Shown one piece after another: positions 1 to 64,000 of a stretch of DNA of 64,000 nucleotides. The notes beneath the pieces were generated by a model that saw nothing but the letters and a program-made list of their open reading frames with translations, made no database searches and was not told where the DNA came from. The stretch covers positions 130 through 64,129 of the forward strand of contig DAOLSP010000018.1 in NCBI GenBank assembly GCA_035419245.1. The letters are read 5' to 3'. How positions within the stretch are numbered: position 1 is the stretch's first letter; each line of letters starts with the position of its first letter. The position numbers were made by a program, and so were the translations under genes. The stretch is from a bacterium. Lineage in GTDB: Bacteria > Zhuqueibacterota > Zhuqueibacteria > Residuimicrobiales > Residuimicrobiaceae.

Positions 1-786
1 CGCTCTTCAATCATAAATTTACGTTCAAAGGGCTGACCGGCTTGAGCGATATTTTGCTGATGCTGGTATGCACCGCCCTGCCGATGCTTTTCGCTACCTC
101 GCTGACCCTGGTCATCTGGGACCTGCGCGATTTCGCCCGCCTCCACATTCATCGGCACTTTCTCCCTGCTGCTGCTGGCCGAGATCCTCATCGCCGGGCT
201 GATCTACCCGAATCTGCACCGGCACATCGCGGCATCGGCCATAATCTCCCGGCGGAGGTCGGCACGGCAGTCCATTCCCTTTGCGCTGACCGATCTGCTG
301 CTCTTCATCCTTTTCTTTGCCGCTGTGCATCAGCTCAAGTACGGCACGACCGCGATGGATTCACGCAGCTGGATGATGCTGGGCATCATGGCGGGGATGT
401 GGCTGCTCAGCGCCGAGTGGACCGGCAAATTTATCAAACACCAGCATCCCAATTTTTACTATCTCTTTGAGCCCTTTGTCAAGGCGGCCTTTATCATGAC
501 CGCTTCGACGGCGGTGCTGATCTGGGACTTTCAGCTCTTCGCCTACTCGCGCACCCTGCTCCTGGCGCCGGTCCTGCTGCTGCTGGCGGCCGAGGCGCCC
601 CTGGCGCTGATCTGGATGCGCATCCGTTCGGTCAAGGCGGAGGAGCGGGACGTGGAAGACGCGGCGGCCGTCAGCCTGCTGCTGGAGGAAAAGGAGCTAG
701 CGCTGGCGCCGGCGGGCGAATTGAAAGAGGCGGCGCGGCACCGGCTGGAAAACCACTTTCTAATGAAAAATCTGCTTGTTGGTTAA
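1..786 (+). CDS. 5'-truncated (window edge) polytopic membrane protein. Paralog of the N-terminal membrane domain of the downstream sugar transferase. The reading frame switches near nt ~143 (frame of ORF 42..470 to frame of ORF 325..786).
   Basis: Across two frames the translation reads LLMLVCTALPMLFATSLTLVIWDLRDFARL / TFIGTFSLLLLAEILIAGLIYPNL...SIPFALTDLLLFILFFAAVHQLKYGTT...MLGIMAGMWLLSAEWTGKFIKHQHPNFYYLFEPFVKAAF. This aligns colinearly with aa ~95-290 of the 888..2891 product (TLLMLLAVSLLLTIQDARDFNRL / YILGTFAGLLLGELFIVGLNYPRV ... SIPLIFLDLLLFILLFLFVYFFKYST ... FGIMTGMWVLSAKWTGKFEKRNHPSFYHACEPFVKAAF). Stop codon at 784-786. Confidence 0.5.
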
Positions 787-887
787 TTCAGAGAATTGAC
801 CAGGTTTTTTCGACTCAATGATGAATTCTCCGTAACGGCATCTATTCATCTCTTACGGAAGGTCAGGTATCACTCGGGGAGGGGGAA

Positions 888-2891
888 ATGCTGTTTTTCG
901 TACAGGTTTTACAGCCGGCAGTTGCGGCTGCCAGGCAAAACTGGAGGGTGATGAGTCCGCGCAAACTGGCATTTTTTGATGGGCTGCTGCTGAATGTGCT
1001 CTTTCTGGCCATCCACTTTTTCGTCACCGGCACTCTGCGCCTGCCAACTGTTTATTTTAAACTGCTACTGCTACTTAACAGCGCCTGGCTCTTTTTTTCC
1101 TTGCTGGAACACAAGTTTTCGCTGCGCCATATCCATTCATTTGCTGAACTGGCGTTCAAACTCGTTCAAATTACCCTGCTCATGCTGCTCGCCGTCTCGC
1201 TGCTGCTGACTATTCAGGACGCCCGCGATTTCAACCGGCTCTATATCCTCGGCACCTTCGCCGGCTTATTGCTTGGCGAGTTGTTCATCGTCGGCCTCAA
1301 TTATCCCCGGGTTTATGCGGGCATGCTGCAGGCGGCGGAGCAGGCGCCGGCGCGCATGCGCTACCCCTATTCCATCCCCCTGATCTTTCTCGACCTGCTG
1401 CTCTTTATCCTGCTCTTCCTGTTTGTCTATTTTTTCAAGTATTCTACCTTCGAGCTGGAGCTGCGGCACTGGCAGCTCTTTGGCATCATGACCGGCATGT
1501 GGGTGCTCAGTGCCAAATGGACCGGGAAATTCGAGAAACGCAATCACCCCAGCTTTTATCACGCCTGCGAGCCCTTTGTCAAGGCCGCCTTCATCCTGGC
1601 CGCCGCGGCGGCGCTGCTGCTATATTCCTTCCATATCTTTAATTACTCACGCACCATCCTTTTCGCTCCGGTGGCCTTGCTGCCGCTTTTGGAGGCCCCG
1701 GTGGTGCTGATCTGGCACCGCGTCCGCTCGGTGGAACAGCCGGCGGACGAGGAGGATATCGAGAGCGCCCAGGGCATCCAGCGCTTCCTCGAGGAGACGG
1801 CCCTGGAGGTCAGTGCAGCGGATTCCTTCAGCGAATCGGCGCGCAGCAAGCTGGGCGAGTATATCCTCGTCAGCCATCCGGCCCTGCATGCCCTGATCGA
1901 ACGGCGCTGCAAACTGGACACTATCGCGGTCGAAGGCCTGGAGGTGATGGATACCCGCACCTCCTTCAACGTCCATACCCTCGAAAACCAGTCGCTGCAG
2001 ATGTTCGTCAACCTCCACCGCGTCAACGATTTCCGACGGCTCAATTACTATTTCCTCGAGGTGCATCAAAAACTGGTCAAGGGCGGCTATTTTATCGGCC
2101 TCATGGACACGGTCGATGCCGCCATGCTGCGGCTGCAGAAGAAATATCCCAAATATATGGCCTATGCCCTCTACGGTCTCGATTTTTTCTGGCGGCGGAT
2201 GATGCCCAAGATCCCCGGCCTCAACAAGATCTATTTCTCCATCTCGCGCGGCCGGCGCCGCCTCTTCTCCAAGGCGGAACTGCTCGGCCGCCTCTATTTC
2301 TGCGGTTTCCGGGTGCTGGCCGCCGAGAATCATGAGGGCCAGCTCTATTATGTGGCGCAAAAGGACAAGAAACTGAAACATGCCCAGGATCCCTCCTACG
2401 GCATGCTGATCCGGCTGCCGCGTGTCGGCTTTCAGGGGCGGCCTATCCTGCTTTACAAACTGCGCACCATGCACCCCTATTCCGAATTCATCCAGGCCTA
2501 TGTTTACAACCATCACAAGCTCGACAACGGGGGCAAGCTCAAGGACGATTTCCGCGTCGCTGCCTGGGGCAGGCTGCTGCGCAAGCTCTGGCTCGACGAG
2601 CTGCCGCAATTGATCAACTGGATGCACGGGGACCTCAAGATCGTGGGTGCGCGCGCCCTCTCGCCGCACTATTTCAGCCTCTATCCCGAGGATCTGCAGG
2701 CGCTGCGCATCCAGTTCAAGCCGGGGCTCATCCCGCCTTACTATGCCGACCTGCCACAGAGCCTGGAGGAGATCCAGGAGTCCGAACGGCGCTATTTCGC
2801 GGCCAAGCTGGCCCATCCCTTCAAAACGGACTGGATCTATTTCTTCAAGGCGATGTATAATATTCTCGTCAAACGGGCGAGAAGCAAGTAA
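888..2891 (+). CDS. Polyprenyl-phosphate glycosyl-phosphotransferase-like (bacterial sugar transferase, WbaP/EpsL-type C-terminal domain). It has an unusual, internally duplicated N-terminal membrane domain and a middle domain of unknown function.
   Basis: C-terminal motifs are typical of the Bac_transf family: LYKLRTMHPYSE (KFRTM-like), DELPQLINWMHGDLKIVG, KPGLIPPYYAD, but the canonical VGPRPE is replaced by IVGARALSPHY. A Shine-Dalgarno GGGAGGGGGAAATG lies upstream. 667 aa with several predicted TM helices. Confidence 0.7.
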   Translation: MLFFVQVLQPAVAAARQNWRVMSPRKLAFFDGLLLNVLFLAIHFFVTGTLRLPTVYFKLLLLLNSAWLFFSLLEHKFSLRHIHSFAELAFKLVQITLLMLLAVSLLLTIQDARDFNRLYILGTFAGLLLGELFIVGLNYPRVYAGMLQAAEQAPARMRYPYSIPLIFLDLLLFILLFLFVYFFKYSTFELELRHWQLFGIMTGMWVLSAKWTGKFEKRNHPSFYHACEPFVKAAFILAAAAALLLYSFHIFNYSRTILFAPVALLPLLEAPVVLIWHRVRSVEQPADEEDIESAQGIQRFLEETALEVSAADSFSESARSKLGEYILVSHPALHALIERRCKLDTIAVEGLEVMDTRTSFNVHTLENQSLQMFVNLHRVNDFRRLNYYFLEVHQKLVKGGYFIGLMDTVDAAMLRLQKKYPKYMAYALYGLDFFWRRMMPKIPGLNKIYFSISRGRRRLFSKAELLGRLYFCGFRVLAAENHEGQLYYVAQKDKKLKHAQDPSYGMLIRLPRVGFQGRPILLYKLRTMHPYSEFIQAYVYNHHKLDNGGKLKDDFRVAAWGRLLRKLWLDELPQLINWMHGDLKIVGARALSPHYFSLYPEDLQALRIQFKPGLIPPYYADLPQSLEEIQESERRYFAAKLAHPFKTDWIYFFKAMYNILVKRARSK

Positions 2892-2999
2892 GGCCGTTCC
2901 TACCCTGGAGAAGCAGGGTGGGAACGAGAGAATGGGCGGGTGGGAACCAGCGTAACCAGAGTAATCTGCGGGTACGAACCGGAGTATAACCAGGCATCC

Positions 3000-4502
3000 A
3001 TGAACAGGCATCTGCTGCTCGCACTTTTGACACTCCTTCCCCTTTACGCCCGGGCCCAGGATCAGGCTTCTACTTATTTCGATACGCCGGCTTTGACGCC
3101 TTTCCTCGGCTATGCCGTGCAGTCGGGCCGGATGCAGCTCCCCTTCGTCCTCAACCAGCCCTGGACCACCCTCGAGGTCCTCCAGGCGGCGCTCGGCAGC
3201 GCCCGCAAGGGCATGCCCCCCTGGCAGCAGCATTGGCTGCGGCTGCTGATCAAAGAGATCGCTTTGTACCATCGCGTGGAGAAGAACGAAACCGACGGCT
3301 TGGGCTATCTCGGCGCTCAGGGCTGGTACCGAGGCTTCAGCGATGATGCGGATCAATGGACCGAGGCGCGCGGCGAACTAGAGGGCAAATTCACCACCCC
3401 GTGGTTCGTCCTGGCGCAAAAGACCGTCCTCGACCAGCATTTCAAATTCGATCCCGCCTTCAGCGGCGACACCGGCGAGTGGATCTACGGCCGGGCCGAA
3501 ACCGGCTATCTCCTGGCGCAGTACAAGGGCGCGGCTTTTTTTCTCGGCCGCCTCAGCCGCAACTGGGGGCCGCCCGGCGAGAAGGGGCTGATCCTCTCCG
3601 ATAACCCCTACAGCTATGATACGGCCGGTTTCCAGCTCGGCAGCCGGCGCTTCCGCTTCTCCTTTTATACCAGCCGGCTCAACGATATGCACGGCATCGA
3701 TACCCAGTCGGCTGACTCCACCTGGAAGGAGTATACCCGCTTTTGGTCGATCAAGCGCTTCGACCTGGCGCTGCGTCCCAATCTGCAGATCGGCCTCGCC
3801 GAGGCGGCGGTCTATGGCGCGGTTAACGGCACCTGGCAGATGATCTATCTCAACCCCTTCAACCTCTACTACGTCGAGCAGCGCAACAACCGGGTACAAA
3901 TGAACGGCCTCTGGTGCGCCGACCTCTTCTGGAAGCCCGCTCCCCGGTTCACCCTGTACGGGCAGTATCTCATCGACGATATCATCGTCAATAACGAGCC
4001 GGGCCAGAACGACCGCGCCCGCCACCCCGACCGCATGGGGGTGACCGCGCGTGTGGTGGTCAGCGATCTGCCGGCCGCGGGGGCGCAACTCGGATTCACC
4101 TATACCCGCATAGGCAACTGGACCTACATGTCCTACCGCAATTATGAAAATTATCTTTCCAACGGCCTGAGCATGGGCTATCCGGCCAACCGCATCGAGC
4201 AGGCGGGGATCGATCTCTCCTGGTTCGGCTGGAAGGCCTGGGCAGTGCAGTTGCGGGCCGGTTATGCCCGCCAAGGGAGCCAGGATCTGACGGCCCCCTT
4301 CGGCGACACGCGCGAGTCCTTTCCGCTCGGTGTGGTTTCTTACTGGACCCGCGGCGAACTCTCGGTCAGCTATGTGCCCGCAATCTGGTGGGATGCGCGG
4401 CTCTTCGCCGCAATCGATCACCGCGATGCGCCGGCGGCCGTGGATCATTTCCGCATCGGCGCGGTATTGCATGTAAAGTATAGTGTGGCGGGGCGATTTT
4501 AG
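3000..4502 (+). CDS. Secreted outer-membrane beta-barrel-like protein in the polysaccharide locus (possibly a Wzi-like capsule assembly protein).
   Basis: Signal peptide MNRHLLLALLTLLPLYARAQ. The protein is aromatic/Gly-rich with an alternating pattern and ends in ...HVKYSVAGRF, the terminal-Phe OMP signature. The ORF track starts it at 2940; the internal Met at 3000 precedes the signal peptide. Confidence 0.5.
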   Translation: MNRHLLLALLTLLPLYARAQDQASTYFDTPALTPFLGYAVQSGRMQLPFVLNQPWTTLEVLQAALGSARKGMPPWQQHWLRLLIKEIALYHRVEKNETDGLGYLGAQGWYRGFSDDADQWTEARGELEGKFTTPWFVLAQKTVLDQHFKFDPAFSGDTGEWIYGRAETGYLLAQYKGAAFFLGRLSRNWGPPGEKGLILSDNPYSYDTAGFQLGSRRFRFSFYTSRLNDMHGIDTQSADSTWKEYTRFWSIKRFDLALRPNLQIGLAEAAVYGAVNGTWQMIYLNPFNLYYVEQRNNRVQMNGLWCADLFWKPAPRFTLYGQYLIDDIIVNNEPGQNDRARHPDRMGVTARVVVSDLPAAGAQLGFTYTRIGNWTYMSYRNYENYLSNGLSMGYPANRIEQAGIDLSWFGWKAWAVQLRAGYARQGSQDLTAPFGDTRESFPLGVVSYWTRGELSVSYVPAIWWDARLFAAIDHRDAPAAVDHFRIGAVLHVKYSVAGRF

Positions 4503-4850
4503 GCGGTTACAGGGATTCGCTGCGGGCATTATGACGTCAGTTCGTTACATATGTAAAAAATGTGTTGCATTTATGACTTTTATAGATTATTTTAGTTTAC
4601 CACAAATCCATTCGGGTGGGGCTACATGGGTGTTTTTTTCATCGGGGCACTGGGGCTCTGTGGCGGACATTCTACCCTCAACCAAGCATCCTCTGTCTAT
4701 GCATCTTTTGCCTGCATAATCCATTGCTCAACTTCAGCTGATACCGGTTTCCATCCCTTACTCTCGAGCAATCTCCCACCCATACGGAGCATTACATTAT
4801 TGTGCCACCACACCCGTCATCCATAACCTCGGTTCCAGCAAGGGGAAATC
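4503..4850 (+). promoter_or_regulatory. AT-rich intergenic/promoter region of the wzc-HprK-rSAM operon. It contains perfect palindromes TGACGTCA (4532-4539) and TTACATATGTAA (4545-4556), plus a candidate TTGCAT-N17-TATTTT promoter.
   Basis: A 350-bp non-coding gap with locally low GC in a ~62% GC genome. Palindromes were read directly from the sequence. Confidence 0.4.
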
Positions 4851-7115
4851 ATGCCTCCTGAAGATGCTGCCACGGCAAAAGAATGGGAACTGCGCGACTA
4901 TCTCGATCTTGCCCTCCGGCGCAAAACGGTGATTCTTATAGCCTTCATCCTGACCTTTCTGATCACGGCGGCCTATCAGCTTACGCGGACGCCGGTCTAC
5001 AGCGCCTTCACCTCATTTATCATCGACGAGTCCGCCAGCAGCTCCGGCGTCGGCTCGGAGCGCTATAATCCCTATGCCTACTGGATGGAACGGGGCAAAC
5101 CGATCGAATACTACCAGGCGATCATGGGGAGCCAGGTCTATCAGGTCAAAATCAGGGAGCGGGCCGGCCGCGATGCCGATCTCCTTGGCACGCCCGGCGT
5201 CACCCGTGAGCAGATCGACCGCGCTATCGCCAGCATCAGCCTGGGGATGGATGAAGAATCCAAGTTGATGACCATCTCCGTGCAGGCGTTCCATCCGCTC
5301 GTGGCCTTTAAAGTGGCGCAGATCGCCACCGATGTCTTCCGCGAGCGCAACCAGGAGATCGATGTCGAAAGCGCCCAGGACGTAGTGCGCTTCATCGACA
5401 AACAGCGCCAGGAGGCCCAGGACCGCCTCGAGGAAGCGGAGCGCGCCCTGCAGCAGTACAGCGGCGCCGGCCAGGTGGTCTTTATCGGCGACGACGGCGG
5501 CATGATGAGCAAGGTCGCCCAGGTGGAGTCCATCCTGGAACAGGCCGAAACCGAGCGCCGCCTGGCGGAGAGCAATTACGCTTCCTACACCATGCAGCTG
5601 GAGGCTGCGGGAAAACAAGGCAGCCTGCAGTCGGCCGAATCGTTCCCCGAGGTGGCCGACCTGCGGAAACGCCTCGATCAGCTCGAGGACCAGCGCAATG
5701 CCCTGGCGGTCGCGCCTCAGGCGGACAGCCTTGCCGCGGCGGAACTGGACCGCAAGATCGATAGCGTCAAGGCCGAGCTGCGCCGCGCTATCCTCGCCCA
5801 TTCGACCGAGGCGATGCCGACCGAAGACCGGAAGACCGATGAGATGCGCTCGATGCTGACGCAGAAAGTGGTTGCCGAGCAGATCAACCTCAGCTCGACC
5901 CGCAACCGCGAGCGCTTTTATAACAACCTGCTCGAGGAGTACCGCCGCCAGAGTCCGGAGCGGCTCGAAAAGACGATGGAGCTGGCGCGGCTGCGCCGCA
6001 CCCAGGCGGTCCACCAGAATCTTCTGAATTATCTCGTCGAGCGTCATGAAGAGGCCAAGATCAAGGCGGCGACCGGCGCCGGCGGCCTCCGTATTGTCAA
6101 TCCGGCGGCCCTGCCCGAGCGGCCGAACTCTCGCAATCTGCCGCGCACCCTGCTGATCGGAGCGATGCTGGGCCTGGGGCTGGGATTCGGTCTCGCCATG
6201 CTGCAGGAGTATCTCGACCAGACCGTGCGCACGCGGCAGGATCTCGAGCGGCTCACGGGGGTGCAGGTTGTCGGCCAGATCCCGCTGGCCATCAAACTGA
6301 ACGGCAACAACGGCCACACGCCCCGCACCGGCAGGGTCCGAGCCATGCTCGAAAAGCAGAGCAAAAAGCGGATGGATGGCCAGGGGGAAACGCCCTATTA
6401 TCCCCTGATCAACAAATATGATCCGCATGCACCCTTTGCCGAGGCTTTCCGCAGCCTGCGCACGGATCTGCAATTCTTCAGCATCGACAAGCCGCTCAAC
6501 AAGCTGCTGGTCACCAGCTCGATCCCCGGCGAGGGCAAGACCCTGGTGACCGCCAATCTGGCCATCTCCCATGCGGAGCTGGGCCACAAGGTGGTGATCC
6601 TGGATGCTGATATCCGCAAGCCCAAGCAGCCCACGGTCTTCGGCGTCGATCGCAAGCCGGGTTTCACCGATTATTTTATGGATCTGGTGCCTTACGAGAG
6701 CATTGTCCGCCATCTGCCGGTGCGCGGCCTCGATCTGATCCCCTCGGGCACCGTCCCGCCCAATGTCGGTGAGGTGCTCAACAGCCAAAAGATGGCCGAT
6801 CTGGTCGAACGGCTGGAGGCGGAATACGATTTTGTCCTGGTCGATGCGCCGCCGGTGCTCAGCATCAGTGATGCCAAGGCGCTCTCGCGTATCGTCGAGA
6901 ACCTGCTCCTTGTTTTCCGTTTCGCCAAAACCGAAAAGCATTATGTGCGCGAGGTGGTGGCCAATCTGCGAAACATCAAAGCCACGATTATCGGCTTTGT
7001 CTTCAACGGCATCGAGCTGGGCAGTGGCAAGGGGTATTACAAATACTACTATTACTCCGAGTACCGGGAAAAACTCGACACGCCGCGGGTTGTAGAATCG
7101 GCGCAGGTGAACTGA
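4851..7115 (+). CDS. Polysaccharide co-polymerase / BY-type tyrosine autokinase (Wzc/GumC/EpsG-like chain-length determinant with C-terminal kinase domain).
   Basis: The architecture is an N-terminal TM, a long coiled-coil periplasmic region, a second TM (LLIGAMLGLGLGFGLAML), then a cytoplasmic P-loop domain. Motifs are Walker A SSIPGEGKTLVTANLA, A' VVILDADIRKP, B FVLVDAPP and a C-terminal tyrosine cluster YYKYYYYSEY. Confidence 0.85.
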   Translation: MPPEDAATAKEWELRDYLDLALRRKTVILIAFILTFLITAAYQLTRTPVYSAFTSFIIDESASSSGVGSERYNPYAYWMERGKPIEYYQAIMGSQVYQVKIRERAGRDADLLGTPGVTREQIDRAIASISLGMDEESKLMTISVQAFHPLVAFKVAQIATDVFRERNQEIDVESAQDVVRFIDKQRQEAQDRLEEAERALQQYSGAGQVVFIGDDGGMMSKVAQVESILEQAETERRLAESNYASYTMQLEAAGKQGSLQSAESFPEVADLRKRLDQLEDQRNALAVAPQADSLAAAELDRKIDSVKAELRRAILAHSTEAMPTEDRKTDEMRSMLTQKVVAEQINLSSTRNRERFYNNLLEEYRRQSPERLEKTMELARLRRTQAVHQNLLNYLVERHEEAKIKAATGAGGLRIVNPAALPERPNSRNLPRTLLIGAMLGLGLGFGLAMLQEYLDQTVRTRQDLERLTGVQVVGQIPLAIKLNGNNGHTPRTGRVRAMLEKQSKKRMDGQGETPYYPLINKYDPHAPFAEAFRSLRTDLQFFSIDKPLNKLLVTSSIPGEGKTLVTANLAISHAELGHKVVILDADIRKPKQPTVFGVDRKPGFTDYFMDLVPYESIVRHLPVRGLDLIPSGTVPPNVGEVLNSQKMADLVERLEAEYDFVLVDAPPVLSISDAKALSRIVENLLLVFRFAKTEKHYVREVVANLRNIKATIIGFVFNGIELGSGKGYYKYYYYSEYREKLDTPRVVESAQVN

Positions 7116-8041
7116 TGGTGGAGCACTGCCGCTGGTATTCTATCGGAGATATTACGCTGCAGGTCGAGAGCGATCTGCCTTTTTCTTCCAATACTTTCAG
7201 TGATAAACTCGAGCTCTTTCGCATAGCTTCACCCGGTCCGGACGTGGTGACCGTGCGCCACCATTTCGGTCTGCCGGATATGGCCGGTTGGGATCTCAGC
7301 CGGGAGAAATACCGCCGCGAGCCCTGGGCGATCTACCAGACGGATAAGGGATGGATTTACCTGGGGATTCTGCCGCAGGGATTCGGAGAAAAGCTGTGGA
7401 AGGTGGTGGTATTTAGTCCGGAGCACTCGCAGGCCGATATCTATCATCCGGATGAGTTGGCGTTTGTCCAGGGCGGCGCAACTTCGTTGACCCTGTTTCC
7501 TTCGGATCAGATTTTGGTGGCGCGGCTGCTGGCTGACCGTTCCGGATGTTACCTGCATTCAGCCGGGGCAATTCTGGACGGCCATGGAATGCTCTTTGTC
7601 GGCCACTCCGAGGCGGGCAAATCGACGACCACGCAAATGCTGATCGATGCCGGGGCGCGCGGAGATCTGGCGGCGGAGATCCTCTGCGATGACCGCAACA
7701 TCGTACGGCGGTTTGATGACGGCTGGCGGGCTTATGGTTCCTGGAGTCATGGTGATATTCCTGTGGTCTCCGCCGCCTTGGCGCCGCTGCGGGCAATCTG
7801 TTTTATTGAAAAGTCGGCCAAGAACAGTTTGACGCCGTTGACCGACCGGCAGGAGATCATCCGGCGATTACTCGCCTGCGTGATCAAGCCGTTCGTCACC
7901 GCGGAGTGGTGGGAGAAAACCATCGATGTGGTGGCGCAGCTGGCAGCGGAAGCCAGGTTTTTTCTCATGCGTTTTGACAAGAGCGGTAAAATCGTCAGTG
8001 ATCTGGTCAGGATAGCTCGTTCATCAGAGCAGAACGGCTGA
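7115..8041 (+). CDS. HPr-kinase/phosphorylase-related P-loop protein (HprK-like kinase, copy 1), of the kind found in peptide-maturation neighbourhoods.
   Basis: P-loop FVGHSEAGKSTTTQMLIDAGA followed by ILCDDRNIVRR, matching HprK C-domain GxSGxGKS and the DD motif. Its ATG overlaps the Wzc stop (TGATG at 7113-7117). Paralog of 24493..25389. Confidence 0.7.
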   Translation: MVEHCRWYSIGDITLQVESDLPFSSNTFSDKLELFRIASPGPDVVTVRHHFGLPDMAGWDLSREKYRREPWAIYQTDKGWIYLGILPQGFGEKLWKVVVFSPEHSQADIYHPDELAFVQGGATSLTLFPSDQILVARLLADRSGCYLHSAGAILDGHGMLFVGHSEAGKSTTTQMLIDAGARGDLAAEILCDDRNIVRRFDDGWRAYGSWSHGDIPVVSAALAPLRAICFIEKSAKNSLTPLTDRQEIIRRLLACVIKPFVTAEWWEKTIDVVAQLAAEARFFLMRFDKSGKIVSDLVRIARSSEQNG

Positions 8042-8097
8042 ATTTTCCAGAAACGAAAGTTGGATCAGACCAGATTCGGGAGGGAATTTCTTAAATC

Positions 8098-9453
8098 ATG
8101 TCGTATGTTCGACGATTGTACCCTCATGAATTCCATGCCTGTCACAAGGAGCCGCTGCTCGAGCATCTTGATCTCGAGTTGACTGAACGCTGCAACAACG
8201 CCTGCATCCACTGCTGTATCAATCAGCCCGAGCACGACGCAGAATTGGCGGCCCGGGAGATGGATACGGCGTTTGTCAAGTATCTGTTGAGGCAGGCAGC
8301 TGATTTAGGTGCGATTTCTGTTCGCTTTACCGGCGGAGAGCCTTTATTGCGCAGTGATTTCACCGAGCTCTATCTCTTCGCCAGACGTTTGGGGATGCAG
8401 GTGACGCTCTTTACCAACGGCCGGCTTATCACTCCGGAACTGGCGCAGCTGCTGGCGATCATTCCGCCCGGCAAGCCGGTGGAGGTGACGGTCTATGGCA
8501 TGCACCCGGAATCCTACGACGCCGTGGCTGCCTGTCGAGGCGCTTTCGCGGAATTTTGGCGCGGCATCGGCCTGTTGCAAGAGTATGGCATTCGTTTCAC
8601 GGTCAAACAGAGTCTGCTGCCGCCCAACCGGGGCGAGAGAGCGGAATTCGAAACCTGGGCCGCGACGCTGCCGGAAATGAAACAGCTGTCCGGATACAGC
8701 ATGAATTTCGAGCTGCGCGGCCGCCGCGATCATCCGGCCAAAAACCGGCTCATCGAATCGTTCCGTCTCACGCCGGAGGAGACGGTGGCCCTGCTGGCGG
8801 AGCGTCCGGGATATATCGATGAGATGCGCCAGTTCTGCAGCAAATTCATGGCTCCCCCAGGAGAACTGGTTTTTCAGTGCGGTGCAGGCAAGGGCGTCAT
8901 GGTGGATGCTTATGGCAAAGCCCAGATGTGTATGGGGCTGCGCCACCCGGATTATGTCTACGATTTGTACCAAACCGCTCAAGCGGAGGCTGCTGGCATA
9001 TCACCACTGAAATTTGCATTGACACATGTTTTTCCTGAATGGCGCGAAATGAAGGCAGCCCACCCGGAGTATCTGAGCCGTTGCGCCCGTTGTTTTCTCA
9101 AGGGGCTGTGCGAACAGTGTCCCGCGCGTTCATGGCAGGAGCATGGTACGCTGGATACGCCGGTTGAGTATCTTTGCAATGTCGCTCATGCACAGGCTCG
9201 GCACCTGGGCCTCCTTGCAGCTGGCGAAAAAGCCTGGGAAGTAAAAAACTGGCGCGAGCGCATCGCCCGGTTCAGCAGCAGAGAAGCAGGTAAAGTTTTC
9301 AAAATGGAACTTAATGAAAAAAGGATAAATGATGGAAACCGCTCTCAATTTGAACAGCATCTGTACGCCGTCGGAAGATATCGTGGCGCGGGAGATCGAA
9401 GGCGAGTTGATCATCATCCCTCTTGCCGCCGGAATCGGCGATATGGAGGATGA
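8098..9453 (+). CDS. Radical SAM / SPASM-domain peptide-modifying enzyme (copy 1).
   Basis: rSAM motif LTERCNNACIHCC (CxxxCxxC), GGEPLL, and C-terminal SPASM cysteines (FQCGAGKGVMVDAYGKAQMC ... CARCFLKGLCEQCPARSW ... YLCNVAHAQA). An RBS GGGAGGGAA lies upstream. The last ~42 aa are an Arg-rich tail that overlaps the PqqD gene; see the A6-run finding. Confidence 0.9.
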   Translation: MSYVRRLYPHEFHACHKEPLLEHLDLELTERCNNACIHCCINQPEHDAELAAREMDTAFVKYLLRQAADLGAISVRFTGGEPLLRSDFTELYLFARRLGMQVTLFTNGRLITPELAQLLAIIPPGKPVEVTVYGMHPESYDAVAACRGAFAEFWRGIGLLQEYGIRFTVKQSLLPPNRGERAEFETWAATLPEMKQLSGYSMNFELRGRRDHPAKNRLIESFRLTPEETVALLAERPGYIDEMRQFCSKFMAPPGELVFQCGAGKGVMVDAYGKAQMCMGLRHPDYVYDLYQTAQAEAAGISPLKFALTHVFPEWREMKAAHPEYLSRCARCFLKGLCEQCPARSWQEHGTLDTPVEYLCNVAHAQARHLGLLAAGEKAWEVKNWRERIARFSSREAGKVFKMELNEKRINDGNRSQFEQHLYAVGRYRGAGDRRRVDHHPSCRRNRRYGG

Positions 9454-9637
9454 GCTATATACCCTGAACGAAACCGGCAAGGTGATCTGGGGCCGCATGG
9501 ATGGGAGTGCAACGCTCGGGCAGATCGCAGCAGCATTGGCCGATGAGTACAATGCGCCCTTGAATGAGATCGAGCAGGACGTGTTGGGATTGGTCAACGA
9601 AATGGTTCGACGGAAAATTATCCATGCAAAATCATAA
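9329..9637 (+). CDS. PqqD-family peptide chaperone (RiPP recognition element, RRE).
   Basis: 102 aa: EIEGELIIIP...LNETGKVIWGRMDGSATLGQIAAALADEYNAPLNEIEQDVLGLVNEMVRRKII, which matches the PqqD consensus LN.TA..IW.L.DG.RT..EI...L...Y......IE.DV..FL..L. Confidence 0.85.
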   Translation: MMETALNLNSICTPSEDIVAREIEGELIIIPLAAGIGDMEDELYTLNETGKVIWGRMDGSATLGQIAAALADEYNAPLNEIEQDVLGLVNEMVRRKIIHAKS

Positions 9638-9723
9638 ATCATGAGTTTTAGTTTTAATGTCTAATTCATGCTGGAAATGATCCGGCGTAATCACTCTTTC
9701 AATCTTAGCGGAGGAAAGCCAAG

Positions 9724-9897
9724 ATGAAAACCAATGCAAATCAGTGGAAAAAGCCGGAATTGCTCGTTCTGACTCGCAGTAACCCGGAAGAGGCTGTGTT
9801 GACCGGATGTAAAAATGTGACTATTAATGGCCCTAAGTCCGGACAGAAATACTGTCAGGGGCCAGTAGCCCAGTGTACGAACGTAGCTGGCAGTTGA
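9724..9897 (+). CDS. Precursor peptide (57 aa) with PqqA-like leader and three-Cys core: MKTNANQWKKPELLVLTRSNPEEAVLTGCKNVTINGPKSGQKYCQGPVAQCTNVAGS. Not in the ORF track because it is under 60 aa.
   Basis: Strong RBS GCGGAGGAAAGCCAAGATG. It lies immediately downstream of PqqD and the rSAM gene. The leader WKKPEL resembles the PqqA WKKPAF. A second copy with the same leader sits beside the paralogous rSAM at 23063..23245. Cys at positions 29, 44 and 51. Confidence 0.75.
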   Translation: MKTNANQWKKPELLVLTRSNPEEAVLTGCKNVTINGPKSGQKYCQGPVAQCTNVAGS

Positions 9898-10125
9898 AAA
9901 CGGCTGAGAAGGATCACTCAAGCACCTGGTTACTGATAAAGTAACAGGACTTCCAAAATCCTGAGAAGATATCATGGATTATTCAGGGTTCAGGAGCATG
10001 CGGAAGCAGTGTGCACATTTGTAAAGCAACCCCCGCTTCCAATGGAGAAAATAAAAGCGACGATGTCATCGTGATCCATAAACACCCCCAGCGTAATCTG
10101 ATCGTCTGAATGGAGGACGAATTGA

Positions 10126-10662
10126 ATGCGCCTGGGCAAGATTGCAAAGGGGATGCTGCGCCGGTTGCAGGACAGGGCGATCTATCGTTCTCTTTGGCGA
10201 AAGCTTGCCCCTCAACTCACGCTCCGAGAGGCATCAGACAGAGATTTGCTCCTCGTTCATCAATGGCTTAACGGCACCAGGGATTTCGAGCTGCAGCGCT
10301 CCCCGAACTTGACCGAATGGGTGGCTCTTTATCGTGGTCACATTGTTGGCTTTGTCCAACTGATTCGTTATCCGCAGGATAATGAACTTTATCAGGGGTA
10401 TTGGCTTTTCAGCATGAATGTCAAACCGCTCCGGCGCGGAATGGGAATTGGCAGTGCATTAACACGAACCGTAATAAATCGTGCTTGCGATGAAAGTGCG
10501 CCTTTTCTGGATTTGCTGGTTTTCGAGGATAATCTGCGCGCAATCAGGCTCTACGCCAAAATGGGATTTGAGCCCTGCATAATCCCGGCGCTAGAGCCCT
10601 CACTTGAAAAGGAACGGGAAGTATATGGCCGACGCCGGCTGGTGATGCGGAAAGTATTCTGA
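10126..10662 (+). CDS. GNAT-family N-acetyltransferase.
   Basis: QGYWLFSMNVKPLRRGMGIGSALTRTVINRA...RAIRLYAKMGFEP, i.e. GNAT motifs A and B. RBS GGAGGA upstream. Confidence 0.75.
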   Translation: MRLGKIAKGMLRRLQDRAIYRSLWRKLAPQLTLREASDRDLLLVHQWLNGTRDFELQRSPNLTEWVALYRGHIVGFVQLIRYPQDNELYQGYWLFSMNVKPLRRGMGIGSALTRTVINRACDESAPFLDLLVFEDNLRAIRLYAKMGFEPCIIPALEPSLEKEREVYGRRRLVMRKVF

Positions 10663-10875
10663 TTTTCAGAACCAGACAAACCACGTTAAAATATTACTTT
10701 GGAAAGAGCATTTTTGAATTTGAAGCAGGTGGAACTGGATTTTCGTTCGGCTAAGGTGACATTTCAGGGCACATGCTCCGAGGTGCGCGAAGTGTGTTAA
10801 GCGTGATGCTGCCGCAATGATTGGGTTGTCGGCATAACAGCGGAAGAATACGCGAACGGATTATTCCAGGCTCAA

Positions 10876-11493
10876 GTGATCTGTTCCTTGACCAACAAAG
10901 AATGTAAAAGGTCGGATGAAACCTGCCGTTACCGCATCTATCGTCTCAGCAAACGCACCGATAATAGCTGTGTCTATCTTGAGGACAATCGCTGCTCCAA
11001 TTATGAAATACGGCCGCAGGTATGCCGCGATTTCCACTGCCAGACAGGTTGGAAGCTCGCTTCGGTCTTTCCCGATTCCAGCGTATTGGGAGATGGAGGC
11101 TCGACGCTCACCCTGGACCGTTTTCTCGACCAGATCACGGATGACGCAGTATTTGTGCCGCATCCGCTTATCAAGGTACATGCTGTTTTTTACCTGCGGC
11201 CCAAACAGTCTATTATTTTTGTTAAAGAGATGGTTGGCGGTTGCGGCAAATTCAACAGCAGAGATGATCTATATTCTCCGCTGCTCGATGATGACAAGTT
11301 GATGCTGTTGATCGGCCTTTTTACATACAAGGAAACTTTGGGGCAGCTTTTCACGAGATTTACAGACCAGGCGGCTGTTGCCTTGAGTCGCAGAGAGTTT
11401 CTCACACTGGTTTGGCTGCTCAATAAACATAATATCGTCATTGATTCGCGCAATTTCAGGGGCATGCTGGCCGGCATGGGCGGAATTGAGTAA
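10876..11493 (+). CDS. YkgJ/UPF0153-type cysteine-cluster (putative Fe-S or zinc) protein.
   Basis: CxxC...C pattern NKECKRSDETC ... SCVYLEDNRCSNYEIRPQVCRDFHC, typical of YkgJ-family CxxCxxCC domains. Apparent GTG start, so start uncertain. Confidence 0.5.
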   Translation: MICSLTNKECKRSDETCRYRIYRLSKRTDNSCVYLEDNRCSNYEIRPQVCRDFHCQTGWKLASVFPDSSVLGDGGSTLTLDRFLDQITDDAVFVPHPLIKVHAVFYLRPKQSIIFVKEMVGGCGKFNSRDDLYSPLLDDDKLMLLIGLFTYKETLGQLFTRFTDQAAVALSRREFLTLVWLLNKHNIVIDSRNFRGMLAGMGGIE

Positions 11494-11566
11494 CGAAGGC
11501 TGTCATATCACGTTCATCAGTGATCCTTCACGGCAAACCCTGCCCAACCCGGAATTCGCTGAACTG

Positions 11567-11992
11567 ATGGCGGCGGTTCTGGCCAAGGGCACTCTTTTCA
11601 GGTTTCAGGCCAGCGGCAGCAGTATGGCCCCCTTCATCAGAGGGGGGGATGTACTTACCTTTGCGCCAATCACCAAACCTCCTGGTCTGGGGGAAATAGC
11701 AGCTTTTCGTCAGCCTGTAACCGGGCGGCTGATGGTGCACCGGATCATCCGCCGGCGTCAAGGTCTTTTTCTTATCAAAGGTGATAACAGCTGCCATCAT
11801 GATGGTTGGGTGCCCTCAGAGAATATTCTTGGCCGCGTTAGCCGCATTGAACATCGGGAGCGAACGGTTCGGTTGGGCCTGGGCTGGGAGCGCATTCCGA
11901 TCGCAGCACTCTCACGGCTCGGCCTACTGTGGCCCCTCTCACAGGCAATGCGCCGGCTGTTGCGGCCGGTTTATAAAAGGTTTTTTGCATGA
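11567..11992 (+). CDS. Small soluble S24/S26-family serine peptidase (LexA/signal-peptidase fold). Candidate leader peptidase.
   Basis: FRFQASGSSMAPFIRGGDVLTF matches the S26/S24 nucleophile box (GxSMxP...GD). No TM segment. The ORF track starts it at a TTG at 11441, the internal Met at 11567 is more plausible, and the gene ends in ATGA overlap with the downstream rSAM gene. Confidence 0.6.
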   Translation: MAAVLAKGTLFRFQASGSSMAPFIRGGDVLTFAPITKPPGLGEIAAFRQPVTGRLMVHRIIRRRQGLFLIKGDNSCHHDGWVPSENILGRVSRIEHRERTVRLGLGWERIPIAALSRLGLLWPLSQAMRRLLRPVYKRFFA

Positions 11993-13113
11993 CCCATACG
12001 TCATCGATAGAGATTCAGGATTTCGCTCTTTGGCAAAAACTCGAGGCCAAACGCGCCCTCTTCAGCTTTGACCTGGACCTGACCGCCCGCTGCAACCTCA
12101 ACTGCCGCCACTGCTATATCAACCTGCCGGCGGGAGATGAAGCGGCCCGGGCGAAGGAACTCTCCCTGGAGGAGATCGGCCGCATCGCCGATCAGGCGAT
12201 CGAACTCGGCGCGCTTTGGTGCCTGCTCACCGGCGGCGAGCCGCTGCTGCGGCCTGATTTCCCCGACATCTACCTCATGCTCAAGCGCAAGGGGCTGCTG
12301 ATCTCGCTCTTTACCAATGCGACCCTGGTGCGGCCGGAGCACATCGCGCTGTTCACAAAGTACCCGCCACGCGATATCGAGGTGACCATCTATGGGGCCT
12401 CAGCCGCAACCTATGAGCGCGTCACCCGCCGGCCAGGCGCCTTTGCACAGTTCATCACCGGCCTCGACGCCCTTTTCGCGGCCGGCATCAGGGTGCGCCT
12501 TAAGGCGATGGCCCTGCGCTCCAATCTTGAGGATATGGAGGCGATCGCCGCCTTCGGCCGCAGCCGCACCAAGGATTACTATCGCTTCGATCCCCAGCTG
12601 CACCTGCGCTATGACCGCGATCCGGTGCGCAACGAGGAGATCAGGGCGGAGCGGCTCACCCCCGCAGATGTGACGGACATGGAGAGGGCCGACGCTGAGC
12701 GCTTCGGTTCGTTGCTGAAGGGCTGCGATGAGCTGATAAACGAAGCTTTCACCCATGCCGGCTGCGACCATCTTTTTCACTGCGGCGCCGGCAACGGCAG
12801 CTGCAGCATCGGCTATGACGGAACCTTCCGCCTCTGCCAGTCGCTCTGGGCGCCGGGCACCACGGCCAACTTGCGCGAGGTGCCGCTGCGTCAGGCCTGG
12901 GAGGAACTGGTGCCGCGCGTGCGCGACCTGCGTTCCCGGGATCCGCAGTTCCTGCAAAGCTGCCGTGCATGTGCGATCGTGAATCTCTGTCTGTGGTGCC
13001 CGGCCCACGCCCATCTCGAGACCGGGCGGATGGACGGAGAAACCCCCTTCTTTTGCGCCGTCGCTCATGCCAGAGCGCAAGCGCTACAAAGCGCAATATT
13101 TGACGAAAAGTGA
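11989..13113 (+). CDS. Radical SAM / SPASM-domain enzyme (copy 3, paralog of 8098..9453 and 23288..24496).
   Basis: LTARCNLNCRHCYINLP (CxxxCxxC), GGEPLL, SPASM Cys cluster FHCGAGNGSCSIGYDGTFRLC...CRACAIVNLCLWCPAHAH...FFCAVAHARA. Colinear similarity to the other two rSAMs (FDLDLTARCN vs LDLELTERCN, ERLTPAD vs FRLTPEE). Confidence 0.9.
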   Translation: MTHTSSIEIQDFALWQKLEAKRALFSFDLDLTARCNLNCRHCYINLPAGDEAARAKELSLEEIGRIADQAIELGALWCLLTGGEPLLRPDFPDIYLMLKRKGLLISLFTNATLVRPEHIALFTKYPPRDIEVTIYGASAATYERVTRRPGAFAQFITGLDALFAAGIRVRLKAMALRSNLEDMEAIAAFGRSRTKDYYRFDPQLHLRYDRDPVRNEEIRAERLTPADVTDMERADAERFGSLLKGCDELINEAFTHAGCDHLFHCGAGNGSCSIGYDGTFRLCQSLWAPGTTANLREVPLRQAWEELVPRVRDLRSRDPQFLQSCRACAIVNLCLWCPAHAHLETGRMDGETPFFCAVAHARAQALQSAIFDEK

Positions 13114-13291
13114 ATTATTTACTTGCTTTTCGCTGGTTTTTTTTCTAATTTCAGTTAATAGGGGAAGTGTGGGGAAGTACCTCTTTACGGTTATGCTGCT
13201 GTTGTACCGCATCCTTTGCCCGCCATCCTGACCGTCCAACCCCCCTTTTAACGCCGCACTGCATCGTGTCCGCAACCTTGTCAGGACCTTC

Positions 13292-14545
13292 ATGACGATC
13301 CGACGCATCCTTGGCTTGTTCTTTGTCATCATGGCCGGAGCCGCACCGGCGCAGAGCGGCGAGTTCGGTGATCTCTATGCCCGCCTCGCGCGTCACGGTT
13401 TCGAGAATCTGCGCATCGCCGCCACGGCCGACAGCGGTCTGGCCATCGCCTTTGAGAACCGTGTTTACCGCCACGATCTCAAGGCCGTCGGCGAGATGCT
13501 AAAGCTGGCCGGCCAGGCCGATTCAACCTGGCAGCGCCTGTACATCATCCCCTGCAGCCGCGGCGTCGCACGCGGTCAGATTATGGTGCTGCGCGCCGCC
13601 TACCGCGCCTTCATGGACGGCTCGATGGATGCCCCGGCTTTCAGCCGGACGCTGGTCATCGGCGAAGCGACGCAACAGCCGGAAGCGGCGGTGCAGGCCT
13701 GGCAGAACCGCTCCTTTTTCAAGCTGGATCTCAATGTGACCTTCGGCCACCAGATCCAGCTTGGGCAGTATGACGACCGCGTCAAGCTCTACGGCCAGGT
13801 CCAGCCCGGACTGCGCAGCCAGCTATGGCACGGCACCCTGGTCCAGGCGGAGGCCTTTATCCCGGTCTTTGACGAGATCGGCGTCTATGATACCGGCGCC
13901 CGGCTCGGCCGGCTCAGCGTCAGTCAGCTCTTACGCCTGCCGCGCGACAGTTATCTGGCCCTTCAGGGCGGGATCTTTATGCCGGAGCGCTGGGGCTTCT
14001 CGGGTGAGACCGCAAAATTCTGGCTGGGCCGCAGGGTCCTGACCGGCATCAAATTGGACTATACCGGCTTTTTCTACCATAGCGAGGGCACGTGGTATTA
14101 CTCGAACATGGACAGCCTGACCTATAAAGTCTATGCGCAGTATTTTCTCCCCAGCCTGGATATGATGGTGGGGATCGATTACAGCAAATATCTGATCGGC
14201 GACAAGGGACCCTGCTTCACCCTGCGCCGGACGTTCTCTGAAACCGATATCGAACTGTATTATGCAGTCACCAATCTCGACCGCTTCGGCGGCGTGCGCT
14301 TCCGTTTTCCCCTGCCGACGCAGCAGCGGATGCGTCCCGCCCGGGTGCGCCTGACCTGGCCCAGCCAGTACGGCATGAGCTACCAGGCCACCAGCGAAGC
14401 GACGCGCTACGAGGGGGTGCTGCAAACCGGGCTCAGCGTGGATCCGGGTTTTGCTATCAGCGAGTTCGTCAAACCGCTCACTCCGGCGCATGTCCTGGCC
14501 AATATCAAGGGGTGGCGCGAGGGGGATGACACGGCCAATGAATGA
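13292..14545 (+). CDS. Secreted protein with signal peptide. Putative outer-membrane/exopolysaccharide-associated protein of unknown function.
   Basis: Signal peptide MTIRRILGLFFVIMAGAAPAQS. Aromatic/Gly-rich, 417 aa. No catalytic motifs recognised. Confidence 0.4.
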   Translation: MTIRRILGLFFVIMAGAAPAQSGEFGDLYARLARHGFENLRIAATADSGLAIAFENRVYRHDLKAVGEMLKLAGQADSTWQRLYIIPCSRGVARGQIMVLRAAYRAFMDGSMDAPAFSRTLVIGEATQQPEAAVQAWQNRSFFKLDLNVTFGHQIQLGQYDDRVKLYGQVQPGLRSQLWHGTLVQAEAFIPVFDEIGVYDTGARLGRLSVSQLLRLPRDSYLALQGGIFMPERWGFSGETAKFWLGRRVLTGIKLDYTGFFYHSEGTWYYSNMDSLTYKVYAQYFLPSLDMMVGIDYSKYLIGDKGPCFTLRRTFSETDIELYYAVTNLDRFGGVRFRFPLPTQQRMRPARVRLTWPSQYGMSYQATSEATRYEGVLQTGLSVDPGFAISEFVKPLTPAHVLANIKGWREGDDTANE

Positions 14546-14579
14546 TACCGATATCAACCTAACAGGGAGGAAACAAACC

Positions 14580-16211
14580 ATGAAACAATGGCCAAAAATC
14601 GGGTGGGTACTGGCACTGTTGCTCATGGTGCTGGCCATCGGCTGCGAACAGGTCTCCGATCCCGGAACCGTCGCACAATTCCAGACGGCGAGCAACGCGA
14701 CTTTGTTCAGCACGGCGACCGGCGTGAGCAAGACGACCTTTTATTCCTATGAAAACGTCCTGCTCACTTTCGAGGATCTCTATCCCAATGAACAGACCGA
14801 CGTGCAGATCATTCGCAAAAGCGACGGCCATATGATCAAGCGTATGCTGGTCATAACCGACGGCACCGGCGCCATCCGCGATCTGCCGATCTGGTTTTTC
14901 AACAACTACCGCAAACCGGGCGAACTCGGCGGCGAACATAACTTTTTCGTTCACCTCGAGCAGCCGGGCGTGGACCGGCCCTGGAAAATCTTCACCATTC
15001 TCTTCCACAGCCAGGAAACGTTGCCCTCCGATCCGCAGTTGCGGGTGACGGATGCGGCCGGCAATTTTGCGGGCGGTGCATTATTTGTCGGCAACCCGGT
15101 CTATGTCGCCGGCAGCAAGATCGGCGTCAAAGCCACCGTACAGCTGCTGATGGTGGCCGACAAGAGCATCTATACCACGGGCGATGTGCTCACCGACCTG
15201 AGCGACAATGGCATCGAGACGACCAAGACCGAGAAGAACGGTCTGCTCGGGCCGGTCAAAATTTGCAACGCCGCGGCGGTCGGAGCGTATGATATCGTCG
15301 CCGATACTGCGCCCTTTGGCGTCTACAATGCGGGCGACGTCGTCAGCGATGCCGCTTTCCCCGGCCTCCTGGTTCAGAACCATTCGGGTGCAAGCGATAT
15401 CATCCAGGACATCGCCTGCGATGCGACCGGTTTTTACAAGAACCAGTTCGATTCGCTCGAAATCGTCTATGCCAAGGTGAACGCGCTCACCCGGCCCGGT
15501 TATGTGCCGAGCGAGTTCGTCAATCTTTTCATCACGCCGCACAAACCGGTCTGGAACAAGGGGGACGCCCTCTTCAGCATGCGCACCGTCGGCACCTTTG
15601 AGATGCCGGTGCAGTGCATCTGGAACGGATATGCCGGCTATCTGCCCCTGATCCGCATGCACGGTGGCAGCCTGGCCAGTGACGACGCCCCCATCAGAAT
15701 GTGGCCCGGCGAATATGATGTCATCCTGGACGTCGACCGCAACTATACTTATGATCCCGGCATCGATATCCTCGATGGCGGCGCGGCGCCCGGTTTCACT
15801 GTGCCTGGCAAAGTCCCGCCCGTGCGCTTCGCCGTCACCGCCGATAATGATTTCCTTGGCCGTGAGGCCGGAAATCCGAACATCTGGGGTTATTTCCGCG
15901 ACCAGATCAGCACCAAGGTCTGGGGCGTGCTGGTGGATAAAGACGGCATTCCCATCAGCTCCATTCCGGTCAACTATGCCATCACCTCCGGTCCTGGCAG
16001 CCTGAGTGCCGCCTCGGCAGTCACCGGGCTCAACGGCGGCGCCTGGGTGGTCTTTTCGGGCGGCACGTATGGCGCCGGCACAGTGGTGCAGCTCACCTGC
16101 CGGGTGAACGATGTGGATTATACCAAGAGCATCCGCATTTTCCGCAAGATTCCGTTCAGCCACAATCAGGGCGTCATCGTGCACAATCAGGGCACGGTGA
16201 GTGGCAATTAG
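14580..16211 (+). CDS. Lipoprotein of unknown function.
   Basis: Lipobox MKQWPKIGWVLALLLMVLAIGC with RBS AGGGAGGAAAC upstream. The ORF track starts at 14451, but the Met at 14580 precedes the signal peptide. Confidence 0.5.
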   Translation: MKQWPKIGWVLALLLMVLAIGCEQVSDPGTVAQFQTASNATLFSTATGVSKTTFYSYENVLLTFEDLYPNEQTDVQIIRKSDGHMIKRMLVITDGTGAIRDLPIWFFNNYRKPGELGGEHNFFVHLEQPGVDRPWKIFTILFHSQETLPSDPQLRVTDAAGNFAGGALFVGNPVYVAGSKIGVKATVQLLMVADKSIYTTGDVLTDLSDNGIETTKTEKNGLLGPVKICNAAAVGAYDIVADTAPFGVYNAGDVVSDAAFPGLLVQNHSGASDIIQDIACDATGFYKNQFDSLEIVYAKVNALTRPGYVPSEFVNLFITPHKPVWNKGDALFSMRTVGTFEMPVQCIWNGYAGYLPLIRMHGGSLASDDAPIRMWPGEYDVILDVDRNYTYDPGIDILDGGAAPGFTVPGKVPPVRFAVTADNDFLGREAGNPNIWGYFRDQISTKVWGVLVDKDGIPISSIPVNYAITSGPGSLSAASAVTGLNGGAWVVFSGGTYGAGTVVQLTCRVNDVDYTKSIRIFRKIPFSHNQGVIVHNQGTVSGN

Positions 16212-17025
16212 GCCGGTCTTTTCGCCTGCCCCCGCCGGCGACAGGGCGAGGGCAGGCGATCAAGGCTGCAGCATGGTTGGCGCCGCCCGGCGTCCGGGCG
16301 GTGGCCGATGGCGTGTGATTTTATGGGTTGGTTTCCTCCTGCTCATAGCGCCCGGACTCTGTCCGGGCGTTCTTTTTGCCCAGAATGCCTCGGTCTTTGG
16401 TTACAGCGGATTGATGCTGGTCCCGGTGGCGGATCTTGCCCCGGATGGCGAGATCACCGCAGGGATCAGCCGCATCCCGATCCTCTATGCGAACTGGTTT
16501 CCCAACCGGCGAACGGTGATGTGGGGGCGGATCGGCTTTCTGCCCTTTCTCGAGGCGGGGGGGATGTTCGTTCGGCCGGATCATTACACCTGGGGCTTTG
16601 GTGACCGTTCGGTCTATCTCAAGCTGCAGATTCTGCGCGAGCACGGGCGCTGGCCGTCGCTGACGCTGGGCGCACAGGATTTTTTTGCCCTGAAGGCCTT
16701 GCATTGGGAGACCGCGACGGCGCAGCATTTCGGCGCGCTTTATCTGGTGGCTTCCAGGCATACGACCCTGCGCGGCGTGCCGCTGCATCTCCATCTCGGC
16801 TACGGGCCGGACTGGCTGGTGGCGCGCACCAAAATGCTCACCGGGCTTTTCGGCGGGGTGACCTGGTCGCCGCAGCGGATGGTGACGCTGCTGGCCGAGT
16901 ATGATGCGAAGTCGCTCAACGCCGGCGTGCGGTTGCACCCGGCGCGGTTCCTGCAGCTGCAGTGGGCCTGGTGGCAGCTGCGGGTGGTGACGGCGACCCT
17001 GGCGCTCTCGGTTCAGCTTCAGTAA
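16201..17025 (+). CDS. Putative secreted/outer-membrane protein of unknown function (start uncertain; possible signal peptide beginning near 16273).
   Basis: Hydrophobic segment ILWVGFLLLIAPGLCPGVLFAQ followed by GYSGLMLVPVADLAPDGEIT. High coding potential in this frame. No family recognised. Confidence 0.4.
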   Translation: MAIRPVFSPAPAGDRARAGDQGCSMVGAARRPGGGRWRVILWVGFLLLIAPGLCPGVLFAQNASVFGYSGLMLVPVADLAPDGEITAGISRIPILYANWFPNRRTVMWGRIGFLPFLEAGGMFVRPDHYTWGFGDRSVYLKLQILREHGRWPSLTLGAQDFFALKALHWETATAQHFGALYLVASRHTTLRGVPLHLHLGYGPDWLVARTKMLTGLFGGVTWSPQRMVTLLAEYDAKSLNAGVRLHPARFLQLQWAWWQLRVVTATLALSVQLQ

Positions 17026-17144
17026 TCCCCCCGTACTCCTCTCCCTCCTGTTCCCGCCCGCCCCCGCTCGCGCGCACCCGGCGGAATTTTCTCCCCGTAC
17101 CGGTTGTTGCCCGATAAAAGCACATCTCTTGAAGGCCGATCCCG

Positions 17145-18983
17145 ATGACTCCACGATTGCGCTCCCTTCGCAAGCTCACGCCCCGTCAGCTGCGCGAGGA
17201 ATTACTCCCCAACATCCTGAGATCGATCCGGCTGGTCTGGCAGGCCTCGCCCTCCCTCTTTATGATCAGCACCCTGCTGCTGGTGCTACAGAGCGTACTG
17301 CCGCTGGGCATACTCTACACCAGTAAGCTGATCCTCGACGGAGTCGCCGCGGCCCTGAAACCGGGCACAGCCGCATCGACGCCGCCCTCGCTGCTTTTTC
17401 TTGCCACGCTGGTGGCGGGACTGGTCTTTCTCCAGGTGATGGCCAGCAGCTTGCACGACTGGCTGCAGCAACACCAGTCCGCCCTGGTGCAGGAGAGCAT
17501 CATGGAGCGGCTGCATGCAAAATCGGTGGAGATCGATTTCGCCTACTACGAAAATCCCGAGTTTTTCGATACCCTGCATCAGGCGCAGCATCAGGCGATC
17601 TACCGGCCGTCGCAGCTGGTTGGCCGCCTCCAGAACATCATCCAGCAGAGTCTGACCCTGGCCGGACTGGTCGGCCTGCTCTTCCTCTTTCATTGGTCGA
17701 TTCCGCTGCTGTTGCTGCTGACCCTCCTGCCCGCCCTGCTGTTCCGCCTCCATTTTGCAGATGTGCTCTTCGAGTGGCGCCGCAAGAGCAGCAATCTGGA
17801 ACGCAAAAGCTACCATTATCACTGGCTGCTCACCGACAAGACGTGGGCCAAGGAGGTGCGTGTTCTCGCGGTGGGGCGTCTGTTCCGCCGCCGTTACCGC
17901 GCCATCCAGCGGCGGCTGCGCGTTGAGCAGTTCCGTATCAACGGCCGGCAGACCCGCGGCACGCTGATCGCCCAGCTGCTGGCGACAGCCGTGGCATACG
18001 GATTTTACATTGTGCTGATCGGCCGAACCCTGGCGGGGGCCATCACCCTCGGCAGCCTGGTGATGTACTTTCAAGCCTTCCAGCAGGCTTTGAATGCCTT
18101 GCGGACGCTTTTCACCGGGATCGGGGATATTTACGAGGACACCCGGTTTGTCTCCCAGCTCTTTGCCTTTTTCGCTCTGACTCCGGGTGTGGCGCGGAGT
18201 GTGCCGGTGCGTCCGATGCCGGCGGTCATCCGGCACGGGTTGACGATCGATGGCGTCTCCTTTCGCTACCCGGCCAGCGGGCGCTGGGCGCTGCAGTCGG
18301 TCTCGTTCACGGCCGCCCCGGGCGAACGCATCGCCCTGGCCGGGGCCAACGGCTCAGGGAAGAGCACCTTGATGAAGCTCATCTGCCGGCTCTACGACCC
18401 CACCGAGGGGCGGATTCTGATCGACGGTATCGACATCCGCGAGTTCGAGCAGGTTGAGTGGTGGCGCCGCCTGGCGGTGATGTTTCAGGATTTTGAGGAA
18501 TACAACCTCAGCGCTCGTGAGAATATCTGGCTGGGGGACATCCGTTTGCCGCTACGGGACGGGCGGATCGAGACGGCAGCCGACCTCTCGGGCGCCAGCA
18601 GAGTGATCGCCGGGCTGCCGCAGGGCTATGAGACCATGTTGGGTAAATGGTTCGATGAGGGGGAGGAGCTGAGCAAGGGGGAGTGGCAGCGGATTGCGGT
18701 GGCGCGGGCCTTTCTGCGCGACGCTCCGATCATGATCTTTGACGAGCCCACCAGCGCCCTCGACGCCCGCAACGAGTACGAGATGCTCAGTGCCTGGATG
18801 GAGCGGGTGCGCGGCCGGGTGGCGATTCTGATCAGCCACCGCATCTCAACCCTGCAGAGTGCGGACCGGATCATCATGATGCACCAGGGGCGTATTGCGG
18901 AGGTCGGGAACCACGCGCAGCTCTGGTCCGCCGGCGGTCCCTATGCGGAGTTGTTCAACCAGCCGGTGCCGGGGCGGCCCTGA
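17145..18983 (+). CDS. ABC exporter, fused transmembrane and ATP-binding domains (MsbA/multidrug/lipid-exporter type).
   Basis: Six predicted TM helices, then Walker A GANGSGKSTL, signature LSKGEWQRIAVARA, Walker B IMIFDEPTSALD. Confidence 0.85.
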   Translation: MTPRLRSLRKLTPRQLREELLPNILRSIRLVWQASPSLFMISTLLLVLQSVLPLGILYTSKLILDGVAAALKPGTAASTPPSLLFLATLVAGLVFLQVMASSLHDWLQQHQSALVQESIMERLHAKSVEIDFAYYENPEFFDTLHQAQHQAIYRPSQLVGRLQNIIQQSLTLAGLVGLLFLFHWSIPLLLLLTLLPALLFRLHFADVLFEWRRKSSNLERKSYHYHWLLTDKTWAKEVRVLAVGRLFRRRYRAIQRRLRVEQFRINGRQTRGTLIAQLLATAVAYGFYIVLIGRTLAGAITLGSLVMYFQAFQQALNALRTLFTGIGDIYEDTRFVSQLFAFFALTPGVARSVPVRPMPAVIRHGLTIDGVSFRYPASGRWALQSVSFTAAPGERIALAGANGSGKSTLMKLICRLYDPTEGRILIDGIDIREFEQVEWWRRLAVMFQDFEEYNLSARENIWLGDIRLPLRDGRIETAADLSGASRVIAGLPQGYETMLGKWFDEGEELSKGEWQRIAVARAFLRDAPIMIFDEPTSALDARNEYEMLSAWMERVRGRVAILISHRISTLQSADRIIMMHQGRIAEVGNHAQLWSAGGPYAELFNQPVPGRP

Positions 18984-19099
18984 CGCCATCCCCTCTTGCT
19001 CCCACCGGCCATTGCCGCGGCAGGCCGCGCCGCGCGTTAACCTGCTTCTGTCCATTCGCTTCCGGTATTTAACCGAAGAGCCATCAGGAGGAAATCCGC

Positions 19100-20738
19100 A
19101 TGGCAACATTCCGAAAAATATTGAATGATCGGGAAAAAGAGGGTGAAACCGGTTATTTTTCCGTTTTGCAGAACATGTCGGAAGAGGCCCATAAATCCTG
19201 GCTGGGTCAGACCGGGCAGGTTTGGGGATCCTATAATGGCGTTCCTCATCTCACCAATGTCGAACGCAATCTCGACCATCTCGCCGATGATGGACTCAAA
19301 TCCTCTTTCAGCAGCACAGAAATTTTTGTCCTCCTGGCGGCGGCACTGCTGCATGATATCGGCAAGCTCACGGTCAAGGATCCGGAAAAGGAAGCGCACT
19401 ACATCCAGTCCTGCACCAAGATATTAAAAGACTGGTATTATCTCAGGATTCCCGATCTCGAATGCGCGCACTGGATCGCCGTTCTTACCTGTGCGCATGG
19501 CTGGCCCTCCCCGGTCCCTCCTCCGGATTGCCCGGCCCTGGCCGGGGATCTTTGTGCTTTATGCTGCAGCGGCGGCGGCGTCCCCGGGTTCAGCGAGCTG
19601 GATTCCGACCCGGTGGCCCTGGACGGTCCGGTGCGTCTACGCTGGCTCGCTGCGCTGCTGCGCATGGCCGATGAAGTTGACAATCAGGTCGAACGCGCTG
19701 TGCCGGATTGGCTGCGGGACAGCCTGCCCGGGGAGGACCCTGAGCTCTCCTGGCGCAGGCACATTCACGCGGTGCTTTTTGACCATGCCGGGCAGTGCAT
19801 CAAATTGTGCACGCTCTCCCTTGATCCGAAGCGGTGGAATAACAAGCAGCTGTCGTTTCTCGGCCAGGCGGTCGGCAAAATCGATCTGGTGCTGCCTCTT
19901 TTATTCCCTCGAGCAGGAGCCGGAGTGGATCATCGAGCATCTCAAGAGTCATCATTACTTCAATGAAAATAACGCGCTTACCATTGCGCAAAATGTGCTC
20001 GACCTGGAAGACTCCGCACACGCCTATTTCGCTTTGAAATCCATCGCCAACAAGCTGCTCCTGCCCAAACTGACCCCAAGAGCGGAAGGCTATCGCAATC
20101 TGCCGCCGGAATCGCTCTTTCAGCGCCGTTATTCTGAACTGGAAAAATCGATCAACTGGCTGACGAATAAGGGGATCGTGCCCTTCTTTTTTATCGACAG
20201 CCTCTCCGCCTTCGCCCCGACGCCTCTGACCCGCAACCAGATCCACCGGCTGTTCACGCTCTTCCGCTCCGCTAACATTCCTTTGCTGGTCACGCTCGAA
20301 CGATTGCGGCATTGGGCGATCAAGGAGGAAGAGATCCCGTTCAATGTGGCGCGCTATCTGGCGGATATCGTCATCAAGCTCGATGAAGCGCACCGCAATG
20401 ATTATTATTACCAGACCATCGAAGTGACCAAGACGCGCTACAACCGCAGGATTCTCGGCCAGCATCTCCTCAAGCTCAAATCGGCGGAACAGAGCGCGAC
20501 CAAGTCGTTTGATCCCAGGCTGGGGATCGTGATCTACCCCTCGATTCACAACCATCTGGTACACAGCAGAAGCACTCCTAACGAGAAGCGCCTGCTCAGG
20601 TTGGATATCCGGGATCGCCTGTTGCCTCTGGGGATCGGGCCCACGGATGCTGACAAGGGTAGGGGGGAGGACGCAGCGGCTCAGGAGCGTGAAACCAGTC
20701 CGGCGCCGCCGGAAGGGGTGCCGGGGCCGGCCGCTTAG
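19100..20738 (+). pseudogene. HD-motif N-terminal domain plus degenerate KaiC/RecA-like C-terminal domain protein, interrupted by a frameshift at the T-run 19899-19902 (ORFs 19100..19966 and 19491..20738).
   Basis: N-terminus LLAAALLHDIGK (HD motif). After the shift, ...GIVPFFFIDSLSAF... resembles the KaiC/RecA fold but no Walker A is seen. Deleting one T from CCTCTTTTATTCC gives a continuous ...KIDLVLPLYSLEQEPEWIIEHLK. Confidence 0.45.
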
Positions 20739-21103
20739 CCAACAAGCACTCTGCGGTAATACCGCGGCCCTGCCATTCAGCCAGCAAGCAGGAAGCTATA
20801 CCGCCGGGGCCGGCACTTTAATCCTGAAATCACTCATTCCCCTTGGCTGCCCGGCACCCATGGACCCGTAATTGCTGGTCCATCCCTATTCATTCCGTCC
20901 TGTCGCGGCAGCTGGTGCGTGCCCGTCCAGCCTGACGGCTTGGACGCGGTGGCCTCTTTCGCGCCCATCCATCTGACCCCTTCTGGCATCTTCTTCCATC
21001 CCCCCATAATCCGCTCACTTTGGGCGGCCTGCAGTGTCCTTGCCTTTCCCCGATCGCCCCGGTTTACCTCTCTCTGTAATTCTGATATCCCATTCCCGAT
21101 TCT

Positions 21104-21943
21104 TTATACCCGCTTTTGTACTACCGCGCCAGCAACCTCATAGGTATCGTTTGCTTGAATTTCAATGAGTTCAAGTTCAGCCTGGGCGACTTCTTTCCGC
21201 AATTCTTCCATGTTGGTGAAAGAATGGGAAAATTCCCGGTTAAATTTAAGCATGTCGCCTTTTTCATACTGCACATTGCCAGCGCAAAGCCATGCCAGCA
21301 TCTTTTTGATTCTGTCTGTACTTGCGGAACCGGTTGCCTGGGGATGCCATGAAAACTCAAAAACAAAATAGCCCCCGGCCCTCAGTGCACTGCCCACTCG
21401 CTGTAGCAGCTCGATTCGCTTTTTTCGTGTTGGTATGGAGGAATACATCGCTGAGGAGAGCCAGGCTAAATCGAATCTGCTTGCCGGCACATTCAGATCG
21501 GTGATATCCTGGACCATACCGGAAATCTGCACACCACGCCTTCGGGCATAGGCTATTGCCGATTCGACCATTTGGGGAACATAATCAATGCCTGTGATCT
21601 CAAAACCTCTTTTCGCCAAAGAGATTGCTTCCCGTCCTCCTCCCAAGCCGAGCAGGAGCACGTGCCCTTTTCTCAATCCGGTACTAGTCAGCAGCGATTC
21701 TTCCAGATCTCTCAAACCGGAGTCGTTTCTCTGCTCATCACACCAATAGTTAATTTCATCCGGATTTGAGTAAAACCGCCTGCTGAATTCAACGAGGTCA
21801 TCCGGACGCATAACGATCACTGCGCATGATTGGATAAATTTTCCAAACTTGATAAGAAAATTTGCGGCCTTGATTCTCAGTTTCATAGAGTCCGTCCATC
21901 TGTTGATCTGCAGCAGAATGGAATTGATGCAAGCAAGAGGCAA
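21104..21943 (-). CDS. Class I SAM-dependent methyltransferase.
   Basis: Motif I VLLLGLGGGREAISLAKRG, post-I GIDYVPQMV, and GGYFVFEF. Confidence 0.75.
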   Translation of the reverse strand: MPLACINSILLQINRWTDSMKLRIKAANFLIKFGKFIQSCAVIVMRPDDLVEFSRRFYSNPDEINYWCDEQRNDSGLRDLEESLLTSTGLRKGHVLLLGLGGGREAISLAKRGFEITGIDYVPQMVESAIAYARRRGVQISGMVQDITDLNVPASRFDLAWLSSAMYSSIPTRKKRIELLQRVGSALRAGGYFVFEFSWHPQATGSASTDRIKKMLAWLCAGNVQYEKGDMLKFNREFSHSFTNMEELRKEVAQAELELIEIQANDTYEVAGAVVQKRV

Positions 21944-21956
21944 TCTCGTGCAGATT

Positions 21957-22850
21957 TCAGGAGTGAAATCGTTTCAACTGGGCCATGAGCAGGGGTTCAA
22001 TCTGTTCAGCCATACTGCGCGGGCAATAGCCGCTATCACAGGAACGGCTTATGGTCACGATGACCGGCTTGATTTTCTTGGCGATTAGAATGGTTATCAA
22101 CCTTTGCAGTTCACACTCAATATCGGCCATTGCTGGCAGATGGGAAATATCACGTGTTTTTTTGTGCGCGATTCGTGCGAAATAGCGCTCTTCTCGCTCA
22201 AAGAATTCAAAATTCAGTCCACTGAAGGGAAGTGTCTTTTCTGCTAGAAAAAGGGCTTTGTTGTCGAATTGAAATCGGGTGACCTCCAACTCATAGCTAA
22301 AATGATTCGTGATGGAGTCCCGGCAGCAAAAATAGTCCAGGTCAATATCCAGTATGACCTGTCGGTTCCGGGGCAAGTGCCGGGCTTCGCCAGACCTATA
22401 ATAATAGGGGGTCAGATCAGGGATAGCTTTATGGAGGAGGGGATGCGCAGCGCGGCTTATCTTTACTCCATGTTTGATTACCGTACCTTCGCCGAAAGCC
22501 GAACCGATTGTGGTAAATTTACGAGCGGGTTTAAACTTGCGCCATCCCGGATAAACGAAATAGACATTTCTGATAACGCCGCTAAGGATAGCAGGGAGAA
22601 TAAAAGTGGATATCGTCAGTTGACTGAAGGTAAACCGGCGATAGAATTCCAGTATTGCAGAATCACTCTGTTCTTTTGGATAAATGGACTCGGAAAACTG
22701 GAGAGGCGGGGCCATGTCATCGTGAGCATCGATGTGAACCAGATCCGTTGCACCGGCAAGATACCCTTCAAGTCTGGCTTTATGCCAGAAATAAAAGGCT
22801 TCATGATGCTCGTTGAAGCAAAAAATTGGGAGATCCTTTTTCCCGGACAT
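21957..22850 (-). CDS. Arginase/deacetylase-fold protein (UPF0489-like), putative metal-dependent hydrolase.
   Basis: Motifs HIDAHDD and ILDIDLDYF resemble the arginase-family DAHxD and SxDxDxxDP metal-binding motifs. 13-nt gap to the downstream methyltransferase gene. Confidence 0.45.
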   Translation of the reverse strand: MSGKKDLPIFCFNEHHEAFYFWHKARLEGYLAGATDLVHIDAHDDMAPPLQFSESIYPKEQSDSAILEFYRRFTFSQLTISTFILPAILSGVIRNVYFVYPGWRKFKPARKFTTIGSAFGEGTVIKHGVKISRAAHPLLHKAIPDLTPYYYRSGEARHLPRNRQVILDIDLDYFCCRDSITNHFSYELEVTRFQFDNKALFLAEKTLPFSGLNFEFFEREERYFARIAHKKTRDISHLPAMADIECELQRLITILIAKKIKPVIVTISRSCDSGYCPRSMAEQIEPLLMAQLKRFHS

Positions 22851-22880
22851 CCACTACCTTTAATAAAGCAGTCAAGGGTA

Positions 22881-22920
22881 ATCAAATATCCTCTCACCGG
22901 CGCATGCACCGGTGAGAGGA
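22881..22920 (-). terminator. Candidate intrinsic terminator (minus orientation) downstream of precursor-2: 11-bp GC-rich stem CCTCTCACCGG/CCGGTGAGAGG with loop CGCATGCA, followed by AUAUUUGAUU on the minus-strand RNA.
   Basis: Perfect inverted repeat at 22891-22920. A U-rich tract follows in the minus-strand sense. It lies between precursor-2 and the UPF0489-like gene. Confidence 0.45.
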
Positions 22921-23062
22921 TGCAGTCCCATCTCATCAGCCGTCGGGAATTCGGCAGCCGGATGCAATGAACAGCCCCTGGTCTACATCGTACAATACCG
23001 GCTAACGCCCCGGCGTTTACTGCGCCGGAAGATGCTCCGGTTTTTCCAGCTTTGCTTCGGAC

Positions 23063-23245
23063 TTAAGATGCGGCGTAGGTGTCACATTGAACTGTGTTAT
23101 TTCTGTTTACACAGATCGCGCCGGCCGCCTGGTCCGGCATGTTCCTTGGATTGGGATTTTTACAGTAAATTTTTTGCAGCAGGTTTTCATCCGGGCGGGC
23201 GTGGTACAGGATGACCAGTTCGGGTTTCTGCCATTGTTTTTTCAT
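23063..23245 (-). CDS. Precursor peptide copy 2 (60 aa): MKKQWQKPELVILYHARPDENLLQKIYCKNPNPRNMPDQAAGAICVNRNNTVQCDTYAAS.
   Basis: RBS AAGGAGAAA. The ORF track lists 23063..23251 from an upstream ATG; the second ATG has the better spacing. Shared with precursor-1: leader QW(K/Q)KPEL, CKN at the start of the core, three Cys, xQC near the C-terminus. It lies immediately downstream of rSAM copy 2. Confidence 0.75.
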   Translation of the reverse strand: MKKQWQKPELVILYHARPDENLLQKIYCKNPNPRNMPDQAAGAICVNRNNTVQCDTYAAS

Positions 23246-23287
23246 GATCATTTTCTCCTTTATTTAGGGACTTTGGATTTTCCACTT

Positions 23288-24496
23288 TCAGACTTGTGCG
23301 GATGCAGGCTGTCTGGTAGTCAGCGATGGCCGCTGCAGGTCTTTTACCCGGTGTTGCCAGTCAGCAACCATCCAGGATTTTTCACCTTCGGCCAAAAGGC
23401 CGATGAGTCTGGCCTGGGCATGTGTTAGACGGCAAAAATGTTCCAGCCACCCATCCAGTTTCCGCTCTTCCATCCAGGAAACCGCCGGGCATTGCTCGCA
23501 TAGATCGACGAGAAAACAATGCGCGCAGCGTTCATGATACAGCTTATCCTGAGCCTCAAGCTGCCTCACCTTTGGGAAAAATTGGCGAAAAGCATCATGC
23601 AATGATCCCTTTCCCAGATCATATACAGTGTCAGGGTGGCGCAACAGCAAACACATCTGTAATTTTCCATAGGCATCCGCGCAGCCTTTGTTGATCCCGG
23701 CATTACATCGGAATAAAGCAGTGCCATGGACCTGGCAGAACCGGGAACAGAAAGCCTTGAGGCCATCGATCTGAGCTCTCTGATCTCTCGACTCCAGCTC
23801 CAGTTGAAGTGATGGAGCGATGCGGAAGGTTTTAATCTCTTCATTGCGTTGTACATCCCTTCCCCTGCATCTCAGATGAAGGGTGGTCACCTGTGGCTTG
23901 AGAATATTCAAGTCTTTACGACTCTCGGCCCAGGCCTCAAATGCGAGGAATGTACCTTTGCTCAACGGGAGCAGAACAGGATTGATCACAAAGGGTATCT
24001 TGTAGGTGGTCAGCAGATCAATCCCTTTAAGCACGGCTTTGTATGAATCCGGCGTGCGGGATATGGACTCGTAAGTTTTTTGATCTTTCCCGTACAGCGA
24101 AATTTGCAGAGGATGACCGGCCGGGAATCGGGAAAGAATCCGGGCCAGTTGTGGTGTAATTCTGGTTCCGTTGGTGAAAATTTCCACCCTCAGTCCGAGC
24201 TTTTTTGCATACACATAGATCTGCTCAAAATCTTCTCTGAGCAGAGGCTCCCCTCCGGTGAACCGGATGTTCTGGCATCCCAGGCAGAGAGCTTCCTCCA
24301 GAATCGTTTGAATTTTGTCGAAAGCCAGTTCCTGGTTGATGGATGGATCATCCGCTGGTCGATTGATATAGCAGTGAACACAGTCGTTGTTGCAGCGTTC
24401 CGTGAGTTCCATATCCAGCCGTGTGATGAGGCGGCCTTTGGTACCCGAGATGGATGGAGGGAGGGGCATTCTTCGTATGTAGGAGCTGCCTGTCAT
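23288..24496 (-). CDS. Radical SAM / SPASM-domain peptide-modifying enzyme (copy 2; closest paralog of 8098..9453).
   Basis: LTERCNNDCVHCYINRP (CxxxCxxC), RFTGGEPLLREDF, SPASM cysteines (FRCNAGINKGCADAYGKLQMC ... CAHCFLVDLCEQCPAVSW ... HFCRLTHAQARLIGLLAEGEKSW). Start codon ATGA-overlaps the upstream HprK-like stop. Confidence 0.9.
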   Translation of the reverse strand: MTGSSYIRRMPLPPSISGTKGRLITRLDMELTERCNNDCVHCYINRPADDPSINQELAFDKIQTILEEALCLGCQNIRFTGGEPLLREDFEQIYVYAKKLGLRVEIFTNGTRITPQLARILSRFPAGHPLQISLYGKDQKTYESISRTPDSYKAVLKGIDLLTTYKIPFVINPVLLPLSKGTFLAFEAWAESRKDLNILKPQVTTLHLRCRGRDVQRNEEIKTFRIAPSLQLELESRDQRAQIDGLKAFCSRFCQVHGTALFRCNAGINKGCADAYGKLQMCLLLRHPDTVYDLGKGSLHDAFRQFFPKVRQLEAQDKLYHERCAHCFLVDLCEQCPAVSWMEERKLDGWLEHFCRLTHAQARLIGLLAEGEKSWMVADWQHRVKDLQRPSLTTRQPASAQV

Positions 24497-25389
24497 ACCT
24501 TAAATTCCCTCAGGAGATCCACTACCGCCCCGCTTTTGTCAAATTCAAGGCTTCGGCATGGCACTTCTTTTATCAAGTCGTTGATAACTGCAAGGGTCTG
24601 ATGCCACCAATCGGAAGTGCCAAGTGGTCTGATGGCTTTGATCGTGCACGCACTCAACCTGCTGATCAACTGGGTTTTGTCATGAATCGGCAACAGGCGG
24701 TTTGTTGCGGCCTTGTCCAGCAAGAGAATGGCTTTTAAGGGAGCGGAATCAGGCGAAACGATGGATACTTCTCCATGATGCCAGGTGCCGTGAATACGGA
24801 AACCGGCCGAATCTTTTCGCACGATAATTCTGTCATCACAAAGGATTTTCGCCTGGCCGGCGAGCATCTTCACCATCGTGGATTTTCCGGCCGTGGAATG
24901 GCCTGGAAAGAGAAGACCTTCGCCTTCCAGATCGACGCCAGAAGCATGAAACATGCAGCCATGGCAGGTTGCCAGCACTCGAGTGATAAAAAGTTGATCC
25001 GTTTGAGAAAATGATAATACGGCAACATGGCCGTCTCTGAAGATATCATCCCGTTCATTAAAGATAACCAGATGAGTAAACGATGGATGTACGAATGCAA
25101 CCTGCTGCAAGGGGTTCGATTGATTGTCAAGCAGCGTGCAGAAGAAAATCCATTTATCAGGATGCCGGTAGATGGTCAGGTTCTCGCGCTCGAATACCTT
25201 CCGGCCCAAATCTTGTCCTTCAATAATCGGCAGGCCAAAGTGATGTTCAATCCGGACCATGACTTCTTTCGGCTCTGCAATTTCGAAAGAAGAGATATTC
25301 GGGCTGAATGTTTCATCTGAAAGCGGATAGTCTGAATCAACCTGAATTGTCATTCCAGCAGTACAATAATACCGGCTAGTTGATTTCAT
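24493..25389 (-). CDS. HPr-kinase-related P-loop protein (HprK-like kinase, copy 2).
   Basis: FPGHSTAGKSTMVKMLAGQAKILCDDRIIVRK aligns with copy 1. The ORF track starts at a TTG at 25560; similarity to copy 1 begins near the Met at 25389 (MKSTSRYYCTAGMTIQVDSD vs MVEHCRWYSIGDITLQVESD). Confidence 0.7.
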   Translation of the reverse strand: MKSTSRYYCTAGMTIQVDSDYPLSDETFSPNISSFEIAEPKEVMVRIEHHFGLPIIEGQDLGRKVFERENLTIYRHPDKWIFFCTLLDNQSNPLQQVAFVHPSFTHLVIFNERDDIFRDGHVAVLSFSQTDQLFITRVLATCHGCMFHASGVDLEGEGLLFPGHSTAGKSTMVKMLAGQAKILCDDRIIVRKDSAGFRIHGTWHHGEVSIVSPDSAPLKAILLLDKAATNRLLPIHDKTQLISRLSACTIKAIRPLGTSDWWHQTLAVINDLIKEVPCRSLEFDKSGAVVDLLREFKV

Positions 25390-26190
25390 ACATCCGCACC
25401 TTGTGCCAACTGATTTCTGTGGATTCCAGTTTCGCCCATTGTGGGAAAGCTTGCCTGGATCCGAGAATAGTAATCCGTAAGGTTCAGCCGAGTGACATCG
25501 ATCCTTGAATTGAATCAGTTCGCTGGCCTGCTGTTCCACAGCGTCTAAAGTGAATTCCAAGATCGTTGCACGAAAGTAGACAACTTGCTTAATAAAATGG
25601 AAAGGAATGAAAGTCTCTGCCCAGGGAACAGCTACCTGTGAACTCTTGGCGCTGGCACAGTTCTACCAGGAAAATGAGTTAACAAAAATAAAACCGTTTA
25701 TTAGCTCTGGGATTGGACGGCCAATTACTTCATTCCGTCCTTTCATGGATAATAGATACTTGGTTGCAGGACTTGGTGCGGGGTATTCTCCGGCGATGCA
25801 AGGCTTTATTATGTAGTATAAGGCATAAATTAACACCAAGCAAGTACTTTTTCTGAATCTTCAATTATTCTCTCGATAATGCATTGCCATTGTTTGTGCC
25901 AAGGATGATCTCTTGTATTCCTGTGCAGCAAGCAGACTTCGTCTCTGGTAAAGGGGTGATCCATCATCGTGCGGTGGGGACGCTCCAATTCTGCATAACG
26001 TATGGTGCCGTCTGGAAAATAAACGATTGCAAAACCATTGCGCTTTCGCCAGATCTAATCACCATACAGGCTTTTTGATCGTTCAATTTCCCAGATTCCT
26101 GTACCGGCTGCTATGGTCTGTACAGACTTGCGGGCTGATGATTCCTCGCTCCCGACTGCCTTCTTCGGCTTTCACTCCCGGTCCACCCGC

Positions 26191-29100
26191 CTATTTTGGT
26201 AATCGAATCACAAACTCGGTAAACTCGCCCTGCACGGATTCGAACCAGATCTGGCCATTATGCCCCTGCACGACAATGTCATGGCTGATTGACAAACCCA
26301 GCCCCGTGCCCAGCCCCGCCGGCTTGGTGGTGAAAAAAGGCGTGAATATCTTGTCGCGGACTTCTGGCGGTATGCCATTGCCATTGTCGCGGATGCGGAT
26401 TTCGACCGTACTGCCGAGATTCACGGTGCGCACCCGCAATGTAGGTGTAAATTCACCGCCCGCTGTCCGCTTCTTTTTATGTGCTTCATAGCAGCCATTG
26501 TGCAGAATGTTGAGAAAAACCCGGCTGATATCCTGCGGCACTATTTTCAGCTCACCGACAGTCGGATCCAACTCTGTCTCGAATTTGATATTAAAGGTGC
26601 TATCCTGTGCGCGCATGCCGTGATAGGCGAGGTTGATGTCCTCCTCCAGCATGGCATTGATAAGGGTAGGCTGGCGCTCGCCCGCCTTGCCGCGTGAATG
26701 CTGGAGCATGCTGCGCACGATGTTGTCCGCGCGCTTGCCATGTTCCTTGACCCTTTCGGCGTTTTGTTGCAGCGTCGCGAGCAGCTCGTCAATCTCGGCG
26801 TCCGTTTCCTGATTCGGGGACTTTTTGGCCTTGGTCAGCAGCTGGCGCAGTTCATCGACCATCTCCACAGCGAGCTCGGAGAAATTGTTGACAAAGTTGA
26901 GCGGATTTTTAATCTCATGCGCGATCCCGGCGGTCAGGGCTCCCAGGGCCGCCAGCTTGGATTGGGTCACCAGCTTTTCCTGTGTGGTCTTCAAGTCATC
27001 CAGAGTTGCAATGAGCCGGCGGTAGGATTCAGCGTTCTCCAGAGCAATGGCGCTGTAGGTGGCCAGGTTGCGCAGGATATTGAGATCATATTCGCTGTAG
27101 GCGTTTTTGCTGAAGCTCTGCGCGGTAATGACGCCGATCACTTTTTCCTTGTGCATCAGCGGCAGATAGAGAATCGATTCGGGCATCTTGCCGCCCATGG
27201 GGGACTTGAGGATTTGAATATATTTTTTATAATCCCGGTCACTGTCGTTGATGATAACGTCATGCTGGTTCTTGAAGCACCATACGGCCAGCCGGTTCTC
27301 GTCGGCCAGGTCATAATTAAACGGCGGCAGGGTCTCGCCGTTTTCGATGGTGGCGGGAAATTCGAGACTGTTTTTCTCTTCGTGGTAGAGGCCGATGCCG
27401 AAGATCGGGGCATCGATGAGTTTGTTGACATTCTCATAGACGGTCTGGATGATGGATGCAATGGAAAGGTTATCGATGATGTCCTGGCCGATGCTGCTGA
27501 GCTGTTCGACGTTCCTGATTTGCTCCTGGATTTTGGCCGTACGCTTCATGACGGTTTTCTCCAGGGATTTTCTGAGCCGGTGCAGCCGCCGGGTGCGCAG
27601 GAGCACAATACCGGTGATCGTGCCGCCGGCGAACAGCAGATATCCGATCCAGATCCACCAGCTCCGGTACCAGGGGGCTGAAATCGAAAAGGCGAAGGAG
27701 GTTTCGGTGCTCTCTTCTCCGTAAATATTTCTGGCCCTGACACGGAAAACATACGGACCGTGGGGGAGATTCGTATAATTGCGCTTGCTATCCTTGCTCC
27801 ATGCCGACCAGCGCGGGTCAAATCCCTCCAGCATGGTCTGATATTCATTCGCCATGGGCTTGATATAGGAGGTCGCGGTATACTCGAAAGTCATGGCGTT
27901 GAATTGGTAGGGGAGGGTATAGTGTTCTGAAGCATTCTGCAGCGGCCCGAAGCCGCCATTGTAGAGGATCGAGTCGTTGGCGATTTTTACGCGGCGGATG
28001 AGTGCCGGAAAGGGACGATGTGAGGTCGTGCCCCGGGCTGCGGTGAAACGGATCGCGCCGTGGGTCGTGCCAAACCACACTGTTGCGCCGCTTTCAGGAT
28101 AGATGGCGTAGAGGAGCTCATCGGCAAATCGTGATGTGCTGTTTTTTTCAAGCTGATAGCTGCCGTCAGCCTTTTTGCGATAAAACGCTGTCTCTTTGCC
28201 GGCATTCGCCCATATATTGCTGTCGGCGTCTTCGGTGATCACGCATTCACCCGGGTTGATGCCGAGTCCCACTGCCTTGAAAAAGGGATCCGGATAGAAT
28301 TTCTGTTCCTGTTCATCAAACTGGTAGATTCCTTTACCTGTACCGAAGACCAGACGGCCTGCCACCTGAAAAACCGAGGTAATGCCGATCGGCAGGCCCT
28401 GATCCGGGCCGAACCTTTCAATAACGGGATGGTCGATGCCGCTGCCGGCAAAGTGCAGGCGGATGAGCCCGGAATTATAGGTACTGAGCCAGAAGGTTCC
28501 GGGGACAGGTTCAACAATCTGGCGGATATATTCATGCACCACCTGAATAATGCTTTCCAGCCTCAAACGGCCCGGGGCATGGGCATCGTACTTCAGGGTG
28601 GCGAGGCCATTGATTGCACCGGCGATGATACGGCTGCTGTCGAGACGGGATTTATGCAGGCAGATGAACGCGGGAGTCGTGGCGCTATACGGCAAGGCGA
28701 GCGTCCCTTTTGTGCCCTGGATCAGGTAGATGCCGGTCACATTGCCGGCATAGAGGTGGCGGTCAACAGCCAGGGAATTGGATGCCCCCGAATTCCTCAT
28801 GCCCTCGACATATTTGAACTGCGAATCATGCCTGTCCAGATAATAAATCCCATCCGTGGCTGAGGCATAGAGGGTGCCCTGGTATCTGCGCAAATCGAAA
28901 GGCACGCCCCCGGAGGCAAAGGGAAAATGGGTCAGCCCGGATTCGTATTCGAGAATGCCGACGCCGCCGGCCATGCCCAGCCAGATGTTTTTCTGGCGAT
29001 CGACAAATACAGCCGCAACGGTATTGGACAGCAGCCCGGTTTCCCTGGTAAGGTGCAACTTGATCTTCCCCGTGCTGTCGATAATCAGGAATCCTGCGGA

Positions 29101-29943
29101 GAGAGTGCCCAGGGCAAGCGAGCCATTTGGCAGCACCCTGGCGTCGTAGAGCGTACCTTGCTGTAATAGTTCGTCCGCTTCCGTGTGCAGGGGTTGAAAG
29201 GAATGGCCGTCATAGAGATATAGTCCGCGGTTCAGGGTTCCCAGCCATGCCGTGCCGGGACGGCCAGGGAAGGGTAGCATGACATGGGAACGGTCGTTGA
29301 CGAACTGCTGGCTGCCGGGAATCAGAATCAGGGAATCGCCAACCAGCTTTTTCATGCCGTGTCCGCGCTGCAGGACGTACAGAGTCTGATCCAGATAGAA
29401 CGAATGGATAAAATAATTTTTGGGATTCTCTGGACGCCAGATTTTGACAAGCCGGCTGGTTTCATTGGTGCCAGCCGGGGCGACGTGCTCGAAGAGGAAC
29501 AGCCGCTCCCTCGCCTGGAAATAGATCCCTTCGGGCGCTGCATGAATGGACCAGATATAATTGAATCCCCGGTCTTCGGGTGGGATTTGCTCGAGCAGGG
29601 AAATATAGCGGGTGGCGCCGCTGGTGTCTGCATCGAGATAGCCGAGTTCGGTGGCGGAACCGACATAAATGCGGCCGCTGGAGTCTTTGGCAAATGAGCG
29701 TACGAAGGAACCGTTGGGGATTTTGATCATGCGCCAGGTTGAGCCGTCAAACTCCTGGATGCCGTAGCCATTACCGACATAGATGATGCCGCGATTGTCC
29801 TGGGCGAAGGCATAATTCTGGGTATGGCCTCCGGTTTGGACGGCGGAGTAGAGGCTCATAAAGGGCGTGCCGGTTTCGGCAGGCAGGGCCGGTGTGCAGA
29901 GGAGGGCCAGAAGAAAGACCAGGATTTTCCGGACATTGTCCAT
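26191..29943 (-). CDS. Sensor histidine kinase with periplasmic two-component-regulator propeller/Y_Y_Y domains, a TM helix, a GAF-like region, and HisKA plus HATPase domains. No receiver domain is fused.
   Basis: Signal peptide MDNVRKILVFLLALLCTPALPA, ~700 aa of beta-propeller-like repeats, TM WWIWIGYLLFAGGTITGIVLL, H-box AHEIKNPLNFV, G-boxes GLGTGLGLSISHDIV. Confidence 0.8.
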   Translation of the reverse strand: MDNVRKILVFLLALLCTPALPAETGTPFMSLYSAVQTGGHTQNYAFAQDNRGIIYVGNGYGIQEFDGSTWRMIKIPNGSFVRSFAKDSSGRIYVGSATELGYLDADTSGATRYISLLEQIPPEDRGFNYIWSIHAAPEGIYFQARERLFLFEHVAPAGTNETSRLVKIWRPENPKNYFIHSFYLDQTLYVLQRGHGMKKLVGDSLILIPGSQQFVNDRSHVMLPFPGRPGTAWLGTLNRGLYLYDGHSFQPLHTEADELLQQGTLYDARVLPNGSLALGTLSAGFLIIDSTGKIKLHLTRETGLLSNTVAAVFVDRQKNIWLGMAGGVGILEYESGLTHFPFASGGVPFDLRRYQGTLYASATDGIYYLDRHDSQFKYVEGMRNSGASNSLAVDRHLYAGNVTGIYLIQGTKGTLALPYSATTPAFICLHKSRLDSSRIIAGAINGLATLKYDAHAPGRLRLESIIQVVHEYIRQIVEPVPGTFWLSTYNSGLIRLHFAGSGIDHPVIERFGPDQGLPIGITSVFQVAGRLVFGTGKGIYQFDEQEQKFYPDPFFKAVGLGINPGECVITEDADSNIWANAGKETAFYRKKADGSYQLEKNSTSRFADELLYAIYPESGATVWFGTTHGAIRFTAARGTTSHRPFPALIRRVKIANDSILYNGGFGPLQNASEHYTLPYQFNAMTFEYTATSYIKPMANEYQTMLEGFDPRWSAWSKDSKRNYTNLPHGPYVFRVRARNIYGEESTETSFAFSISAPWYRSWWIWIGYLLFAGGTITGIVLLRTRRLHRLRKSLEKTVMKRTAKIQEQIRNVEQLSSIGQDIIDNLSIASIIQTVYENVNKLIDAPIFGIGLYHEEKNSLEFPATIENGETLPPFNYDLADENRLAVWCFKNQHDVIINDSDRDYKKYIQILKSPMGGKMPESILYLPLMHKEKVIGVITAQSFSKNAYSEYDLNILRNLATYSAIALENAESYRRLIATLDDLKTTQEKLVTQSKLAALGALTAGIAHEIKNPLNFVNNFSELAVEMVDELRQLLTKAKKSPNQETDAEIDELLATLQQNAERVKEHGKRADNIVRSMLQHSRGKAGERQPTLINAMLEEDINLAYHGMRAQDSTFNIKFETELDPTVGELKIVPQDISRVFLNILHNGCYEAHKKKRTAGGEFTPTLRVRTVNLGSTVEIRIRDNGNGIPPEVRDKIFTPFFTTKPAGLGTGLGLSISHDIVVQGHNGQIWFESVQGEFTEFVIRLPK

Positions 29944-30095
29944 GCGGTTCCCCTTTCAGGATACGCTCATTTCCGCCGGGGACGCCATCCACCATCTCAC
30001 TCCTGCGCCCTTGTAAATGAATAATAACCAACCCGCGCTCAAAAGGCAAGGGATTTTTCATTAAATGATTCAATAATGCTGCCCATCTCCTCATC

Positions 30096-30728
30096 ATGCT
30101 CTTTCCCGCTCTGATCTCTGTCCTATATGAAAGAGCTTTCCGGCCCAGATGGATTGCAAAGACGCTGCAGGCGATGGTTGAGGAATCCCCGATAACGGTG
30201 CTGATTGGCGCGATGGCTATATACAAGTTCTGTCTGGAGCGGGATCTCCATCAGATAAGCCAGGTCGATAACCTGATCGAATAGAATGGGCTGATGAGCC
30301 TGGCCGCCTTGCGAACCGGGCAGGTTATCCATCAGATCGATTTTGCCAGAGAGGCTGCGTATCTGGCGGGATATTTGCATCCCGGGCAGCTCGAAACGAG
30401 CCGGAAGTGGCGGGTACTGGTTGAGGCCTTTGTTTGCCGGCAGCTTCAGGCGGTATGCGAGACGGTCTCACCGAAACCACAGTTTTTCTTCTGGAGGACC
30501 CGAACAGCCGAAGAGGGGGATATTATTTGTCAGCATGGATGTATAGTGAAGGCATTTGAAATCAAGTCCGGTGCAGAGCTCCAGCATGGAGACACGGTTG
30601 GTCTGCAGTCCTTCATGAAACAGCACGAGGATTGCCGCTGCGGGATGATGTTATCTTCAGGTGATCACTGCTGGAAGCTCACCGGTTCAAACTGGAAAGT
30701 GCCCATCAAGGCGCTCTGGGCGCCATAG
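30096..30728 (+). pseudogene. Remnants of an AAA-family ATPase with a DUF4143-type C-terminus (ORFs 30096..30284 and 30294..30728). Likely a disrupted gene.
   Basis: The C-terminal fragment EIKSGAELQHGDTVGLQSFMKQHED...WKVPIKAL resembles the C-terminus of archaeal-type AAA14/DUF4143 ATPases. The upstream fragment has a degenerate P-loop region (PITVLIGAMAIYK). Confidence 0.3.
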
Positions 30729-31017
30729 TGCGTTTACGCCAGGCGTCAGATTCATCCTGCCTGCCCTTTGTGATGCCGGCTCGTTATGCCGTTGCGCGGG
30801 CCGGCTCGATCTTCGCCAGCAGGGCTTGGTCTTGACCCGGTGCAGATCTTTTTCAATATCTCTTGGGCAAGGCTATATGTTAAGCTTCGCCAGGTCTCTC
30901 CGCTTGGACGCAGCCCCGTCCGATGCCCTGGCAAGCGATTGCTTGTCGTTCCCGAATTGTGCGACTGTGCTCCTTTACATCTCTCACTGTAAGCCTATTT
31001 TCCGCTGGTGCGTAGAG

Positions 31018-32706
31018 TTACCTGATCAGGGTAAATTTTTTGGTTTCCACGTTGCTGCCATCGACCTGTAATCGATAGAAATAAACGCCGCTCGGGAAGA
31101 GTGTCCCATCCCATTTTCTGGTATGGGATCCAGCGGGCAGCACCTCCGAACAGAGAATGGCCACCTCTTCGCCGGCACTGTTGAAAATGCACAGCGAAAC
31201 CCGGGCCTGTGCCGGGATAGTAAAGTGTATCGAGGTTGTGGGATTGAATGGATTAGGGTAATTCTGGTCCAGCGTAAAGGTCTGCGGCTCGATTGGATGG
31301 CTGTTGTGCAGGCCGGTAATTGCCTGATTGCCAAAATAAAATGGTGAAACGAGGAAAAATTCGAGCAGCAGCTGGCTTTGATCCGCGTTGAGCATTTGAA
31401 ACCTGGTCTCATCGACAAGAATGCTCAGATTGGAAATCTCATAAAATCCGTCTCCACTCCCGCTGCCATCGGCATAGAGAGGCGAACCATGGGCCGCATA
31501 ATTGGGAGTGAGTCCTCCTTGACTGAACGGGCGGGCGAATATGCGCACGCCTCCCGGCTGATTGGCAAGATAGTTGAATTTTATCGCTACTTTTTGCCCG
31601 GATGTTAGGTAAGCCGGTGGTGCGGGTTCAAATTGTACTTCGGAAATTTTGTGCGGGAAATAGGGATAGTAAGCAGGAATAAAAAGTTCGAGCAGGAGTT
31701 GGCTCTGATCGCTGTTAAACATCTGGAAACGGATTTTATCGACAATGGCATTACCGGAAGTGATTGTAAAATATCCTGTTCCACTGCCGCTTCCCGCCGG
31801 GTATAGTGGAGAACCATGAGCGGCATAGTGGGGGGGCAGGCCGCTTCCGGAAAATGGACGTGCGAAAATCCGCACGCCGCCCGGCTCGGGCGTGCTGTAA
31901 TCGAAGGTGAGGTTGACGTGCTCGTTGAACAGCATGCAATGGGGAGCGGCAGGCGAAACGACGATATTTTTGATAGCATGGGCGGCATAGTGGAATTCGA
32001 CCGGGATAAAATACTCGATCAGGAGTTGGCTCTGGTCGTTGTTATACATTTGCAGGCGGAGATGATCGACAAGGGCATTTCCGGAGTTGATGGTAAAATA
32101 TCCGGAGCCAGTGCCGCTTCCGACGGGATAGAGTGGCGAGCCGTGCGCGCCATATCCAGGGGTTGTTGCACCATTGGTCATCGGGCGCGCGAATATACGT
32201 ACCCCCCCGGGTTGACTGGTGGTATAATCAAAGGTGATGTTGACGTCCTGCCCGAATAATAATGACGAGGGCGTATCGGGAGTAATGTGGACATTTTCGA
32301 TGGCATGGGCGGAAAAGTGGTATTCCACCGGAATAAAGAATTCAAGCAGTACCTTGCTTTGATCCGCGTTCTTGAGTTGAAATCGCAACTGATCGACGGT
32401 GATATCCCCCGTCATGATCGTAAAAAAGGCAGTTCCCGTTCCCTTGCCAGCTGGATAAGACTGGGATGCGTGCGCGGCGTAATGGGGTGTAAGCGCCCCT
32501 CCCGAGAAGGGCCGTACAAAAATCAGAGTGCCAGCCGCCTCGCTCACTGAAAAGTCGAAGGTCAGCGTAACTTTCTGGTTGAAAAGGAGGCAAGCCGGTG
32601 AAGAAGGGGTCATGCGGATGTTGGAAATATAATCGCAGACTCCATGGCTAGCAAACGCCAGCGACAGCATGGCGATCCATGCTAGAATCCGCTTTTGCGC
32701 ATTCAT
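31018..32706 (-). CDS. Secreted protein with four ~110-aa tandem repeats and a T9SS C-terminal sorting domain.
   Basis: Signal peptide MNAQKRILAWIAMLSLAFA with RBS AGGAGG. Repeat unit ...IFARPFS.G.LTP.YAAHGSPLYP.GSG.G.GYFTI.SGN..VD.LRFQM.N.DQSQLL.E.FIP. C-terminus NYPNPFNPTTSIHF...VYFYRL (T9SS CTD). Confidence 0.75.
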   Translation of the reverse strand: MNAQKRILAWIAMLSLAFASHGVCDYISNIRMTPSSPACLLFNQKVTLTFDFSVSEAAGTLIFVRPFSGGALTPHYAAHASQSYPAGKGTGTAFFTIMTGDITVDQLRFQLKNADQSKVLLEFFIPVEYHFSAHAIENVHITPDTPSSLLFGQDVNITFDYTTSQPGGVRIFARPMTNGATTPGYGAHGSPLYPVGSGTGSGYFTINSGNALVDHLRLQMYNNDQSQLLIEYFIPVEFHYAAHAIKNIVVSPAAPHCMLFNEHVNLTFDYSTPEPGGVRIFARPFSGSGLPPHYAAHGSPLYPAGSGSGTGYFTITSGNAIVDKIRFQMFNSDQSQLLLELFIPAYYPYFPHKISEVQFEPAPPAYLTSGQKVAIKFNYLANQPGGVRIFARPFSQGGLTPNYAAHGSPLYADGSGSGDGFYEISNLSILVDETRFQMLNADQSQLLLEFFLVSPFYFGNQAITGLHNSHPIEPQTFTLDQNYPNPFNPTTSIHFTIPAQARVSLCIFNSAGEEVAILCSEVLPAGSHTRKWDGTLFPSGVYFYRLQVDGSNVETKKFTLIR

Positions 32707-33005
32707 GGTGTGGTCCTCCTTGTTTGAGGGTCTGGCTGTTTGTCCCGGATCTTTTCCCGGAGCACCAAAAGATTTGTACTTGTAAAGCTGGAACTGATTT
32801 TTAGCTGGTTCGGGCTGGGCTGACCGGCATATCCAGGTGAATGATGCGTTTAGTATTCCATTCTGCACAGCTGCGATTTTGGATCAATTCGGCAGAGGGG
32901 GAAGTCTGGATTGCTATGCGTTCGTGTACAGGGGAGGACAGGAGGGCGGCTGGTTTTGGAGTGGAGGATGCCCCTGATGCAGTATAAGCAACGCAATGTA
33001 AAAAG

Positions 33006-33563
33006 TCAACGGATAAATTGCATTTCTCGCACTGCCTCGGACGGCTTGATCCTCGCCAGCAGGGCTTCCAGCTTGATCTCGCCGCGGATTTTATCTCTCA
33101 ACACTCCCTCATGATCAAAGATGAAGAAGGAAGGCGCGATCGCTGCGCCGAAATGGCGTGAGAACTGCTTTTCGTCCAGGCGGGCCCAGATGAAATTCTC
33201 CATGCGGGAGAGCGCGGGCCAGCGCAGATTGTCAATTCCCGGAATGAAATCCCGGTCGGTCGTGGCCAGATAGATGCCGGTGCCGGCGAACTCACCGATG
33301 TGCTTTTCGAAAAGATCCAACTCATAGAGGCAATGGGGGCAGTGCCTGGTGAAGAGCATGATCAGCGTGGTTTTGCCTGGGAAAGGTTTCAGGCTATCGG
33401 GTCCGGCCGGGGAAGCGAAGGCGAGGGCGGGCATAGGCGTTCCCAGCGGCAGTGTCGGCGGCTTGAGGGCGTTGTAGAAGAGCCAGAAAAAAAATGCAGA
33501 AATCGCCAGAGTAATGACCAGCGCCGCATTGCGTCTGGATTTATTTAGGGCTTTTTCCGGCAA
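33006..33563 (-). CDS. Membrane-anchored thioredoxin-fold thiol-disulfide oxidoreductase (TlpA/ResA-like).
   Basis: N-terminal TM VITLAISAFFFWLF. CxxC active site in MLFTRHCPHCLYELDLF. Confidence 0.65.
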   Translation of the reverse strand: MPEKALNKSRRNAALVITLAISAFFFWLFYNALKPPTLPLGTPMPALAFASPAGPDSLKPFPGKTTLIMLFTRHCPHCLYELDLFEKHIGEFAGTGIYLATTDRDFIPGIDNLRWPALSRMENFIWARLDEKQFSRHFGAAIAPSFFIFDHEGVLRDKIRGEIKLEALLARIKPSEAVREMQFIR

Positions 33564-33600
33564 ATGGTACTCCCATCCTGTTCGGCATCCAAAACTACGG

Positions 33601-33648
33601 GTCTCGTTCCCGCTGTTCGTCTCGTTCCCGCTGTTCGTCTCGTTCCCA
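33601..33648. repeat. 18-bp tandem repeat GTCTCGTTCCCGCTGTTC, 2.7 copies.
   Basis: Read directly: gtctcgttcccgctgttc gtctcgttcccgctgttc gtctcgttccca. Confidence 0.8.
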
Positions 33649-33826
33649 CCCGTAATTTTGAATCAGATAGAATCCAGGGAATTCGTTTCAAGACACTCCT
33701 CCCATGGTGGCATAATAGGAAGGATCGATTTCATCTTGGCATAGTTTCTCGCACTGGAGTAAGGTCACTCCTCCGGTTTGTAAACAAAGCCGGCCTTGAT
33801 GGGATGGTAATGGATAACATCCAGTT

Positions 33827-34228
33827 TTACAGAAATACGGCTTCGTGGGTAATCTCCTCCAACCGGCTGTCCGCTTGCCAGATCTGGTGCGACTTGTCCC
33901 GTAGGCGCGCTTTGTTGCCTTCTGCGAACCGTTCCAGAATAGCCATCTTGTTATGCCAGTAGTAATAGCGGAGGTAGCAGGAGGCTGTGGAGGACTTGAA
34001 CTGATGGATGAGTTTGGAAAGATTTTCGTGCCGGGCAATAAGGTGAAGATGACCCTTCATGATGACATACCCATGGGGGCACAGCCCATGCTCGATTTGG
34101 CACGCAGCAAGCACATCGATGGTGATTTTGACAATAACCGGATTGGTGAATATGGGAATCCAGCCTACCACGGTGCAGGTCAGAAAGTAGGGAATTGCGG
34201 TGGAGAGTGTTTTTCGGGTGCGGGGCAT
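33827..34228 (-). CDS. IS200/IS605-like or RAYT-like HuH (Y1) transposase-family protein. Possibly truncated or inactive, as no clear catalytic Tyr context is seen.
   Basis: HuH motif HGYVIMKGHLHLIARHEN matches Y1 transposase ..Y.IMPNHVHLL... N-terminal MPRTRKTL. The expected RGY(Y/F) catalytic region reads IWQADSRLEEI. No IS boundaries identified. Confidence 0.55.
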   Translation of the reverse strand: MPRTRKTLSTAIPYFLTCTVVGWIPIFTNPVIVKITIDVLAACQIEHGLCPHGYVIMKGHLHLIARHENLSKLIHQFKSSTASCYLRYYYWHNKMAILERFAEGNKARLRDKSHQIWQADSRLEEITHEAVFL

Positions 34229-34615
34229 AGATACCATTCTGATTTGCTTTACATTAAGTAGCAACTTGAATCTTAAAACGATTATGGTTGATAAATGAGA
34301 TGCCTGCTATGAAGTGAATTCTTTCTTTACAAAGTCACCGAGCAATATAAAGAAAGCTACCATCGCCACAAAAGAAAGAAATAATGGGATTGTACCTTTC
34401 TCCAGGCAGTGGATGAATACCTTTACAGAAAGACCCATAAGGAAAATCAGGGAAAGCAGCTTTCCCAGTTTTGAGCGGTCGCTATTCATAACGTGTCGTT
34501 ACCTCGCTTTGTACATCTCCAATGAAAAGGGACGATATAACGGCATTATGCACTCTTGATTTTCAGAGCAATGGACAGTTTGATACGATCCAAAGAAGCG
34601 AACATGCCCTCACTA

Positions 34616-34780
34616 TGAATTAGCCCTTCTTTTTAGCAGGGTCATGATTATCGAAGCGAGAAAAAGCATAACAAGTACCCCTGAGATAAAATCGCGTTGA
34701 AATTTATCGCCCATTAGGAACTGCAGGGCAAAGATTAACAAAGCCATGATTCCTAATGTTATGCGCTGCCACTTGTTCAT
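34616..34780 (-). CDS. Small 2-TM membrane protein (55 aa), candidate bacteriocin immunity protein.
   Basis: MNKWQRITLGIMALLIFALQFLMGDKFQRDFISGVLVMLFLASIIMTLLKRRANS. RBS GGAGG. It lies directly downstream of the two GG-leader peptides. Confidence 0.45.
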
Positions 34781-34848
34781 ATATGCCTCCATAAATGTAG
34801 TAATAATATTGCCTGCCTGCCGGATTTCGCAAGCAGGCATTTGTGTTA

Positions 34849-35058
34849 TCAGCTGAATTCGAGATAAATGCCTCTTCCCAGGCAAAATAGGCCGCCCGTC
34901 ACAAGCAACCCCCAGCCAACGCCGGTCGCTGAGATAACTCCGATAAGAGCAGCCGCATCTGCGATGGCAACGCCAGTGCAAAGGCCATTGACAAATGAGC
35001 GCAGATCGCCAGCGGAAATTTGCATCATCTCCTCGTCTGTTAATAAAATGGGCTGCAT
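34849..35058 (-). CDS. Double-glycine-type leader peptide B (69 aa), class-II-bacteriocin-like: leader MQPILLTDEEMMQISAG, Gly/Ala-rich hydrophobic core with 2 Cys.
   Basis: Leader fits the L..EEL..I.GG pattern (LTDEEMMQISAG). Core DLRSFVNGLCTGVAIADAAALIGVISATGVGWGLLVTGGLFCLGRGIYLEFS carries GxxxG motifs. RBS AAGGAG overlaps the peptide A stop (TAAGGAGAAAAAACAATG). Confidence 0.65.
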   Translation of the reverse strand: MQPILLTDEEMMQISAGDLRSFVNGLCTGVAIADAAALIGVISATGVGWGLLVTGGLFCLGRGIYLEFS

Positions 35059-35070
35059 TGTTTTTTCTCC

Positions 35071-35271
35071 TTAGAGGTAGATATTCCTCATTATTCCAAA
35101 CGCACATGAATGAACACCGACGGAAACCAGAAATCCGGCCAGTAAACCGCCAGAAACCAGTGCACCAAAGATGATTCCGGCTGCACAGGCAGCCCCTGCG
35201 ATGTAGTCAATCTGGTCATCCGTCAAGCCACCGGCGATTTTTTCCATATCTTCAATTGAAAGCGTGTTCAT
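35071..35271 (-). CDS. Double-glycine leader peptide A (66 aa): leader MNTLSIEDMEKIAGG, core LTDDQIDYIAGAACAAGIIFGALVSGGLLAGFLVSVGVHSCAFGIMRNIYL.
   Basis: Canonical GG leader (LS.E....I.GG). RBS GGAGGT. It lies immediately downstream of the C39-ABC exporter and membrane protein on the same strand. Confidence 0.75.
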   Translation of the reverse strand: MNTLSIEDMEKIAGGLTDDQIDYIAGAACAAGIIFGALVSGGLLAGFLVSVGVHSCAFGIMRNIYL

Positions 35272-35417
35272 ATTACCTCCGTGATAGTTCTACTCACTCT
35301 GACAACCTCCCCTCCAGAGTTCCGGACCTCTGGAGTCATTTATAGGCTGGCACCATGCCAGCTTGCTTCGTTGTTCTATGCCTATCCATTTCGGGGCGGC
35401 GCGAGAAAAATGGGGCG

Positions 35418-36077
35418 CTACATCCGCTCCAGATAGGCAGTCACGCCCCATTGAAACAGAATCACCACGGTCCACATCAGCAGGACGACCAAGGCAGCGT
35501 CCAGCCGCTTCAACCGGTTGGTCCTCATCAATCCAATGAGCAAAAGCGCAAGAAATCCGAGCTCAAACAAATTCAAATGGCTGAAGAAGCCCTGCGTTGC
35601 AGCCGAAGCGGTGGCAAGATCCAGCAGCGAACCCAGCGACAGCGGGATCCAGTTCAGATCCGCCCGGGTTACCTGCGCTGCCGGGATCCCGGCGAGGAAA
35701 AGCAGCCGGATCCCCTCAAGCAGAATCAGCGGCAGCGAAGCCACCGCGACGATTCGGAATAGCCGCCGGAAGGGGATGTCGATGAAGCGCAGCACCAGCG
35801 GCAGCTGCAGCAGAAAGCCGACAAAGAGGATCCGGATGCCGATGACCAGCGGAATGGCCACGTAGCCCCACAGGTTCATCCGCTCGAGCAGATCGAACAG
35901 GGCATCGATGCGCTGCACCTCGAGTTGCTCTTTGAGCAAGGCATGATAGACCTCGCGCGTCAGGATCTGCTCCTGGTACACCCAGGTCAGTAGCGCCTCG
36001 CAGGCGATGAGCAGCAGGAAAAGGTGCCAGCCCTTGATCGCCTCCAGCCGCGGCCGGTGCAGGAGGCAGCCGTTCAT
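35418..36077 (-). CDS. Polytopic membrane protein (possibly a Yip1-like accessory or immunity protein) in the bacteriocin-like operon.
   Basis: About five predicted TM helices. The Met at 36077 forms an ATGA overlap with the stop of the C39-ABC transporter gene. The ORF track starts it at 36122. Confidence 0.5.
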   Translation of the reverse strand: MNGCLLHRPRLEAIKGWHLFLLLIACEALLTWVYQEQILTREVYHALLKEQLEVQRIDALFDLLERMNLWGYVAIPLVIGIRILFVGFLLQLPLVLRFIDIPFRRLFRIVAVASLPLILLEGIRLLFLAGIPAAQVTRADLNWIPLSLGSLLDLATASAATQGFFSHLNLFELGFLALLLIGLMRTNRLKRLDAALVVLLMWTVVILFQWGVTAYLERM

Positions 36078-38503
36078 GACCAGCCTTCCGCTGCTGCAGC
36101 AAGCATCCTGTTCTTCCTCCACAGCAGTTCCCGGAAAAGGCCGCCCCGCTCCAGCAGCTCTCCTGGCGCGCCCTCTTCCGCGATCTGGCCCTCGCGCATG
36201 AGGTAGACGTACCCCGTCCGCCGCAGCGACTCCAGGTTATGGGTGATCAGCAGGACCGCCTGATGCCGCGCCCACTCCGCAATGATGCCCGCCAGAGCGT
36301 TCTCCAGATCGGCGTCGATAGCGCTGAATCCCTCATCGATCACCAGCAGGCGCGGCTTTCCATAGAGCGCCCGCGTGAGGGCGAGTAGCTGGGCCTCTCC
36401 TCCTGAAAGCTTGCGCCCCTCTTCGCCGAGCAGCGTCAGGAGGCCGTGCGCGAAGCGGCCGGGCAGGAACGATAAGCCCAGTTCCGCCAGCCGCGTGCTG
36501 ATCTCCTGTAGGCTGGCAGCTGGCCGTCCCAACAGGAGATTCTCCGCCAGGGTGGCATTGAAGATCTTGATCTGCTGCGGCACGACGCCGATGCGGCGGC
36601 GCAGCTCTGTGAGCCCGATGCGGGTGATCGGGGTCTCCTCCCACCGGATCGTCCCGGCGAGCGGCGTGTATTTGCGCTGCAGCAGCTGGACCAGAGTGCT
36701 TTTGCCGGCGCCGCTCGGACCCCAGAGTCCGGTGATGCGGCCGGCCGGGATGGTCAGCGAGAGGCCGCGCAGCAGTTCGGGCGATTTGGGCCAGGCGAAG
36801 GCGAGCGCCTCCACCCGAACCACGGGGAAAGGAGCGGCTGACGGACCGGGCGCAGCAGTGCATTCTGCGGCGGGCGGGATGCCAGCAGAATCCGTGGATG
36901 CAAGCCTGCGGCCGGTGGCAGGCCCATCCAGCGGCTGCACTCGATCCACTCCGCCAGCCGGGTCCTTTCCCGACAGAACGGATTCTTGGTTTGGGTTAAT
37001 GGACGGCGGCCGAACAACAGCCGGGTCGCCGCCGGCCGCCTCCGCCGTCTCGGATTCCCTCTCGATCAGCAGCAGATCCAGTAAACGCTGGGCAGCGGCC
37101 TCCGCGCTCTGGAACTCGACGAAAGCGGCCACGAGGCTGGTGATCGCGGGCAGGATATAGCCGAGCAGGGAGTAGGCGGCCATGAACTGGCCGAGGCGCA
37201 GTTCCTCCGACATCACCTGCCAGGCGCCGAGGGCTAGCAGGCTCACCGACATGGCGGCCGCCAGCAGGCCCACCGCCAGGGTCAATCCCGCCTGCTGCAA
37301 TCCGAGGCGCTCGATCTGTTCCTGAAAGGCCGTGAAAACCCCCTGATTGAGGCGGGTGAAGGCGGGCGCGGCGTTGTAGCTCATGATTTCCGGCATGCCC
37401 TGAATGGAGTCGATGTAGGTGGACTCCACCGCCGCATGGCTTTTCATCACTTCGCGCTGCTGTTGCTTGAGGCGGCGGGCCTGGCGCCAGAGCACGCCGA
37501 TATAGAGGGGCAGCATCGCCAGGGTGAGGAGCCCGAGCCGGCGCGAAAAATAAAAGATGAACAGCAGGGCGCCGAGGGCGAGCAGGAGGTCAAGCAGGGC
37601 GCTCTGCAGCAGCATCAGACAGGTGCGGTGGATGCGCAGGCTGTCCCCGATGCGGGTGGTGATATCACCGGTTTTACGGCTATCAAAAAAGGCCTTGGGC
37701 AGATGAAAAAGGTGGGCGAAAAAGTCGTTGGTCACCGCCAGGCTGAGGCGCTTGTTGGCGGCGACGAGGAGGCGGTCGCGGAGGTAACCGACGGCGGCGC
37801 GCAGGGCCAGCACACCGAGCAGGGCGGTGCCGAGGAGGAGGAGCTTGTCCATCTGCCGGGCTGGAAGGAGACGGTCGATGAGGGTTTGCACAAAAAGGGC
37901 GGTCAGCAGGCCCGCAGCGGTATACAGCAGTCCGGTGAAGAGGATCTGTTGAAGCCAGGCTGCTTGACGACGGAGGTAGCCGCCGATCCAGCGCAGCCAG
38001 CCGGGGGCGGGCTCGCGCAGAAGGCCCTTGACGGGCGCAAGTTTGGCGGAATGCAGCAGCCCGCCGCGGTGGAATCCGTTGCCGGCGGGCTCGAGGAGGA
38101 GGACGGCATGCTGCAGCCAGAGCTTCTCAAAGGCGGCGCGGCTGAGCGTATAACGGCCCTTACCGGGGTCGCCGATCAGGAGGCGCCTGGGCGATATTTT
38201 GTAAAGGACCAGGAAGTGATTCAATCCATCGGGGAGTACGACATGGGCGATGCAAGGGAGCTGCTCGCGGGCGAGTTCTTCCACTGTGCCGCGTGCGCCG
38301 CGGGCAAGAAAGCCCATCCTCTGTGCGGCCCGAGCCAGGTCGAGCATGGTGGTACCCTGAAGGTCGGTGCGGCAGAGCTGGCGGGCGCGGACCAGGGTCG
38401 TGTCGCCCCCGTACCAGCGCAACACCGAGAGTAAGGCAGCCGGGCCGCAGTCGAGCTGGTCATACTGTCGGACCAGGGGATATCGGAAACGGAGGTGGAT
38501 CAT
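36074..38503 (-). CDS. Peptidase-C39-domain ABC transporter (bacteriocin/GG-leader peptide processing and export; LagD/ComA-type).
   Basis: N-terminal C39 motif QYDQLDCGPAALLSVLRWYG plus a His-containing region, a six-TM ABC exporter domain, then an NBD with GPSGAGKSTL, LSGGEAQLLALTRAL and LLVIDEGFSAID. A Pro/Ala-rich low-complexity linker (~aa 480-560) precedes the NBD. Confidence 0.85.
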   Translation of the reverse strand: MIHLRFRYPLVRQYDQLDCGPAALLSVLRWYGGDTTLVRARQLCRTDLQGTTMLDLARAAQRMGFLARGARGTVEELAREQLPCIAHVVLPDGLNHFLVLYKISPRRLLIGDPGKGRYTLSRAAFEKLWLQHAVLLLEPAGNGFHRGGLLHSAKLAPVKGLLREPAPGWLRWIGGYLRRQAAWLQQILFTGLLYTAAGLLTALFVQTLIDRLLPARQMDKLLLLGTALLGVLALRAAVGYLRDRLLVAANKRLSLAVTNDFFAHLFHLPKAFFDSRKTGDITTRIGDSLRIHRTCLMLLQSALLDLLLALGALLFIFYFSRRLGLLTLAMLPLYIGVLWRQARRLKQQQREVMKSHAAVESTYIDSIQGMPEIMSYNAAPAFTRLNQGVFTAFQEQIERLGLQQAGLTLAVGLLAAAMSVSLLALGAWQVMSEELRLGQFMAAYSLLGYILPAITSLVAAFVEFQSAEAAAQRLLDLLLIERESETAEAAGGDPAVVRPPSINPNQESVLSGKDPAGGVDRVQPLDGPATGRRLASTDSAGIPPAAECTAAPGPSAAPFPVVRVEALAFAWPKSPELLRGLSLTIPAGRITGLWGPSGAGKSTLVQLLQRKYTPLAGTIRWEETPITRIGLTELRRRIGVVPQQIKIFNATLAENLLLGRPAASLQEISTRLAELGLSFLPGRFAHGLLTLLGEEGRKLSGGEAQLLALTRALYGKPRLLVIDEGFSAIDADLENALAGIIAEWARHQAVLLITHNLESLRRTGYVYLMREGQIAEEGAPGELLERGGLFRELLWRKNRMLAAAAEGWS

Positions 38504-38577
38504 GCCTTCCCCATCGATCGTAGAGAAGCGCTGCAGCCGGCACTCATCCGCAGCCGTGGTGGCGGACTGGCGCGGGG

Positions 38578-38898
38578 TCAGGCGGCGTGCATCACTTTTC
38601 TGAAATCCTTCGGCGCCATCCCCTTGTCGCGGCGGAATGCGGCGCGGAAGGAGCGGTCGGAGCCGTAGCCGGCGTGGCGGCTGACATTCTGGATCTTTTC
38701 GCCCTCAAGCAGCAGGCGGGTGGCCAGCGCCAGCCGCATCTCCTGGATGAGCTTTTGCGGCGAGGTTTGAAAGTGCTGATGGACGGCCTTGCGCAAATAC
38801 GACCGGGAGACGTTTAATATCAGAGCGAGGCGCTTGACACAAAACTGCGGATTACCGAGATTTTCAAGGATCACTCCCTCCACAACACGCCGTGTCAT
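38578..38898 (-). CDS. AraC-family helix-turn-helix DNA-binding protein (HTH domain only, 106 aa).
   Basis: ILENLGNPQFCVKRLALILNVSRSYLRKAVHQHFQTSPQKLIQEMRLALATRLLLEGEKIQNVSRHAGYGSDRSFRAAFRRDKGMAP, the AraC-type HTH signature. Confidence 0.65.
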   Translation of the reverse strand: MTRRVVEGVILENLGNPQFCVKRLALILNVSRSYLRKAVHQHFQTSPQKLIQEMRLALATRLLLEGEKIQNVSRHAGYGSDRSFRAAFRRDKGMAPKDFRKVMHAA

Positions 38899-39420
38899 AT
38901 CACCCTCCTTGCTGATGGTGAACGGCCCGTGTGAAGCACGCGAAGGCCATCGAGGTCGTTATCGCGCCCATGCGCTGCAGGCGCTCGATCAGGGCTGCTG
39001 CGGCATGCTGCCGCAAAATATATTGGCGCAGGAATTTCCAGTGAGAGTCGGTTTGGATTCCGATCCATCCAGGTGTGCAGGTACGCTATGGAGATGAGAC
39101 GTCAGCCCTATGGGTCTGGAGGCTGGCGAGGCGGGGATTAGTGCCGGCGCCGTCCCCCTCCGCGCCGGCTGTTTAATGCGATGTACCCCCGGTGCTCATT
39201 GAATGATAATAAAAAAAGTATATCAGGTCAAGAAAAATCGGCGGTGTAGCGATTTTTTCCGATATTTTCGCCAATACGAAGAGAATCCTGACGCATTGGT
39301 GCGGAACGGTGACGAAAAGGATGCGCCAGTCCTGGCGGTGTAGCCATGGGGGCGCTCCGTCACTCCCTCTCGCTCCCGCCTGTTCTCAGCCTGCGCCAAC
39401 CGTCCAGGGCGGGAGCGGGC

Positions 39421-39921
39421 TCACGTCCGATAGGCCTTGAGGATCCGTTCGATGATCGCCGAGGTCGAGAGCCCGGGGACGCCCGGCAGCAGTTCGATCC
39501 GCCCGCCCAGCCGCTCCATCAGCCGCCGTTCCGGCTGGTTGATGGTATCGAGGTTATAATCCCCTCCCTTGGCGTAAATGTCGGGCTTGAGCCGGCCGAT
39601 CAGCTCGACCGGGGACTGGTCGCCGTAGAGGATCACATAGTCGACACAGGCGAGGGCAGCCAACAGGCGAGCGCGCTCACGTTCCGGCACGATCGGCCGC
39701 AGCGGCCCCTTATTGAGCTGCACCGAGGCGTCGGTATTCAGGCCGACCACCAGCACATCGCCGAGGGCGGCGGCGCGCTCGAGGTAGGTGATGTGGCCGG
39801 CGTGAAGGATGTCGAAAACCCCGTTGGTCCAGACGATGGTGCGGCCCTGGGCCCGCGCCTGCTGCAGCCGCTGCTTGAGCGGCTCCTCAGTGACGATCTT
39901 GTCCTCAGCGCTGATTCTCAT
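39421..39921 (-). CDS. hldE: Cytidylyl/adenylyltransferase-fold protein, ADP-heptose synthase domain II (RfaE/HldE C-terminal domain)-like.
   Basis: TIVWTNGVFDILHAGHITYLE ... VGLNTD...PIVPERERARLLAALACVDYVILY. The nucleotidyltransferase (H/T)xGH motif is present. Start taken at the internal Met to avoid a long overlap with miaA. Confidence 0.65.
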   Translation of the reverse strand: MRISAEDKIVTEEPLKQRLQQARAQGRTIVWTNGVFDILHAGHITYLERAAALGDVLVVGLNTDASVQLNKGPLRPIVPERERARLLAALACVDYVILYGDQSPVELIGRLKPDIYAKGGDYNLDTINQPERRLMERLGGRIELLPGVPGLSTSAIIERILKAYRT

Positions 39922-40927
39922 CTTCTTCCTTTTCCCATCTTGCCAACAGCTCCTCACAGCTCTCCTGTTCACTGCGCCCCTCGAGATCGATCCAGTCGAT
40001 ACGCGCATCGCGGCGGAACCAGGTCATCTGCCGCTTGGCGTATTGGCGCGAGTGCTGCTGGATCAACAGCACAGCCGCCGCGAGGTCGGCACCCGGCTCG
40101 AGCAGCTCCGGGCATTCGAGGATCTCCTGGTAGCCCACCGTGAGCAGGGCGTTGTTGTGGAGACCGTAGCCCATCGCGGTCAGCCGGCGGATTTCCTCCA
40201 GCAGGCCGTCCCGGAACATCTGCTCGACGCGGCGGTCGATGCGCTCGTAGAGCGCCTCCCGCGGGCGGGTCAGCCCGAAAAAGAGGGGGCGGAAGCCGGC
40301 CGGTTCTGCGATGCCGCTCTGAAAGGTGGAGATGGGCTGGCCGGTTATCTCCCAGACCTCGAGGGCGCGGATAACCCGCTGGGTGTCGTTGGGATGGAGC
40401 CGTGCCGCACTCTCCGGATCGATCCCGGCCAGTTGGGCATGGACTGCTGCCGCCCCCTCGGAGGCAATCTTCAAGCGCCACTTTTGCTTGATGGCCGGGT
40501 CCGAAGCCTGGGGGGCGAAGAGGCCGTCGACCAGGGCGCGGATGTAGAATCCCGAGCCGCCCACCACGACCGGCTGGACGCCGCGTGCGAAAAGCTCCTC
40601 GATACAGCTCCGAGCATCGCGGCCGTAGGTGCCGGCGCTGTACTCCGTATCGGGATCGCAGATGTCGATGAAGTGATGGCGGACGCGCCGCAGCTCCGAC
40701 GCTGCGGGCTTGGCCGTGCCGATGTCCATGTGGCGGTAGATCTGGCGCGAGTCGGCCGAAACGATCTCGCCGCCGAGGGCCTCCGCCAGCGCCAGGGCGA
40801 GGCTGCTCTTGCCGACGGCGGTCGGACCGACCAGAATCGGGACACGCCCTGATTCCGGGTGGAAGCGAGACGGGTGGGGCGGCGCGTCCGCGGCGGTTGC
40901 GCGCTCGGTCTCACCCGGCGCGCTCAT
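39905..40927 (-). CDS. miaA: tRNA dimethylallyltransferase MiaA.
   Basis: PILVGPTAVGKSSLALALAEALGGEIVSADSRQIYRHMDIGTAKP, i.e. the P-loop and the DSMQ(V/I)Y-like motif. Start uncertain: the ORF track extends to 41005, overlapping mutL. Confidence 0.8.
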   Translation of the reverse strand: MSAPGETERATAADAPPHPSRFHPESGRVPILVGPTAVGKSSLALALAEALGGEIVSADSRQIYRHMDIGTAKPAASELRRVRHHFIDICDPDTEYSAGTYGRDARSCIEELFARGVQPVVVGGSGFYIRALVDGLFAPQASDPAIKQKWRLKIASEGAAAVHAQLAGIDPESAARLHPNDTQRVIRALEVWEITGQPISTFQSGIAEPAGFRPLFFGLTRPREALYERIDRRVEQMFRDGLLEEIRRLTAMGYGLHNNALLTVGYQEILECPELLEPGADLAAAVLLIQQHSRQYAKRQMTWFRRDARIDWIDLEGRSEQESCEELLARWEKEEDENQR

Positions 40928-40970
40928 GCCTTGCGGGCGGGAGCCGGAAGGAGGGCGCCCGGCTTGTCGG

Positions 40971-42941
40971 TCATTTCCGGTCAAAACGGCGGTCCAGTTC
41001 ATCAACAGTAATCGTGATCATCACCGGCCGGCCATGGGGACAGAAATAGGGATTCTCGGTCGCGAAGAGCTGGTCAATTAGGGCGTTCATCGCCTCGACC
41101 GAGAGCTTTTCTCCGGCCATGATGGCCGAACGGCAGGCGAAACTCTTGGCTACCCGCTCGCGCATGTCGCTTTCGGTGGCCGCATATTCCTTGTATTGAT
41201 CGATGATGTTGAGCAGCAGGCGGTTCTCCGCGCCGACCCGCATCCCCGTGGGCACCCCTTCGACGACAATGGTGCGGCCGCCGAAGAGTTTGATCTGGAA
41301 GCCGAGCTTTTCGAGCCAGGGGCTGATCTCCACCATTACCTGATAATCCTGGGGCGAGAGTTCCAGGGTCTGCGGAAAGAGGAGCTGTTGCGAGGCCCCG
41401 TCGGCCTGACTGATGTTCTTTTTTGCTCGTTCGTAAAGGATACGCTCATGGGCGACATGCTGGTCGATCACGACCAGGCCGCTCTTGATCTGCGAAAGGA
41501 TGTATTTGTTTTGCACCTGCCAGACGTTGGCGATTTCGCGCGGCCGCGGCGCGGGGGTGCCGCTCGGCGCGAAGGTCCCGGGTCTGGCTGTCAGAGTGGT
41601 GCCGGGCTGGCCGGGAGCGCCGCCGGCCGAATCTCCTCCGCCCGGCTGAACAGGCCCAGCGCCGGGGATTCCTCGCGAGATGTCCGGATCCCCCTCATGG
41701 GGCGTGTTGTCCGAGCTTCGGGCCGCAGCCGTCTCATCCTGCCAGGATGAGACGAACGTGCGGCGCGGTGGAAAGAGGCCCGGCGGCGGGAAAACCGTCT
41801 CGCCGGCTTCCCAATCGAGGCGGATTTGCTCGTCACTGCTGACGATCTCGCCACGGTTGACGGATGGTGTCCCCGCCGCGCTCCCCGGCATGCCTCCGGC
41901 GCCCCAACGCGGCGGATAGAACTGCTGAATCTCGGGGATGATGTGGTCGGTGCGCAGGGCGCGCTTGACGGCGCTGCGCAGCAGATCGAACACGATCCGG
42001 GCGTCGGCGAATTTCACCTCATTCTTGGTCGGATGGACATTGACATCGACCCGTTCGGGATCGATTTCGATGAAGAGGATGAAGAGCGGATAATGCCCCT
42101 TGGGGATGCTTTCTCCGAACGCCTGGGTGACCGCATAGCTCAGGGTGCGGTCGTTGATGAAGCGGCGGTTGAGGAAGAGATATTGGTCGTTGCGCGTTTT
42201 GCGCATGACGTCATAGTTTCCGATAAAGCCGCTGACGGTCATCAGCGAATTCTTGTCCTCGACCTGGACCAGGTTATGGCGGACGCGCGCGCCAAGCACC
42301 TCGACGATGCGGTCGGAGAGCTCGGCCGGCGCGTAGCGGAAGACCTCCGCATCATCATGGACGAGCGTAAAGCCGATTTCGGGAAACGCGAGGGTAAAAT
42401 GATTGAGCATGGCCAGTATCGACCGGTACTCGGTCGACTCGGCGCGGAGAAATTTGCGTCGCGCCGGGGTGTTGAAAAAAAGGGTCTTGACGGCGATCGA
42501 TGTGCCGGGATTGCCGCCGGCCTCTTCCACTCTGGAGACAATGCCGCCCTCGACGTGGATGGCGGTGCCAACGATTGCTCCCCGTGGCACTGTCCGCAAC
42601 TCGAGGCGCGAAACCGCCGCGATGCTCGCCAGGGCCTCGCCGCGGAACCCGAGGGTGAGGATCTTTTCAATATCGGCATAGGTGCGGATCTTGGAGGTGG
42701 CATGGCGCTGAAGCGAGAGGATGGCATCCTCCTCACTCATACCGCTGCCGTTATCGATGATCTGGATCAGCTGACTGCCCCCGCCCTTGAGGATCACCTC
42801 AATCCGGCTCGCTCCGGCGTCGATGCTGTTCTCGATCAGTTCCTTGACCACCGAGGCGGGACGGTCGATGACCTCGCCGGCTGCGATCTTGTTGATCAGG
42901 TTCTCGGGGAGGACGTTGATGGTGTGGTTTTTTTTCTGCAT
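40971..42941 (-). CDS. mutL: DNA mismatch repair protein MutL.
   Basis: N-terminal GHKL ATPase motifs INVLPENLINKIAAGEVIDRPASVVKELIENSIDAGAS...DNGSGM. The Pro/Gly-rich linker and C-terminal dimerisation domain are present. Confidence 0.9.
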   Translation of the reverse strand: MQKKNHTINVLPENLINKIAAGEVIDRPASVVKELIENSIDAGASRIEVILKGGGSQLIQIIDNGSGMSEEDAILSLQRHATSKIRTYADIEKILTLGFRGEALASIAAVSRLELRTVPRGAIVGTAIHVEGGIVSRVEEAGGNPGTSIAVKTLFFNTPARRKFLRAESTEYRSILAMLNHFTLAFPEIGFTLVHDDAEVFRYAPAELSDRIVEVLGARVRHNLVQVEDKNSLMTVSGFIGNYDVMRKTRNDQYLFLNRRFINDRTLSYAVTQAFGESIPKGHYPLFILFIEIDPERVDVNVHPTKNEVKFADARIVFDLLRSAVKRALRTDHIIPEIQQFYPPRWGAGGMPGSAAGTPSVNRGEIVSSDEQIRLDWEAGETVFPPPGLFPPRRTFVSSWQDETAAARSSDNTPHEGDPDISRGIPGAGPVQPGGGDSAGGAPGQPGTTLTARPGTFAPSGTPAPRPREIANVWQVQNKYILSQIKSGLVVIDQHVAHERILYERAKKNISQADGASQQLLFPQTLELSPQDYQVMVEISPWLEKLGFQIKLFGGRTIVVEGVPTGMRVGAENRLLLNIIDQYKEYAATESDMRERVAKSFACRSAIMAGEKLSVEAMNALIDQLFATENPYFCPHGRPVMITITVDELDRRFDRK

Positions 42942-43003
42942 GCTCGCCCAAATCCTCAATGAACTACAGTGTAGCGATTTCCTGCCACTTATTCAAGGGG
43001 AAT

Positions 43004-44614
43004 TTAGCGCAGCAGCAGCAAGCGGATGACGGCATGCCCCGCCGTTCCAGGGATGGCGGGCCAGGATTCGGCATCGCTGGCGAGTTCGTCATTTCCGGCG
43101 GCCGCGCCTGTGGTGCCCGCAACCGCCCCGGCCTCCATCCGGCAGAAATAAAAGCCCGACGGCAGGTCTGACGCCTCGATCCGGATCCGGTGTTCGCCGG
43201 CAGTCTGACGATCTGCCATGAGAAGGCGGACCAGGCGGCCGCGGGTGTCGAACAGGGCGAGATGCACCCGGGCCTCCCGGGCCAGGGTATAGGACAGGGT
43301 CGTAGTCGCATTGAAGGGATTAGGCCAGTTCTGCGCTAGGCTGAATCCCGCGGGCAGTCCGGTCGAAGGCGCTCCGGTCAGCGGCGGGATCCGGGGCGCC
43401 ACGGTGGTCCGAACGCTGTCGGGGAGGATCCGCCAGGGATCGAGCCGCAGCCGGTCGGCGATGTAGCAGATATAGAGGCTGGCGGGACGGTTCTCGGCGA
43501 TGAGCTGGACCATCTCACTCTCGGGCGGATGGAATTCTGTGCCCACCTCGATGGTCAGACTGAAGGTGGGCTGCGGATTCCCGAGACTGCTGCCGTAAAA
43601 ATAGTCATCTGCGTCGCCGTTGGTGCTGTAAAGGACGCCCATCGCCAGGTCGCCATACTCGTAGCCGCTGACGCGGGTCAGGTTGCGGCCGAGCTCCATG
43701 AAAATGGCGTGATGGCTGGTATGGAGCGCCGTAAAGCTCCAGGGAAAGAGGGCGAGACGGCTGTAGCTGTGATAGTTGATGACCGCGGCGAAATGGTGGG
43801 CCGCAGTGAAATCGCGCAGGGCGGCCGTCTCGGGCTCGGAGAAGGGGCCGGTGCCGCGATAGGTTTCCGAGGTGGGCGTCGGGCTGGAACCGTAATTGTC
43901 CCAGCCCCAGTTATAACCGAAATTGCGGTTGAGATCGACGCCGACGCTGCCATCCGCGTTGATGCGGCAGTTTTTGCGCCACCAGATATCGCCCTCCTCG
44001 ACGCGGACATGGCCATCGGGATTGATCATGGGCACGAGCCAGATCTGGCGTTCATCGACCAGGCGCGTCAGCAGGGTGTCCTGGCCGTATTGGGTGGTGA
44101 TATAATGGATCAGGTCAAGGAGTATCTCTGGGGTGATGATTTCGCGGGCATGGATGGCCGCCGTGAGGAGCACCTCCGCCTCGTCCGCCTCTTCGAGCCC
44201 GGGGTGGTCGGAGATCTTGACCGCCCAGAGTTCGCGGCCCTCGACCGACCGGCCGATCGAGGTGAGGCGCAAGATGGCGGGATAGCTCTCGGCGAGCGCA
44301 GCCAGTTCCTCGCCGAGTTCCTGGTAAGTATGGTATGCGCCCATATCCCCGCTGAGGGCCGCGGTGGTCTTGGCGAGGCTGGCGGCTGAGGTCAGGGGGG
44401 TGATCGAAAAGCCCTGCCGCTGCAGAGCCCGCTCCTCGTCCGACGAGAGGACCGCATCGGCGTGATCGCTGATGCACCGCGAGGCGAGGTCGAGATTCAT
44501 ACTGAGAAGGGCCTGGGCCTGCTCCGGGCGGTCGATGCGGATGCGCACCAGGCGGCGCTCGCTGCCTGCAACGGCGGGGCTGCAAAGCAGCAGCAGAAGG
44601 ATGATTTTTTTCAT
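43004..44614 (-). CDS. Secreted M14-family zinc carboxypeptidase with a T9SS-type C-terminal domain.
   Basis: Signal peptide MKKIILLLLLCSPAVAG, M14 zinc-binding region LTAAIHAREIITPE, C-terminal WPNPFNATTTLSYTL...GFYFCRM. Confidence 0.75.
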   Translation of the reverse strand: MKKIILLLLLCSPAVAGSERRLVRIRIDRPEQAQALLSMNLDLASRCISDHADAVLSSDEERALQRQGFSITPLTSAASLAKTTAALSGDMGAYHTYQELGEELAALAESYPAILRLTSIGRSVEGRELWAVKISDHPGLEEADEAEVLLTAAIHAREIITPEILLDLIHYITTQYGQDTLLTRLVDERQIWLVPMINPDGHVRVEEGDIWWRKNCRINADGSVGVDLNRNFGYNWGWDNYGSSPTPTSETYRGTGPFSEPETAALRDFTAAHHFAAVINYHSYSRLALFPWSFTALHTSHHAIFMELGRNLTRVSGYEYGDLAMGVLYSTNGDADDYFYGSSLGNPQPTFSLTIEVGTEFHPPESEMVQLIAENRPASLYICYIADRLRLDPWRILPDSVRTTVAPRIPPLTGAPSTGLPAGFSLAQNWPNPFNATTTLSYTLAREARVHLALFDTRGRLVRLLMADRQTAGEHRIRIEASDLPSGFYFCRMEAGAVAGTTGAAAGNDELASDAESWPAIPGTAGHAVIRLLLLR

Positions 44615-44773
44615 GGCATAAAGTAAGGCGCCGCAGGCTGCGATGCAATGAAAAAAACAGATGCGGATGCCTCCTGGCCTGAACAAATCCGCAGCCGGGT
44701 GGGCACCAGAGGAGCAACCGGGTGGGCACCAGAGCGCCGGGCTGCACTCTCGCGCCCACTTCGTCCTGCCGCG

Positions 44774-45490
44774 CTACCCTGCAATCAATCCCTGATCCGC
44801 GAAGCTGAAGTAGGAATCCCGGCCGATGATCAGATGATCGAGTACGGTCAGATCAAAGGGCCGACAGGCCAGAATGATTTTCTCCGTCACTTTTTTATCC
44901 TCTGAAGAGGGATGGGGATCGCCGCTGGGATGGTTGTGGACGAGGATAACCGCCGCCGCGGCATCCTGCAGAGCCGCGGCGATGATCTCGCGCGGCGAGA
45001 CTACACTCTCGGTGAGCGAACCCTCAAACAGAATCCGGTCGGTGATGATGTCATGCCGGGTGGTGAGGAAGAGGACCTGGAAGACCTCACGGGAGAGGTC
45101 GCGGAGACGCAGATGGAGATAGCGGTAGACCTCTTCGGAATTCTGAACCCGCACCTCCTGCCGGTTCCAGCGCTGCTGGCTGAAGCGTTTGGCCAGTTCA
45201 AGAGCGGCCTTGATCTGGCAGGCTTTGGCGTCGCCCATCCCCTTGACCTCTCGCAGGGCAGCGACTGGAGCGGCGTCGAGTCCTCGGAGGCCGTTGAATC
45301 GGCTGATCAACTGGCGCGCCAGATCGACGGCAGTAGTCCGGCCGGCGCCGACCCGGAGGATGATCGCCAGCAGCTCCGCCTCGGAGAGGGCATCCGGGCC
45401 GCAATGCAGCAACCGCTCGCGCGGACGCTCCTCTTCCGGCCAGTCGGTGATACGGTTGGGATAATCGGACATGGGCTTTTCCCCAAGCAA
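44774..45490 (-). CDS. radC: RadC-like JAB/MPN-domain protein.
   Basis: HNHPSGDPHPSSEDKKVTEKI (JAMM motif HxHxxxxxxxxxxD), plus an N-terminal HhH region. Confidence 0.85.
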   Translation of the reverse strand: MLGEKPMSDYPNRITDWPEEERPRERLLHCGPDALSEAELLAIILRVGAGRTTAVDLARQLISRFNGLRGLDAAPVAALREVKGMGDAKACQIKAALELAKRFSQQRWNRQEVRVQNSEEVYRYLHLRLRDLSREVFQVLFLTTRHDIITDRILFEGSLTESVVSPREIIAAALQDAAAAVILVHNHPSGDPHPSSEDKKVTEKIILACRPFDLTVLDHLIIGRDSYFSFADQGLIAG

Positions 45491-45667
45491 CGAGGCCTCT
45501 ATTCGATGATACGGAATTTGCGAGGGCCGTGCAAGTGAAAAGCGCCGAGTGGCGATATTGGCCGGTTTGCCGGATGGATGCGCGAGCGGAATCGGGTTGG
45601 TGCACGAGTGGGACTAGGGCTGCCGGGTGGGAGCGAGAGTGGCGGGCGCGAGAGCGGCCGCACCGGC

Positions 45668-47287
45668 TCAGGCCTCCGCCGTCCGGCTGAACCGCATCCG
45701 CTCGAAATACTCGAGGCTCTGCGGGGCATAGTAGCGGTCGGTCCAGTGATCGTTCGGTGCGAGCACCAGCCGGCCGGCGGGACCGCGGCCGCCCGTGGCT
45801 TTGGTGTTGTAGCGGAAACGGTAATGGTCATAGAGCCGCATCATCTCGGTCACATAGATGTCGGCCACAGCCGTCTCGCGGCTGACAATCAGCAGGTTCT
45901 CATCGTTGCTCGCCGAGGCGCTGCGCGAGAAATTGTTCGATCCGGTGATGATCGTCGGCTCCTCCGAGCTGAAATCGGTGATGATGGTCTTGAGATGGAT
46001 GAGGATGTTTCCCTCCTGACCGGCGATCGATTCCCGGAGAAATCCCTCCAGTCCCTTGTTCAGGAAAGCCGGCGTGACGAAACGGGCGTGACGGTGCGTG
46101 CCGGTGATCCGCGATTTGCTGTTCTGCAGCCCGTAGCGGATGACGTGGCTCTCCTCCTCGCCCAGCAAGGCCTCCTCGATGCCATCCAGCAGGTTGAAGG
46201 CGGTGCAAAAGACCAGATCGCGCTGCGCTCGCTGGATGATTTCGATCACCTCGGCGAGATCGGTCAGGTGGGAACGCGGGCTGAAGAGCACCTGCGGGCT
46301 GAGGCCACCGACGGCGGGATTGACGCGGTTGATATACGTGCGGGTATCGCCGGGGGGTGTGCCGGCGAAGAGCTTGTCGAAGAGTTCGAGATAGCGGCCG
46401 GCGATGGTGGCATCCTCCATGATGTGGAGGACGTTGGCCTGGCGGTAGACGGCATTAGCGGTGAAGTTGGTTGAGCCGGTGAGGACCGCTTGGGGGGCGC
46501 AGCTGCCGTCGCCCTGGATGCGGCTGAGGACGCAGAACTTGTGATGGAAGATGGCGGAGGTGAGTCGGCTGGCCTTGACATAGCCGGGCAGGGGCTCGAG
46601 TGTCTGCTCGTTGAGCGTGGTCTGGGGATCCGCTGTGCGGGCGTGGTAGACGATGCGGACCCGGGCGCCGCGTGCCAGCGCCTGCGCCAGGGCGGCGGTG
46701 ACCTCCGGCAGCTCGACCTCGTAGACGGCGACATCGAGCGCCCACGAGGCATCGAGGGCCTGATCAAAAAAGGCGAGGAGACGCTCGTGCAGGCCGCGGG
46801 AGAGCCACTTGCGCGCGGCCTCCTGGCCGGGATCATCCGGATTGACATTGCCGAAGCGGCGGGCGTAGGCCTGGCTGGCGGCTGCAGCGCGGTTGAAGAT
46901 GATCTGGTGCGTCCCCTGTTGCAGCGATTCGGTCGTCAGGCTCACTTCGGGCCCTTCGATGTAGCGGAGCTTGCCCGGCCGGCCGTAGACGCCGTAAACC
47001 TGATAGCGGTAAGGCGTGGCCGGATAGACCGCATAATCGGACCAGCGGTATTTCTGGATGGGACCGAGGTTGCTGTCGACCGGCGTGTTGAGGTCGGCGG
47101 TTTCACCGGGGAAGCGCAGCAGCCCCTGGAGCCAGCGCACGCGGCCGCTTGCCGGCCCCTCGCGTTCGATGGCGAAGCCGAGGAGGCCCTTGCGGCGGGC
47201 GCTCGAGGTGTTCATGGCCAGCAGGACGCCGGTGGTGCCGGCATAGGCCTGCAGCGTCAAACCGTTCTTCTTGGCGCGGGCGCGCAT
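45668..47287 (-). CDS. Phospholipase D superfamily protein with two HKD motifs.
   Basis: HHKFCVLSRIQGDGSCAPQAVLTGSTNFT and IHLKTIITDFSSEEPTIITGSNNFS, both HxK...D...GSxN. Confidence 0.75.
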   Translation of the reverse strand: MRARAKKNGLTLQAYAGTTGVLLAMNTSSARRKGLLGFAIEREGPASGRVRWLQGLLRFPGETADLNTPVDSNLGPIQKYRWSDYAVYPATPYRYQVYGVYGRPGKLRYIEGPEVSLTTESLQQGTHQIIFNRAAAASQAYARRFGNVNPDDPGQEAARKWLSRGLHERLLAFFDQALDASWALDVAVYEVELPEVTAALAQALARGARVRIVYHARTADPQTTLNEQTLEPLPGYVKASRLTSAIFHHKFCVLSRIQGDGSCAPQAVLTGSTNFTANAVYRQANVLHIMEDATIAGRYLELFDKLFAGTPPGDTRTYINRVNPAVGGLSPQVLFSPRSHLTDLAEVIEIIQRAQRDLVFCTAFNLLDGIEEALLGEEESHVIRYGLQNSKSRITGTHRHARFVTPAFLNKGLEGFLRESIAGQEGNILIHLKTIITDFSSEEPTIITGSNNFSRSASASNDENLLIVSRETAVADIYVTEMMRLYDHYRFRYNTKATGGRGPAGRLVLAPNDHWTDRYYAPQSLEYFERMRFSRTAEA

Positions 47288-47362
47288 TGCAGCCTCCCTT
47301 CCTCATCTCCCATGGTGCCGTGTTCCAGCCGGCTGTCCGGACTGGCCTCGGGCCCGGTGCGC

Positions 47363-48310
47363 TCAGCTCTTCGGCGCTTCGGGCATCGCCTTGCTGGTTT
47401 CGCTAAAGATCCGCGCCACGGTTGCGACGGTGCCGGCGACGTCGGTGAGGTTGGCCGGCAGGATCATGGTGTTGCTCTTGACCGCCAGTTTGCCGAATTC
47501 GTTGAGGTATTGTTCGGCGATGCGCAGGTTGACAGCGTCACTGCCGCCGGGCGCGGTGATGGCTGCCGCGATCTCGCGGATCCCGCGGGCGGTGGCCAGG
47601 GCGACGCGCTCGATCTCGGCGGCGCGGCCCTCGGCTTCATTGATCCGCTTCATTTTCTCGCCCTCGGAGCGGGCGATCGCTTCCTGCTTGTCACCCTCGG
47701 CGCGGTTGATCTTGGCCTGCTTATCGCCCTCCGACTCGGCGATCAGGGCGCGCTTCTCGCGCTCGGCACGCATCTGCTTCTCCATCGCATCTTTGATGCT
47801 CGGCGGCGGGACGATGTTCTTGATCTCATAGCGCGTCACCTTGAGGCCCCAGGGCAGCGAGGCCTTGTCAACGGCCGAGACGATCTCCGCGTTGATCTTT
47901 TCTCGCTCCTCGAAGGTCTTGTCGAGGTCGATCTTGCCGATCTCCGAGCGCATCGTCGTCTGCGCCAGCTGGATCGAGGCGAAGATGTAATCATTGACGC
48001 CGTAGGAGGCCTTGACCGGATCGATGATCAGATAATAGAGGATGCCGTCAACGTCGACCTGGATGTTGTCCTTGGTGATGCAGGACTGCTCAGGCACGTC
48101 GATGGCGTTCTCCTTGAGGGAGTGGATGTAGCGGATGCGGTCGATGAAGGGGATGAGGATATGGAATCCGGCCTCGAGGGTGCCACTGTATTTCCCAAGC
48201 CGCTCGACGATATAGACGGTTTTTTGCGGAACGACCTTGGCGGACCGGGTCAGGATGATGATCGCGAGGATGATGATGCCGATGAGGATCAGGGTTTCGG
48301 GTTGCAGCAT
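47363..48310 (-). CDS. SPFH/band-7 (stomatin/prohibitin-like) membrane protein.
   Basis: N-terminal TM LILIGIIILAIIIL, then SPFH core VVPQKTVYIVERLGKY...DVPEQSCITKDNIQVDVDGILYY and a coiled-coil C-terminus. Confidence 0.85.
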   Translation of the reverse strand: MLQPETLILIGIIILAIIILTRSAKVVPQKTVYIVERLGKYSGTLEAGFHILIPFIDRIRYIHSLKENAIDVPEQSCITKDNIQVDVDGILYYLIIDPVKASYGVNDYIFASIQLAQTTMRSEIGKIDLDKTFEEREKINAEIVSAVDKASLPWGLKVTRYEIKNIVPPPSIKDAMEKQMRAEREKRALIAESEGDKQAKINRAEGDKQEAIARSEGEKMKRINEAEGRAAEIERVALATARGIREIAAAITAPGGSDAVNLRIAEQYLNEFGKLAVKSNTMILPANLTDVAGTVATVARIFSETSKAMPEAPKS

Positions 48311-48371
48311 GGACTGCTCCTTTCAGCGAGGATACGATGGACCTGCATGGCGTCCGGAGATCCGGACGCCC

Positions 48372-48833
48372 TTACTTTTTTTGAGCCTGGACCACCAGGG
48401 TCAGATTGTCGCGCTTGAGGATGATGACTTTTTCGCCCGGGGCGAGGTGCTGGTCGGACTCGGCGTTCCAGAGGGTGCCGTGGAATTCCACCTTGCCCCC
48501 CGGCTGACCCGGTTCGATCGTCTGCGCCACTTCGGCGCCTTGGCCGATGAAATCGTCCAGCGATTCATACGGGCCGAGTTTGCCCGATTTTTTGCCCTCA
48601 AAAATCGCCTTGCCCTTTTTACGGAAGAGAACGAGCGAGGCCACCGAGGCGAGGAGAAAGACGATCAGCTGGGCATTGAAGGAGCGGATCAATCCGATCT
48701 CCAGCAGGAGGCAAGTCACCCAGGCCCCGACGCCGAAAAAGATGACGATGAAGCCGGGCAGGGCCAGCTCGGTGAGGATGAGAAAAAAGCCGATTAGAAA
48801 CCACGCCACAACGGCGCTGTCGATCCCGTACAT
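48372..48833 (-). CDS. NfeD-family membrane protein (stomatin operon partner).
   Basis: Two to three TM helices, then a C-terminal OB-fold region EVAQTIEPGQPGGKVEFHGTLWNAESDQHLAPGEKVIILKRDNLTLVV. It lies upstream of the SPFH gene on the same strand. The ORF track starts at 48971; the Met at 48833 precedes the TM region. Confidence 0.75.
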   Translation of the reverse strand: MYGIDSAVVAWFLIGFFLILTELALPGFIVIFFGVGAWVTCLLLEIGLIRSFNAQLIVFLLASVASLVLFRKKGKAIFEGKKSGKLGPYESLDDFIGQGAEVAQTIEPGQPGGKVEFHGTLWNAESDQHLAPGEKVIILKRDNLTLVVQAQKK

Positions 48834-49063
48834 GGTGCTCTCCTTATCGATCCATACCTGGTCAATTCCGACTTCTGGTTCCCACCTGACGCCCCGGCCG
48901 CTATCCTCTGGCTCCCACCTGACACCGCATCCGCAGGCTCCAATTCCACCATCTTCACGCCGAGGCTGCAATCCTATTTCATGGGGCTTTCAAGATATTT
49001 TCTTGCATCTGTTCAAAAAAGTATGTAAAATAAAAGCTGATAAAAATGCAAAAGGGAGTCTCT

Positions 49064-49630
49064 ATGGCTGCAATTTCCGAGTTCCGCAATGGCATGGCTA
49101 TCCGGTTCAACAACGATATCTGGATTATCACCGAGTTTCAGCATGTCACCCCGGGTAACTGGCGGGCGATGGTCCGCACCAAGCTCAAGAACGCCAAGAC
49201 CGGGCGGGTGATCGACAACACCTTCCGTATGACTGACAACATTGAGGCGGTGCGCCTCGACGAGAAGGAGATGCAGTATCTCTACGAATCCGACGGCAAT
49301 CTCTATTTCATGGATACCGAGACCTACGATCAGACCTTCATTCCCACCGAGATGCTCGGCGACCAGACCCGTTTTCTCAAGGAGGGCGGGATGTGCTTCA
49401 TCCGCTTCCTCGAGGGTGTGGCGCTGACGGCGGAGCTTCCAAATTTCATCGATTTCAATGTCATCGAAGCCGAACCCGGTGTGCGCGGTGATTCGGCCTC
49501 GAATGTCACCAAGTATTGTACGATCGAAACGGGCGCCAAGATCCTCGTCCCGCTCTTCATCAAGGAGGGCGATGTGATCAAGATCGATACCCGCACCGGC
49601 AAGTACCTCGAGAGGGTTGCGCGCGGCTGA
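49064..49630 (+). CDS. efp: Elongation factor P.
   Basis: Colinear with EF-P: ...VTPGNWRAMVRTKLKNAKTGRVIDNTFR...YLYESDGNLYFMDTETYDQ...KILVPLFIKEGDVIKIDTRTGKYLERV. Confidence 0.9.
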   Translation: MAAISEFRNGMAIRFNNDIWIITEFQHVTPGNWRAMVRTKLKNAKTGRVIDNTFRMTDNIEAVRLDEKEMQYLYESDGNLYFMDTETYDQTFIPTEMLGDQTRFLKEGGMCFIRFLEGVALTAELPNFIDFNVIEAEPGVRGDSASNVTKYCTIETGAKILVPLFIKEGDVIKIDTRTGKYLERVARG

Positions 49631-49827
49631 TCCCTGCCTTGTACCCCGATCGTATACCCTCGCTCCCACCCGGCCGGCTGCCGACGCACCGGCCCCTGAA
49701 TCTCGCTCCCACCCGGCCGGCTGCATCTGCGGCACGGTCACCCGCCTGTGGCACCGGCGCTCAGCTGCAGTTCTCTGCCCAACTCCCGATTCACACCTAA
49801 CCGCCAAATTCTCGCTATCATCGGCCT

Positions 49828-50268
49828 CTATCTGTCCTCCCGGACCATCAGATAATGGTCGATCTTCGCCTCCTGGAACATCTCACCCTTCGGCTCAAAG
49901 CCGTGCATCCGGTAAAATTCGACAAGATGGGCCTGGGCATGCATCTTGAACTTGTGAAATCCCTTTTCCCGGGCGATTTTTAGCATATATTCGACCAATT
50001 CATGCCCCAATCCGCGGCCGCGCCAACCCTTGCGCACCGCGATTCGTTCCAGTTTGGCGTATTCGCCAAGAAAGCGCATCCGCGCAGCGGCCATCGGTTC
50101 ACCCTCCATTTCGCCGAGGATGTGCAGGGCGCTATACTCCAAGTCATCCACTTCGTCAGCATAGGCGACCTGCTGCTCCTCGAGGAAAACGATGGCGCGC
50201 ACCATCAGGGCTTTCGAAAAATCGTCAAGAGTGGTGCAAAGGTGGAAAACCGGATGTTCGACAGTCAT
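49828..50268 (-). CDS. GNAT-family acetyltransferase.
   Basis: RMRFLGEYAKLERIAVRKGWRGRGLGHELVEYMLKIAREKGF (motif A). Its ATG overlaps the stop of the upstream methyltransferase (ATGA). The ORF track extends it N-terminally through the repeat region to 50682. Confidence 0.7.
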   Translation of the reverse strand: MTVEHPVFHLCTTLDDFSKALMVRAIVFLEEQQVAYADEVDDLEYSALHILGEMEGEPMAAARMRFLGEYAKLERIAVRKGWRGRGLGHELVEYMLKIAREKGFHKFKMHAQAHLVEFYRMHGFEPKGEMFQEAKIDHYLMVREDR

Positions 50269-51770
50269 TTTTCGGCTTCCTTTCTTCCTGGTCCACGTTG
50301 GGCATCCGGCCGCCTGATCGGGTGCTTGCCCGGGCGCCTCGCCGGGTGGGAGCCAGAGCGCGGGGCGGGTCTGCGCGGGCGCGCCGGCTTGCCGCTGCCA
50401 TCTTGGGGGTGGGCGCCAGAGCGCGGGGCGGGTCTGCGCGGGCGTACTGGTTTGCCGCTGCCATTTTGGGGGTGGGAGCGAGACCGGTGGGCCGGCCGGC
50501 CGGCGTTTTCCGGACGCGGCAGTGCAGCCTGCTGCGGCGGCGCGGCAGGGCGCGGCGTAAAAAGCACGCAGGTCTCGAGATTGGCCGTGCCGGGAAAGAG
50601 ATCCAGTGGCACCACCCGATCGATCCGGTAGCCTGCGCTCAGCCAAGAGGGCACCTCGCGCGGCAGTTGCTCGATGCCGCAAAAAATGTGGACCACCGCG
50701 GCGGGACGGCGCGCAGCGAGCGTTTCGATCACCCCCTTCTCCGTCCCCTGGCGCGGCGGATCGAGGACAACATACTCCTTCCGCTCGGGGGCTTCCGGCA
50801 AGAGCCGCCGCAAAGTCCGTCCGTCTATAGCCGTTGTGGTGAAAACAACATTCGCCCCGGGGAGTAAATGCCGCAGATTCTCCTCCGCTGCCCGAATGCC
50901 CCCCGGTGCGGCATCGAAACCAGCCACGCCGTGGTATCCCGCCACGAGGCTCAATCCGAAGAGACCATACCCGCAGTAGAGGTCGAGCAGTATCCCCTCG
51001 GGATCCTGCGGCAGCAGGCCGCGCACCGTCCGGACCAAATCCGGCACGATGGCGAGGTTGACCTGTGAGAAACCGGTAGGGGCATAATGAAATCGCCGGC
51101 TCTCGACCTCGACGCTGAGCGTCTCCGGACCGAAGAGTTTTTTAAAATGGAGCGGGGCGTCAGGCCGGCGGCTCTCGAAATAATAGTCGGAACGCGAGGG
51201 ATCGAGAAACATAAAAGCCGAAAGGATGGGGATGGGACTGGCCTGGAGGTGTTCGGCGAGGAGTTTCCCCTTGCGGATCACCTCGGCGTCGAACTGATCC
51301 ACGTTGAAAATGACGCTGTGCTGCTCATAGGTGCCGCGGATGATGATAAAGTTGACGTGCCGGGCGAACTCGCGGTAGGCCGGCTTTTCGAGATAGCCGA
51401 GGAGCAGGGTATAGATTTGCCGGTGCGCCTCGGGTTCAAGCAGCACCAGGTGCGCCTGCTCGGGAAGGGCCTCGAGTTCGATGTGGTCCAGTTCGGCGGT
51501 CACCCGGCCTTCGCGAATCTCGATGCGCCGCTTGCTGGTGGTGCGGTAATGGCGTGGCAGCGGCGAGGGGACGATCCGCTCCGGTTTGCCGGGGAGGCGA
51601 TGCTGCTCCCAGAACTGCTCGAAAGCGCCCTGCTTGACCTCCAGCTCGGTCGCATAGTCGAGCGGCAGGAGGGAGGTGGCCTTGTGGCGGCGGAGGTGCT
51701 GCGCCAAGCTGCGGTTGAAATCGAAGCGGCCGGAAACCGGCAGTGCAGGTATCTCGGTGCGAAGGGGCAC
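50265..51770 (-). CDS. Class I SAM-dependent RNA (uracil-5)-methyltransferase-like protein (RumA/TrmA family) with a C-terminal Pro/Arg-rich repeat tail.
   Basis: SAM-binding LDLYCGYGLFGLSLA...VAGFD, and the VLDPPRQG motif. The tail ...SHPQNGSGKPVRPRRPAPRSGAHPQDGSGKPARPRRPAPRSG is encoded by a 63-bp tandem repeat. Confidence 0.7.
   Translation of the reverse strand: MPLRTEIPALPVSGRFDFNRSLAQHLRRHKATSLLPLDYATELEVKQGAFEQFWEQHRLPGKPERIVPSPLPRHYRTTSKRRIEIREGRVTAELDHIELEALPEQAHLVLLEPEAHRQIYTLLLGYLEKPAYREFARHVNFIIIRGTYEQHSVIFNVDQFDAEVIRKGKLLAEHLQASPIPILSAFMFLDPSRSDYYFESRRPDAPLHFKKLFGPETLSVEVESRRFHYAPTGFSQVNLAIVPDLVRTVRGLLPQDPEGILLDLYCGYGLFGLSLVAGYHGVAGFDAAPGGIRAAEENLRHLLPGANVVFTTTAIDGRTLRRLLPEAPERKEYVVLDPPRQGTEKGVIETLAARRPAAVVHIFCGIEQLPREVPSWLSAGYRIDRVVPLDLFPGTANLETCVLFTPRPAAPPQQAALPRPENAGRPAHRSRSHPQNGSGKPVRPRRPAPRSGAHPQDGSGKPARPRRPAPRSGSHPARRPGKHPIRRPDAQRGPGRKEAEK
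50344..50487. repeat. 63-bp tandem direct repeat (2 copies plus a partial), in-frame within the methyltransferase 3' end.
   Basis: gggtgggagccagagcgcggggcgggtctgcgcgggcgcgccggcttgccgctgccatcttgg / gggtgggcgccagagcgcggggcgggtctgcgcgggcgtactggtttgccgctgccattttgg / gggtgggagcgaga... Confidence 0.8.
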
Positions 51771-51794
51771 GGTTTTTCCTTTGGTTAACGGACC

Positions 51795-54113
51795 CTATTT
51801 CAACAGGGTGACCTTGAGCATCTGCGCCCTGGCGCCGCTGCGCAGCCGGACCAGATAGAGGCCGCTGGCTGCGCTGCGGCTGTCCCAGACCTGCTCGAAA
51901 TGGCCGGCCGGGCGCATTCCGCGGTACAGCGTCTCAACCACCTCGCCGCGCAGGTTGAGGAGATCGAGGTGGACCTCCGCGGCCTGGCTCAAATCATAGC
52001 TGATGACCGTCCGGCTGTTGAAGGGGTTCGGGTAAGCAGCGGTGAGGCGGAAGCTCCCGGGGCGGGCAGCCTCCTCCTGCGGCTGTTTGACGGCGCTGAC
52101 CGTGCCGCCCGTGATGCTGTAGGACAAATAGCGCAGGATCAGCTCGCCGGCGACCTTCTTTTTGGTGACGCGGTCCATATGATAGAGCCCCATCGTCTGC
52201 CAGCTGTCGTTGCCTTGGGTGTGGGAGTACCAGTCGAAGGCGCACCACCAGGTGGCGGCCATGAGCATGCCGCTGTCGCGGACGGTGCCGGTGCGGGTCA
52301 CAGCGCTGCGCGCCTCGAGTTCGGTGAAGGTGTCCTTGAAAACCTTGACCTGCGTCGCTTCCGAACTGCCGTCGGGGGTGGACCAGTAGCCGTATTCGGT
52401 GCAGAGGGCGGGTTTGTCCGGCCAGGCAGTGGCGACCTTGGTGAGGAAACTGGCGGTGCCGGAGCCGTAGGCACCGCCATGGAAGATGCCGAAGTACATG
52501 GTCCAGCCCATCACATCACAGGCGCCTTGGGAAGCGTCGTTAGCCCCGGGCCGGTCGGCGGCGGCGGACTGGGTGACGAAGCGGCCATCGGGGTAGAGAC
52601 TGTCAAGCTCGGCATTGACGCGCTCGATGAAGATCTTGCGGTGGTCGACGTCAAGGCATTCGTTGCAGGTGCTCCAGAGATAGATGCTCGGCCGGTTGTA
52701 ATCGCGGAAGACCATCTCGCGCCACATCTGCTCATGGATGTGGCGCACGTTGTTCTGGATATCCCAGGCCTCCTGATCGTCAAACCACCAGACCGGGATC
52801 TCCTCCTCAATGGCCAGACCGAGGCGGTCGGCGAAGAGATAGGTCGCGGGATGATTGGGATAATGCGCCGTGCGCACGAACTGGACGGCCAGGCTCTTTT
52901 TGAGGAGCTGCATGTCGGAGAAGATCTTGGCTACCGGAATGCTGCGGCCGTAATCGGGGCTGTCCTCGTGCCGCGCCACGCCGGTATAAAAGATCGGCTT
53001 GCCGTTGACCAGCACCTTGTTGCCGCTGGTGGCCAGGGTGCGGAGCCCGAACTGGGAGTGGAAGCGGTCGATAATTTTGCCGTCCCGGCGCAGAGTGACG
53101 CGGAGGATGTAGATATTCGGGTTTTTGGGCGTCCAAAGGGCGGGATCGGCAATCTGCAGGCTCGTCTGCCAGACCCGGCAGTTATAAACCGGAATTTCGA
53201 GCGTCGTCTCGGCCGTGCCGGAGAAGGCGGCGGGCTCGCCGATAAGGTCCGCGGCCTGCTCGCTTGCCTGGTTGGCGGCCGTGACGTTGGCCTTGAAGAT
53301 CTCGAGGGTGGCGGTAGCGCTCTGGGCGTTCTCGCTCTGGTTGCCGATCACCGTGCGGATCAGCAACTCGCCGGTTGTCGATTGCGGTACGGCCTGGCAG
53401 CGGACAATGCTGACCGGGTCGGTGGCCTCGAGGTAGAGGTCATGAATGACCCCGGTGTAATTGAACCAGTCGACCTTGACGAAGGGGACGATATCCTTGC
53501 GGGAGCCCCAAGCCGGGTTGTCGATGCGCAAGGCGATGGTGTTGTCGGTGCCATAATTGAGGACGGCCGAGACATCGAAGGCGAAGGGCGTATAACCGCC
53601 CTCGTGGTAGCCGATGTATTCACCGTTGATCCAGACGTCGGCGACGTAATTGACAGCGTAGAAGATCAGCTTGATGTAGCGGCCGCGGAGGCTGTCGGGA
53701 ACTGAGAAAGTGCGGCGGTACCATACCCCGTCCTCGTAGAATTCGGGCTGCACCTCATAGGCATTCATCCGGTTCTCGACAGCCGGGAGGGTGATGACCG
53801 GCCAGGCGCTGTCGTTATAATCGCGGCCTTCGCGCCCCATGGACTCGCTGAGGATGCCGGGCATTGCGGCAGCGCGGTTGCTCAGGGTCAGGGCGTCGTT
53901 GGCGGCAAAGCGTTTCTTGCGCCAGGTGCCGGCAAGGGAGATTGTGGGGCGCTGCTGTTTTTCAAAGGCCGGCATGGGCATGTTGTTTTGATAGGGGACC
54001 GTGACCCCGTCCACCGTGCGCAGTTCGAGTGTGGGCTCGAGGGTGGCGGTTTGGCTCTGGCACGCGACGGCGGCGAGCAGGAAGAGGCTGGTCAGGAGCG
54101 TCATGGGTTTCAT
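51795..54113 (-). CDS. Glycoside hydrolase family 2-like enzyme (beta-galactosidase/glucuronidase/mannosidase type) with a T9SS C-terminal domain.
   Basis: Signal peptide MKPMTLLTSLFLLAAVAC. GH2 sugar-binding motif WINGEYIGYHEGGYTPFAFDVS. TIM-barrel acid/base region YLWSTCNEC. C-terminal AAYPNPFNSRTVISYDL...GLYLVRL. Confidence 0.75.
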   Translation of the reverse strand: MKPMTLLTSLFLLAAVACQSQTATLEPTLELRTVDGVTVPYQNNMPMPAFEKQQRPTISLAGTWRKKRFAANDALTLSNRAAAMPGILSESMGREGRDYNDSAWPVITLPAVENRMNAYEVQPEFYEDGVWYRRTFSVPDSLRGRYIKLIFYAVNYVADVWINGEYIGYHEGGYTPFAFDVSAVLNYGTDNTIALRIDNPAWGSRKDIVPFVKVDWFNYTGVIHDLYLEATDPVSIVRCQAVPQSTTGELLIRTVIGNQSENAQSATATLEIFKANVTAANQASEQAADLIGEPAAFSGTAETTLEIPVYNCRVWQTSLQIADPALWTPKNPNIYILRVTLRRDGKIIDRFHSQFGLRTLATSGNKVLVNGKPIFYTGVARHEDSPDYGRSIPVAKIFSDMQLLKKSLAVQFVRTAHYPNHPATYLFADRLGLAIEEEIPVWWFDDQEAWDIQNNVRHIHEQMWREMVFRDYNRPSIYLWSTCNECLDVDHRKIFIERVNAELDSLYPDGRFVTQSAAADRPGANDASQGACDVMGWTMYFGIFHGGAYGSGTASFLTKVATAWPDKPALCTEYGYWSTPDGSSEATQVKVFKDTFTELEARSAVTRTGTVRDSGMLMAATWWCAFDWYSHTQGNDSWQTMGLYHMDRVTKKKVAGELILRYLSYSITGGTVSAVKQPQEEAARPGSFRLTAAYPNPFNSRTVISYDLSQAAEVHLDLLNLRGEVVETLYRGMRPAGHFEQVWDSRSAASGLYLVRLRSGARAQMLKVTLLK

Positions 54114-54507
54114 GGATGGGCCCTTTGCAGAGGGTTAATGGCGCTGCGGAGGATAACAGTGATAATATACGAGATTTGCAGGAGAATAAAAAATAAAAAT
54201 AGCAGGGAAGGGGGTTGCGGTCGATGAGGTGGGCCCGAGCGGTGGCGCCAGCCGGGTCGGTAGGAGAGGAGGGCGGGCTCCCGCGCCCACCCGGAAACGG
54301 CATGGGCCTCGGCTGCTGCGGTGACGGGCGCGGTCGAGAGGAATGTGGCACACGGTTTGCCAGCTTTGCAGCGTACCAGGGCCGCCTTAATTCCTGGTGC
54401 TGTAAATAAAGAGATTAAGCACATAATTAACGCGCCGGGGGTTTCAGAAGCCGGCGCCGTTGTCATCCTGAAGTGACAGGTGTCAGCTTTTTATGGGAGG
54501 AGCGTTG

Positions 54508-56619
54508 ATGAAACCGCAGAGTGTGATCGCTACAGGCCGAAGGGGCCTTTGCCTGCTTCTTACCCTGACCGGTCTGTCCTTCGCGGCCGGAACCCCGGTC
54601 TGGTGGGATAATCCCAAGGGACTGCCCAACTGGACCAAAACCGAGGCCACGGGCACCGCCTCCAACACCGGCCCCCAGGCCCAGTACATCATCGCCAAGA
54701 TCGATGTGCCCAATACCTACCGCGAGAATTACTCCAAGTATGTTTGGGCCCAAGTGGAGTGGAGCCTGGTCAACGGCACCGGCAAATTCATGACCGGCTT
54801 CACCGATCACCTGATCAAATGGCTCAACAGTGTCGAGCAGTGCCCGCCCACGCCCGAGACGGAGTATCCCGAACCGGACGGCTATGGCTTTATGAAATGT
54901 GAAGGCGATTTTGTCCCTGAATTTGGCTTCGCCAACGGCTACGAACTCTCCTACACCAAGATCACCCCGCAGCCGGCCTGCGAGCGTCTTGAGGTCCGGT
55001 TCGAGGTCGGACCCAACAGCCGCATCGATTACCGGGTCGAGATCCAGACGGTCTGCATCAACTGGGATTTCGGCGACGCCCCGGATCCCACCTATCCGAC
55101 TCTGTTAAAGAACAATGGCGCGCGCCACATCATCACAGCCGATTGCTTTCTCGGCACAGCCATCGACAAGGAGGAAAATGGCCAGCCCAATGCCGATGCC
55201 AGCGGCGATGACCTCAACGGCGATGATGAGGACGGCGTCATCTTTGCGGAGCCCGATCATCTCACTCAGGGCAGTCCGTCCGCTCTCACCGTCACCGCCT
55301 CGAAGGCCGGCTGGCTCAATGCCTGGGTTGACTTTAATGGTAACGGCAGCTGGGCGGAAGCCGGCGAGCAAGTCTTTGCCGGGGTTGCGCTACAGGCTGG
55401 CGCCAATACCTTGAATTTCACCATTCCTGCAGAAGCCAAGGTCGGAGTTACCTTCGCCCGCTTCCGGTTCGGCACGGATCGGACGCTCTCGTTCACCGGC
55501 CCGGCGGGTGACGGCGAGGTTGAAGATTATCCGATCACCATCCTCCCGGCTGAGTACGACTTCGGCGATGCTCCCGATCCTTTATTCCCGACCCTGCTCG
55601 CCAGTGACGGCGCCCGCCACCGCCTCGGCAATCTGCGCCTCGGTAAGCTCATCGATGCGGAACCCGATGGCCTCCAGTCTGCCGATGCCAAAGGGGATGA
55701 TGCCGACAGCCTGGCCGATGAGGATGGCGTGGTCTTTGACGAGAAGAGCCTGATCACCGGCCACAAGGGATCGGTGGTGGTGACGGCTTCCTCTCCGGGT
55801 TTTCTTAACGCCTGGATCGATTTCAACGACAACGGCCACTGGAGCGAGGCCGGGGAACAAATATTCAAGGATAAGATCCTCAACGCCGGCGAGAATGCCC
55901 TGAGCTTCTACATTCCGGATACCGCCAAGACCCGGGCTGTGTGCGCCCGGTTCCGTTTCAATTCAACCGGCAAACTTGAACCTGCCGGGGCCGCCGAAGA
56001 CGGCGAGGTCGAGGATTACAAGATCCGCCTCGACGTCCCTGTCGAATTGTCCTCTTTCACAGCAAGAATCCAGGCCGGGGCGGTGGTGCTCGAATGGGTG
56101 ACCCGTTCCGAGACCGAGAATCTCGGTTTCCATCTCTTCCGCGCCGAGGGTTCAGGCGAGTTCGCCCAGATCACCGCAAGACTGATCGACGGGGCCGGCA
56201 CCAGCTCCGGCACCCACACCTACAGCTATGCGGATGAAGCGGTCGAGCCCGGGAAGACCTACCGCTACAAGCTGGCAGACCTTGACCGCAGCGGCCATCT
56301 GCAGTTCGGCGCGCCGGTCGAGATCACCGTGGCGGCGCCGAGTGACTTTGATCTGGGGCAGAATTATCCCAATCCCTTCAATCCCACGACCATCATTCCC
56401 TTCAAGCTGAAAAATGCCGGCTTTGTCTCGCTGGATATTTTCAACATGAAGGGCCAGCTGGTGCGCTCGCTCGTCCGGCGGGCTCTGCCCGCGGGATCGC
56501 ATGCGGTGGTATGGGACGGCTGTGACGCAAAGGGCAGCGCGCTCCCGAGCGGTTCCTACATCTATAAACTGAAGACCGCCGGTTTCGAGCACGCCCGGCG
56601 GATGGAATATATTAAATAA
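54508..56619 (+). CDS. Secreted GEVED-motif repeat protein with a T9SS C-terminal sorting domain.
   Basis: Signal peptide, repeated FGDAPDP...GDGEVEDYPITI / EDGEVEDYKIRL modules, C-terminal GQNYPNPFNPTTIIPFKL...GSYIYKL. RBS GGGAGGAG precedes the Met at 54508. Confidence 0.7.
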   Translation: MKPQSVIATGRRGLCLLLTLTGLSFAAGTPVWWDNPKGLPNWTKTEATGTASNTGPQAQYIIAKIDVPNTYRENYSKYVWAQVEWSLVNGTGKFMTGFTDHLIKWLNSVEQCPPTPETEYPEPDGYGFMKCEGDFVPEFGFANGYELSYTKITPQPACERLEVRFEVGPNSRIDYRVEIQTVCINWDFGDAPDPTYPTLLKNNGARHIITADCFLGTAIDKEENGQPNADASGDDLNGDDEDGVIFAEPDHLTQGSPSALTVTASKAGWLNAWVDFNGNGSWAEAGEQVFAGVALQAGANTLNFTIPAEAKVGVTFARFRFGTDRTLSFTGPAGDGEVEDYPITILPAEYDFGDAPDPLFPTLLASDGARHRLGNLRLGKLIDAEPDGLQSADAKGDDADSLADEDGVVFDEKSLITGHKGSVVVTASSPGFLNAWIDFNDNGHWSEAGEQIFKDKILNAGENALSFYIPDTAKTRAVCARFRFNSTGKLEPAGAAEDGEVEDYKIRLDVPVELSSFTARIQAGAVVLEWVTRSETENLGFHLFRAEGSGEFAQITARLIDGAGTSSGTHTYSYADEAVEPGKTYRYKLADLDRSGHLQFGAPVEITVAAPSDFDLGQNYPNPFNPTTIIPFKLKNAGFVSLDIFNMKGQLVRSLVRRALPAGSHAVVWDGCDAKGSALPSGSYIYKLKTAGFEHARRMEYIK

Positions 56620-56632
56620 GGTTTCCCCTAAG

Positions 56633-56672
56633 GCGCTGCTGCCAGTGCCCCCACCACTGTGCAGCAGCGCCT
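56633..56672 (+). terminator. Strong stem-loop immediately after the GEVED gene stop: 11-bp stem GGCGCTGCTGC/GCAGCAGCGCC with an 18-nt loop. No U-tract follows.
   Basis: Perfect inverted repeat read from the sequence, 14 nt downstream of the TAA. Confidence 0.35.
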
Positions 56673-57133
56673 CCCCCCTTCGTCCCTGTCGATCCCTTCT
56701 TCTAAGGTACGCCGTCTTCGGGCTGCAAGGGCAAGATACGCCTCGCGATGCGGTATTTGCTTGCTTTTCACCGCCTCCCTGGTTAAATTGGACGCAAACC
56801 GGAGCTGCGCCTGCTCTCCATCCCCTGGCAGGCATGACCGCCAACCGGTTGAAGAAAGGCGTCCAGAGCGAAATGCGTACTCATACGCTGCTCGTTTCAA
56901 GTCTTATCTTATCGGTGCCTGGACACGCCCCAGATCATTCCGGAAGATGCTGATGAAATCTTGCGGCGCCATGGAAACGTGGCTCGCCGCGGGCTGTGAG
57001 CGTTCATCGACAGCGTCTGTCTCGAACTGCATACCTCGATCTTCAAGAACAAATCCAACGCCATTCCGCCGGAGTGGTGGCCGGCGATGAAGCGATTTTT
57101 GAAACGGATGGGATACCGCAACAGGGAGAGAAT

Positions 57134-58408
57134 ATGAAGAAGATCCCGCGACGTGAGTTTATCCGGCAGACCGCCCAATGGACGGCGGGACTGGCTTTCA
57201 GCGGACTGGCGGGCTGCAAAGGAAGGACGAAGATCGATTCCCGCGGCATATCGGCAAAGGTCCCGATGCCGATCCAGATCGTGATCGATGACGTGGGCTG
57301 GTGGTCGGGCGAGGATGGCAGCGCCCGTCAGGAGCCCTATCGAACCGGCATAAGGCGCCATCATGTCCCGGCGGATTACCAGGCCATAGCCGATCTGGGC
57401 AAAACGCTGGGTGTGCGGCCGCAAGCCGCGACGATTCTCTGCGAATGGGACCGGCATAATATTCTGCGCGAGGTTCCGACCAGCACCTGGATGCGCGAGA
57501 AATGGGATAACCGTAAATGGGTGGGACCCTGGCTGGAAGAGGCCGCCGATATCATCCGCAGCAACACGCGCCATATTGAACTGACCCTGCACGGCCTCGG
57601 ACATGAGTACTGGGCCGACCGCCACTTCACCCGGGCCGAATGGGCCGACCGGAGCGGCCGCATGCGGCCGCTGGACCAAGTCGAACGCCACCTCGACTAT
57701 TACGCCCGTCTGCTCGAGCAAAACCAACTCGGCCCCTTTCCCAAATCCTTCGTCCCCACTGCCTTCCTGCATGGCTTCGGCCCGGCTCCGGGTGAAACGG
57801 TGAGCATGGCCCAAGTGCTCAAGCAGCGCGGCATCACCTATATCAACACCCCTTTCAGCACGATGGCCAACGCCGGGGCAGTGCAGTTCGCGGTTTTGGG
57901 TGTCGATAACGGAGTGATGACGGTCGATCGCGGGGAGGATCTCTTTGACTGGGATGTCATCGGCGGCACCCCGGCGAACCGGATAAGCGGCCCGACCTGC
58001 GGCATGCATTGGCCGAACCTGCTGCACGAGGACCCGGCGCGCAATGGGGAGGTGGTGGAGGGCTGGGTGCGCTATCTCGCGGATTTCAATACCGGCGTGG
58101 AGACTCTGCTGGCCCCCGACTCCACCTTCTTCCAGCAGCAGCTGGCGCATCATGTGGGCACGGCGGTTGCGCTCAAAGGGCCCTTAATTGATCTGGATTT
58201 CGGCGCCATCCGGCCGGTGCCGGAGGCCCTTGCCGGCCGGCGTTTCATCCTAAAAATCAGCAGCCCGGTCCGGTTGCGTTTCAGCCCCAATCAAATCCGA
58301 GTGCTGGAGGAATCCAGTAAAACGGAAAAGGATCAATTCGTTTACACGCTCAGCCTCGAACGGCTCCCCGGATCAGCGACGGCAAGAGTCGGCCTCGAAG
58401 CGGCCTGA
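57134..58408 (+). CDS. Tat-signal secreted protein of unknown function.
   Basis: Twin-arginine signal MKKIPRREFIRQTAQWTAGLAFSGLAGC, RBS GGGAGAG. The remainder has no recognised catalytic motif. The ORF track starts at 56996. Confidence 0.45.
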   Translation: MKKIPRREFIRQTAQWTAGLAFSGLAGCKGRTKIDSRGISAKVPMPIQIVIDDVGWWSGEDGSARQEPYRTGIRRHHVPADYQAIADLGKTLGVRPQAATILCEWDRHNILREVPTSTWMREKWDNRKWVGPWLEEAADIIRSNTRHIELTLHGLGHEYWADRHFTRAEWADRSGRMRPLDQVERHLDYYARLLEQNQLGPFPKSFVPTAFLHGFGPAPGETVSMAQVLKQRGITYINTPFSTMANAGAVQFAVLGVDNGVMTVDRGEDLFDWDVIGGTPANRISGPTCGMHWPNLLHEDPARNGEVVEGWVRYLADFNTGVETLLAPDSTFFQQQLAHHVGTAVALKGPLIDLDFGAIRPVPEALAGRRFILKISSPVRLRFSPNQIRVLEESSKTEKDQFVYTLSLERLPGSATARVGLEAA

Positions 58409-58462
58409 CCCCCCCGCAAGATCGCTCAGGGCCTTTCACGGATCGTAACAAGGAGAACCACC

Positions 58463-59683
58463 ATGAAACGATGCCTTCCCATCCTCCTCGTCTTTTCCCT
58501 CCTGATCCCCCTGCGCGCCCAGGAGCGCCGCGATCGCGCGGTGTTCGAGGTGCGCCGGGATGCGAAGCTCGACTCGATTTCGGCTGCCCTGCAAAAGGCC
58601 AAACCGCCCCGCGAACCGAAAAAGGTAATGCAGCTCGATTTCTCGACGATTGCCGCGCCCGCCTCCGTCGCGGAGTTCAAGAGCGTCTGGCATTTGCCGC
58701 CGATCCTGCAAGGCCTCTCGGGTATGTGCTGGTGTTTCTCGACGACCTCGATGCTCGAATCGGAGGTCTACCGCCAGAGCGGGCGCAAGATCGACCTTTC
58801 CGAGCTCTACACGGTCTACTGGGAGCATGTCGAAAAGGCGCGCGAGTTTGTGCGCAGCCGCGGCCAGAGCTTTCACGGCGAGGGCTCGGAGGCCAATGCG
58901 GTCTTCCGCATCTGGAAAAAGTACGGCTGCGTCCCGGCGGCCGCTTACACCGGGCTCAGGTCGGGTGCGATCTATCACAACCACGAAAACACCCTTTTCC
59001 CCGAGATCCATGCCTACCTCGAGAGCGTCAAATCCACCAACAGCTGGAATGAAGAGGCCGTCGTCGCCACGGTGCGCGCCATTCTCGACCATTACCTCGG
59101 CGCGCCGCCGGCAACCGTCACGGCCGACGGGGCTGTCTACACCCCTCAGGAGTATCTCGCCAAAGTGGTGCGGATCAATCCCGATGACTATGTCGATCTG
59201 CTTTCGCTGATGGAAAAGCCCTGGTATGCGAGGGTGGAGTACGAGGTGCCGGACAACTGGTGGCATAACGCCGACTACTACAATGTCCCGCTTGACGATT
59301 TCATGGCCGTCATTAAAAGCGCCATCCGCAAGGGCTATTCGATCGAGATCGGCGGGGATATGAGCGAGCCCGGCTACTCGCGCGGCGTCGCTGGTATGGC
59401 GGTGGTCCCCTCCTGGGACATCCCCTCGGCCTACATCGATAACGCGGCGCGCCAGTTCCGCTTCAGCAACGGCACCACCGCCGATGACCATGGCCTGCAC
59501 CTGGTCGGCTTTGTGGAGAAGGAGGGAAAAGACTGGTATCTGGTCAAGGACTCGTGGAGTTCGGCTTACAACAGCAGTCATCCCGGCTACTATTTCTTTC
59601 ACGAAGATTATGTACGGCTGAAGATGCTTGGCTGCACCCTGCACAAGGATGCCGCCAAAGAGGTGCTGGCTAAATTCAAATAG
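58463..59683 (+). CDS. Secreted C1-family (papain-like) cysteine peptidase, aminopeptidase-C/bleomycin-hydrolase-like.
   Basis: Signal peptide MKRCLPILLVFSLLIPLRAQ. Active-site Cys region QGLSGMCWCFSTTSMLES. His region HGLHLVGFVEKEGKDWYLVKDSWSS. Confidence 0.7.
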   Translation: MKRCLPILLVFSLLIPLRAQERRDRAVFEVRRDAKLDSISAALQKAKPPREPKKVMQLDFSTIAAPASVAEFKSVWHLPPILQGLSGMCWCFSTTSMLESEVYRQSGRKIDLSELYTVYWEHVEKAREFVRSRGQSFHGEGSEANAVFRIWKKYGCVPAAAYTGLRSGAIYHNHENTLFPEIHAYLESVKSTNSWNEEAVVATVRAILDHYLGAPPATVTADGAVYTPQEYLAKVVRINPDDYVDLLSLMEKPWYARVEYEVPDNWWHNADYYNVPLDDFMAVIKSAIRKGYSIEIGGDMSEPGYSRGVAGMAVVPSWDIPSAYIDNAARQFRFSNGTTADDHGLHLVGFVEKEGKDWYLVKDSWSSAYNSSHPGYYFFHEDYVRLKMLGCTLHKDAAKEVLAKFK

Positions 59684-59860
59684 TACAAGGATGCAGACGA
59701 TAAAAGCCCGGGTCCCTCCGGACCCGGGCTTGCCTCGATCTCACCCGCGCGGCTCTGTCGCACGCGCGCACTTCGGTCCCACTTGAGCGCTTCGGTCCTA
59801 CCCGGTCCGGTTCAGCTCGTTCCGTTTCGGGTGTCCGCCAGAAAGCGGGGCTGGTACGCA

Positions 59861-60952
59861 TCAGAGCGAGAAGGCCACGCCTCGCTGCGCGCCGATGCTC
59901 TTGAGGATCTCGTAAACCTTCTCCTCCAGCGGCACGCCCTCCTGCTTGTGCTTTTCGAAGAGCTCATACTCCTTTTCGCCGTGGATGAAGATCCGGTTGG
60001 CGCCATCGGCCTTGGCCGAAGCCTTGAGCCGGTCGATGAAATCGTCCATCTTGTCCTGAAAAATCTCCAACTCGACAAAATTTTCAATCCGGAGGGCCAT
60101 GAAAAAGTGAGCCACCTCGGCCGGCTGGTTTTCTCCATGCGGACCCTTGCTGTCGACCCTATCGCCATAGGCCCCGCCCGAGAGGACGCCGCAGAGGATG
60201 TCGACTAGCACGGCCATGCCGTAGCCCTTGTAGCCGCTGAAGAGTTCGCCTGCGCCGCCGAGGGGGAGGATGCCGCCGCCTGCACGGCTGGTCATGTTTT
60301 TCAGCACCTCGGCGGCGCTGGTGGTCACCCGGCCCTCGGCATCCACCGCCCAGCCCTGCGGCAGCGCCTTGCCGAGGCGATCATAGACCTCGAGCTTGCC
60401 GCGCGGCACCACCGCGGTGGCCATGTCGAGGAAGAAGGGGCGGTTGCGCCTGGTTGGCGCGGTCAGGGAGATCGGGTTGGTGCCGATGATCATTTCCTTG
60501 CCGAAAGTGGGCACAACCAGGGGGGCGGAGTTGGTCATCGAGATCCCGAGGAGTCCCGCCTCGAGCATCATCTGGCTGTAGTAGCCGGCGATGCCGTAGT
60601 GGTTGGAGTTGCGCACCGTGACCACCCCGACGCCGCTCTGCCTGGCCTTGGCGATGGCCAACTCCGTGGCGAAGTGGGCAACCACCTGGCCGAGACCGGC
60701 GTGGCCGTCGATTGTGGCCGTGGAGGGCGCCTCGCGGACGATCTCGGGCGCTGCCAGCGGCAGGATCGTGCCGTTGATCATCCCGTCGACATAGCGTTTC
60801 AGACGGGCCACACCGTGTGAGGGTATGCCGCGCAGGTCGGCTAGAACCAGGTTTTCAGCGCAGATATGGGCTTGGTCCGGCGCGACCCCGAAGGTCTGAA
60901 AAACCGCCTGCACGAACTGGAGGAGCTTTTGATCGTTGACGATGATGGACAT
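59861..60952 (-). CDS. Ldh_2 family (malate/L-lactate/sulfolactate-type) NAD(P)-dependent dehydrogenase.
   Basis: LADLRGIPSHGVARLKRYVDGM and the overall Ldh_2 (YlbC-like) pattern, 363 aa. Confidence 0.7.
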   Translation of the reverse strand: MSIIVNDQKLLQFVQAVFQTFGVAPDQAHICAENLVLADLRGIPSHGVARLKRYVDGMINGTILPLAAPEIVREAPSTATIDGHAGLGQVVAHFATELAIAKARQSGVGVVTVRNSNHYGIAGYYSQMMLEAGLLGISMTNSAPLVVPTFGKEMIIGTNPISLTAPTRRNRPFFLDMATAVVPRGKLEVYDRLGKALPQGWAVDAEGRVTTSAAEVLKNMTSRAGGGILPLGGAGELFSGYKGYGMAVLVDILCGVLSGGAYGDRVDSKGPHGENQPAEVAHFFMALRIENFVELEIFQDKMDDFIDRLKASAKADGANRIFIHGEKEYELFEKHKQEGVPLEEKVYEILKSIGAQRGVAFSL

Positions 60953-60966
60953 GGGGACCTCCCGAT

Positions 60967-63669
<2,703 letters not shown>

Positions 63670-63701
63670 GGGCTTTCCTTTCACTTGGCAAAACCAGGCT
63701 C

Positions 63702-64000
63702 TTATGAGTTACTCTGGTGAAAGTGTGTTTGGTTCAGGATGATCAGTACGACCAGGCGTTTGGGGCCGTGGGCGCCGAGGATCAGGATCTTTTCGATGTC
63801 CGCGGTGCGGCTGGGGCCGGTGATCATCACCATATCGCGGATTGCAGCCGCATCCGGCCTCGCCGTCAGCGCCTGCAGATGCGGCACCAGCCGCTCAGCC
63901 GGCAGCAGCACATAGAGGGTCTCCGGAAGCACCGCGGCCCAGCGCGAACGCGCCGCGTCATGGCGGAGCACGCAGGTGGCCGTGTCCGCAATGCCGAAAT
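63702..64000 (-). CDS. LUD-domain (LutC/YkgG-like) protein, C-terminal fragment; the gene continues beyond the window end.
   Basis: ...[28 protein letters not shown] resembles the C-terminus of lactate-utilisation LutC/YkgG proteins. The ORF is open to the window edge. Confidence 0.5.

What the first reader, a model, noticed from the sequence alone, without database searches (positions are those of the whole stretch)
1..2891. Sugar transferase with an atypical duplicated membrane domain, preceded by a frameshifted paralog of that domain
The 667-aa protein has a Bac_transf-type C-terminus (KLRTMHPYSE, DELPQLINWMHGDLKIVG) that deviates at the usual VGPRPE motif (IVGARALSPHY). It has a long non-canonical multi-TM N-terminus and a middle domain of unknown function. 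The upstream partial gene (1..786) is a paralog of residues ~95-290 of that N-terminal domain, and its frame breaks at about nt 143 (…DFARL | TFIGTF…). This indicates gene duplication with decay, or a sequencing error. If functional, a stand-alone copy of this membrane module would imply an independent role, for example as an anchor or partner for the peptide system.
Basis: seen in the sequence. Interest (0 to 1): 0.55.

Follow-up and report, generated by a model that had tools for sequence, protein, structure and literature searches.

The report
Sugar-transferase gene beside a decayed copy
The 667-residue gene is an intact member of a widespread, unstudied branch of the bacterial sugar-phosphate transferases that start capsule or slime synthesis, and the broken gene in front of it is an ordinary dead partial copy of a second such gene lying just outside the window.

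Summary

**The fragment (window 1-786)**
- It is a pseudogene. It copies a 663-aa paralog ("A") 3.4 kb upstream, outside the window, not the adjacent 667-aa gene ("B"): 91-94% nucleotide identity to A, 89% versus 47% protein identity.
- It has lost about 30 codons with start and ribosome-binding site, and everything after A codon 323.
- It carries one extra base at window 148. That frameshift appears in eight assemblies, so it is not a sequencing error. One strain lacks it.
- It lies at a recombination junction, next to toxin-antitoxin genes.
- No stand-alone membrane-module family was found.

**Gene B (888-2891)**
- B is intact and conserved.
- Its membrane domain is an internal duplication of a four-helix module (hhalign E 9e-24).
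- A degenerate methyltransferase-like domain follows, then a PglC-like catalytic core.
- The core keeps the Asp-Glu dyad. It has A/V-R-A/P instead of PRP, and no hydrophobic re-entrant helix precedes it.
- These traits are family-wide: at least 584 hits in species-representative genomes.
- With Wzi-like and Wzc-like genes downstream, B is probably the initiating transferase of an exopolysaccharide pathway.

The pseudogene is ordinary. The protein family is an uncharacterised variant of a known kind.

The parts
1..761 (+). In-window part of pseudogene A'. It is a partial copy of the 663-aa paralog A (A nt 209-968). Homology begins about 115 nt before window position 1, at A nt 94.
   Evidence: blastn gives 93.6% identity over 761 nt with one gap to L001 4371-5130. 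The full extent is 876 nt at 91%. The frame-corrected protein is 89% identical to A and 47% to B.
147..149 (+). Frameshift site: one extra base (window 148) relative to gene A and to the strain L095 copy. Reading switches from frame 3 to frame 1.
   Evidence: Global alignment places the gap at window 148. The four-haplotype alignment shows it in L001, L096 and L097 but not in L095 or gene A.
325..786 (+). Residual 153-aa ORF (GTG start) that gene callers annotate as a hypothetical protein. It covers helices 6-8 of the A-type membrane domain plus a linker. There is no Shine-Dalgarno sequence.
   Evidence: ORF list; called as a 153- or 143-aa gene in the public contigs; no Pfam family; sequence read directly.
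762..786 (+). 3' junction. Homology to gene A ends at 761 (A codon 323). Seven unrelated codons (MKNLLVG) and a TAA stop follow.
   Evidence: The junction and tail are identical in all four haplotypes.
779..813 (+). Terminator-like hairpin followed by a T-run, right after the pseudogene stop. This is a weak consensus match only.
   Evidence: 11-pair stem with 3 G-C pairs, tail GTTTTTTCGA.
876..885 (+). Strong Shine-Dalgarno-like run (GGGGAGGGGG) 2-11 nt before the ATG of gene B. Homology with the sister strain L007 begins at about window 863.
   Evidence: Sequence; blastn of L001 against L007.
888..2891 (+). Gene B: intact 667-aa member of an uncharacterised clade of the monotopic phosphoglycosyl-transferase (Bac_transf) superfamily.
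960..1313 (+). Membrane module 1 (residues 25-142, helices 1-4).
   Evidence: AF2 helices and hydropathy; internal repeat by hhalign, E 8.7e-24.
1374..1727 (+). Membrane module 2 (residues 163-280, helices 5-8). This is the module shared by all family members, including the 4-helix forms.
1920..2372 (+). Degenerate class-I methyltransferase-like (Rossmann-like) domain, residues about 345-495. Its conserved signature is NLHRVNDFR. The Gly-rich SAM motif is replaced by VLDTHT.
   Evidence: Foldseek hits to SAM methyltransferases with prob 1.0, E 2e-3 to 2e-2, TMt 0.31-0.43; AF2 secondary structure; family alignment; no Pfam methyltransferase hit.
2400..2867 (+). PglC-like catalytic core, residues 505-660. 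It contains KLRTM (524-528), the Asp570-Glu571 dyad (window 2595-2600), A588-R589-A590 in place of PRP (window 2649-2657) and KPGLIPPYY in place of KPGxTGxWQ.
   Evidence: hhalign against classical large PGTs, prob 99.2 over residues 505-655; hmmsearch against PDB WbaP 8t53 and PglC 8e37; Foldseek to PglC, E 2e-5, TMt 0.59.
2037..2087 (+). Approximate recombination breakpoint inside gene B relative to sister strain L007. Gene nt 1-1150 are about 13% divergent. Nt 1200-2004 are identical.

Best explanation
Two separate things sit in window 1-2891.

(1) Window 1-786 is pseudogene A'. It is a dead partial copy of a 663-aa transferase gene A that lies 3.4 kb upstream of the window.
- A' keeps only A codons about 32-323.
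- It has no start codon, promoter-proximal region or ribosome-binding site.
- Its 5' end abuts what looks like the stub of a truncated toxin gene, directly after a UPF0175 antitoxin gene.
- In the window's strain it also carries a +1 frameshift at position 148.
- It marks the junction between a strain-variable cassette region of a polysaccharide locus and a conserved export region. It is most simply a scar of locus-swapping recombination, with later sequence exchange between A and A'. It is not expected to make a functional protein.

(2) Window 888-2891 is intact gene B. Shown: B has two tandem four-helix membrane modules, a degenerate methyltransferase-like domain, and a PglC-like catalytic core with the Asp-Glu dyad and the KxRTM motif. 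A/V-R-A/P replaces PRP, and no hydrophobic re-entrant helix lies next to the core.

Inferred:
- B sits in the inner membrane with both ends in the cytoplasm (even helix number, positive-inside pattern).
- The membrane module, rather than a re-entrant helix, presents the lipid acceptor.
- The product feeds the Wzi-like/Wzc-like export machinery encoded immediately downstream.
For: **Pseudogene**
- 91-94% nt identity to gene A over 876 nt with a single 1-nt gap.
- 89% aa identity to A against 47% to B.
- An in-frame stop lies upstream. The first ATG falls inside helix 2 and has no Shine-Dalgarno sequence. A 31-codon stub ORF follows the UPF0175 gene.
- The 3' junction is at A codon 323, followed by 7 novel codons.
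- The same frameshift is in six assemblies of this strain plus L096 and L097, and is absent in L095.
- dN/dS is 0.32-0.35 against 0.14 for B orthologues over the same region.
- The closely related strains L007/L008 have a completely different upstream region. They share homology only from window 863, and there is a breakpoint inside B.
- More distant relatives carry a single copy followed by the Wzi-like gene, and where the contig continues also a Wzc-like gene (L009).

**Gene B**
- Pfam Bac_transf at 68 bits.
- The profile matches WbaP and PglC structures only over the core. hhalign prob 99.2 for residues 505-655.
- AF2 mean pLDDT 77.7. Foldseek finds PglC (E 2e-5) and SAM methyltransferases.
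- D570, E571, K524, R526 and R589 are invariant in 20 family members.
- In the 74 of 80 species-representative loci where the motif was found, the Arg is always kept and the first Pro is absent from 73. A DE-x-P motif was found in 77 of 80, and KPG-x-x-PP-F/Y-Y in 58 of 80.
- Internal repeat E 8.7e-24, with reversed and shuffled controls at E >= 0.08.
- No hydrophobic segment lies beyond residue 281.
- A and B are the only Bac_transf-related genes in about 71 kb.
- Wzi-like and Wzc-type tyrosine autokinase genes lie directly downstream. TIGR01007 scores 156 bits against a cut-off of 108.
Against: **Pseudogene**
- In strain L095 and two other contigs the fragment is an uninterrupted 269-273-aa ORF.
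- Both junctions are perfectly conserved among four haplotypes.
- dN/dS of 0.3 is below 1. Some of that comes from constraint on gene A and from gene conversion. Expression of a truncated membrane protein in some strains therefore cannot be excluded.
- The order of recombination events is inferred, not reconstructed.

**Gene B**
- No enzyme of this clade has been assayed.
[quoted passage not shown] It was not found here.
- The 'PRP nucleotide-binding motif' (PMC10186338) is altered.
- The donor, the acceptor, or even the reaction type could therefore differ.
- pTM is only 0.49, so domain packing is unreliable, and coordinates could not be inspected.
Confidence: 0.8

Rival explanations
1. The frame break is a sequencing or assembly error, and window 1-786 is part of an intact upstream gene.
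For: The break is a single-base indel. One strain (L095) and the parent gene A lack it.
Against: The identical extra base is in six independent assemblies from different samples, and in haplotypes L096 and L097, which differ elsewhere. Even when the frame is corrected, the ORF lacks about 30 N-terminal codons, a start codon and an RBS. It ends 7 codons after A codon 323, so about 340 codons including the whole catalytic part are missing.
Confidence: 0.03
2. The truncated copy is a functional stand-alone membrane protein: 269 aa where unbroken, or the 153-aa residual ORF here. It would act as an anchor or partner for gene B, the export machinery or the neighbouring radical-SAM peptide system.
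For: An unbroken 269-273-aa ORF exists in some strains. Junctions are conserved across haplotypes. dN/dS is 0.32, not about 1. WbaP-type enzymes are dimers (PMC10312794), so a membrane-module partner is conceivable.
Against: - The ORF would start inside helix 2, which breaks the first four-helix module and changes topology.
- There is no Shine-Dalgarno sequence, whereas A and B have strong ones.
- It is frameshifted in three of four haplotypes.
- It is absent from sister strains L007/L008 and from more distant relatives.
- The short N-domain hits that could be checked were artefacts of contig ends or frameshifts.
- The low dN/dS is explained by constraint on A and by A-to-A' gene conversion.
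Confidence: 0.07
3. A' is kept as a silent donor cassette. Gene conversion between A' and A diversifies the membrane domain of A (or repairs A'), by analogy with silent-cassette variation systems.
For: The interior of A' is polymorphic between strains in a mosaic that often matches A alleles, while both flanks are identical. In contig L003, A and A' are homogenised over A nt 650-823, and there are no other differences in about 16 kb.
Against: The L003 mosaic alternates at a 1-3-nt scale and is identical in both copies. That is what de Bruijn 'bulge' collapse of a 94%-identical repeat would produce. Conversion between nearby repeats is expected without any selected function. A cytoplasmic-membrane helix bundle is an unlikely target for diversifying selection.
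Confidence: 0.07
4. Gene B is not a polyprenol-phosphate phosphoglycosyl transferase. It would be a catalytically diverged or regulatory relative, for example a pseudoenzyme partner of A or an enzyme with another acceptor, because it lacks the re-entrant helix and the PRP motif.
For: Pfam positions 1-34 and hhalign do not cover a re-entrant helix. No hydrophobic segment lies after residue 281. PRP is A/V-R-A/P. NCBIfam PGT models score far below their cut-offs, 88.6 against 295.6. The RMH is described as needed for PglC fold and activity (PMC6133551).
Against: The Asp-Glu dyad, KxRTM, the Arg of PRP and many further core residues are invariant across phyla. That argues for retained catalysis. 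dN/dS of B is 0.16. No canonical PGT lies in about 71 kb of the locus. Relatives carry a single copy directly upstream of the Wzi-like gene.
Confidence: 0.2

Closest known systems
Large monotopic phosphoglycosyl transferases (WbaP/WcaJ/CpsE type; TIGR03022/03023/03025; PDB 8T53)
   Same: The overall plan matches: N-terminal helix bundle, then a cytoplasmic Rossmann-like accessory domain, then a C-terminal PglC-like catalytic core with the Asp-Glu dyad. The gene sits in a Wzc-type polysaccharide locus (PMC10312794).
   Different: - The accessory domain is not CoA_binding_3 (PF13727) but a degenerate methyltransferase-like fold.
- No re-entrant helix lies between the accessory domain and the core.
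- PRP is replaced by A/V-R-A/P and TGxWQ by xPP(F/Y)Y.
- The membrane module shows no detectable homology to the WbaP bundle (E 0.23), and in this lineage it is duplicated to eight helices.
- Scores are far below the curated family cut-offs.
Small monotopic PGT PglC (PDB 8E37/8G1N/5W7L)
   Same: The globular catalytic domain is shared. Foldseek gives E 2e-5, TMt 0.56-0.59 and 26% identity. The HMM alignment runs from PglC residue 45 onward and includes the DE dyad.
   Different: PglC residues 1-44 have no counterpart next to the core. They form the re-entrant helix with Lys7-Arg8 and Ser23-Pro24, described as determinants of topology and activity in PMC6133551.
Gene remnants at recombination junctions of capsule and O-antigen loci (general knowledge of serotype-switching loci, e.g. 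pneumococcal cps)
   Same: A partial, disrupted copy of a conserved locus gene sits exactly where a strain-variable cassette meets the conserved part. A crossover point lies inside the conserved gene, and mobile toxin-antitoxin genes are nearby.
   Different: The organism is an uncultured digester bacterium whose closest genome hit is candidate division KSB1 at 50%. The duplicated gene belongs to the unusual PGT-like family. The comparison with cps loci rests on my own knowledge and was not tested here.
Class I SAM-dependent methyltransferases (e.g. Coq5 4OBW, CysG 9FD3)
   Same: The predicted fold of residues about 345-495.
   Different: There is no Gly-rich SAM-binding motif (VLDTHT instead), no predicted strand-2/strand-3 unit, and no Pfam methyltransferase hit. 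It is probably not a methyltransferase.

Membership tests
Monotopic PGT superfamily (Pfam Bac_transf PF02397) | Significant match to the family profile | tested here: met
   68 bits against a gathering score of 27, E 1e-18. Only profile positions 35-135 of 179 are covered. hhalign extends the match to the C-terminal helix, residues 505-655, prob 99.2.
Monotopic PGT superfamily (Pfam Bac_transf PF02397) | Asp-Glu catalytic dyad (PglC Asp93-Glu94; PMC10186338) | tested here: met
   D570-E571 align to the dyad. They are invariant in 20 family members. A DE-x-P motif was found in 77 of 80 species-representative loci.
Monotopic PGT superfamily (Pfam Bac_transf PF02397) | PRP nucleotide-binding motif (PMC10186338) | tested here: not met
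   B has A-R-A. Across 80 loci the counts are VRP 39, VRA 28, IRP 3, IRA 2, PRA 1, TRA 1, and 6 not found. The Arg is always kept, and the first Pro is absent from 73 of the 74 motifs found.
Monotopic PGT superfamily (Pfam Bac_transf PF02397) | [quoted passage not shown] | tested here: not met
   Pfam positions 1-34 are unmatched. hhalign starts at the 'GP' after the helix. The preceding residues are predicted strands of the methyltransferase-like domain. No 19-residue window with mean hydropathy >= 1.6 lies beyond residue 281. Helix 8 is predicted unbroken, and its Pro is not conserved.
Monotopic PGT superfamily (Pfam Bac_transf PF02397) | PglC-like fold of the globular domain | tested here: met
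   Foldseek to 8e37_A and 8g1n: E 2e-5, prob 1.0, TMt 0.56-0.59 over 158-169 columns. The model's mean pLDDT is 77.7.
Monotopic PGT superfamily (Pfam Bac_transf PF02397) | Transfer of sugar-1-phosphate to polyprenol phosphate | not testable with these tools
   Needs an enzyme assay.
Large PGT (WbaP/WcaJ/EPS_sugtrans; TIGR03022/03023/03025) | Score above the curated NCBIfam cut-off | tested here: not met
   The best is TIGR03025 at 88.6 bits against a cut-off of 295.6.
Large PGT (WbaP/WcaJ/EPS_sugtrans; TIGR03022/03023/03025) | CoA_binding_3 (PF13727) accessory domain (PMC10312794) | tested here: not met
   There is no PF13727 hit in B, A or any of the 20 family members. Classical hits P0021 and P0022 do carry it. 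The domain is replaced by a methyltransferase-like fold.
Large PGT (WbaP/WcaJ/EPS_sugtrans; TIGR03022/03023/03025) | N-terminal four-helix transmembrane bundle homologous to that of WbaP | tested here: inconclusive
   B has two four-helix modules. Profile comparison with the N-termini of four classical large PGTs gave E 0.23-0.25. The classical profile held only 4 sequences.
Class I SAM-dependent methyltransferase | Rossmann-like methyltransferase fold | tested here: met
   Many PDB methyltransferases match at prob 0.91-1.0, E 2e-3 to 2e-2, TMt 0.31-0.43.
Class I SAM-dependent methyltransferase | Gly-rich SAM-binding motif I and a sequence-family match | tested here: not met
   The motif position reads VLDTHT(x)2N in the family consensus. 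There is no Pfam methyltransferase hit.
Pseudogene (window 1-786) | Truncation relative to an intact parent at the 5' and 3' ends | tested here: met
   The fragment covers only A nt 94-968 of 1992. There is an upstream in-frame stop and a novel 7-codon tail.
Pseudogene (window 1-786) | Reading-frame disruption reproducible across independent data | tested here: met
   The +1 base at window 148 is in 6 assemblies and in L096 and L097.
Pseudogene (window 1-786) | Relaxed selection | tested here: inconclusive
   dN/dS is 0.32-0.35 against 0.14 for the functional B pair over the same region. The value is raised but confounded by constraint on A and by gene conversion.
Pseudogene (window 1-786) | No expression | not testable with these tools
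   Only the absence of a Shine-Dalgarno sequence could be read from the sequence.
Programmed +1 ribosomal frameshift | Shift-prone site with an in-frame stop or rare codon, conserved among relatives, restoring a full-length product | tested here: not met
   The site CTC CAC ATT CAT has no stop nearby; frame 3 stays open to 470. The extra base is absent from the parent gene and from L095. The product would still be truncated.

The most novel reading that the evidence does not exclude
The 667-aa protein represents a large, cross-phylum clade of PglC-fold enzymes. It is found in relatives of KSB1, Calditrichota, Desulfobacterota, Cloacimonadota, Bacteroidales, Ignavibacteriota and Aminicenantes. 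This clade would have dispensed with the supposedly indispensable re-entrant membrane helix. A dedicated four-helix membrane module (tandemly duplicated in some lineages) and a methyltransferase-derived pseudo-enzyme domain would position the catalytic core and bind the lipid acceptor instead. That would be a third architectural solution for initiating glycan assembly, beside polytopic MraY/WecA-type and monotopic PglC/WbaP-type enzymes. In a subset, including cultured Desulfosarcina variabilis, it may be functionally coupled to a SynChlorMet-like radical-SAM peptide cassette.
Probability: 0.3. Interest if true: 0.65.

Novelty: new variant of a known kind. Interest (0 to 1): 0.35.

Why it matters
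The broken upstream gene does not matter much. It is a recombination scar of the kind expected in strain-variable polysaccharide loci, and it warns annotators that the 'hypothetical protein' called there is a remnant.

The intact gene is more useful. Databases label its family only as 'sugar transferase', yet the family is common in anaerobic-digester, sediment and gut lineages. It keeps the catalytic dyad of the monotopic phosphoglycosyl transferases. It lacks the re-entrant helix and PRP motif that current structural work treats as hallmarks of that superfamily.

If active, the family would show that the PglC catalytic core can be attached to the membrane in a different way. It would also extend substrate and inhibitor studies to a neglected clade.

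Tried and rejected
1. A second homologue search with the family profile returned the same about 20 members. The word-index candidate list is saturated by generic Bac_transf proteins. The genome-contig scan was what revealed the breadth of the family.

2. I considered that helix 8 (YSRxxLFAPxLLLLxxEAP) is the displaced re-entrant helix and that the methyltransferase-like domain was inserted after it. The Arg-to-Pro spacing (16) matches PglC Arg8 to Pro24. I rejected this for four reasons. The Pro is not conserved in distant members. The Arg/Glu pattern recurs in helix 4, so it belongs to the repeated module. AF2 predicts one unbroken 27-residue helix. hhalign gives no such alignment.

3. The helix-Pro-helix insert at residues 422-453 (LDFxxRRxxPKxP) could be an interfacial membrane element.

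4. Homology of the four-helix module to the WbaP bundle was not detected: E 0.23-0.25 with a 4-sequence profile, and a weak TIGR03025 hit at E 0.1.

5. A Pfam scan of the 31-codon stub after the UPF0175 gene gave nothing. Calling it a truncated PIN-type toxin rests on position and on my own knowledge of UPF0175 partners.

6. A stand-alone N-domain family was not supported. Of the many short hits, only two could be checked, and both were artefacts. The length distribution of short hits is broad, as contig-end truncation would give.

7. O'Toole et al. 2021 (the PGT sequence-similarity network) and the 2021 review were not in the held library. I therefore could not check whether this architecture was already catalogued there. 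A search for 'ScmC' with 'radical SAM' found nothing.

It was rerun with P0005.

Full report
**What is in the sequence**

Window 888..2891 (+) is an uninterrupted 667-codon ORF, here called gene B, preceded by a strong Shine-Dalgarno-like run. Upstream, two overlapping reading-frame pieces resemble the N-terminal part of B: frame 3 up to about position 150 and frame 1 from about 145 to the stop at 784-786. Against an HMM of the family, the two pieces score E 5.9e-10 and 1.3e-63. The similarity is therefore homology and not hydrophobic composition.

The frame break is a single extra base at window 148. The window reads CACATTCATCGG where the intact parent reads CACATCC-TCGG.

**Where the fragment comes from**

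The public contigs that encode exactly this 667-aa protein extend beyond the left edge of the window. Window position 1 corresponds to L001 position 7582. The gene order there is:
- a hexapeptide-repeat protein (Pfam Hexapep, weak hit), an acyl-carrier protein, an AMP-ligase and a short-chain dehydrogenase;
- a second full-length 663-aa Bac_transf gene, gene A (L001 4163-6154; 56% aa identity to B);
- an MNT/HepT toxin-antitoxin pair;
- a UPF0175 antitoxin gene;
- the fragment, then gene B.

The fragment is 93.6% identical at the DNA level to gene A over window 1-761. With the 115 nt lying before the window, it is 91% identical over 876 nt (A nt 94-968), with exactly one gap. After frame correction the protein is 89% identical to A residues 71-326 and only 47% identical to B residues 72-330. 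The fragment, A', is thus a recent partial copy of A and not of the adjacent gene.

**Why it is a pseudogene**

- *5' end.* Homology to A starts at about codon 30, directly after an in-frame stop. The first ATG lies inside helix 2 and has no Shine-Dalgarno sequence. The 75 nt between the UPF0175 stop and the start of homology encode a 31-codon ORF (MIAVFDSSAWVFLSKLGVIEQ...). By position it looks like the stub of the cognate toxin gene. That is an inference; Pfam gives no hit on so short a piece.
- *3' end.* Homology stops at A codon 323, just after the membrane domain. Seven unrelated codons and TAA follow.
- *Frameshift.* See above.

The largest residual ORF (325-786, 153 aa) is what gene callers annotate as a hypothetical protein. 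It matches no Pfam family.

dN/dS between A' and A is 0.32, or 0.35 for the in-window part. For the functional B gene against its orthologue in a sister strain it is 0.14 over the same codons. That fits relaxed constraint on one of the two lineages.

**Not a sequencing error, and not strain-universal**

Six independent assemblies (L001-L006) carry the window's first 3 kb with the same extra base. Three further haplotypes (L095, L096, L097) show the same arrangement, A then MNT/HepT then UPF0175 then A' then B, with both junctions identical to the base. L096 and L097 share the frameshift. L095 lacks it, and there A' is called as a 273-aa ORF. Two other contigs carry a 269-aa form (P0026, P0191).

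The interior of A' is polymorphic among strains in a mosaic that often matches A alleles. In L003, A and A' are identical to each other over A nt 650-823, and nothing else differs over about 16 kb. This indicates either gene conversion between the two copies or, for L003, collapse of the 94%-identical repeat by the assembler. I could not tell which.

**Genomic setting**

In sister strains whose B is 93% identical (L007/L008), everything upstream of window 863 is replaced by unrelated genes (DUF354, NTP_transf_5). Within B, nucleotides 1 to about 1150 are 13% divergent and nucleotides 1200-2004 are identical. The following 10 kb are nearly identical. There is therefore a recombination breakpoint inside B.

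An A-type gene sits directly after a DUF354/NTP_transf_5 cassette like the one upstream of B in L007 (L092). More distant relatives have a single copy followed by the Wzi-like gene, and where the contig continues also a Wzc-like gene (in L009 the Wzc-like gene follows directly).

Together this describes a polysaccharide locus with a strain-variable cassette side and a conserved export side. The transferase gene serves as a crossover site. A' is a scar at the junction, in a stretch that also collects toxin-antitoxin modules. The exact order of events is inferred.

**The stand-alone hypothesis**

A profile of the N-terminal domain, searched against 1.84 billion representative proteins, found 404 proteins at E <= 1e-3. 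Full-length hits are about 640-690 aa, or about 500-530 aa for the form with one module. The many short hits span 95-585 aa with no clear peak.

The two short hits I could place were artefacts. One was cut by a contig end (P0025). The other was one of three consecutive ORFs that look like a single frameshift-split gene on a 2.7x-coverage contig (P0034). I found no evidence for an independent membrane-module family.

**What gene B is**

- *Sequence matches.* Pfam recognises only Bac_transf, and only profile positions 35-135. NCBIfam PGT models match the same stretch, far below their cut-offs.
- *Family size.* Twenty close-to-moderate relatives align end to end with 52% mean column identity. A pattern scan of species-representative genomes found at least 584 relatives. 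They occur in KSB1 (best, 50%), Calditrichota, Desulfobacterota (including cultured Desulfosarcina variabilis), Cloacimonadota, Bacteroidales, Ignavibacteriota and Aminicenantes.
- *Membrane domain.* AF2 (mean pLDDT 77.7, pTM 0.49) predicts eight long N-terminal helices. Seven are strongly hydrophobic. The positive-inside pattern places both ends in the cytoplasm. Residues 25-142 and 163-280 are an internal tandem repeat (hhalign prob 99.6, E 8.7e-24, 118 columns). Reversed and column-shuffled controls give E >= 0.08. About half of the 80 best genome hits start at residues 150-200, so they carry only the second module.
- *Middle domain.* Residues about 345-495 match class-I SAM methyltransferases structurally (Foldseek prob 0.91-1.0, E 2e-3 to 2e-2). 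They lack the Gly-rich motif (VLDTHT instead) and part of the sheet. The family signature NLHRVNDFR is conserved.
- *Catalytic core.* Residues 505-660 align to the catalytic core of classical large PGTs, from the 'GP' that follows the re-entrant helix to the C-terminal helix (hhalign prob 99.2). They also align to WbaP 8T53 and PglC 8E37 and match PglC structurally (E 2e-5, TMt 0.59).

**Conserved and deviant catalytic features**

K524, R526, T527 and M528 (KxRTM), D570-E571 (the dyad, PMC10186338) and R589 are invariant.

The 'PRP nucleotide-binding motif' (PMC10186338) reads A-R-A in B. Across 80 loci it reads VRP 39, VRA 28, IRP 3, IRA 2, PRA 1, TRA 1, with 6 not found. dN/dS of B is 0.16.

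The hallmark of the superfamily was not found next to the core. [quoted passage not shown] Three results bear on this:
- No profile coverage of it.
- The preceding residues are strands of the methyltransferase-like domain.
- No hydrophobic window lies beyond residue 281.

**Likely function**

A and B are the only Bac_transf-type genes in the about 71 kb available. B is followed by a Wzi-like outer-membrane protein and a Wzc-type chain-length/tyrosine-autokinase protein (TIGR01007, 156 bits against a cut-off of 108). YjbH-like proteins and an ABC ATPase lie further on.

I infer, at about 0.6 probability, that B is the initiating sugar-phosphate transferase for this export system. The membrane module would take over the lipid-presenting role of the missing re-entrant helix. 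The methyltransferase-like domain would play an accessory or regulatory role analogous to the nucleotide-sensing DUF of WbaP (PMC10312794). None of this has been assayed. A diverged reaction or a regulatory role remains possible, at about 0.2.

**Verdict**

The upstream fragment is an ordinary pseudogene with a well-resolved origin. The adjacent gene is a bona fide, conserved member of an uncharacterised architectural variant of the monotopic PGT superfamily.

I could not determine whether the published sequence-similarity network of the superfamily already lists this cluster, because the paper was not available.

Noticed in passing
window 7115-13113: A radical-SAM peptide cassette lies directly after the Wzc-like gene. 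Its parts are an HPr-kinase-like/ScmC-like protein, a radical SAM protein (451 aa; no SPASM hit in Pfam), a PqqD-like chaperone, a 57-aa ORF, a GNAT, a CxxCxxCC protein, an S24/signal-peptidase-like protein and a radical SAM/SPASM protein. The best NCBIfam hits are to the SynChlorMet cassette (ScmC/D/E/F), all far below cut-off. The ScmC-like, radical SAM and PqqD genes recur next to the PGT-like gene in L009. ScmC-like, S24, radical SAM and ABC genes recur near the family gene in Desulfosarcina variabilis (L030), and the radical SAM and ABC genes (plus S24 in L027) in L027 and L028.
   Followed up: partly
window 2037-2087 (gene B nt about 1150-1200): There is a sharp mosaic boundary inside gene B relative to sister strain L007. 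The 5' 1150 nt are about 13% divergent (dS 0.45) and the 3' 800 nt are identical (dS 0.035 for codons 324-667). A homologous-recombination crossover therefore lies within the gene.
   Followed up: yes
L003 3586-3734 (= window 468-616) and L003 349-434 (gene A): In contig L003 the only 13 differences from the window's strain over about 16 kb lie in the A/A' repeat. In that patch both copies become identical to each other in a fine-scale mosaic. This is either gene conversion or assembler collapse of a 94%-identical repeat.
   Followed up: partly
L001 6275-7455 (upstream of the window): An MNT/HepT toxin-antitoxin pair and a UPF0175 antitoxin gene sit between gene A and the fragment. The UPF0175 gene is followed by a 31-codon stub ORF that abuts the start of the pseudogene. 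An MNT/HepT pair 70% identical at the DNA level also lies upstream of the B-like gene in the more distant L009.
   Followed up: partly
L095 9093-10820; L096 8832-10559; L097 4754-5847: In other strains several extra small toxin-antitoxin-type genes are inserted between gene B and the Wzi-like gene: DUF4258/DUF2283, HicB-like and DUF433/PIN_10. The window has only 48 nt there.
   Followed up: no
L001 6165-6176 (just after the stop of gene A): A run of about 10 G lies immediately downstream of gene A (…CACCGGGGGGGGGGCCACC…). It could be a slippage-prone tract or a source of assembly trouble.
   Followed up: no
window 779-813: A terminator-like hairpin with a T-run lies right after the pseudogene stop, about 75 nt before gene B. 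If functional, B would need its own promoter in 814-887. No sigma-70-like match was found there.
   Followed up: no
window 2940-4502: The 520-aa ORF after gene B matches Pfam Caps_assemb_Wzi only weakly (E 5e-4, below cut-off) and matches no NCBIfam model. Public gene calls use a later start, giving 500 aa. Orthologues follow the PGT-like gene in Calditrichaceae MAG loci at E 3e-68 to 4e-76, and one lies upstream of it in a MAG labelled Cytophagia at E 8e-134.
   Followed up: partly
window 19100-20738 and 21104-25560: Further along there is an HD-CE/HD-domain protein overlapping a KaiC-like ATPase ORF. On the minus strand lie a methyltransferase, a UPF0489 protein, another radical SAM protein and a 354-aa protein with no family. 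This was not examined further.
   Followed up: no

Follow-up and report, generated by a model that had tools for sequence, protein, structure and literature searches.

A ScmC-type RiPP maturation cassette coupled to wzc in a bacterial polysaccharide operon, with a possible tie to glycan assembly

Introduction

Why would the maturation genes of a RiPP sit inside an exopolysaccharide operon? The question is raised by a 64,000-nucleotide stretch of DNA from a Residuimicrobiaceae bacterium (the window; contig DAOLSP010000018.1), in which an initial annotation placed RiPP-type genes in such an operon and coupled them to wzc. Our sequence reading and profile scans confirm that observation. The interpretation attached to it stands for the gene identities and the coupling and fails for the novelty of the architecture and the extent of the cassette, whereas the functional tie to the polysaccharide is one that we infer. 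That the genes at wzc form a ScmC-type RiPP cassette can be stated with high confidence. We cautiously favor the fuller reading, in which the locus is a complete RiPP pathway of the ScmC/SynChlorMet-like type, built into a polysaccharide operon, translationally coupled to wzc, and yielding a peptide tied to glycan assembly. A small cross-linked, probably phosphorylated peptide may then cooperate with cell-surface sugar chains, and the same pairing is found in relatives.

Results and Discussion

The upstream part of the operon contains the following features.

888..2891, + strand: large membrane protein, C-terminal domain Bac_transf (polyprenyl-phosphate sugar-phosphate transferase), PF02397
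2940..4502, + strand: Wzi-like outer-membrane protein, weak match (PF14052 Caps_assemb_Wzi, 5e-4, under cut-off)
4851..7115, + strand: polysaccharide co-polymerase of Wzc type with a fused BY tyrosine autokinase, 754 aa (TIGR01007, GNVR domain)
7113..7117, + strand: TGATG stop/start overlap of wzc and scmC, read directly from the sequence

The transferase domain scores 68 bits (cut-off 27, residues 506-617), and TIGR03025 matches the same protein at 5e-25, under its cut-off. An orthologue of this gene holds the same position in one related locus, and the Wzi-like gene has orthologues in three, that one included. In the NCBIfam scan, Wzc scores 156.2 bits with the TIGR01007 BY-kinase model (cut-off 108), and its C-terminus carries the Tyr cluster YYKYYYYSEY. 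Base 7115 both closes the Wzc ORF (4851-7115, stop TGA) and opens a 308-aa ORF (7115-8041, start ATG). The junction reads ...CAGGTGAAC-TGATG-GTG, with a Shine-Dalgarno-like AGGTGA motif 5 nt upstream. The reported overlap is real, and the junction CAGGTGAAYTGATG is kept in eight relatives with ScmC identities of 58-87%, as TGATG in seven and as TAATG in one. On this sequence evidence, the overlap is assigned as translational coupling. A terminator between wzc and the cassette is excluded because the two genes overlap, and terminator-like sites show no enrichment (22 against 18.5 expected).

The cassette downstream of this junction is laid out as follows, with one gene of uncertain membership.

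7115..8041, + strand: ScmC-family P-loop protein, 308 aa, HprK/PEPCK fold; candidate kinase acting on the precursor's C-terminal Ser
8098..9453, + strand: radical SAM/SPASM enzyme 1 (rSAM1), PF04055 at 1.5e-18
9329..9637, + strand: PqqD-family peptide chaperone (RiPP recognition element), PF05402, 58.1 bits, cut-off 23.4
9724..9897, + strand: precursor peptide, 57 aa, MKTNANQWKKPELLVLTRSNPEEAVLTGCK / NVTINGPKSGQKYCQGPVAQCTNVAGS, supported by homologues and a GGAGGA ribosome-binding site
10126..10662, + strand: GNAT acetyltransferase, accessory tailoring enzyme, PF00583, 59 bits
10876..11493, + strand: CxxCxxCC-type Cys-cluster protein, weak match (PF03692, 21.4 bits, cut-off 23)
about 11441..11992, + strand: S24/S26 signal-peptidase-like protease (Ser/His type), start codon uncertain, PF00717, 25.9 bits, cut-off 23.3
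11989..13113, + strand: radical SAM/SPASM enzyme 2 (rSAM2), PF04055 83 bits, PF13186 SPASM 22.3 bits

A Walker A motif, GHSEAGKS, stands at residue 163 of the 308-aa protein, with LCDDRNIV after it. The precomputed Pfam hit to PF27840 'ScmC' comes from a database entry with 100% identity over the full length, and an NCBIfam scan at E <= 0.01 lists no families other than ScmC (27.9 bits) and the HprK-related kinase B (16.8 bits). Its predicted fold resembles those of PEPCK and HPr kinase. The earlier description of the protein as HPr-kinase-related holds, with ScmC as the family. The identities proposed for the next three genes are likewise correct by Pfam and NCBIfam scans, motifs, and homologues. 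rSAM1 contains CNNACIHC and CARCFLKGLCEQC, with a SPASM-type C-x2-C-x5-C-x2-C pattern, and its best NCBIfam matches (AhbD, ScmF, StsB, ScmE, PqqE, and AlbA) are all under cut-off. Its ORF extends 125 nt into pqqD, with a 2-nt indel relative to relatives as the cause. Homologues end near 9326, some 10 nt short of the pqqD ATG, and the final 42 codons form an out-of-frame extension over pqqD. Alignment with relatives places the likely pqqD start at ATG 9332. Below threshold, the PqqD protein matches the ScmD model and the lasso PqqD model. rSAM2, which has orthologues in most related loci, scores 93.8 bits with ScmF and 77.3 bits with ScmE, both below the 400-bit cut-off.

The cassette had been taken to end at 9897. 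It continues to 13113 with the GNAT, the protease, and rSAM2, so that half of it had been missed, as had a second, paralogous cassette at 21-25.6 kb of the window. The GNAT gene lies inside the cassette in six related loci and is fused to the peptidase in another. ScmC is fused to a radical SAM/SPASM enzyme in three loci (about 650 aa), and these two kinds of gene fusion link the parts of the cassette to one another. Among 37 homologues of the protease, G-x-S61-M-x-P, H100-R101, and G114-D115 are conserved; its stop codon overlaps the rSAM2 ATG, and we propose it as the leader peptidase. It is uncertain whether the CxxCxxCC-type protein belongs to the cassette: it is present in the window only, with no homologue in 88 related loci, and its gene lies within a low-GC block. 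An NTP_transf_5 gene, which would support a phospho-glycosyl step, is absent from the window's cassette.

The cassette was also described as lying upstream of an ABC exporter. The exporter exists, but 7 kb downstream, past three envelope/EPS-type genes.

13292..17025, + strand: three envelope genes (YjbH-like, Big_1-containing, YjbH-like), PF06082 at 42 and 48 bits, weak Big_1
17145..18983, + strand: ABC exporter with fused transmembrane and ATPase domains, PF00005, 107 bits

A YjbH-like gene also follows rSAM2 in two related loci. The exporter has no C39 peptidase domain. In phmmer comparisons with cassette-adjacent ABC genes of other loci, it gives E values of 1e-120 to 1e-167, similarity that identifies it as the cognate exporter and an orthologue of the one accompanying cassettes elsewhere.

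For the 57-aa peptide, jackhmmer gives 112 matches; the unique precursors number 96, from 67 related loci. Homologues in this many loci mark the ORF as genuine rather than a chance reading frame. The family matches no Pfam or NCBIfam family; it was previously unannotated and was found here. Its leader consensus is KKW.KPEL.VL.R..PEE.VL..CK, and its core contains 3-4 Cys. In the window's precursor, the leader ends in the invariant CK, and the peptide has 3 Cys and a C-terminal C-x5-S. The last residue is Ser in 83 of the 96 precursors and Thr in 7 (90/96 together), against a background of 12% Ser and 5% Thr for small ORFs of the same DNA. The last Cys lies exactly six residues before the end (C-x5) in 79/92 precursors. 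Some genomes encode 2-10 precursor paralogues.

The family to which this ScmC cassette belongs comprises 248 clusters at 50% identity and is present in at least 248 species genomes; relatives with the same peptide-polysaccharide pairing occur in many uncultured bacteria and methanogens. In 85 non-redundant loci, ScmC is accompanied by a radical SAM enzyme in 84, PqqD in 57, an S24-like peptidase or GNAT in 56, an ABC exporter in 27, and NTP_transf_5 in 27, in an order that is shuffled between lineages. Once the genes for maturing, tailoring, and exporting the peptide are set aside, the top neighbor family is the PCP/BY-kinase (Wzc-type), in 14/85 loci, then methyltransferase (13/85), with DegT, GT4, WecA-like, Wza, Wzy_C, and PIG-L families also recurring. 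BY-kinases are generally rare, and the glycan enrichment is read from this rarity and a ranking internal to the sampled loci. Same-strand, often overlapping arrangements include GT4-NTP5-ScmC in two loci, NTP5 followed by a BY-kinase in four (three of these kinases exceed the TIGR01007 cut-off), and Wzb followed by ScmC in one. At least one glycan marker is found in 19 of the 42 loci of 15 kb or more.

The suggested tie to polysaccharide assembly thus gains comparative support across phyla, although about two thirds of the sampled loci (57/85) have no recognizable glycan gene within 10 kb. This latter count fits a free-standing bacteriocin or signal cassette that lodged by chance in polysaccharide loci, with a peptide unrelated to the polysaccharide. 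The co-location would then reflect shared regulation (e.g., biofilm state) or insertion into surface-glycan islands that are variable and exchanged horizontally. We give this explanation a sizeable minority share of the probability. The shuffled gene order, the dedicated ABC exporter, and the bacteriocin-like multiplication of precursors speak for it, as does base composition: the GC content of the precursor/GNAT/CxxCxxCC block (0.45-0.52) and of the second cassette (0.47-0.51) is under the window's 0.586, and the low GC of that block relative to its neighbors is compatible with a mobile insertion into a variable locus. However, chance lodging sits less well with a wzc stop/start overlap kept at 58-87% protein identity, and with recurring non-cassette families that are mostly glycan genes rather than the commoner transporters, regulators, and transposases. 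Moreover, the glycan genes that have joined the operon, with ORFs that overlap, differ between phyla, which points to repeated independent selection of the pairing. Operon-like pairings of the cassette with sugar-assembly genes and Wzc-type kinases recur across unrelated phyla. This suggests that the peptide probably acts with surface-glycan assembly, either as a regulator or partner of the glycan machinery or by bearing a glycan itself, and is not an unrelated bacteriocin. The functional tie itself we hold tentatively, as slightly short of an even call.

In the proposed pathway, the PqqD protein would bind the precursor via the conserved leader (W.KPEL.VL.R..PEE.VL..CK), and both radical SAM/SPASM enzymes would modify the 3-Cys core, with Cys-derived thioether-type cross-links the most plausible products. 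ScmC would use ATP to phosphorylate the near-invariant C-terminal Ser, the signal-peptidase-like protease would remove the leader, the GNAT might acetylate the product, and the ABC transporter would export it. In the paeninodin and pseudomycoidin precursors, the C-terminal Ser is phosphorylated by HprK homologues, and PsmN, of the NTP-transferase family, is needed afterward for hexose addition to that phosphate (PMC8498205; PMC6993621; PMC12639078). By analogy with these lasso-peptide kinases, the C-terminal Ser of the precursor family is compatible with phosphorylation. The phospho-peptide raised in the initial annotation gains support from the near-invariant terminal Ser/Thr, and on balance we expect that ScmC phosphorylates this Ser.

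The fixed C-x5-S spacing (79/92 precursors) could also signify a structural link between the Cys and the terminal Ser. ScmC would then activate the Ser by phosphorylation, with elimination to dehydroalanine and attack by the Cys six residues upstream, giving a C-terminal lanthionine-type ring with no phosphate left. Class II-IV lanthipeptide synthetases make dehydro-amino acids by phosphorylation then elimination, which gives this route a precedent. Phospeptin is described as a stalled case of it (PMC12639078). We consider ring formation of this kind unlikely. Pfam and NCBIfam scans recognize no lyase or cyclase homologue in the cassette, the two radical SAM/SPASM enzymes already explain the Cys chemistry, and the only characterized HprK-type RiPP kinases leave the phosphate on the product (PMC8498205).

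A housekeeping set, made up of a genuine HPr kinase/phosphorylase of carbon-catabolite control, cofactor- or sulfatase-maturation radical SAM enzymes, and a spurious small ORF, is scarcely credible: the haem/haem-d1 enzymes AhbD and NirJ are among the top radical SAM matches and ScmC has the HprK fold, but neither radical SAM enzyme reaches a housekeeping equivalog cut-off (85-102 bits versus 500 for AhbD/NirJ-type models), TIGR00679 (HPr(Ser) kinase) is absent from the ScmC matches at E <= 0.01, no HPr-like motif that would mark an adjacent ptsH occurs in the window, the small ORF has homologues with a conserved leader in 67 loci, and the set is accompanied by PqqD (57/85 loci) and a leader-peptidase-like gene.

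Comparison with Known Systems

Wza-Wzb-Wzc loci (PCP-2a/BY-kinase) have the same flanks, namely a sugar-phosphate transferase, an outer-membrane protein, a Wzc with a Tyr cluster, and YjbH-like proteins. We know of no described Wzc locus in which wzc is translationally coupled to RiPP maturation genes, and our literature searches found none; nor did they find experimental work on any member of the family to which the window's cassette belongs. ScmC differs from HPr kinase/phosphorylase in several respects: it matches neither the HprK family model nor solved HprK chains significantly, its N-terminal domain is different, and its context is peptide maturation with no HPr gene nearby. Sactipeptide and ranthipeptide pathways (AlbA, StsB, PapB, and SCIFF maturases) likewise combine radical SAM/SPASM maturases acting on a Cys-rich core with a PqqD-type recognition element, and the AlbA, StsB, and PapB models are among the sub-threshold NCBIfam matches. 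In the ScmC cassette, by contrast, the recognition element stands alone as its own protein, each peptide is served by two radical SAM enzymes (three elsewhere), and there are also a kinase-fold enzyme and a protease of the signal-peptidase type. Neither the leader nor the C-x5-S end of the precursor matches a described class.

The lasso peptides paeninodin (PadeK) and pseudomycoidin (PsmK/PsmN) likewise have an HprK-superfamily kinase beside a PqqD-type leader-binding protein and an ABC exporter, with a substrate that ends in Ser, the phosphorylation site (PMC8498205; PMC6993621). ScmC is likened to PadeK/PsmK, and NTP_transf_5 genes to PsmN, by their descriptions. An uncharacterized NTP-transferase accompanies many of these lasso clusters (PMC8498205; PMC6993621) and is absent from the window's cassette, which also lacks a lasso cyclase and B2 protease and instead has radical SAM/SPASM maturation of a Cys-rich core.

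The closest system is SynChlorMet (Haft; ScmC TIGR04249, ScmD TIGR04248, ScmE TIGR04250, ScmF TIGR04251), which has the same parts list of HprK-like P-loop protein, PqqD, and two PqqE-like radical SAM/SPASM enzymes. The architecture, initially thought to have no counterpart, therefore matches in composition a catalogued cassette, for which a Pfam ScmC family also exists; both that cassette and the window's are uncharacterized. ScmC is the best NCBIfam match of the P-loop protein, and ScmD, ScmE, and ScmF are sub-threshold matches of PqqD and the radical SAM enzymes. All four proteins score far under the equivalog cut-offs (27.9 versus 125, 20.9 versus 100, and 64-94 versus 400), as do those of a Methanocella relative. 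These scores lead us to place the window's cassette and its relatives, on sequence grounds, as a large sister family of SynChlorMet rather than the catalogued cassette itself. To the shared parts, the sister family adds a signal-peptidase-like protease, in some loci a GNAT, NTP_transf_5, or ABC exporter, an identifiable precursor family, and, in the window, the link to wzc.

Organization and Conservation of the Cassette

All ORFs of 88 related loci fetched from other genomes were compared with the proteins of the window. The core conserved across these loci consists of ScmC (a 308-residue P-loop protein), two radical SAM enzymes (rSAM1 and rSAM2), a PqqD protein, and an S24/S26-like peptidase. 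Frequent accessories are a GNAT protein, an NTP_transf_5 nucleotidyltransferase, and an ABC exporter. The initial annotation ended the cassette at position 9897; the genes through that point are as it described, and the cassette is larger, extending to GNAT, peptidase, rSAM2, and ABC exporter genes.

Plus-strand genes of the window, 888-20738
888-2891, plus strand: sugar-phosphate transferase (PF02397, 68 bits)
2940-4502, plus strand: Wzi-like outer-membrane protein (weak match)
4851-7115, plus strand: Wzc-type co-polymerase/BY-kinase (TIGR01007, 156.2 bits against a cut-off of 108)
7115-8041, plus strand: ScmC
8098-9453, plus strand: rSAM1, a radical SAM/SPASM enzyme (CNNACIHC, SPASM-type CARCFLKGLCEQC, PF04055)
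9329-9637, plus strand: PqqD protein (PF05402, 58.1 bits against a cut-off of 23.4)
9724-9897, plus strand: 57-residue precursor peptide, GGAGGA site upstream
10126-10662, plus strand: GNAT
about 11441-11992, plus strand: S24/S26-like peptidase, its stop overlapping the ATG of rSAM2
11989-13113, plus strand: rSAM2, a radical SAM/SPASM enzyme (CNLNCRHC, CRACAIVNLCLWC, PF04055, PF13186)
17145-18983, plus strand: ABC exporter
19100-19966, plus strand: HD-CE/HD domain ORF
19491-20738, plus strand: ORF matching KaiC-like ATPase

The last two ORFs, which overlap each other, occupy 19100-20738 directly 3' of the exporter gene. Unbiased clustering was applied to 1,049 ORFs of 85 non-redundant loci, and the families were ranked by the number of loci in which they occur.

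Families in the 85 loci, by number of loci
ScmC/rSAM: 84
PqqD: 57
Peptidase/GNAT: 56
ABC exporter: 27
NTP_transf_5: 27
PCP/BY-kinase (Wzc-type co-polymerase/tyrosine kinase): 14
Methyltransferase: 13
DegT aminotransferase: 6
GT4 glycosyltransferase: 5
WecA-like transferase: 4
Wza (Poly_export): 4
AAA_22 + HD_5 protein: 4
FAD-binding protein: 4
Radical SAM with DUF512: 4
Wzy_C: 4
PIG-L deacetylase: 3

The window exporter matches cassette-adjacent exporters elsewhere with E values of 1e-120 to 1e-167. The peptidase family retains G-x-S-M-x-P, H-R, and G-D, which is the Ser/His pattern known from the ER-type (SipW-like) signal peptidases of family S26. Two kinds of gene fusion argue that the parts of the cassette belong together. 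ScmC forms the C-terminal half of a longer protein, of about 650 residues, in many distant loci; the N-terminal half is a third rSAM/SPASM domain (L014, 8960-10951; L021, 8933-10894; L049, 8942-10924). Representative proteins of 635-679 residues match the ScmC profile in the C-terminal half only, from about residue 326-371, as would be expected for such a fusion. In one of these loci, from a Methanotrichaceae MAG, GNAT and a signal-peptidase-like protease are joined in one 340-residue protein (L021, 6719-7741).

The family is large and phylogenetically dispersed. A profile search of 1.84 billion representative proteins returned 248 clusters at E <= 1e-30, and relaxing the threshold to E <= 1e-10 raised this number to 3,218. 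A scan of species genomes found relatives in at least 248 genomes. Across 80 loci, the bacterial members fall in Chloroflexota, Actinomycetota, Desulfobacterota-type lineages, Omnitrophota, Aminicenantes, Planctomycetota, Acidobacteriota, and Chlorobiaceae, and the methanogen members are Methanocella, Methanoregula, and Methanotrichaceae. The one cultured genome encountered is that of Methanocella sp. MCL-LM (NZ_CP187259).

One stretch of the window cassette differs in composition. The block at 9724-11493, which holds the precursor, GNAT, a CxxCxxCC protein, and two intergenic gaps longer than 200 nt, has a GC content of 0.45-0.52, compared with 0.56-0.63 in the flanking cassette genes. In three related loci (L009, L010, and L015), the precursor lies between scmC and rSAM1, and a comparable block is missing. 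The block looks like a later insertion or replacement.

The Precursor Peptides

The window peptide seeded a profile search over every small ORF of the loci, and its 112 hits correspond to 96 unique precursors in 67 loci. These share the leader (M)KKKW-x-K-P-E-L-[IV]-V-L-x-R-x-x-P-E-E-x-V-L-x-x-C-K, with near-invariant W, P, L, R, EE, VL, and CK, followed by a variable core of about 30 residues. Three to four cysteines are present, including that of the CK pair. The C terminus is strongly constrained: 83 of the 96 precursors terminate in Ser and 7 in Thr, as against 12% and 5%, respectively, for small ORFs of the same DNA. In 79 of 92 precursors, the last cysteine and the final residue are separated by exactly five residues (C-x5-S), and the window peptide ends in CTNVAGS. 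Several paralogues occur in some genomes: L001 has four and L023, from a Dehalococcoidia MAG, more than ten. The L023 precursors are arranged in tandem (10977-18612); they have a common leader and hypervariable cores, and every one terminates in Ser or Thr. None of the Pfam, NCBIfam, or source names covers these precursors. The family was previously unannotated, and its leader, C-x5-Ser terminus, and full enzyme set, including the proposed signal-peptidase-type leader protease, enable direct testing.

Searching the window with the leader motif yielded one precursor copy, at 9724, and the profile search added a divergent one at 23063-23251. The latter lies in a second, divergent Scm-type cassette on the minus strand (21104-25560), in which no PqqD gene was seen. 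Its GC content, 0.47-0.51 where the window as a whole has 0.586, suggests that it was acquired horizontally. Several further minus-strand genes occupy 26191-38503. Among them is a protein with the sorting domain that serves as the signal for type IX secretion, a system found typically in Bacteroidota and related groups.

Second cassette and further minus-strand genes
21104-21943, minus strand: methyltransferase
21957-22850, minus strand: UPF0489 protein
23063-23251, minus strand: 62-residue precursor, same leader type, ending CDTYAAS (C-x5-S)
23288-24496, minus strand: rSAM/SPASM gene, overlapped by the stop of the ScmC paralogue
24493-25560, minus strand: ScmC paralogue (TIGR04249, 37.6 bits; HprK-related kinase B, 30 bits)
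26191-29943, minus strand: sensor histidine kinase, 1250 residues, with Reg_prop/Y_Y_Y and GAF domains
31018-32868, minus strand: protein with type IX secretion C-terminal sorting domain
33006-33563, minus strand: redoxin-like protein
36074-38503, minus strand: C39-peptidase ABC exporter, bacteriocin type

Radical SAM Enzymes and PqqD

Both rSAM1 and rSAM2 contain a CxxxCxxC cluster and a C-terminal SPASM cysteine motif. PF04055 matches the two enzymes, and the SPASM model PF13186 matches rSAM2 only. With these motifs, the PF04055 and PF05402 matches, and the ORF at 9724-9897, which begins 86 nt downstream of pqqD, the identities first assigned to the rSAM/SPASM, PqqD, and 57-residue peptide genes are borne out. 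RiPP maturation by rSAM enzymes as a rule relies on such a set, in which a PqqD protein accompanies rSAM/SPASM enzymes and a Cys-rich peptide whose leader is conserved. Sub-threshold matches to AlbA, StsB, PapB, PqqE, and ScmE/F agree with this. Sulfatase- or haem-maturase identities were rejected on score cut-offs.

The rSAM1 ORF overlaps pqqD by 125 nt. In homologues, a TAA precedes the pqqD ATG by about 10 nt. The window lacks this stop and has a 2-nt indel near 9311 (site 9300-9453), so the last 42 codons of rSAM1 are an out-of-frame tail. The simpler reading is that the tail stems from a mutation or an assembly error; the enzyme domains are intact. A programmed frameshift or fusion was rejected, given the plain TAA in relatives and the indel in the window.

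Identity of ScmC

Among the NCBIfam models, ScmC of the SynChlorMet system matches the P-loop protein best (27.9 bits; cut-off, 125), and HprK-related kinase B comes second. A Pfam scan, with a model set that lacks PF27840, assigned it to no family. However, P0001, a database protein from an unclassified MAG that is identical to it over its full length, carries a precomputed PF27840 (ScmC) match, as do 120 of the 120 homologues listed. In an alignment of 30 homologues, the Walker A residues G163, G168, K169, and T171 are invariant. The motif L-C-D-D-R-N-I-V follows, in which L190, D193, and R194 are invariant and D192 is present in at least 90%.

A sequence profile of ScmC against all PDB chains recovered generic P-loop proteins only (ABC ATPases, E about 1e-3), and fold comparison, unlike this profile, was the informative route. 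The predicted fold indicates that calling ScmC an HprK-like kinase is right at the fold level. The term is valid at that level only, since the sequence profile recognizes the P-loop alone. Its sequence does not place ScmC in the HprK/P family. TIGR00679 is not among the NCBIfam families listed for it at E <= 0.01, and the paralogue at 24493-25560 reaches 18.8 bits against the HPr(Ser) kinase cut-off of 240. A motif search of all six frames of the 64-kb window found no HPr active-site or Ser46-region motif indicative of ptsH. A bona fide HprK was rejected on the score cut-offs. The initial designation "HprK-like kinase" therefore stands for the fold and not for HprK/P membership. ScmC has, by prediction, the P-loop kinase fold that the C-terminal domain of HPr kinase/phosphorylase adopts, but a match to the family models (TIGR00679, Pfam Hpr_kinase_C) and, by the motif search of the window, a neighboring HPr gene are missing.

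Proposed Pathway

To our knowledge, lasso-peptide kinases are the only characterized HprK-superfamily enzymes in peptide pathways, and C-terminal phosphorylation is so far known from lasso peptides alone. The near-invariance of the terminal Ser/Thr fits a lasso-type phosphorylation by ScmC. The speculation in the initial annotation about a phospho-peptide thus takes a more specific form, in which we infer phosphorylation of the C-terminal Ser of C-x5-S (90 of 96 precursors end in Ser/Thr). In the pathway that we propose from these analyses, PqqD would bind the precursor leader, the two rSAM enzymes would cross-link core cysteines, and ScmC would phosphorylate Ser57. The Ser/His peptidase would then remove the leader, GNAT might optionally acetylate the product, and the ABC transporter would export it. 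In pseudomycoidin biosynthesis, PsmN, an uncharacterized NTP-transferase, is needed to place one or two hexoses on the phosphate (PMC8498205, PMC6993621, PMC12639078). The NTP_transf_5 partner in 27 of the 85 loci fits phosphate tailoring of this kind. A variant is also compatible with the fixed C-x5-S spacing: the phospho-Ser would undergo elimination and be captured by the cysteine of this motif.

If this proposal holds, the cassette would define an uncharacterized, widespread RiPP class, with 248 clusters (50% identity) distributed over methanogenic archaea and many bacterial phyla, that combines rSAM/SPASM cross-linking with C-terminal phosphorylation.

Relationship to Polysaccharide Genes

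Upstream of scmC, the plus-strand ORFs from the sugar-phosphate transferase through Wzc are packed tightly in series. Wzc has the features of BY-kinases and PCP-2a proteins: an autokinase domain, a GNVR/Wzz region (GNVR, 30.1 bits against a cut-off of 27.7; Wzz, weak, 21.4 against 25.5), and a C-terminal Tyr cluster (tail YYKYYYYSEY). Direct reading agrees with the overlap of the Wzc stop and the P-loop gene that was noted at the outset: base 7115 is common to the Wzc TGA and the scmC ATG (TGATG, 7113-7117). Five nt upstream is an AGGTGA motif. The junction CAGGTGAAYTGATG is kept in seven relatives and becomes TAATG in an eighth, all of the window's own clade (ScmC identity 58-87%). Terminator-like sites occur at chance level (22 found versus 18.5 expected). 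Promoter-like sites exceed the shuffle mean (14 versus 7.0, sd 2.9), counts from which operon boundaries are not derivable. An Rfam scan of 1-27000 (E <= 0.1) gave no riboswitch or other RNA, such as a c-di-GMP element, and a search for tRNA genes found none. Minus-strand ORFs of 383-642 residues run antisense to the transferase, Wzi-like, and wzc genes (1647-3356, 3378-4529, and 5013-6941); these are probably shadow ORFs of GC-rich coding DNA.

The association recurs outside this clade. Full-length Wzz/BY-kinase genes lie within 10 kb in eight other loci (L004, L006, L008, L026, L053, L055, L058, and L067), and those of L006, L026, and L053 score above the TIGR01007 cut-off; L069 and L088 have a Wzz/GNVR-type match only. 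Besides genes for peptide maturation, tailoring, and export, PCP/BY-kinase is the commonest family. Since BY-kinases are few per genome, we judge the glycan pairing to exceed what chance would give, with the ranking internal to the 85 loci. Several arrangements resemble operons. In L069 and L076, overlapping ORFs run from PIG-L through DegT, WecA-like, GT4, and NTP_transf_5 to ScmC and onward. L066 has the order rSAM2, PIG-L, DegT, one more ORF, and WecA-like. In L006, L026, L053, and L058, a BY-kinase gene comes after NTP_transf_5 on the same strand. In L008, the gene immediately before scmC encodes a low-molecular-weight phosphotyrosine phosphatase. Within the window's own clade, YjbH-like genes follow rSAM2 in two relatives, L009 and L010.

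At least one glycan marker is found in 28 of the 85 loci and in 19 of the 42 loci of at least 15 kb. The functional tie to polysaccharide assembly suggested in the initial annotation thus gains comparative support across phyla, from the 14 loci with PCP/BY-kinase and the operon-like arrangements, and is weakened by the two thirds of loci that have no glycan neighbor. We consider such a tie not far from an even proposition. Incidental co-location, which those two thirds favor and a pairing that we judge to exceed chance disfavors, we regard as possible though rather doubtful. If the pairing is incidental, the locus would still be a good entry to a new peptide natural product of uncultured anaerobes. 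The recurrent pairing raises the idea that a ribosomally made peptide may serve the assembly of surface polysaccharide, as a component, regulator, or acceptor. A further reading, which we hold to be improbable, makes the peptide a glycan carrier or cap. ScmC would phosphorylate the C-terminal Ser, and this phosphate would then be glycosylated, by NTP_transf_5 where that enzyme occurs or, in the window, by the adjacent machinery for sugar-phosphate transfer. Such a reaction would yield a glycopeptide linked through phosphate, and perhaps a polysaccharide that is primed or terminated by a peptide and that Wzc, Wza, and Wzy handle. This would explain why Wzc-type kinase, WecA-like, GT4, DegT, PIG-L, Wza, and Wzy genes recur in the operon in different phyla. 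A literature search combining RiPPs, exopolysaccharide, and tyrosine kinases found nothing relevant.

Comparison with Known Systems

The observation in the initial annotation is confirmed, and its interpretation is partly supported. Its view that the architecture lacked precedent does not hold, as the arrangement has been catalogued computationally as SynChlorMet (TIGR04248-TIGR04251). That system has the same parts list, an HprK-like protein, a PqqD homologue, and two rSAM/SPASM enzymes, and this list is kept in most of the 85 loci. The scores are nonetheless far below its cut-offs: for ScmC (125 bits), 27.9 at 7115-8041 and 37.6 at 24493-25560; for ScmD (100 bits), 20.9; and for ScmE and ScmF (400 bits), 64.4 and 77.3 and 84.8 and 93.8, respectively. 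A Methanocella relative also fails the equivalog cut-offs by a wide margin. Because all four proteins miss these cut-offs, we assign the cassette to a sister family within the wider Pfam ScmC grouping. The literature searched contained no paper on the cassette; one publication among the hits mentioned HPr kinase, in lasso clusters only. Phosphorylated lasso peptides likewise have a kinase of the HprK-type fold and a precursor ending in Ser (here Ser/Thr, 90 of 96). They also have a lasso cyclase (an Asn-synthetase-like C protein) and a B2 leader protease, whereas Pfam and NCBIfam scans found neither domain in the ORFs of 888-20738. The window cassette resembles a hybrid of sacti-/ranthipeptide pathways and phosphorylated lasso tailoring.

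Follow-up and report, generated by a model that had tools for sequence, protein, structure and literature searches.

The question raised by this locus is whether a 57-codon open reading frame, located within a window of 64,000 nucleotides (the whole stretch of DNA that was analyzed), is a real gene and, if so, what the genes that surround it do to the peptide that it codes for. The first-pass annotation had described a 57-aa peptide at 9724-9897 on the forward strand preceded by a strong ribosome binding site, and both parts of this description are borne out by the sequence, as translation of this interval gives exactly that peptide. The features of the reading frame are as follows.

9724..9897, + strand: predicted precursor peptide gene, 57 amino acids plus stop (ATG at 9724, TGA ending at 9897)
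9710..9715, + strand: Shine-Dalgarno sequence GGAGGA, 8 nt ahead of the ATG, read off the sequence
9724..9807, + strand: predicted leader, residues 1-28, with invariant W8, P11, V15, R18, P21, E22, E23 and L26
9808..9894, + strand: predicted core, residues 29-57, with C29-K30, C44, C51 and C-terminal S57, Cys spacings of 15 and 7, and 6 residues after the last Cys
9691..9975, - strand: 94-aa shadow frame that runs antisense to the gene in codon register with it; not itself a gene

Because the surrounding 14 kb is overlapped by 117 ORFs of at least 40 aa, it is conservation and not ORF length that sets the 57-codon ORF above chance. A protein search recovered 10 homologues of the 57-aa peptide, and a check for conservation of the small ORF and its leader in syntenic loci of related genomes, as proposed in the first-pass annotation, found homologues there. 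Comparison with the orthologue in locus L054 shows 10, 11 and 26 substitutions at codon positions 1, 2 and 3, respectively, which is a third-position bias in the sense frame. The ORF had also been called unannotated, which is incorrect in that the exact 57-aa product, although nameless, is called by gene callers in at least eight independent public assemblies. Anaerobic-digester samples (JGI 3300010342, 3300009769 and 3300009676) contain the identical gene. Searches around the ORF found neither an Rfam family nor a sigma-70-like promoter or + strand terminator, and the hairpin at 9925-9948, past the stop codon, does not reach significance (z = -1.3). Overall, 9724..9897 is a genuine gene.

The overlapping antisense ORF had been dismissed as spurious from the start, and we agree. 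The opposite reading is that the + strand ORF is the spurious one and that the interval holds either the 94-aa antisense gene or no gene. It draws on the greater length of the antisense ORF and on the antisense strand, which among the matches listed stays open across the whole peptide in 93 of 137 family members. However, an open codon-aligned antisense (-1 shadow) frame is an expected by-product of GC-rich codon usage, and most of the substitutions fall at antisense codon position 1, which is sense position 3. It is in the sense frame that the start, ribosome binding site, stop and C-x5-S end are conserved, all of the neighboring genes are on the + strand, and no gene caller in eight assemblies calls the antisense ORF. 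We therefore regard this reading as extremely improbable.

The peptide belongs to a very large family. A profile search with the peptide family recovered 2,878 cluster representatives (clusters at 50 % identity). A genome scan using a hand-built DNA pattern composed only of the codons of the invariant residues (44 bits) gave at least 137 exact matches in at least 120 genome loci versus about 0.07 expected by chance. Small ORFs with a 20-50-aa core, at least three Cys and a Ser/Thr end account for 126 of the 137 pattern matches listed. As the taxa are labeled in the records, the loci among the matches listed span about twenty phylum-level groups, including methanogen and Asgard metagenome-assembled genomes (MAGs), and every genome match listed is a MAG or an uncultured record. 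Judged from these searches, the family extends over thousands of bacteria, anaerobes that are mostly uncultured, and reaches a few archaea. Pfam and NCBIfam contain no model for it, and it is absent from the literature that was searched (on radical-SAM RiPPs, ScmC, SynChlorMet and the leader motif).

Across the family the leader is near-invariant, reading W-x-x-P-x-L-x-V-L-x-R-x-x-P-E-E-x-V-L-x-x, and the core is hypervariable on a fixed scaffold of C-K-x13-17-C-x5-8-[C-x2-3-]C-x5-Ser-COOH. Among the matches listed, 125 of 135 members have a C-terminal Ser or Thr (Ser in 117, Thr in 8), 106 of 135 end in C-x5-[S/T]-COOH and 125 of 135 have three or four core Cys. The C-terminal residue, the C-x5 spacing and the number of Cys all lie outside the search pattern, so these regularities were not forced by the search. 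The window core fits one of the two commonest three-Cys patterns (a spacing of 7, then 6 residues), and Cys29, Cys44 and Cys51, which had been singled out earlier, are invariant in the family alignments. The C-terminal Ser had not been remarked on in the first-pass annotation, nor had an HprK-like protein. The family columns ahead of the invariant C-K contain a small residue at -1 and a Leu at -3, and we infer that the boundary between leader and core is directly ahead of Cys29, after Gly28. Several loci contain more than one precursor per cluster, with four in L004, three in L007 and six in L089. Some longer profile matches (P0134, P0254 and others) that had been considered as candidate fusions to PqqD turned out to be over-extended gene calls or tandem precursors.

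The genes that surround the precursor are all oriented in the same direction and form the following cassette.

7115..8041, + strand: ScmC-like P-loop protein with an HprK/PEPCK fold, proposed kinase (Walker A GHSEAGKST)
8098..9453, + strand: radical-SAM/SPASM enzyme 1 (C32-x3-C36-x2-C39 plus a 7-Cys SPASM domain; Pfam Radical_SAM 1.5e-18)
9329..9637, + strand: PqqD-family RRE, 102 aa (PF05402, 1.2e-15)
10126..10662, + strand: GNAT acetyltransferase, accessory (PF00583, 6e-16)
10876..11493, + strand: CxxCxxCC-domain protein, lineage-specific accessory (PF03692, 4.3e-4, under cutoff)
11441..11992, + strand: S24/S26 (SipW/archaeal-type signal peptidase I-like) protein, proposed leader peptidase (TIGR02228, 9.6e-9; PF00717, 8.4e-6)
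11989..13113, + strand: radical-SAM/SPASM enzyme 2 (C35-x3-C39-x2-C42 plus a 7-Cys SPASM domain; Radical_SAM 3.1e-23, SPASM 1.6e-4)

The cassette enzymes are intact, as judged by the presence of the radical-SAM CxxxCxxC motif, the seven SPASM Cys and the S/H/D boxes of the peptidase. The Cys of radical-SAM/SPASM enzyme 1 are kept across 33 homologues and those of enzyme 2 across 32, and the peptidase boxes G-x-S-M-x-P, H-R and G-D are conserved in 29 homologues. In regards to gene boundaries, the last ~46 codons of radical-SAM/SPASM enzyme 1 extend past the homologous end, and public gene calls start the S24/S26 protein at 11486. The PqqD genes here are also mis-called, being truncated or having a fusion with the precursor go unnoticed, and a class of 53-70-aa genes has been left nameless.

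A synteny census performed in fixed 8-kb blocks around the at least 120 loci shows that five gene types co-occur with the precursor, namely the ScmC-like protein, radical-SAM/SPASM enzyme 1, the PqqD RRE, the SipW-type S26 peptidase and radical-SAM/SPASM enzyme 2. At least one core gene is present in 87 of the 120 listed loci and at least four of the five core types in 50 of 120. Individually, radical-SAM/SPASM enzyme 1 is present in 66, PqqD in 57, radical-SAM/SPASM enzyme 2 in 56 and the S26 peptidase in 42 of the 120 loci listed, as compared to 9 for the GNAT protein and 1 for the CxxCxxCC protein. In 25 of the 33 listed loci that seem empty the peptide is close to a block or contig edge, and in the other 8 the precursor has no cassette gene within 2.5-4 kb. 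The conserved cassette holds two or three radical-SAM/SPASM enzymes.

The least familiar member of this cassette is the ScmC-like protein. Its best NCBIfam match in the window is TIGR04249 at 27.9 bits (cutoff 125), and it matches HprK_rel_B with E = 0.0028 (a score of 16.8 relative to a cutoff of 200). Among 40 relatives, all 40 match HprK_rel_B (best 1e-8) and 25 match HPr(Ser) kinase, all of these below threshold; with TIGR04249 the best E value across the 40 is 1.1e-13, and the two scores printed, 27.9 and 31.3 bits, are both far under 125. The Pfam ScmC family PF27840 is recorded for the window protein and its relatives. Searches against the PDB with the single sequence and with a profile gave only generic P-loop matches and only the fold search was informative: an AF2 model (pLDDT 90) has as its top Foldseek matches ATP-PEPCK (1e-7) and HprK/P (4e-5). 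The Walker A and a D-D-R motif are invariant in this family. The ScmC-like protein is often fused to a radical-SAM/SPASM domain and, given this frequent fusion, it could be an ATP-dependent partner or scaffold instead of a tailoring kinase. In L004, the peptide of a different ScmC-type cluster ends in a residue other than Ser.

This fusion also bears on what the radical-SAM enzymes do. When ScmC is fused to a radical-SAM domain the peptide has four Cys in 24 of 26 cases, and when ScmC stands alone the peptide has three Cys in 21 of 30 cases (Fisher p = 1.7e-7). As the number of Cys co-varies with the number of radical-SAM domains, it is very likely at the core Cys that the radical-SAM enzymes act. 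The window enzymes score 41-56 bits against the AlbA model (cutoff 850) and 67-76 against StsB (cutoff 625), and an L030 homologue scores 57 against PapB (cutoff 340). All of these are under cutoff, and matches to the PDB are to the SAM core only (PqqE, BlsE, SkfB, MoaA). Because these matches reflect a generic SAM core and are far under the curated cutoffs, they do not predict the type of bond that is formed.

Recognition of the leader by the PqqD protein is plausible, and it gains independent backing from natural fusions in Omnitrophota, where PqqD, a linker and the precursor are contained in a single ORF (P0278, P0279 and P0280). An AF2 model of the P0278 fusion has a pLDDT of 58, with the leader below 50 and no docking signal, probably because the alignment is shallow. 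The W-x-x-P-x-L segment is better read as an instance of the aromatic-x-x-Pro-x-Leu motif that is general to the leaders of PqqD-type RRE systems, of which the YxxPxL motif of lasso leaders is an example (PMC10368454).

The first-pass annotation had instead called this leader PqqA-like, which touches on the reading that the peptide is the precursor of a small redox cofactor, as are those of PQQ and mycofactocin, with most of the peptide being discarded. The window segment W-K-K-P-E-L does resemble the W-K-K-P-A-F of PqqA, and a PqqD homologue and PqqE-like radical-SAM/SPASM enzymes adjoin the peptide gene. However, none of 15 family members matches a curated PqqA model (Pfam PF08042, NCBIfam TIGR02107) at E <= 10 in a search where the HMMER filters discard most matches above about 0.1. 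PQQ arises from a conserved Glu and Tyr in the PqqA core. The core of the window peptide, CKNVTINGPKSGQKYCQGPVAQCTNVAGS, has no Glu, and the family, being hypervariable save for the Cys and terminal Ser, has no conserved Glu or Tyr column. There is no PqqB or PqqC among the neighbors, the PqqE match is 57 bits relative to a cutoff of 381, and several divergent precursors per cluster are what natural-product RiPPs typically show, unlike cofactors. The PqqA-like label is not supported, and the cofactor reading, which we consider largely refuted, is left with very little probability.

We instead consider it probable that 9724..9897 codes for a RiPP precursor that is matured by the surrounding co-directional cassette. 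The initial proposal of a RiPP-type precursor acting with the adjacent radical-SAM and PqqD genes fits a peptide that is conserved and syntenic, multi-copy in some clusters and hypervariable in its core. In the maturation that we propose, the stand-alone PqqD protein would bind the W-x-x-P-x-L...PEE-x-V-L leader and offer the core to the enzymes, and each radical-SAM/SPASM enzyme would act on one particular Cys, with two enzymes paired with three Cys and three enzymes with four. The most likely product would be an intramolecular thioether bridge of the sacti- or ranthionine type. The ScmC-like protein may use ATP to phosphorylate the C-terminal Ser/Thr, as do the HprK-like kinases of paeninodin-type lasso peptides, and the S26-type peptidase would remove the leader, probably directly ahead of the invariant Cys-Lys. 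In the lineage of the window the product may then be acetylated by the GNAT protein and exported by the nearby ABC exporter. The hypervariability of the cores and the presence of several precursors in some clusters are more in keeping with a peptide that is secreted and serves as a bioactive or signaling molecule than with a cofactor.

The kinase step has precedent in that HprK-like kinases phosphorylate the C-terminal Ser of RiPPs such as the paeninodin-type lasso peptides (PMC8498205, PMC10368454), although BsfK shows that an HprK-like RiPP kinase need not target the C-terminus (PMC10368454). No kinase is mentioned in a compendium of radical-SAM RiPPs (PMC10288494) or in the RRE-Finder paper, and the literature searched contains nothing on HprK/HPr kinase combined with PqqD and a radical-SAM RiPP. 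A competing possibility, to which we give appreciable but limited weight, is that this cassette does mature the peptide as a RiPP precursor, but by chemistry other than thioether formation and Ser phosphorylation. The last Cys might be joined to the C-terminal residue via its free carboxylate, there might be C-C or C-O crosslinks or epimerization, ScmC might be an ATP-dependent chaperone or scaffold, or Ser might be phosphorylated for elimination and a lanthionine-like ring closure. The fixed C-x5-Ser-COOH spacing suits a ring that is closed onto the C-terminal residue, and PapB is able to link a Cys within the peptide to the carboxylate of a C-terminal residue (PMC12373016). The frequent fusion of ScmC to a radical-SAM/SPASM domain and the position of the radical-SAM enzymes outside of characterized families also agree with such chemistry, while the HprK/PEPCK fold with its invariant motifs favors real phosphotransfer, and the cassette lacks a lyase or cyclase gene. 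A different reading is that the small ORF codes for a conserved unmodified Cys-rich protein, for example a metal- or Fe-S-binding accessory to the radical-SAM enzymes, with the leader being a permanent interaction domain. The invariant Cys, three or four in number, whose spacing is conserved and often takes the form CxxC, and the permanent fusion of the Omnitrophota peptide to PqqD would be in keeping with this, but the loops between the Cys are hypervariable, the precursors are multi-copy and the cassette conserves a dedicated protease of the signal peptidase type. Furthermore, the shift of Cys count with radical-SAM domain number is easier to reconcile with a substrate than with a cofactor carrier, and we judge the unmodified-protein reading to be unlikely.

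We tentatively put forward, as a possibility that falls short of the probable, that this family constitutes a new RiPP class in which each radical-SAM enzyme installs one crosslink on a C-K...C...C-x5-Ser core that also carries either a C-terminal O-phospho-Ser, formed by a kinase of HprK/PEPCK fold, or a ring from Cys to the C-terminal residue. Its products would be made by a five-gene cassette present in uncultured anaerobes from about twenty phylum-level groups. If true, ScmC-type proteins would be the first HprK-like kinases, or ATP-dependent partners, that work with radical-SAM peptide maturases, which would give a role to the ScmC (PF27840) proteins that the sources name only as 'hypothetical' and provide a substrate logic for orphan SynChlorMet-type cassettes. 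Radical-SAM RiPPs are a main source of new peptide chemistry, and most of their families come from culturable Firmicutes and Proteobacteria. Here, a very large precursor family is paired with a compact conserved cassette, and the homologues seen are all from uncultured organisms. The family also has a built-in natural variation series, with three versus four Cys accompanied by two versus three radical-SAM enzymes and with PqqD fused versus free, and the system lends itself to clear, inexpensive experiments, as the substrate has 57 aa, four or five enzymes would act on it and the mass shifts to be expected are specific.

Comparison with known systems shows partial resemblance to four of them. 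Like the PqqA/PQQ system, the locus has an N-terminal W-K-K-P, a PqqD homologue and a PqqE-like radical-SAM/SPASM enzyme, but it differs by the points given above, having neither a PqqA model match, the Glu/Tyr pair nor pqqB or pqqC, and by its hypervariable core and multi-copy precursors. The resemblance to sactipeptides and ranthipeptides (AlbA, SkfB, CteB, PapB, StsB) consists of radical-SAM enzymes with a full SPASM domain, a PqqD-type RRE and a Cys-bearing core, with SAM-core matches of the cassette enzymes to StsB, AlbA, PapB and SkfB. In contrast to those systems, the RRE here is a separate protein, no maturase family cutoff is reached, two or three dedicated radical-SAM enzymes serve three or four Cys where a single enzyme forms several bridges in sacti- and ranthipeptides, and the core of the cassette includes an HprK-like protein and a signal-peptidase-type protease.

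The paeninodin-type lasso systems (PadeK, ThcoK, SyanK and BsfK with a B1 RRE) are similar in that an HprK-fold protein, here a putative kinase, adjoins a PqqD-type RRE, the leader contains an aromatic-x-x-Pro-x-Leu motif and the precursor here ends in Ser. Unlike those systems, there is no lasso cyclase (asparagine-synthetase-like) or B2 protease among the genes from 4851 to 14545, crosslinking would be performed by radical-SAM enzymes, and phosphorylation is here only a hypothesis.

Finally, the closest parallel in gene content is to SynChlorMet (SCM), a cassette that is defined in silico in NCBIfam/TIGRFAMs as ScmA (TIGR04252), ScmC (TIGR04249), the PqqD-like ScmD (TIGR04248) and the radical-SAM/SPASM proteins ScmE and ScmF (TIGR04250/04251); no paper on SynChlorMet was found in the literature searched. 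Both contain a small Cys-bearing peptide, an HprK-like ScmC, a PqqD homologue and two radical-SAM/SPASM enzymes, which in the window occupy 7115-13113 and are kept in relatives, and they have taxa in common (Chlorobiaceae, 'Deltaproteobacteria' and methanogens). However, scores against the SynChlorMet models are 27.9 bits for ScmC (cutoff 125), 20.9 for ScmD (cutoff 100), 64-77 for ScmE and 85-94 for ScmF (both with a cutoff of 400). The Chlorobiaceae and Desulfobacteraceae loci were considered as true SynChlorMet cassettes and rejected, as all of their scores are far under cutoff. The window peptide has no ScmA (TIGR04252) match at E <= 10, and the best of 15 family members reaches 11.7 bits (cutoff 35) in the core only; by these profile scores the precursor family is distinct from ScmA. 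The cassette described here also differs from SynChlorMet by the addition of a conserved S26-type peptidase and, often, of a third radical-SAM enzyme that is fused to ScmC.

The small plus-strand ORF proposed as a RiPP precursor gene is present as claimed, together with its ribosome binding site: it runs from an ATG at 9724 to the stop codon end at 9897, GGAGGA lies at 9710-9715 (8 nt 5' of the ATG), and its 57-aa product is exactly MKTNANQWKKPELLVLTRSNPEEAVLTGCKNVTINGPKSGQKYCQGPVAQCTNVAGS. With 117 ORFs of at least 40 aa overlapping the surrounding 14 kb, a 57-codon ORF is uninformative by size, so the case for it depends on conservation and context. Public gene callers report the identical product in at least eight assemblies, GCA_029547845.1 and several anaerobic-digester metagenomes among them, and in none of these did they call the 94-aa antisense ORF that is present at 9691-9975. 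Relative to the closest diverged orthologue, at locus L054, there are 18 synonymous and 14 non-synonymous codon differences, with 10, 11 and 26 differences at sense codon positions 1, 2 and 3, respectively. Since sense position 3 is antisense position 1, this concentration indicates that selection acts on the plus-strand ORF. The antisense frame, open in 93 of 137 family members, is an ordinary codon-aligned shadow frame of the small ORF, in agreement with its earlier dismissal as spurious. A short hairpin without a U-tract (9925-9948, CCUGGUUACU...AGUAACAGG) lies 28 nt past the stop codon; it is not significant relative to shuffled sequences (z = -1.3), and the region around the small ORF matches no Rfam family.

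A protein search found the identical peptide on 9 contigs plus nine diverged homologues of 55-72 aa, all without a name. In a 15-member alignment W8, P11, V15, R18, P21, E22, E23, L26, C29, K30, C44, C51 and S57 are invariant, and the stretches between the cysteines are hypervariable. We then scanned one genome per species (596 Gb) with a degenerate DNA pattern built from the ten invariant leader codons only (44 bits; about 0.07 chance matches expected), which gave at least 137 matches in at least 120 loci. Among the matches listed, 126 of 137 are small ORFs whose core of 20-50 aa contains at least three Cys and has Ser or Thr as its last residue, all records are MAGs or uncultured, and record titles span about twenty phylum-level groups. 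These include Chloroflexota, 'Deltaproteobacteria'/Desulfobacterota, Acidobacteriota, Actinomycetota, NC10, Omnitrophota, Chlorobiaceae, Planctomycetota, KSB1, Spirochaetota and Bacillota, as well as two archaeal records, one Methanomicrobiales MAG and one Hodarchaeota MAG. When 1.84 billion representatives were searched exhaustively with a profile, 2,878 proteins matched at E <= 0.001 (339 at E <= 1e-10), almost all of 52-70 aa. The leader-codon pattern did not dictate the features of the core. Specifically, the 135 unique members end in Ser (117) or Thr (8), have four (82) or three (43) core cysteines, and in 106 cases carry exactly six residues after the last Cys. The spacing from first to second Cys peaks at 15-16, core positions 8-10 form a Gly/Pro-rich patch, and the overall scaffold is C-K-x13-17-C-x5-8-[C-x2-3-]C-x5-S-COOH. 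The window peptide, with spacings of 15 and 7 and six residues past its last Cys, has one of the two commonest three-Cys patterns.

The genes neighbouring the small ORF all lie on the plus strand.

Genes around the precursor ORF in the window
888-2891, +, sugar transferase
4851-7115, +, Wzc-like chain-length/tyrosine-kinase protein
7115-8041, +, 308-aa ScmC-like protein (top NCBIfam match ScmC of the SynChlorMet cassette, 27.9 bits, cutoff 125)
8098-9453, +, radical-SAM/SPASM enzyme 1 (rSAM1)
9329-9637, +, PqqD-family protein (PF05402, 1.2e-15)
9724-9897, +, small ORF
10126-10662, +, GNAT acetyltransferase
10876-11493, +, CxxCxxCC-domain protein (weak match)
11441-11992, +, S24/S26 peptidase
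11989-13113, +, radical-SAM/SPASM enzyme 2 (rSAM2)
13292-14545, +, YjbH-like protein
14451-16211, +, protein with a weak Big_1 (Ig-like) domain match
16201-17025, +, YjbH-like protein
17145-18983, +, ABC exporter

Compared with its homologues, of which the one in L004 terminates ...RERIANFSNRKSET, the rSAM1 ORF carries about 46 extra codons at its 3' end. It shares 125 nt with the full-length PqqD ORF, and the conserved PqqD N-terminus (PSEDIVAREIEGE) is encoded within this shared stretch; as a result public gene callers either leave PqqD out or report a version truncated to 64 aa. Translational coupling of ScmC to the Wzc-like gene is suggested by the overlap of the ScmC start codon with the stop codon of that gene (7112-7118). 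In the window lineage the RiPP cassette lies within a locus for exopolysaccharide export (sugar transferase, Wzc, YjbH-like, ABC exporter), and the same gene order is seen in loci L001-L003, L041 and L062; outside this lineage Wzc is rarely a neighbour (5 of 120 loci among the matches listed). Directly past the exporter, 19100-20738 holds an HD-CE domain protein (PF24391) followed by an overlapping ORF (19491-20738) with a weak KaiC-like ATPase match, a pair that may be a small defence or signalling module. A separate minus-strand group at 21957-25560 contains a UPF0489 protein (21957-22850), a radical-SAM protein (23288-24496) and, adjoining the latter, a 355-aa ORF (24493-25560) without a Pfam match.

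Homologues from independent metagenomes are in every case surrounded by genes for ScmC (Pfam PF27840), Radical_SAM, PqqD, Peptidase_S24 and Radical_SAM proteins, and both small ORF and leader are kept beside these genes in syntenic loci. The window peptide is a true gene product with a large family of relatives and a genetic link to the cassette, and in substance the RiPP precursor reading was right. Gene order is variable, and the precursor is present as three or four paralogues in some clusters. Counted in fixed 8-kb blocks, which makes the numbers lower bounds, the 120 loci among the matches listed contain rSAM1 in 66, PqqD in 57, rSAM2 in 56, ScmC in 55, the S24/S26 peptidase in 42, GNAT in 9 and the CxxCxxCC protein in 1, with at least four of the five core types in 50. 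Of 33 loci without any core type, 25 either are pieces shorter than 5 kb or place the peptide no more than 2.5 kb from a block or contig edge. For the other eight (L073, L086, L095, L099, L107, L119, L133 and L136) the precursor is more than 2.5 kb from a block edge and no cassette gene was detected nearby; such precursors may be orphans that are matured in trans, or their cassettes may have diverged further. Across homologues both rSAM enzymes keep CxxxCxxC and seven SPASM cysteines, and the peptidases, whose best model is archaeal/SipW-type signal peptidase I, keep G-x-S-M-x-P, H-R and G-D boxes.

In Omnitrophota MAGs a PqqD domain, a K/E-rich linker of about 65 aa and the precursor form a single ORF (L097, 4472-5140; L137, 237-848; proteins P0278, P0279 and P0280). 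Gene fusion is classical evidence that two parts work jointly. P0278 (222 aa) and P0279 (203 aa) come from the same MAG; the partial P0280 has the same linker and precursor behind the last PqqD residues, and its different locus-tag prefix indicates another assembly. As NCBI names P0278 only 'PqqD family protein', a RiPP substrate is hidden inside an enzyme annotation. The AF2 model of the fusion (pLDDT 58) is too poor for a docking signal.

A second type of fusion bears on the cysteines. Among the 50 loci in which ScmC is clear, 22 have it as the C-terminal half of a protein of about 650-720 aa whose N-terminal half is a third rSAM/SPASM domain (for example L022, 370-2532; also L020, L021, L036, L050, L085, L089 and others). 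With fused ScmC, 24 of 26 peptides have four-Cys cores and 1 has three; with stand-alone ScmC the numbers are 8 and 21 of 30 (Fisher's exact test, p = 1.7e-7). The number of rSAM domains thus equals core cysteines minus one, which argues that the cysteines are the sites of rSAM action, one per enzyme. This upholds in substance the first-pass annotation, which had proposed them as rSAM targets and had overlooked the C-terminal Ser and the HprK-like protein.

ScmC homologues form more than 762 clusters and are called 'hypothetical protein' in every source with a name. A confident AF2 model from 40 diverse members (pLDDT 90, pTM 0.87) has as its best PDB matches ATP-dependent PEP carboxykinase (E = 1e-7) and HPr kinase/phosphatase (E = 4e-5 to 5e-4, probability about 1.0), two families with a common fold. 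All below cutoff, NCBIfam HprK-related kinase B is matched by 40 of 40 members (best 1e-8), HPr(Ser) kinase/phosphatase by 25 (best 3e-5) and Pfam Hpr_kinase_C by 19. A sequence-profile search of the PDB matched the P-loop only. The Walker A motif (G163-x4-G168-K169-x-T171) and D192-D193-R194, which we take to be the P-loop and catalytic Asp region of HprK/P, are fully or almost fully invariant.

We propose that the PqqD protein would bind the leader, whose invariant W-x-x-P-x-L parallels the YxxPxL of lasso-peptide leaders recognised by RRE proteins (PMC10368454). Each rSAM/SPASM enzyme would then crosslink one Cys; by analogy with sacti-/ranthipeptide maturases the likeliest product would be a thioether, to which we give about even weight. 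ScmC might phosphorylate the invariant C-terminal Ser, a tentative and somewhat doubtful assignment modelled on paeninodin-type lasso clusters, where HprK homologues phosphorylate the C-terminal Ser of the linear precursor (PMC8498205); the HprK-like lasso kinase BsfK targets Ser3 (PMC10368454). Alternatively, the C-x5-Ser-COOH end could be a ring joining the last Cys to the C-terminal residue, by analogy with PapB, which is able to form such a ring via the terminal carboxylate (PMC12373016). In the proposed maturation the S26-type peptidase would cut off the leader; before the invariant C-K, residue -3 is an invariant Leu and residue -1 is mostly Ala, Gly, Thr, Val or Ser. The GNAT and CxxCxxCC proteins would be lineage-specific accessories.

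In locus L004 a second, different ScmC-type cluster (14026-16186, minus strand) adjoins the first. It encodes a Cys-rich peptide of 79 aa, which has a Y-S-K-P-T-L leader (MPKKQYSKPTLVSLDD...) and lacks Ser at its C-terminus, together with an NTP_transf_5 nucleotidyltransferase and an S26-type peptidase. The cluster also gives a faint match to ScmC and is reminiscent of lasso clusters with a kinase and a nucleotidyltransferase.

Regarding known systems, the label 'PqqA-like' did not hold: Pfam and NCBIfam give no PqqA match at E <= 10 in 15 family members, and the Glu/Tyr pair, pqqB and pqqC are absent, so membership in the PQQ system is rejected. Lasso peptide membership is likewise rejected, as the cluster has neither cyclase nor B2 protease. 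General logic is shared with sacti-/ranthipeptides; the window-type enzymes reach none of their maturase family cutoffs. Pfam and NCBIfam hold no model for the precursor family, and the literature searched, which included few subscription journals so that an earlier description is possible, covers neither this family nor the pairing of rSAM maturases with an HprK-like protein. Among rSAM RiPPs, orphan families are not rare. The system is a RiPP type of the rSAM/SPASM plus RRE kind in which the precursor family is undescribed and the conserved enzyme set is unusual, and the family is large, apparently untouched and open to direct testing. Closest in architecture is the SynChlorMet cassette, whose curated cutoffs are all missed widely by the cassette proteins, those of Chlorobiaceae and Desulfobacteraceae loci included, and whose precursor model ScmA does not recognise the family; judged by these profiles, the window cassette is a sibling system of SynChlorMet, not a member of it.
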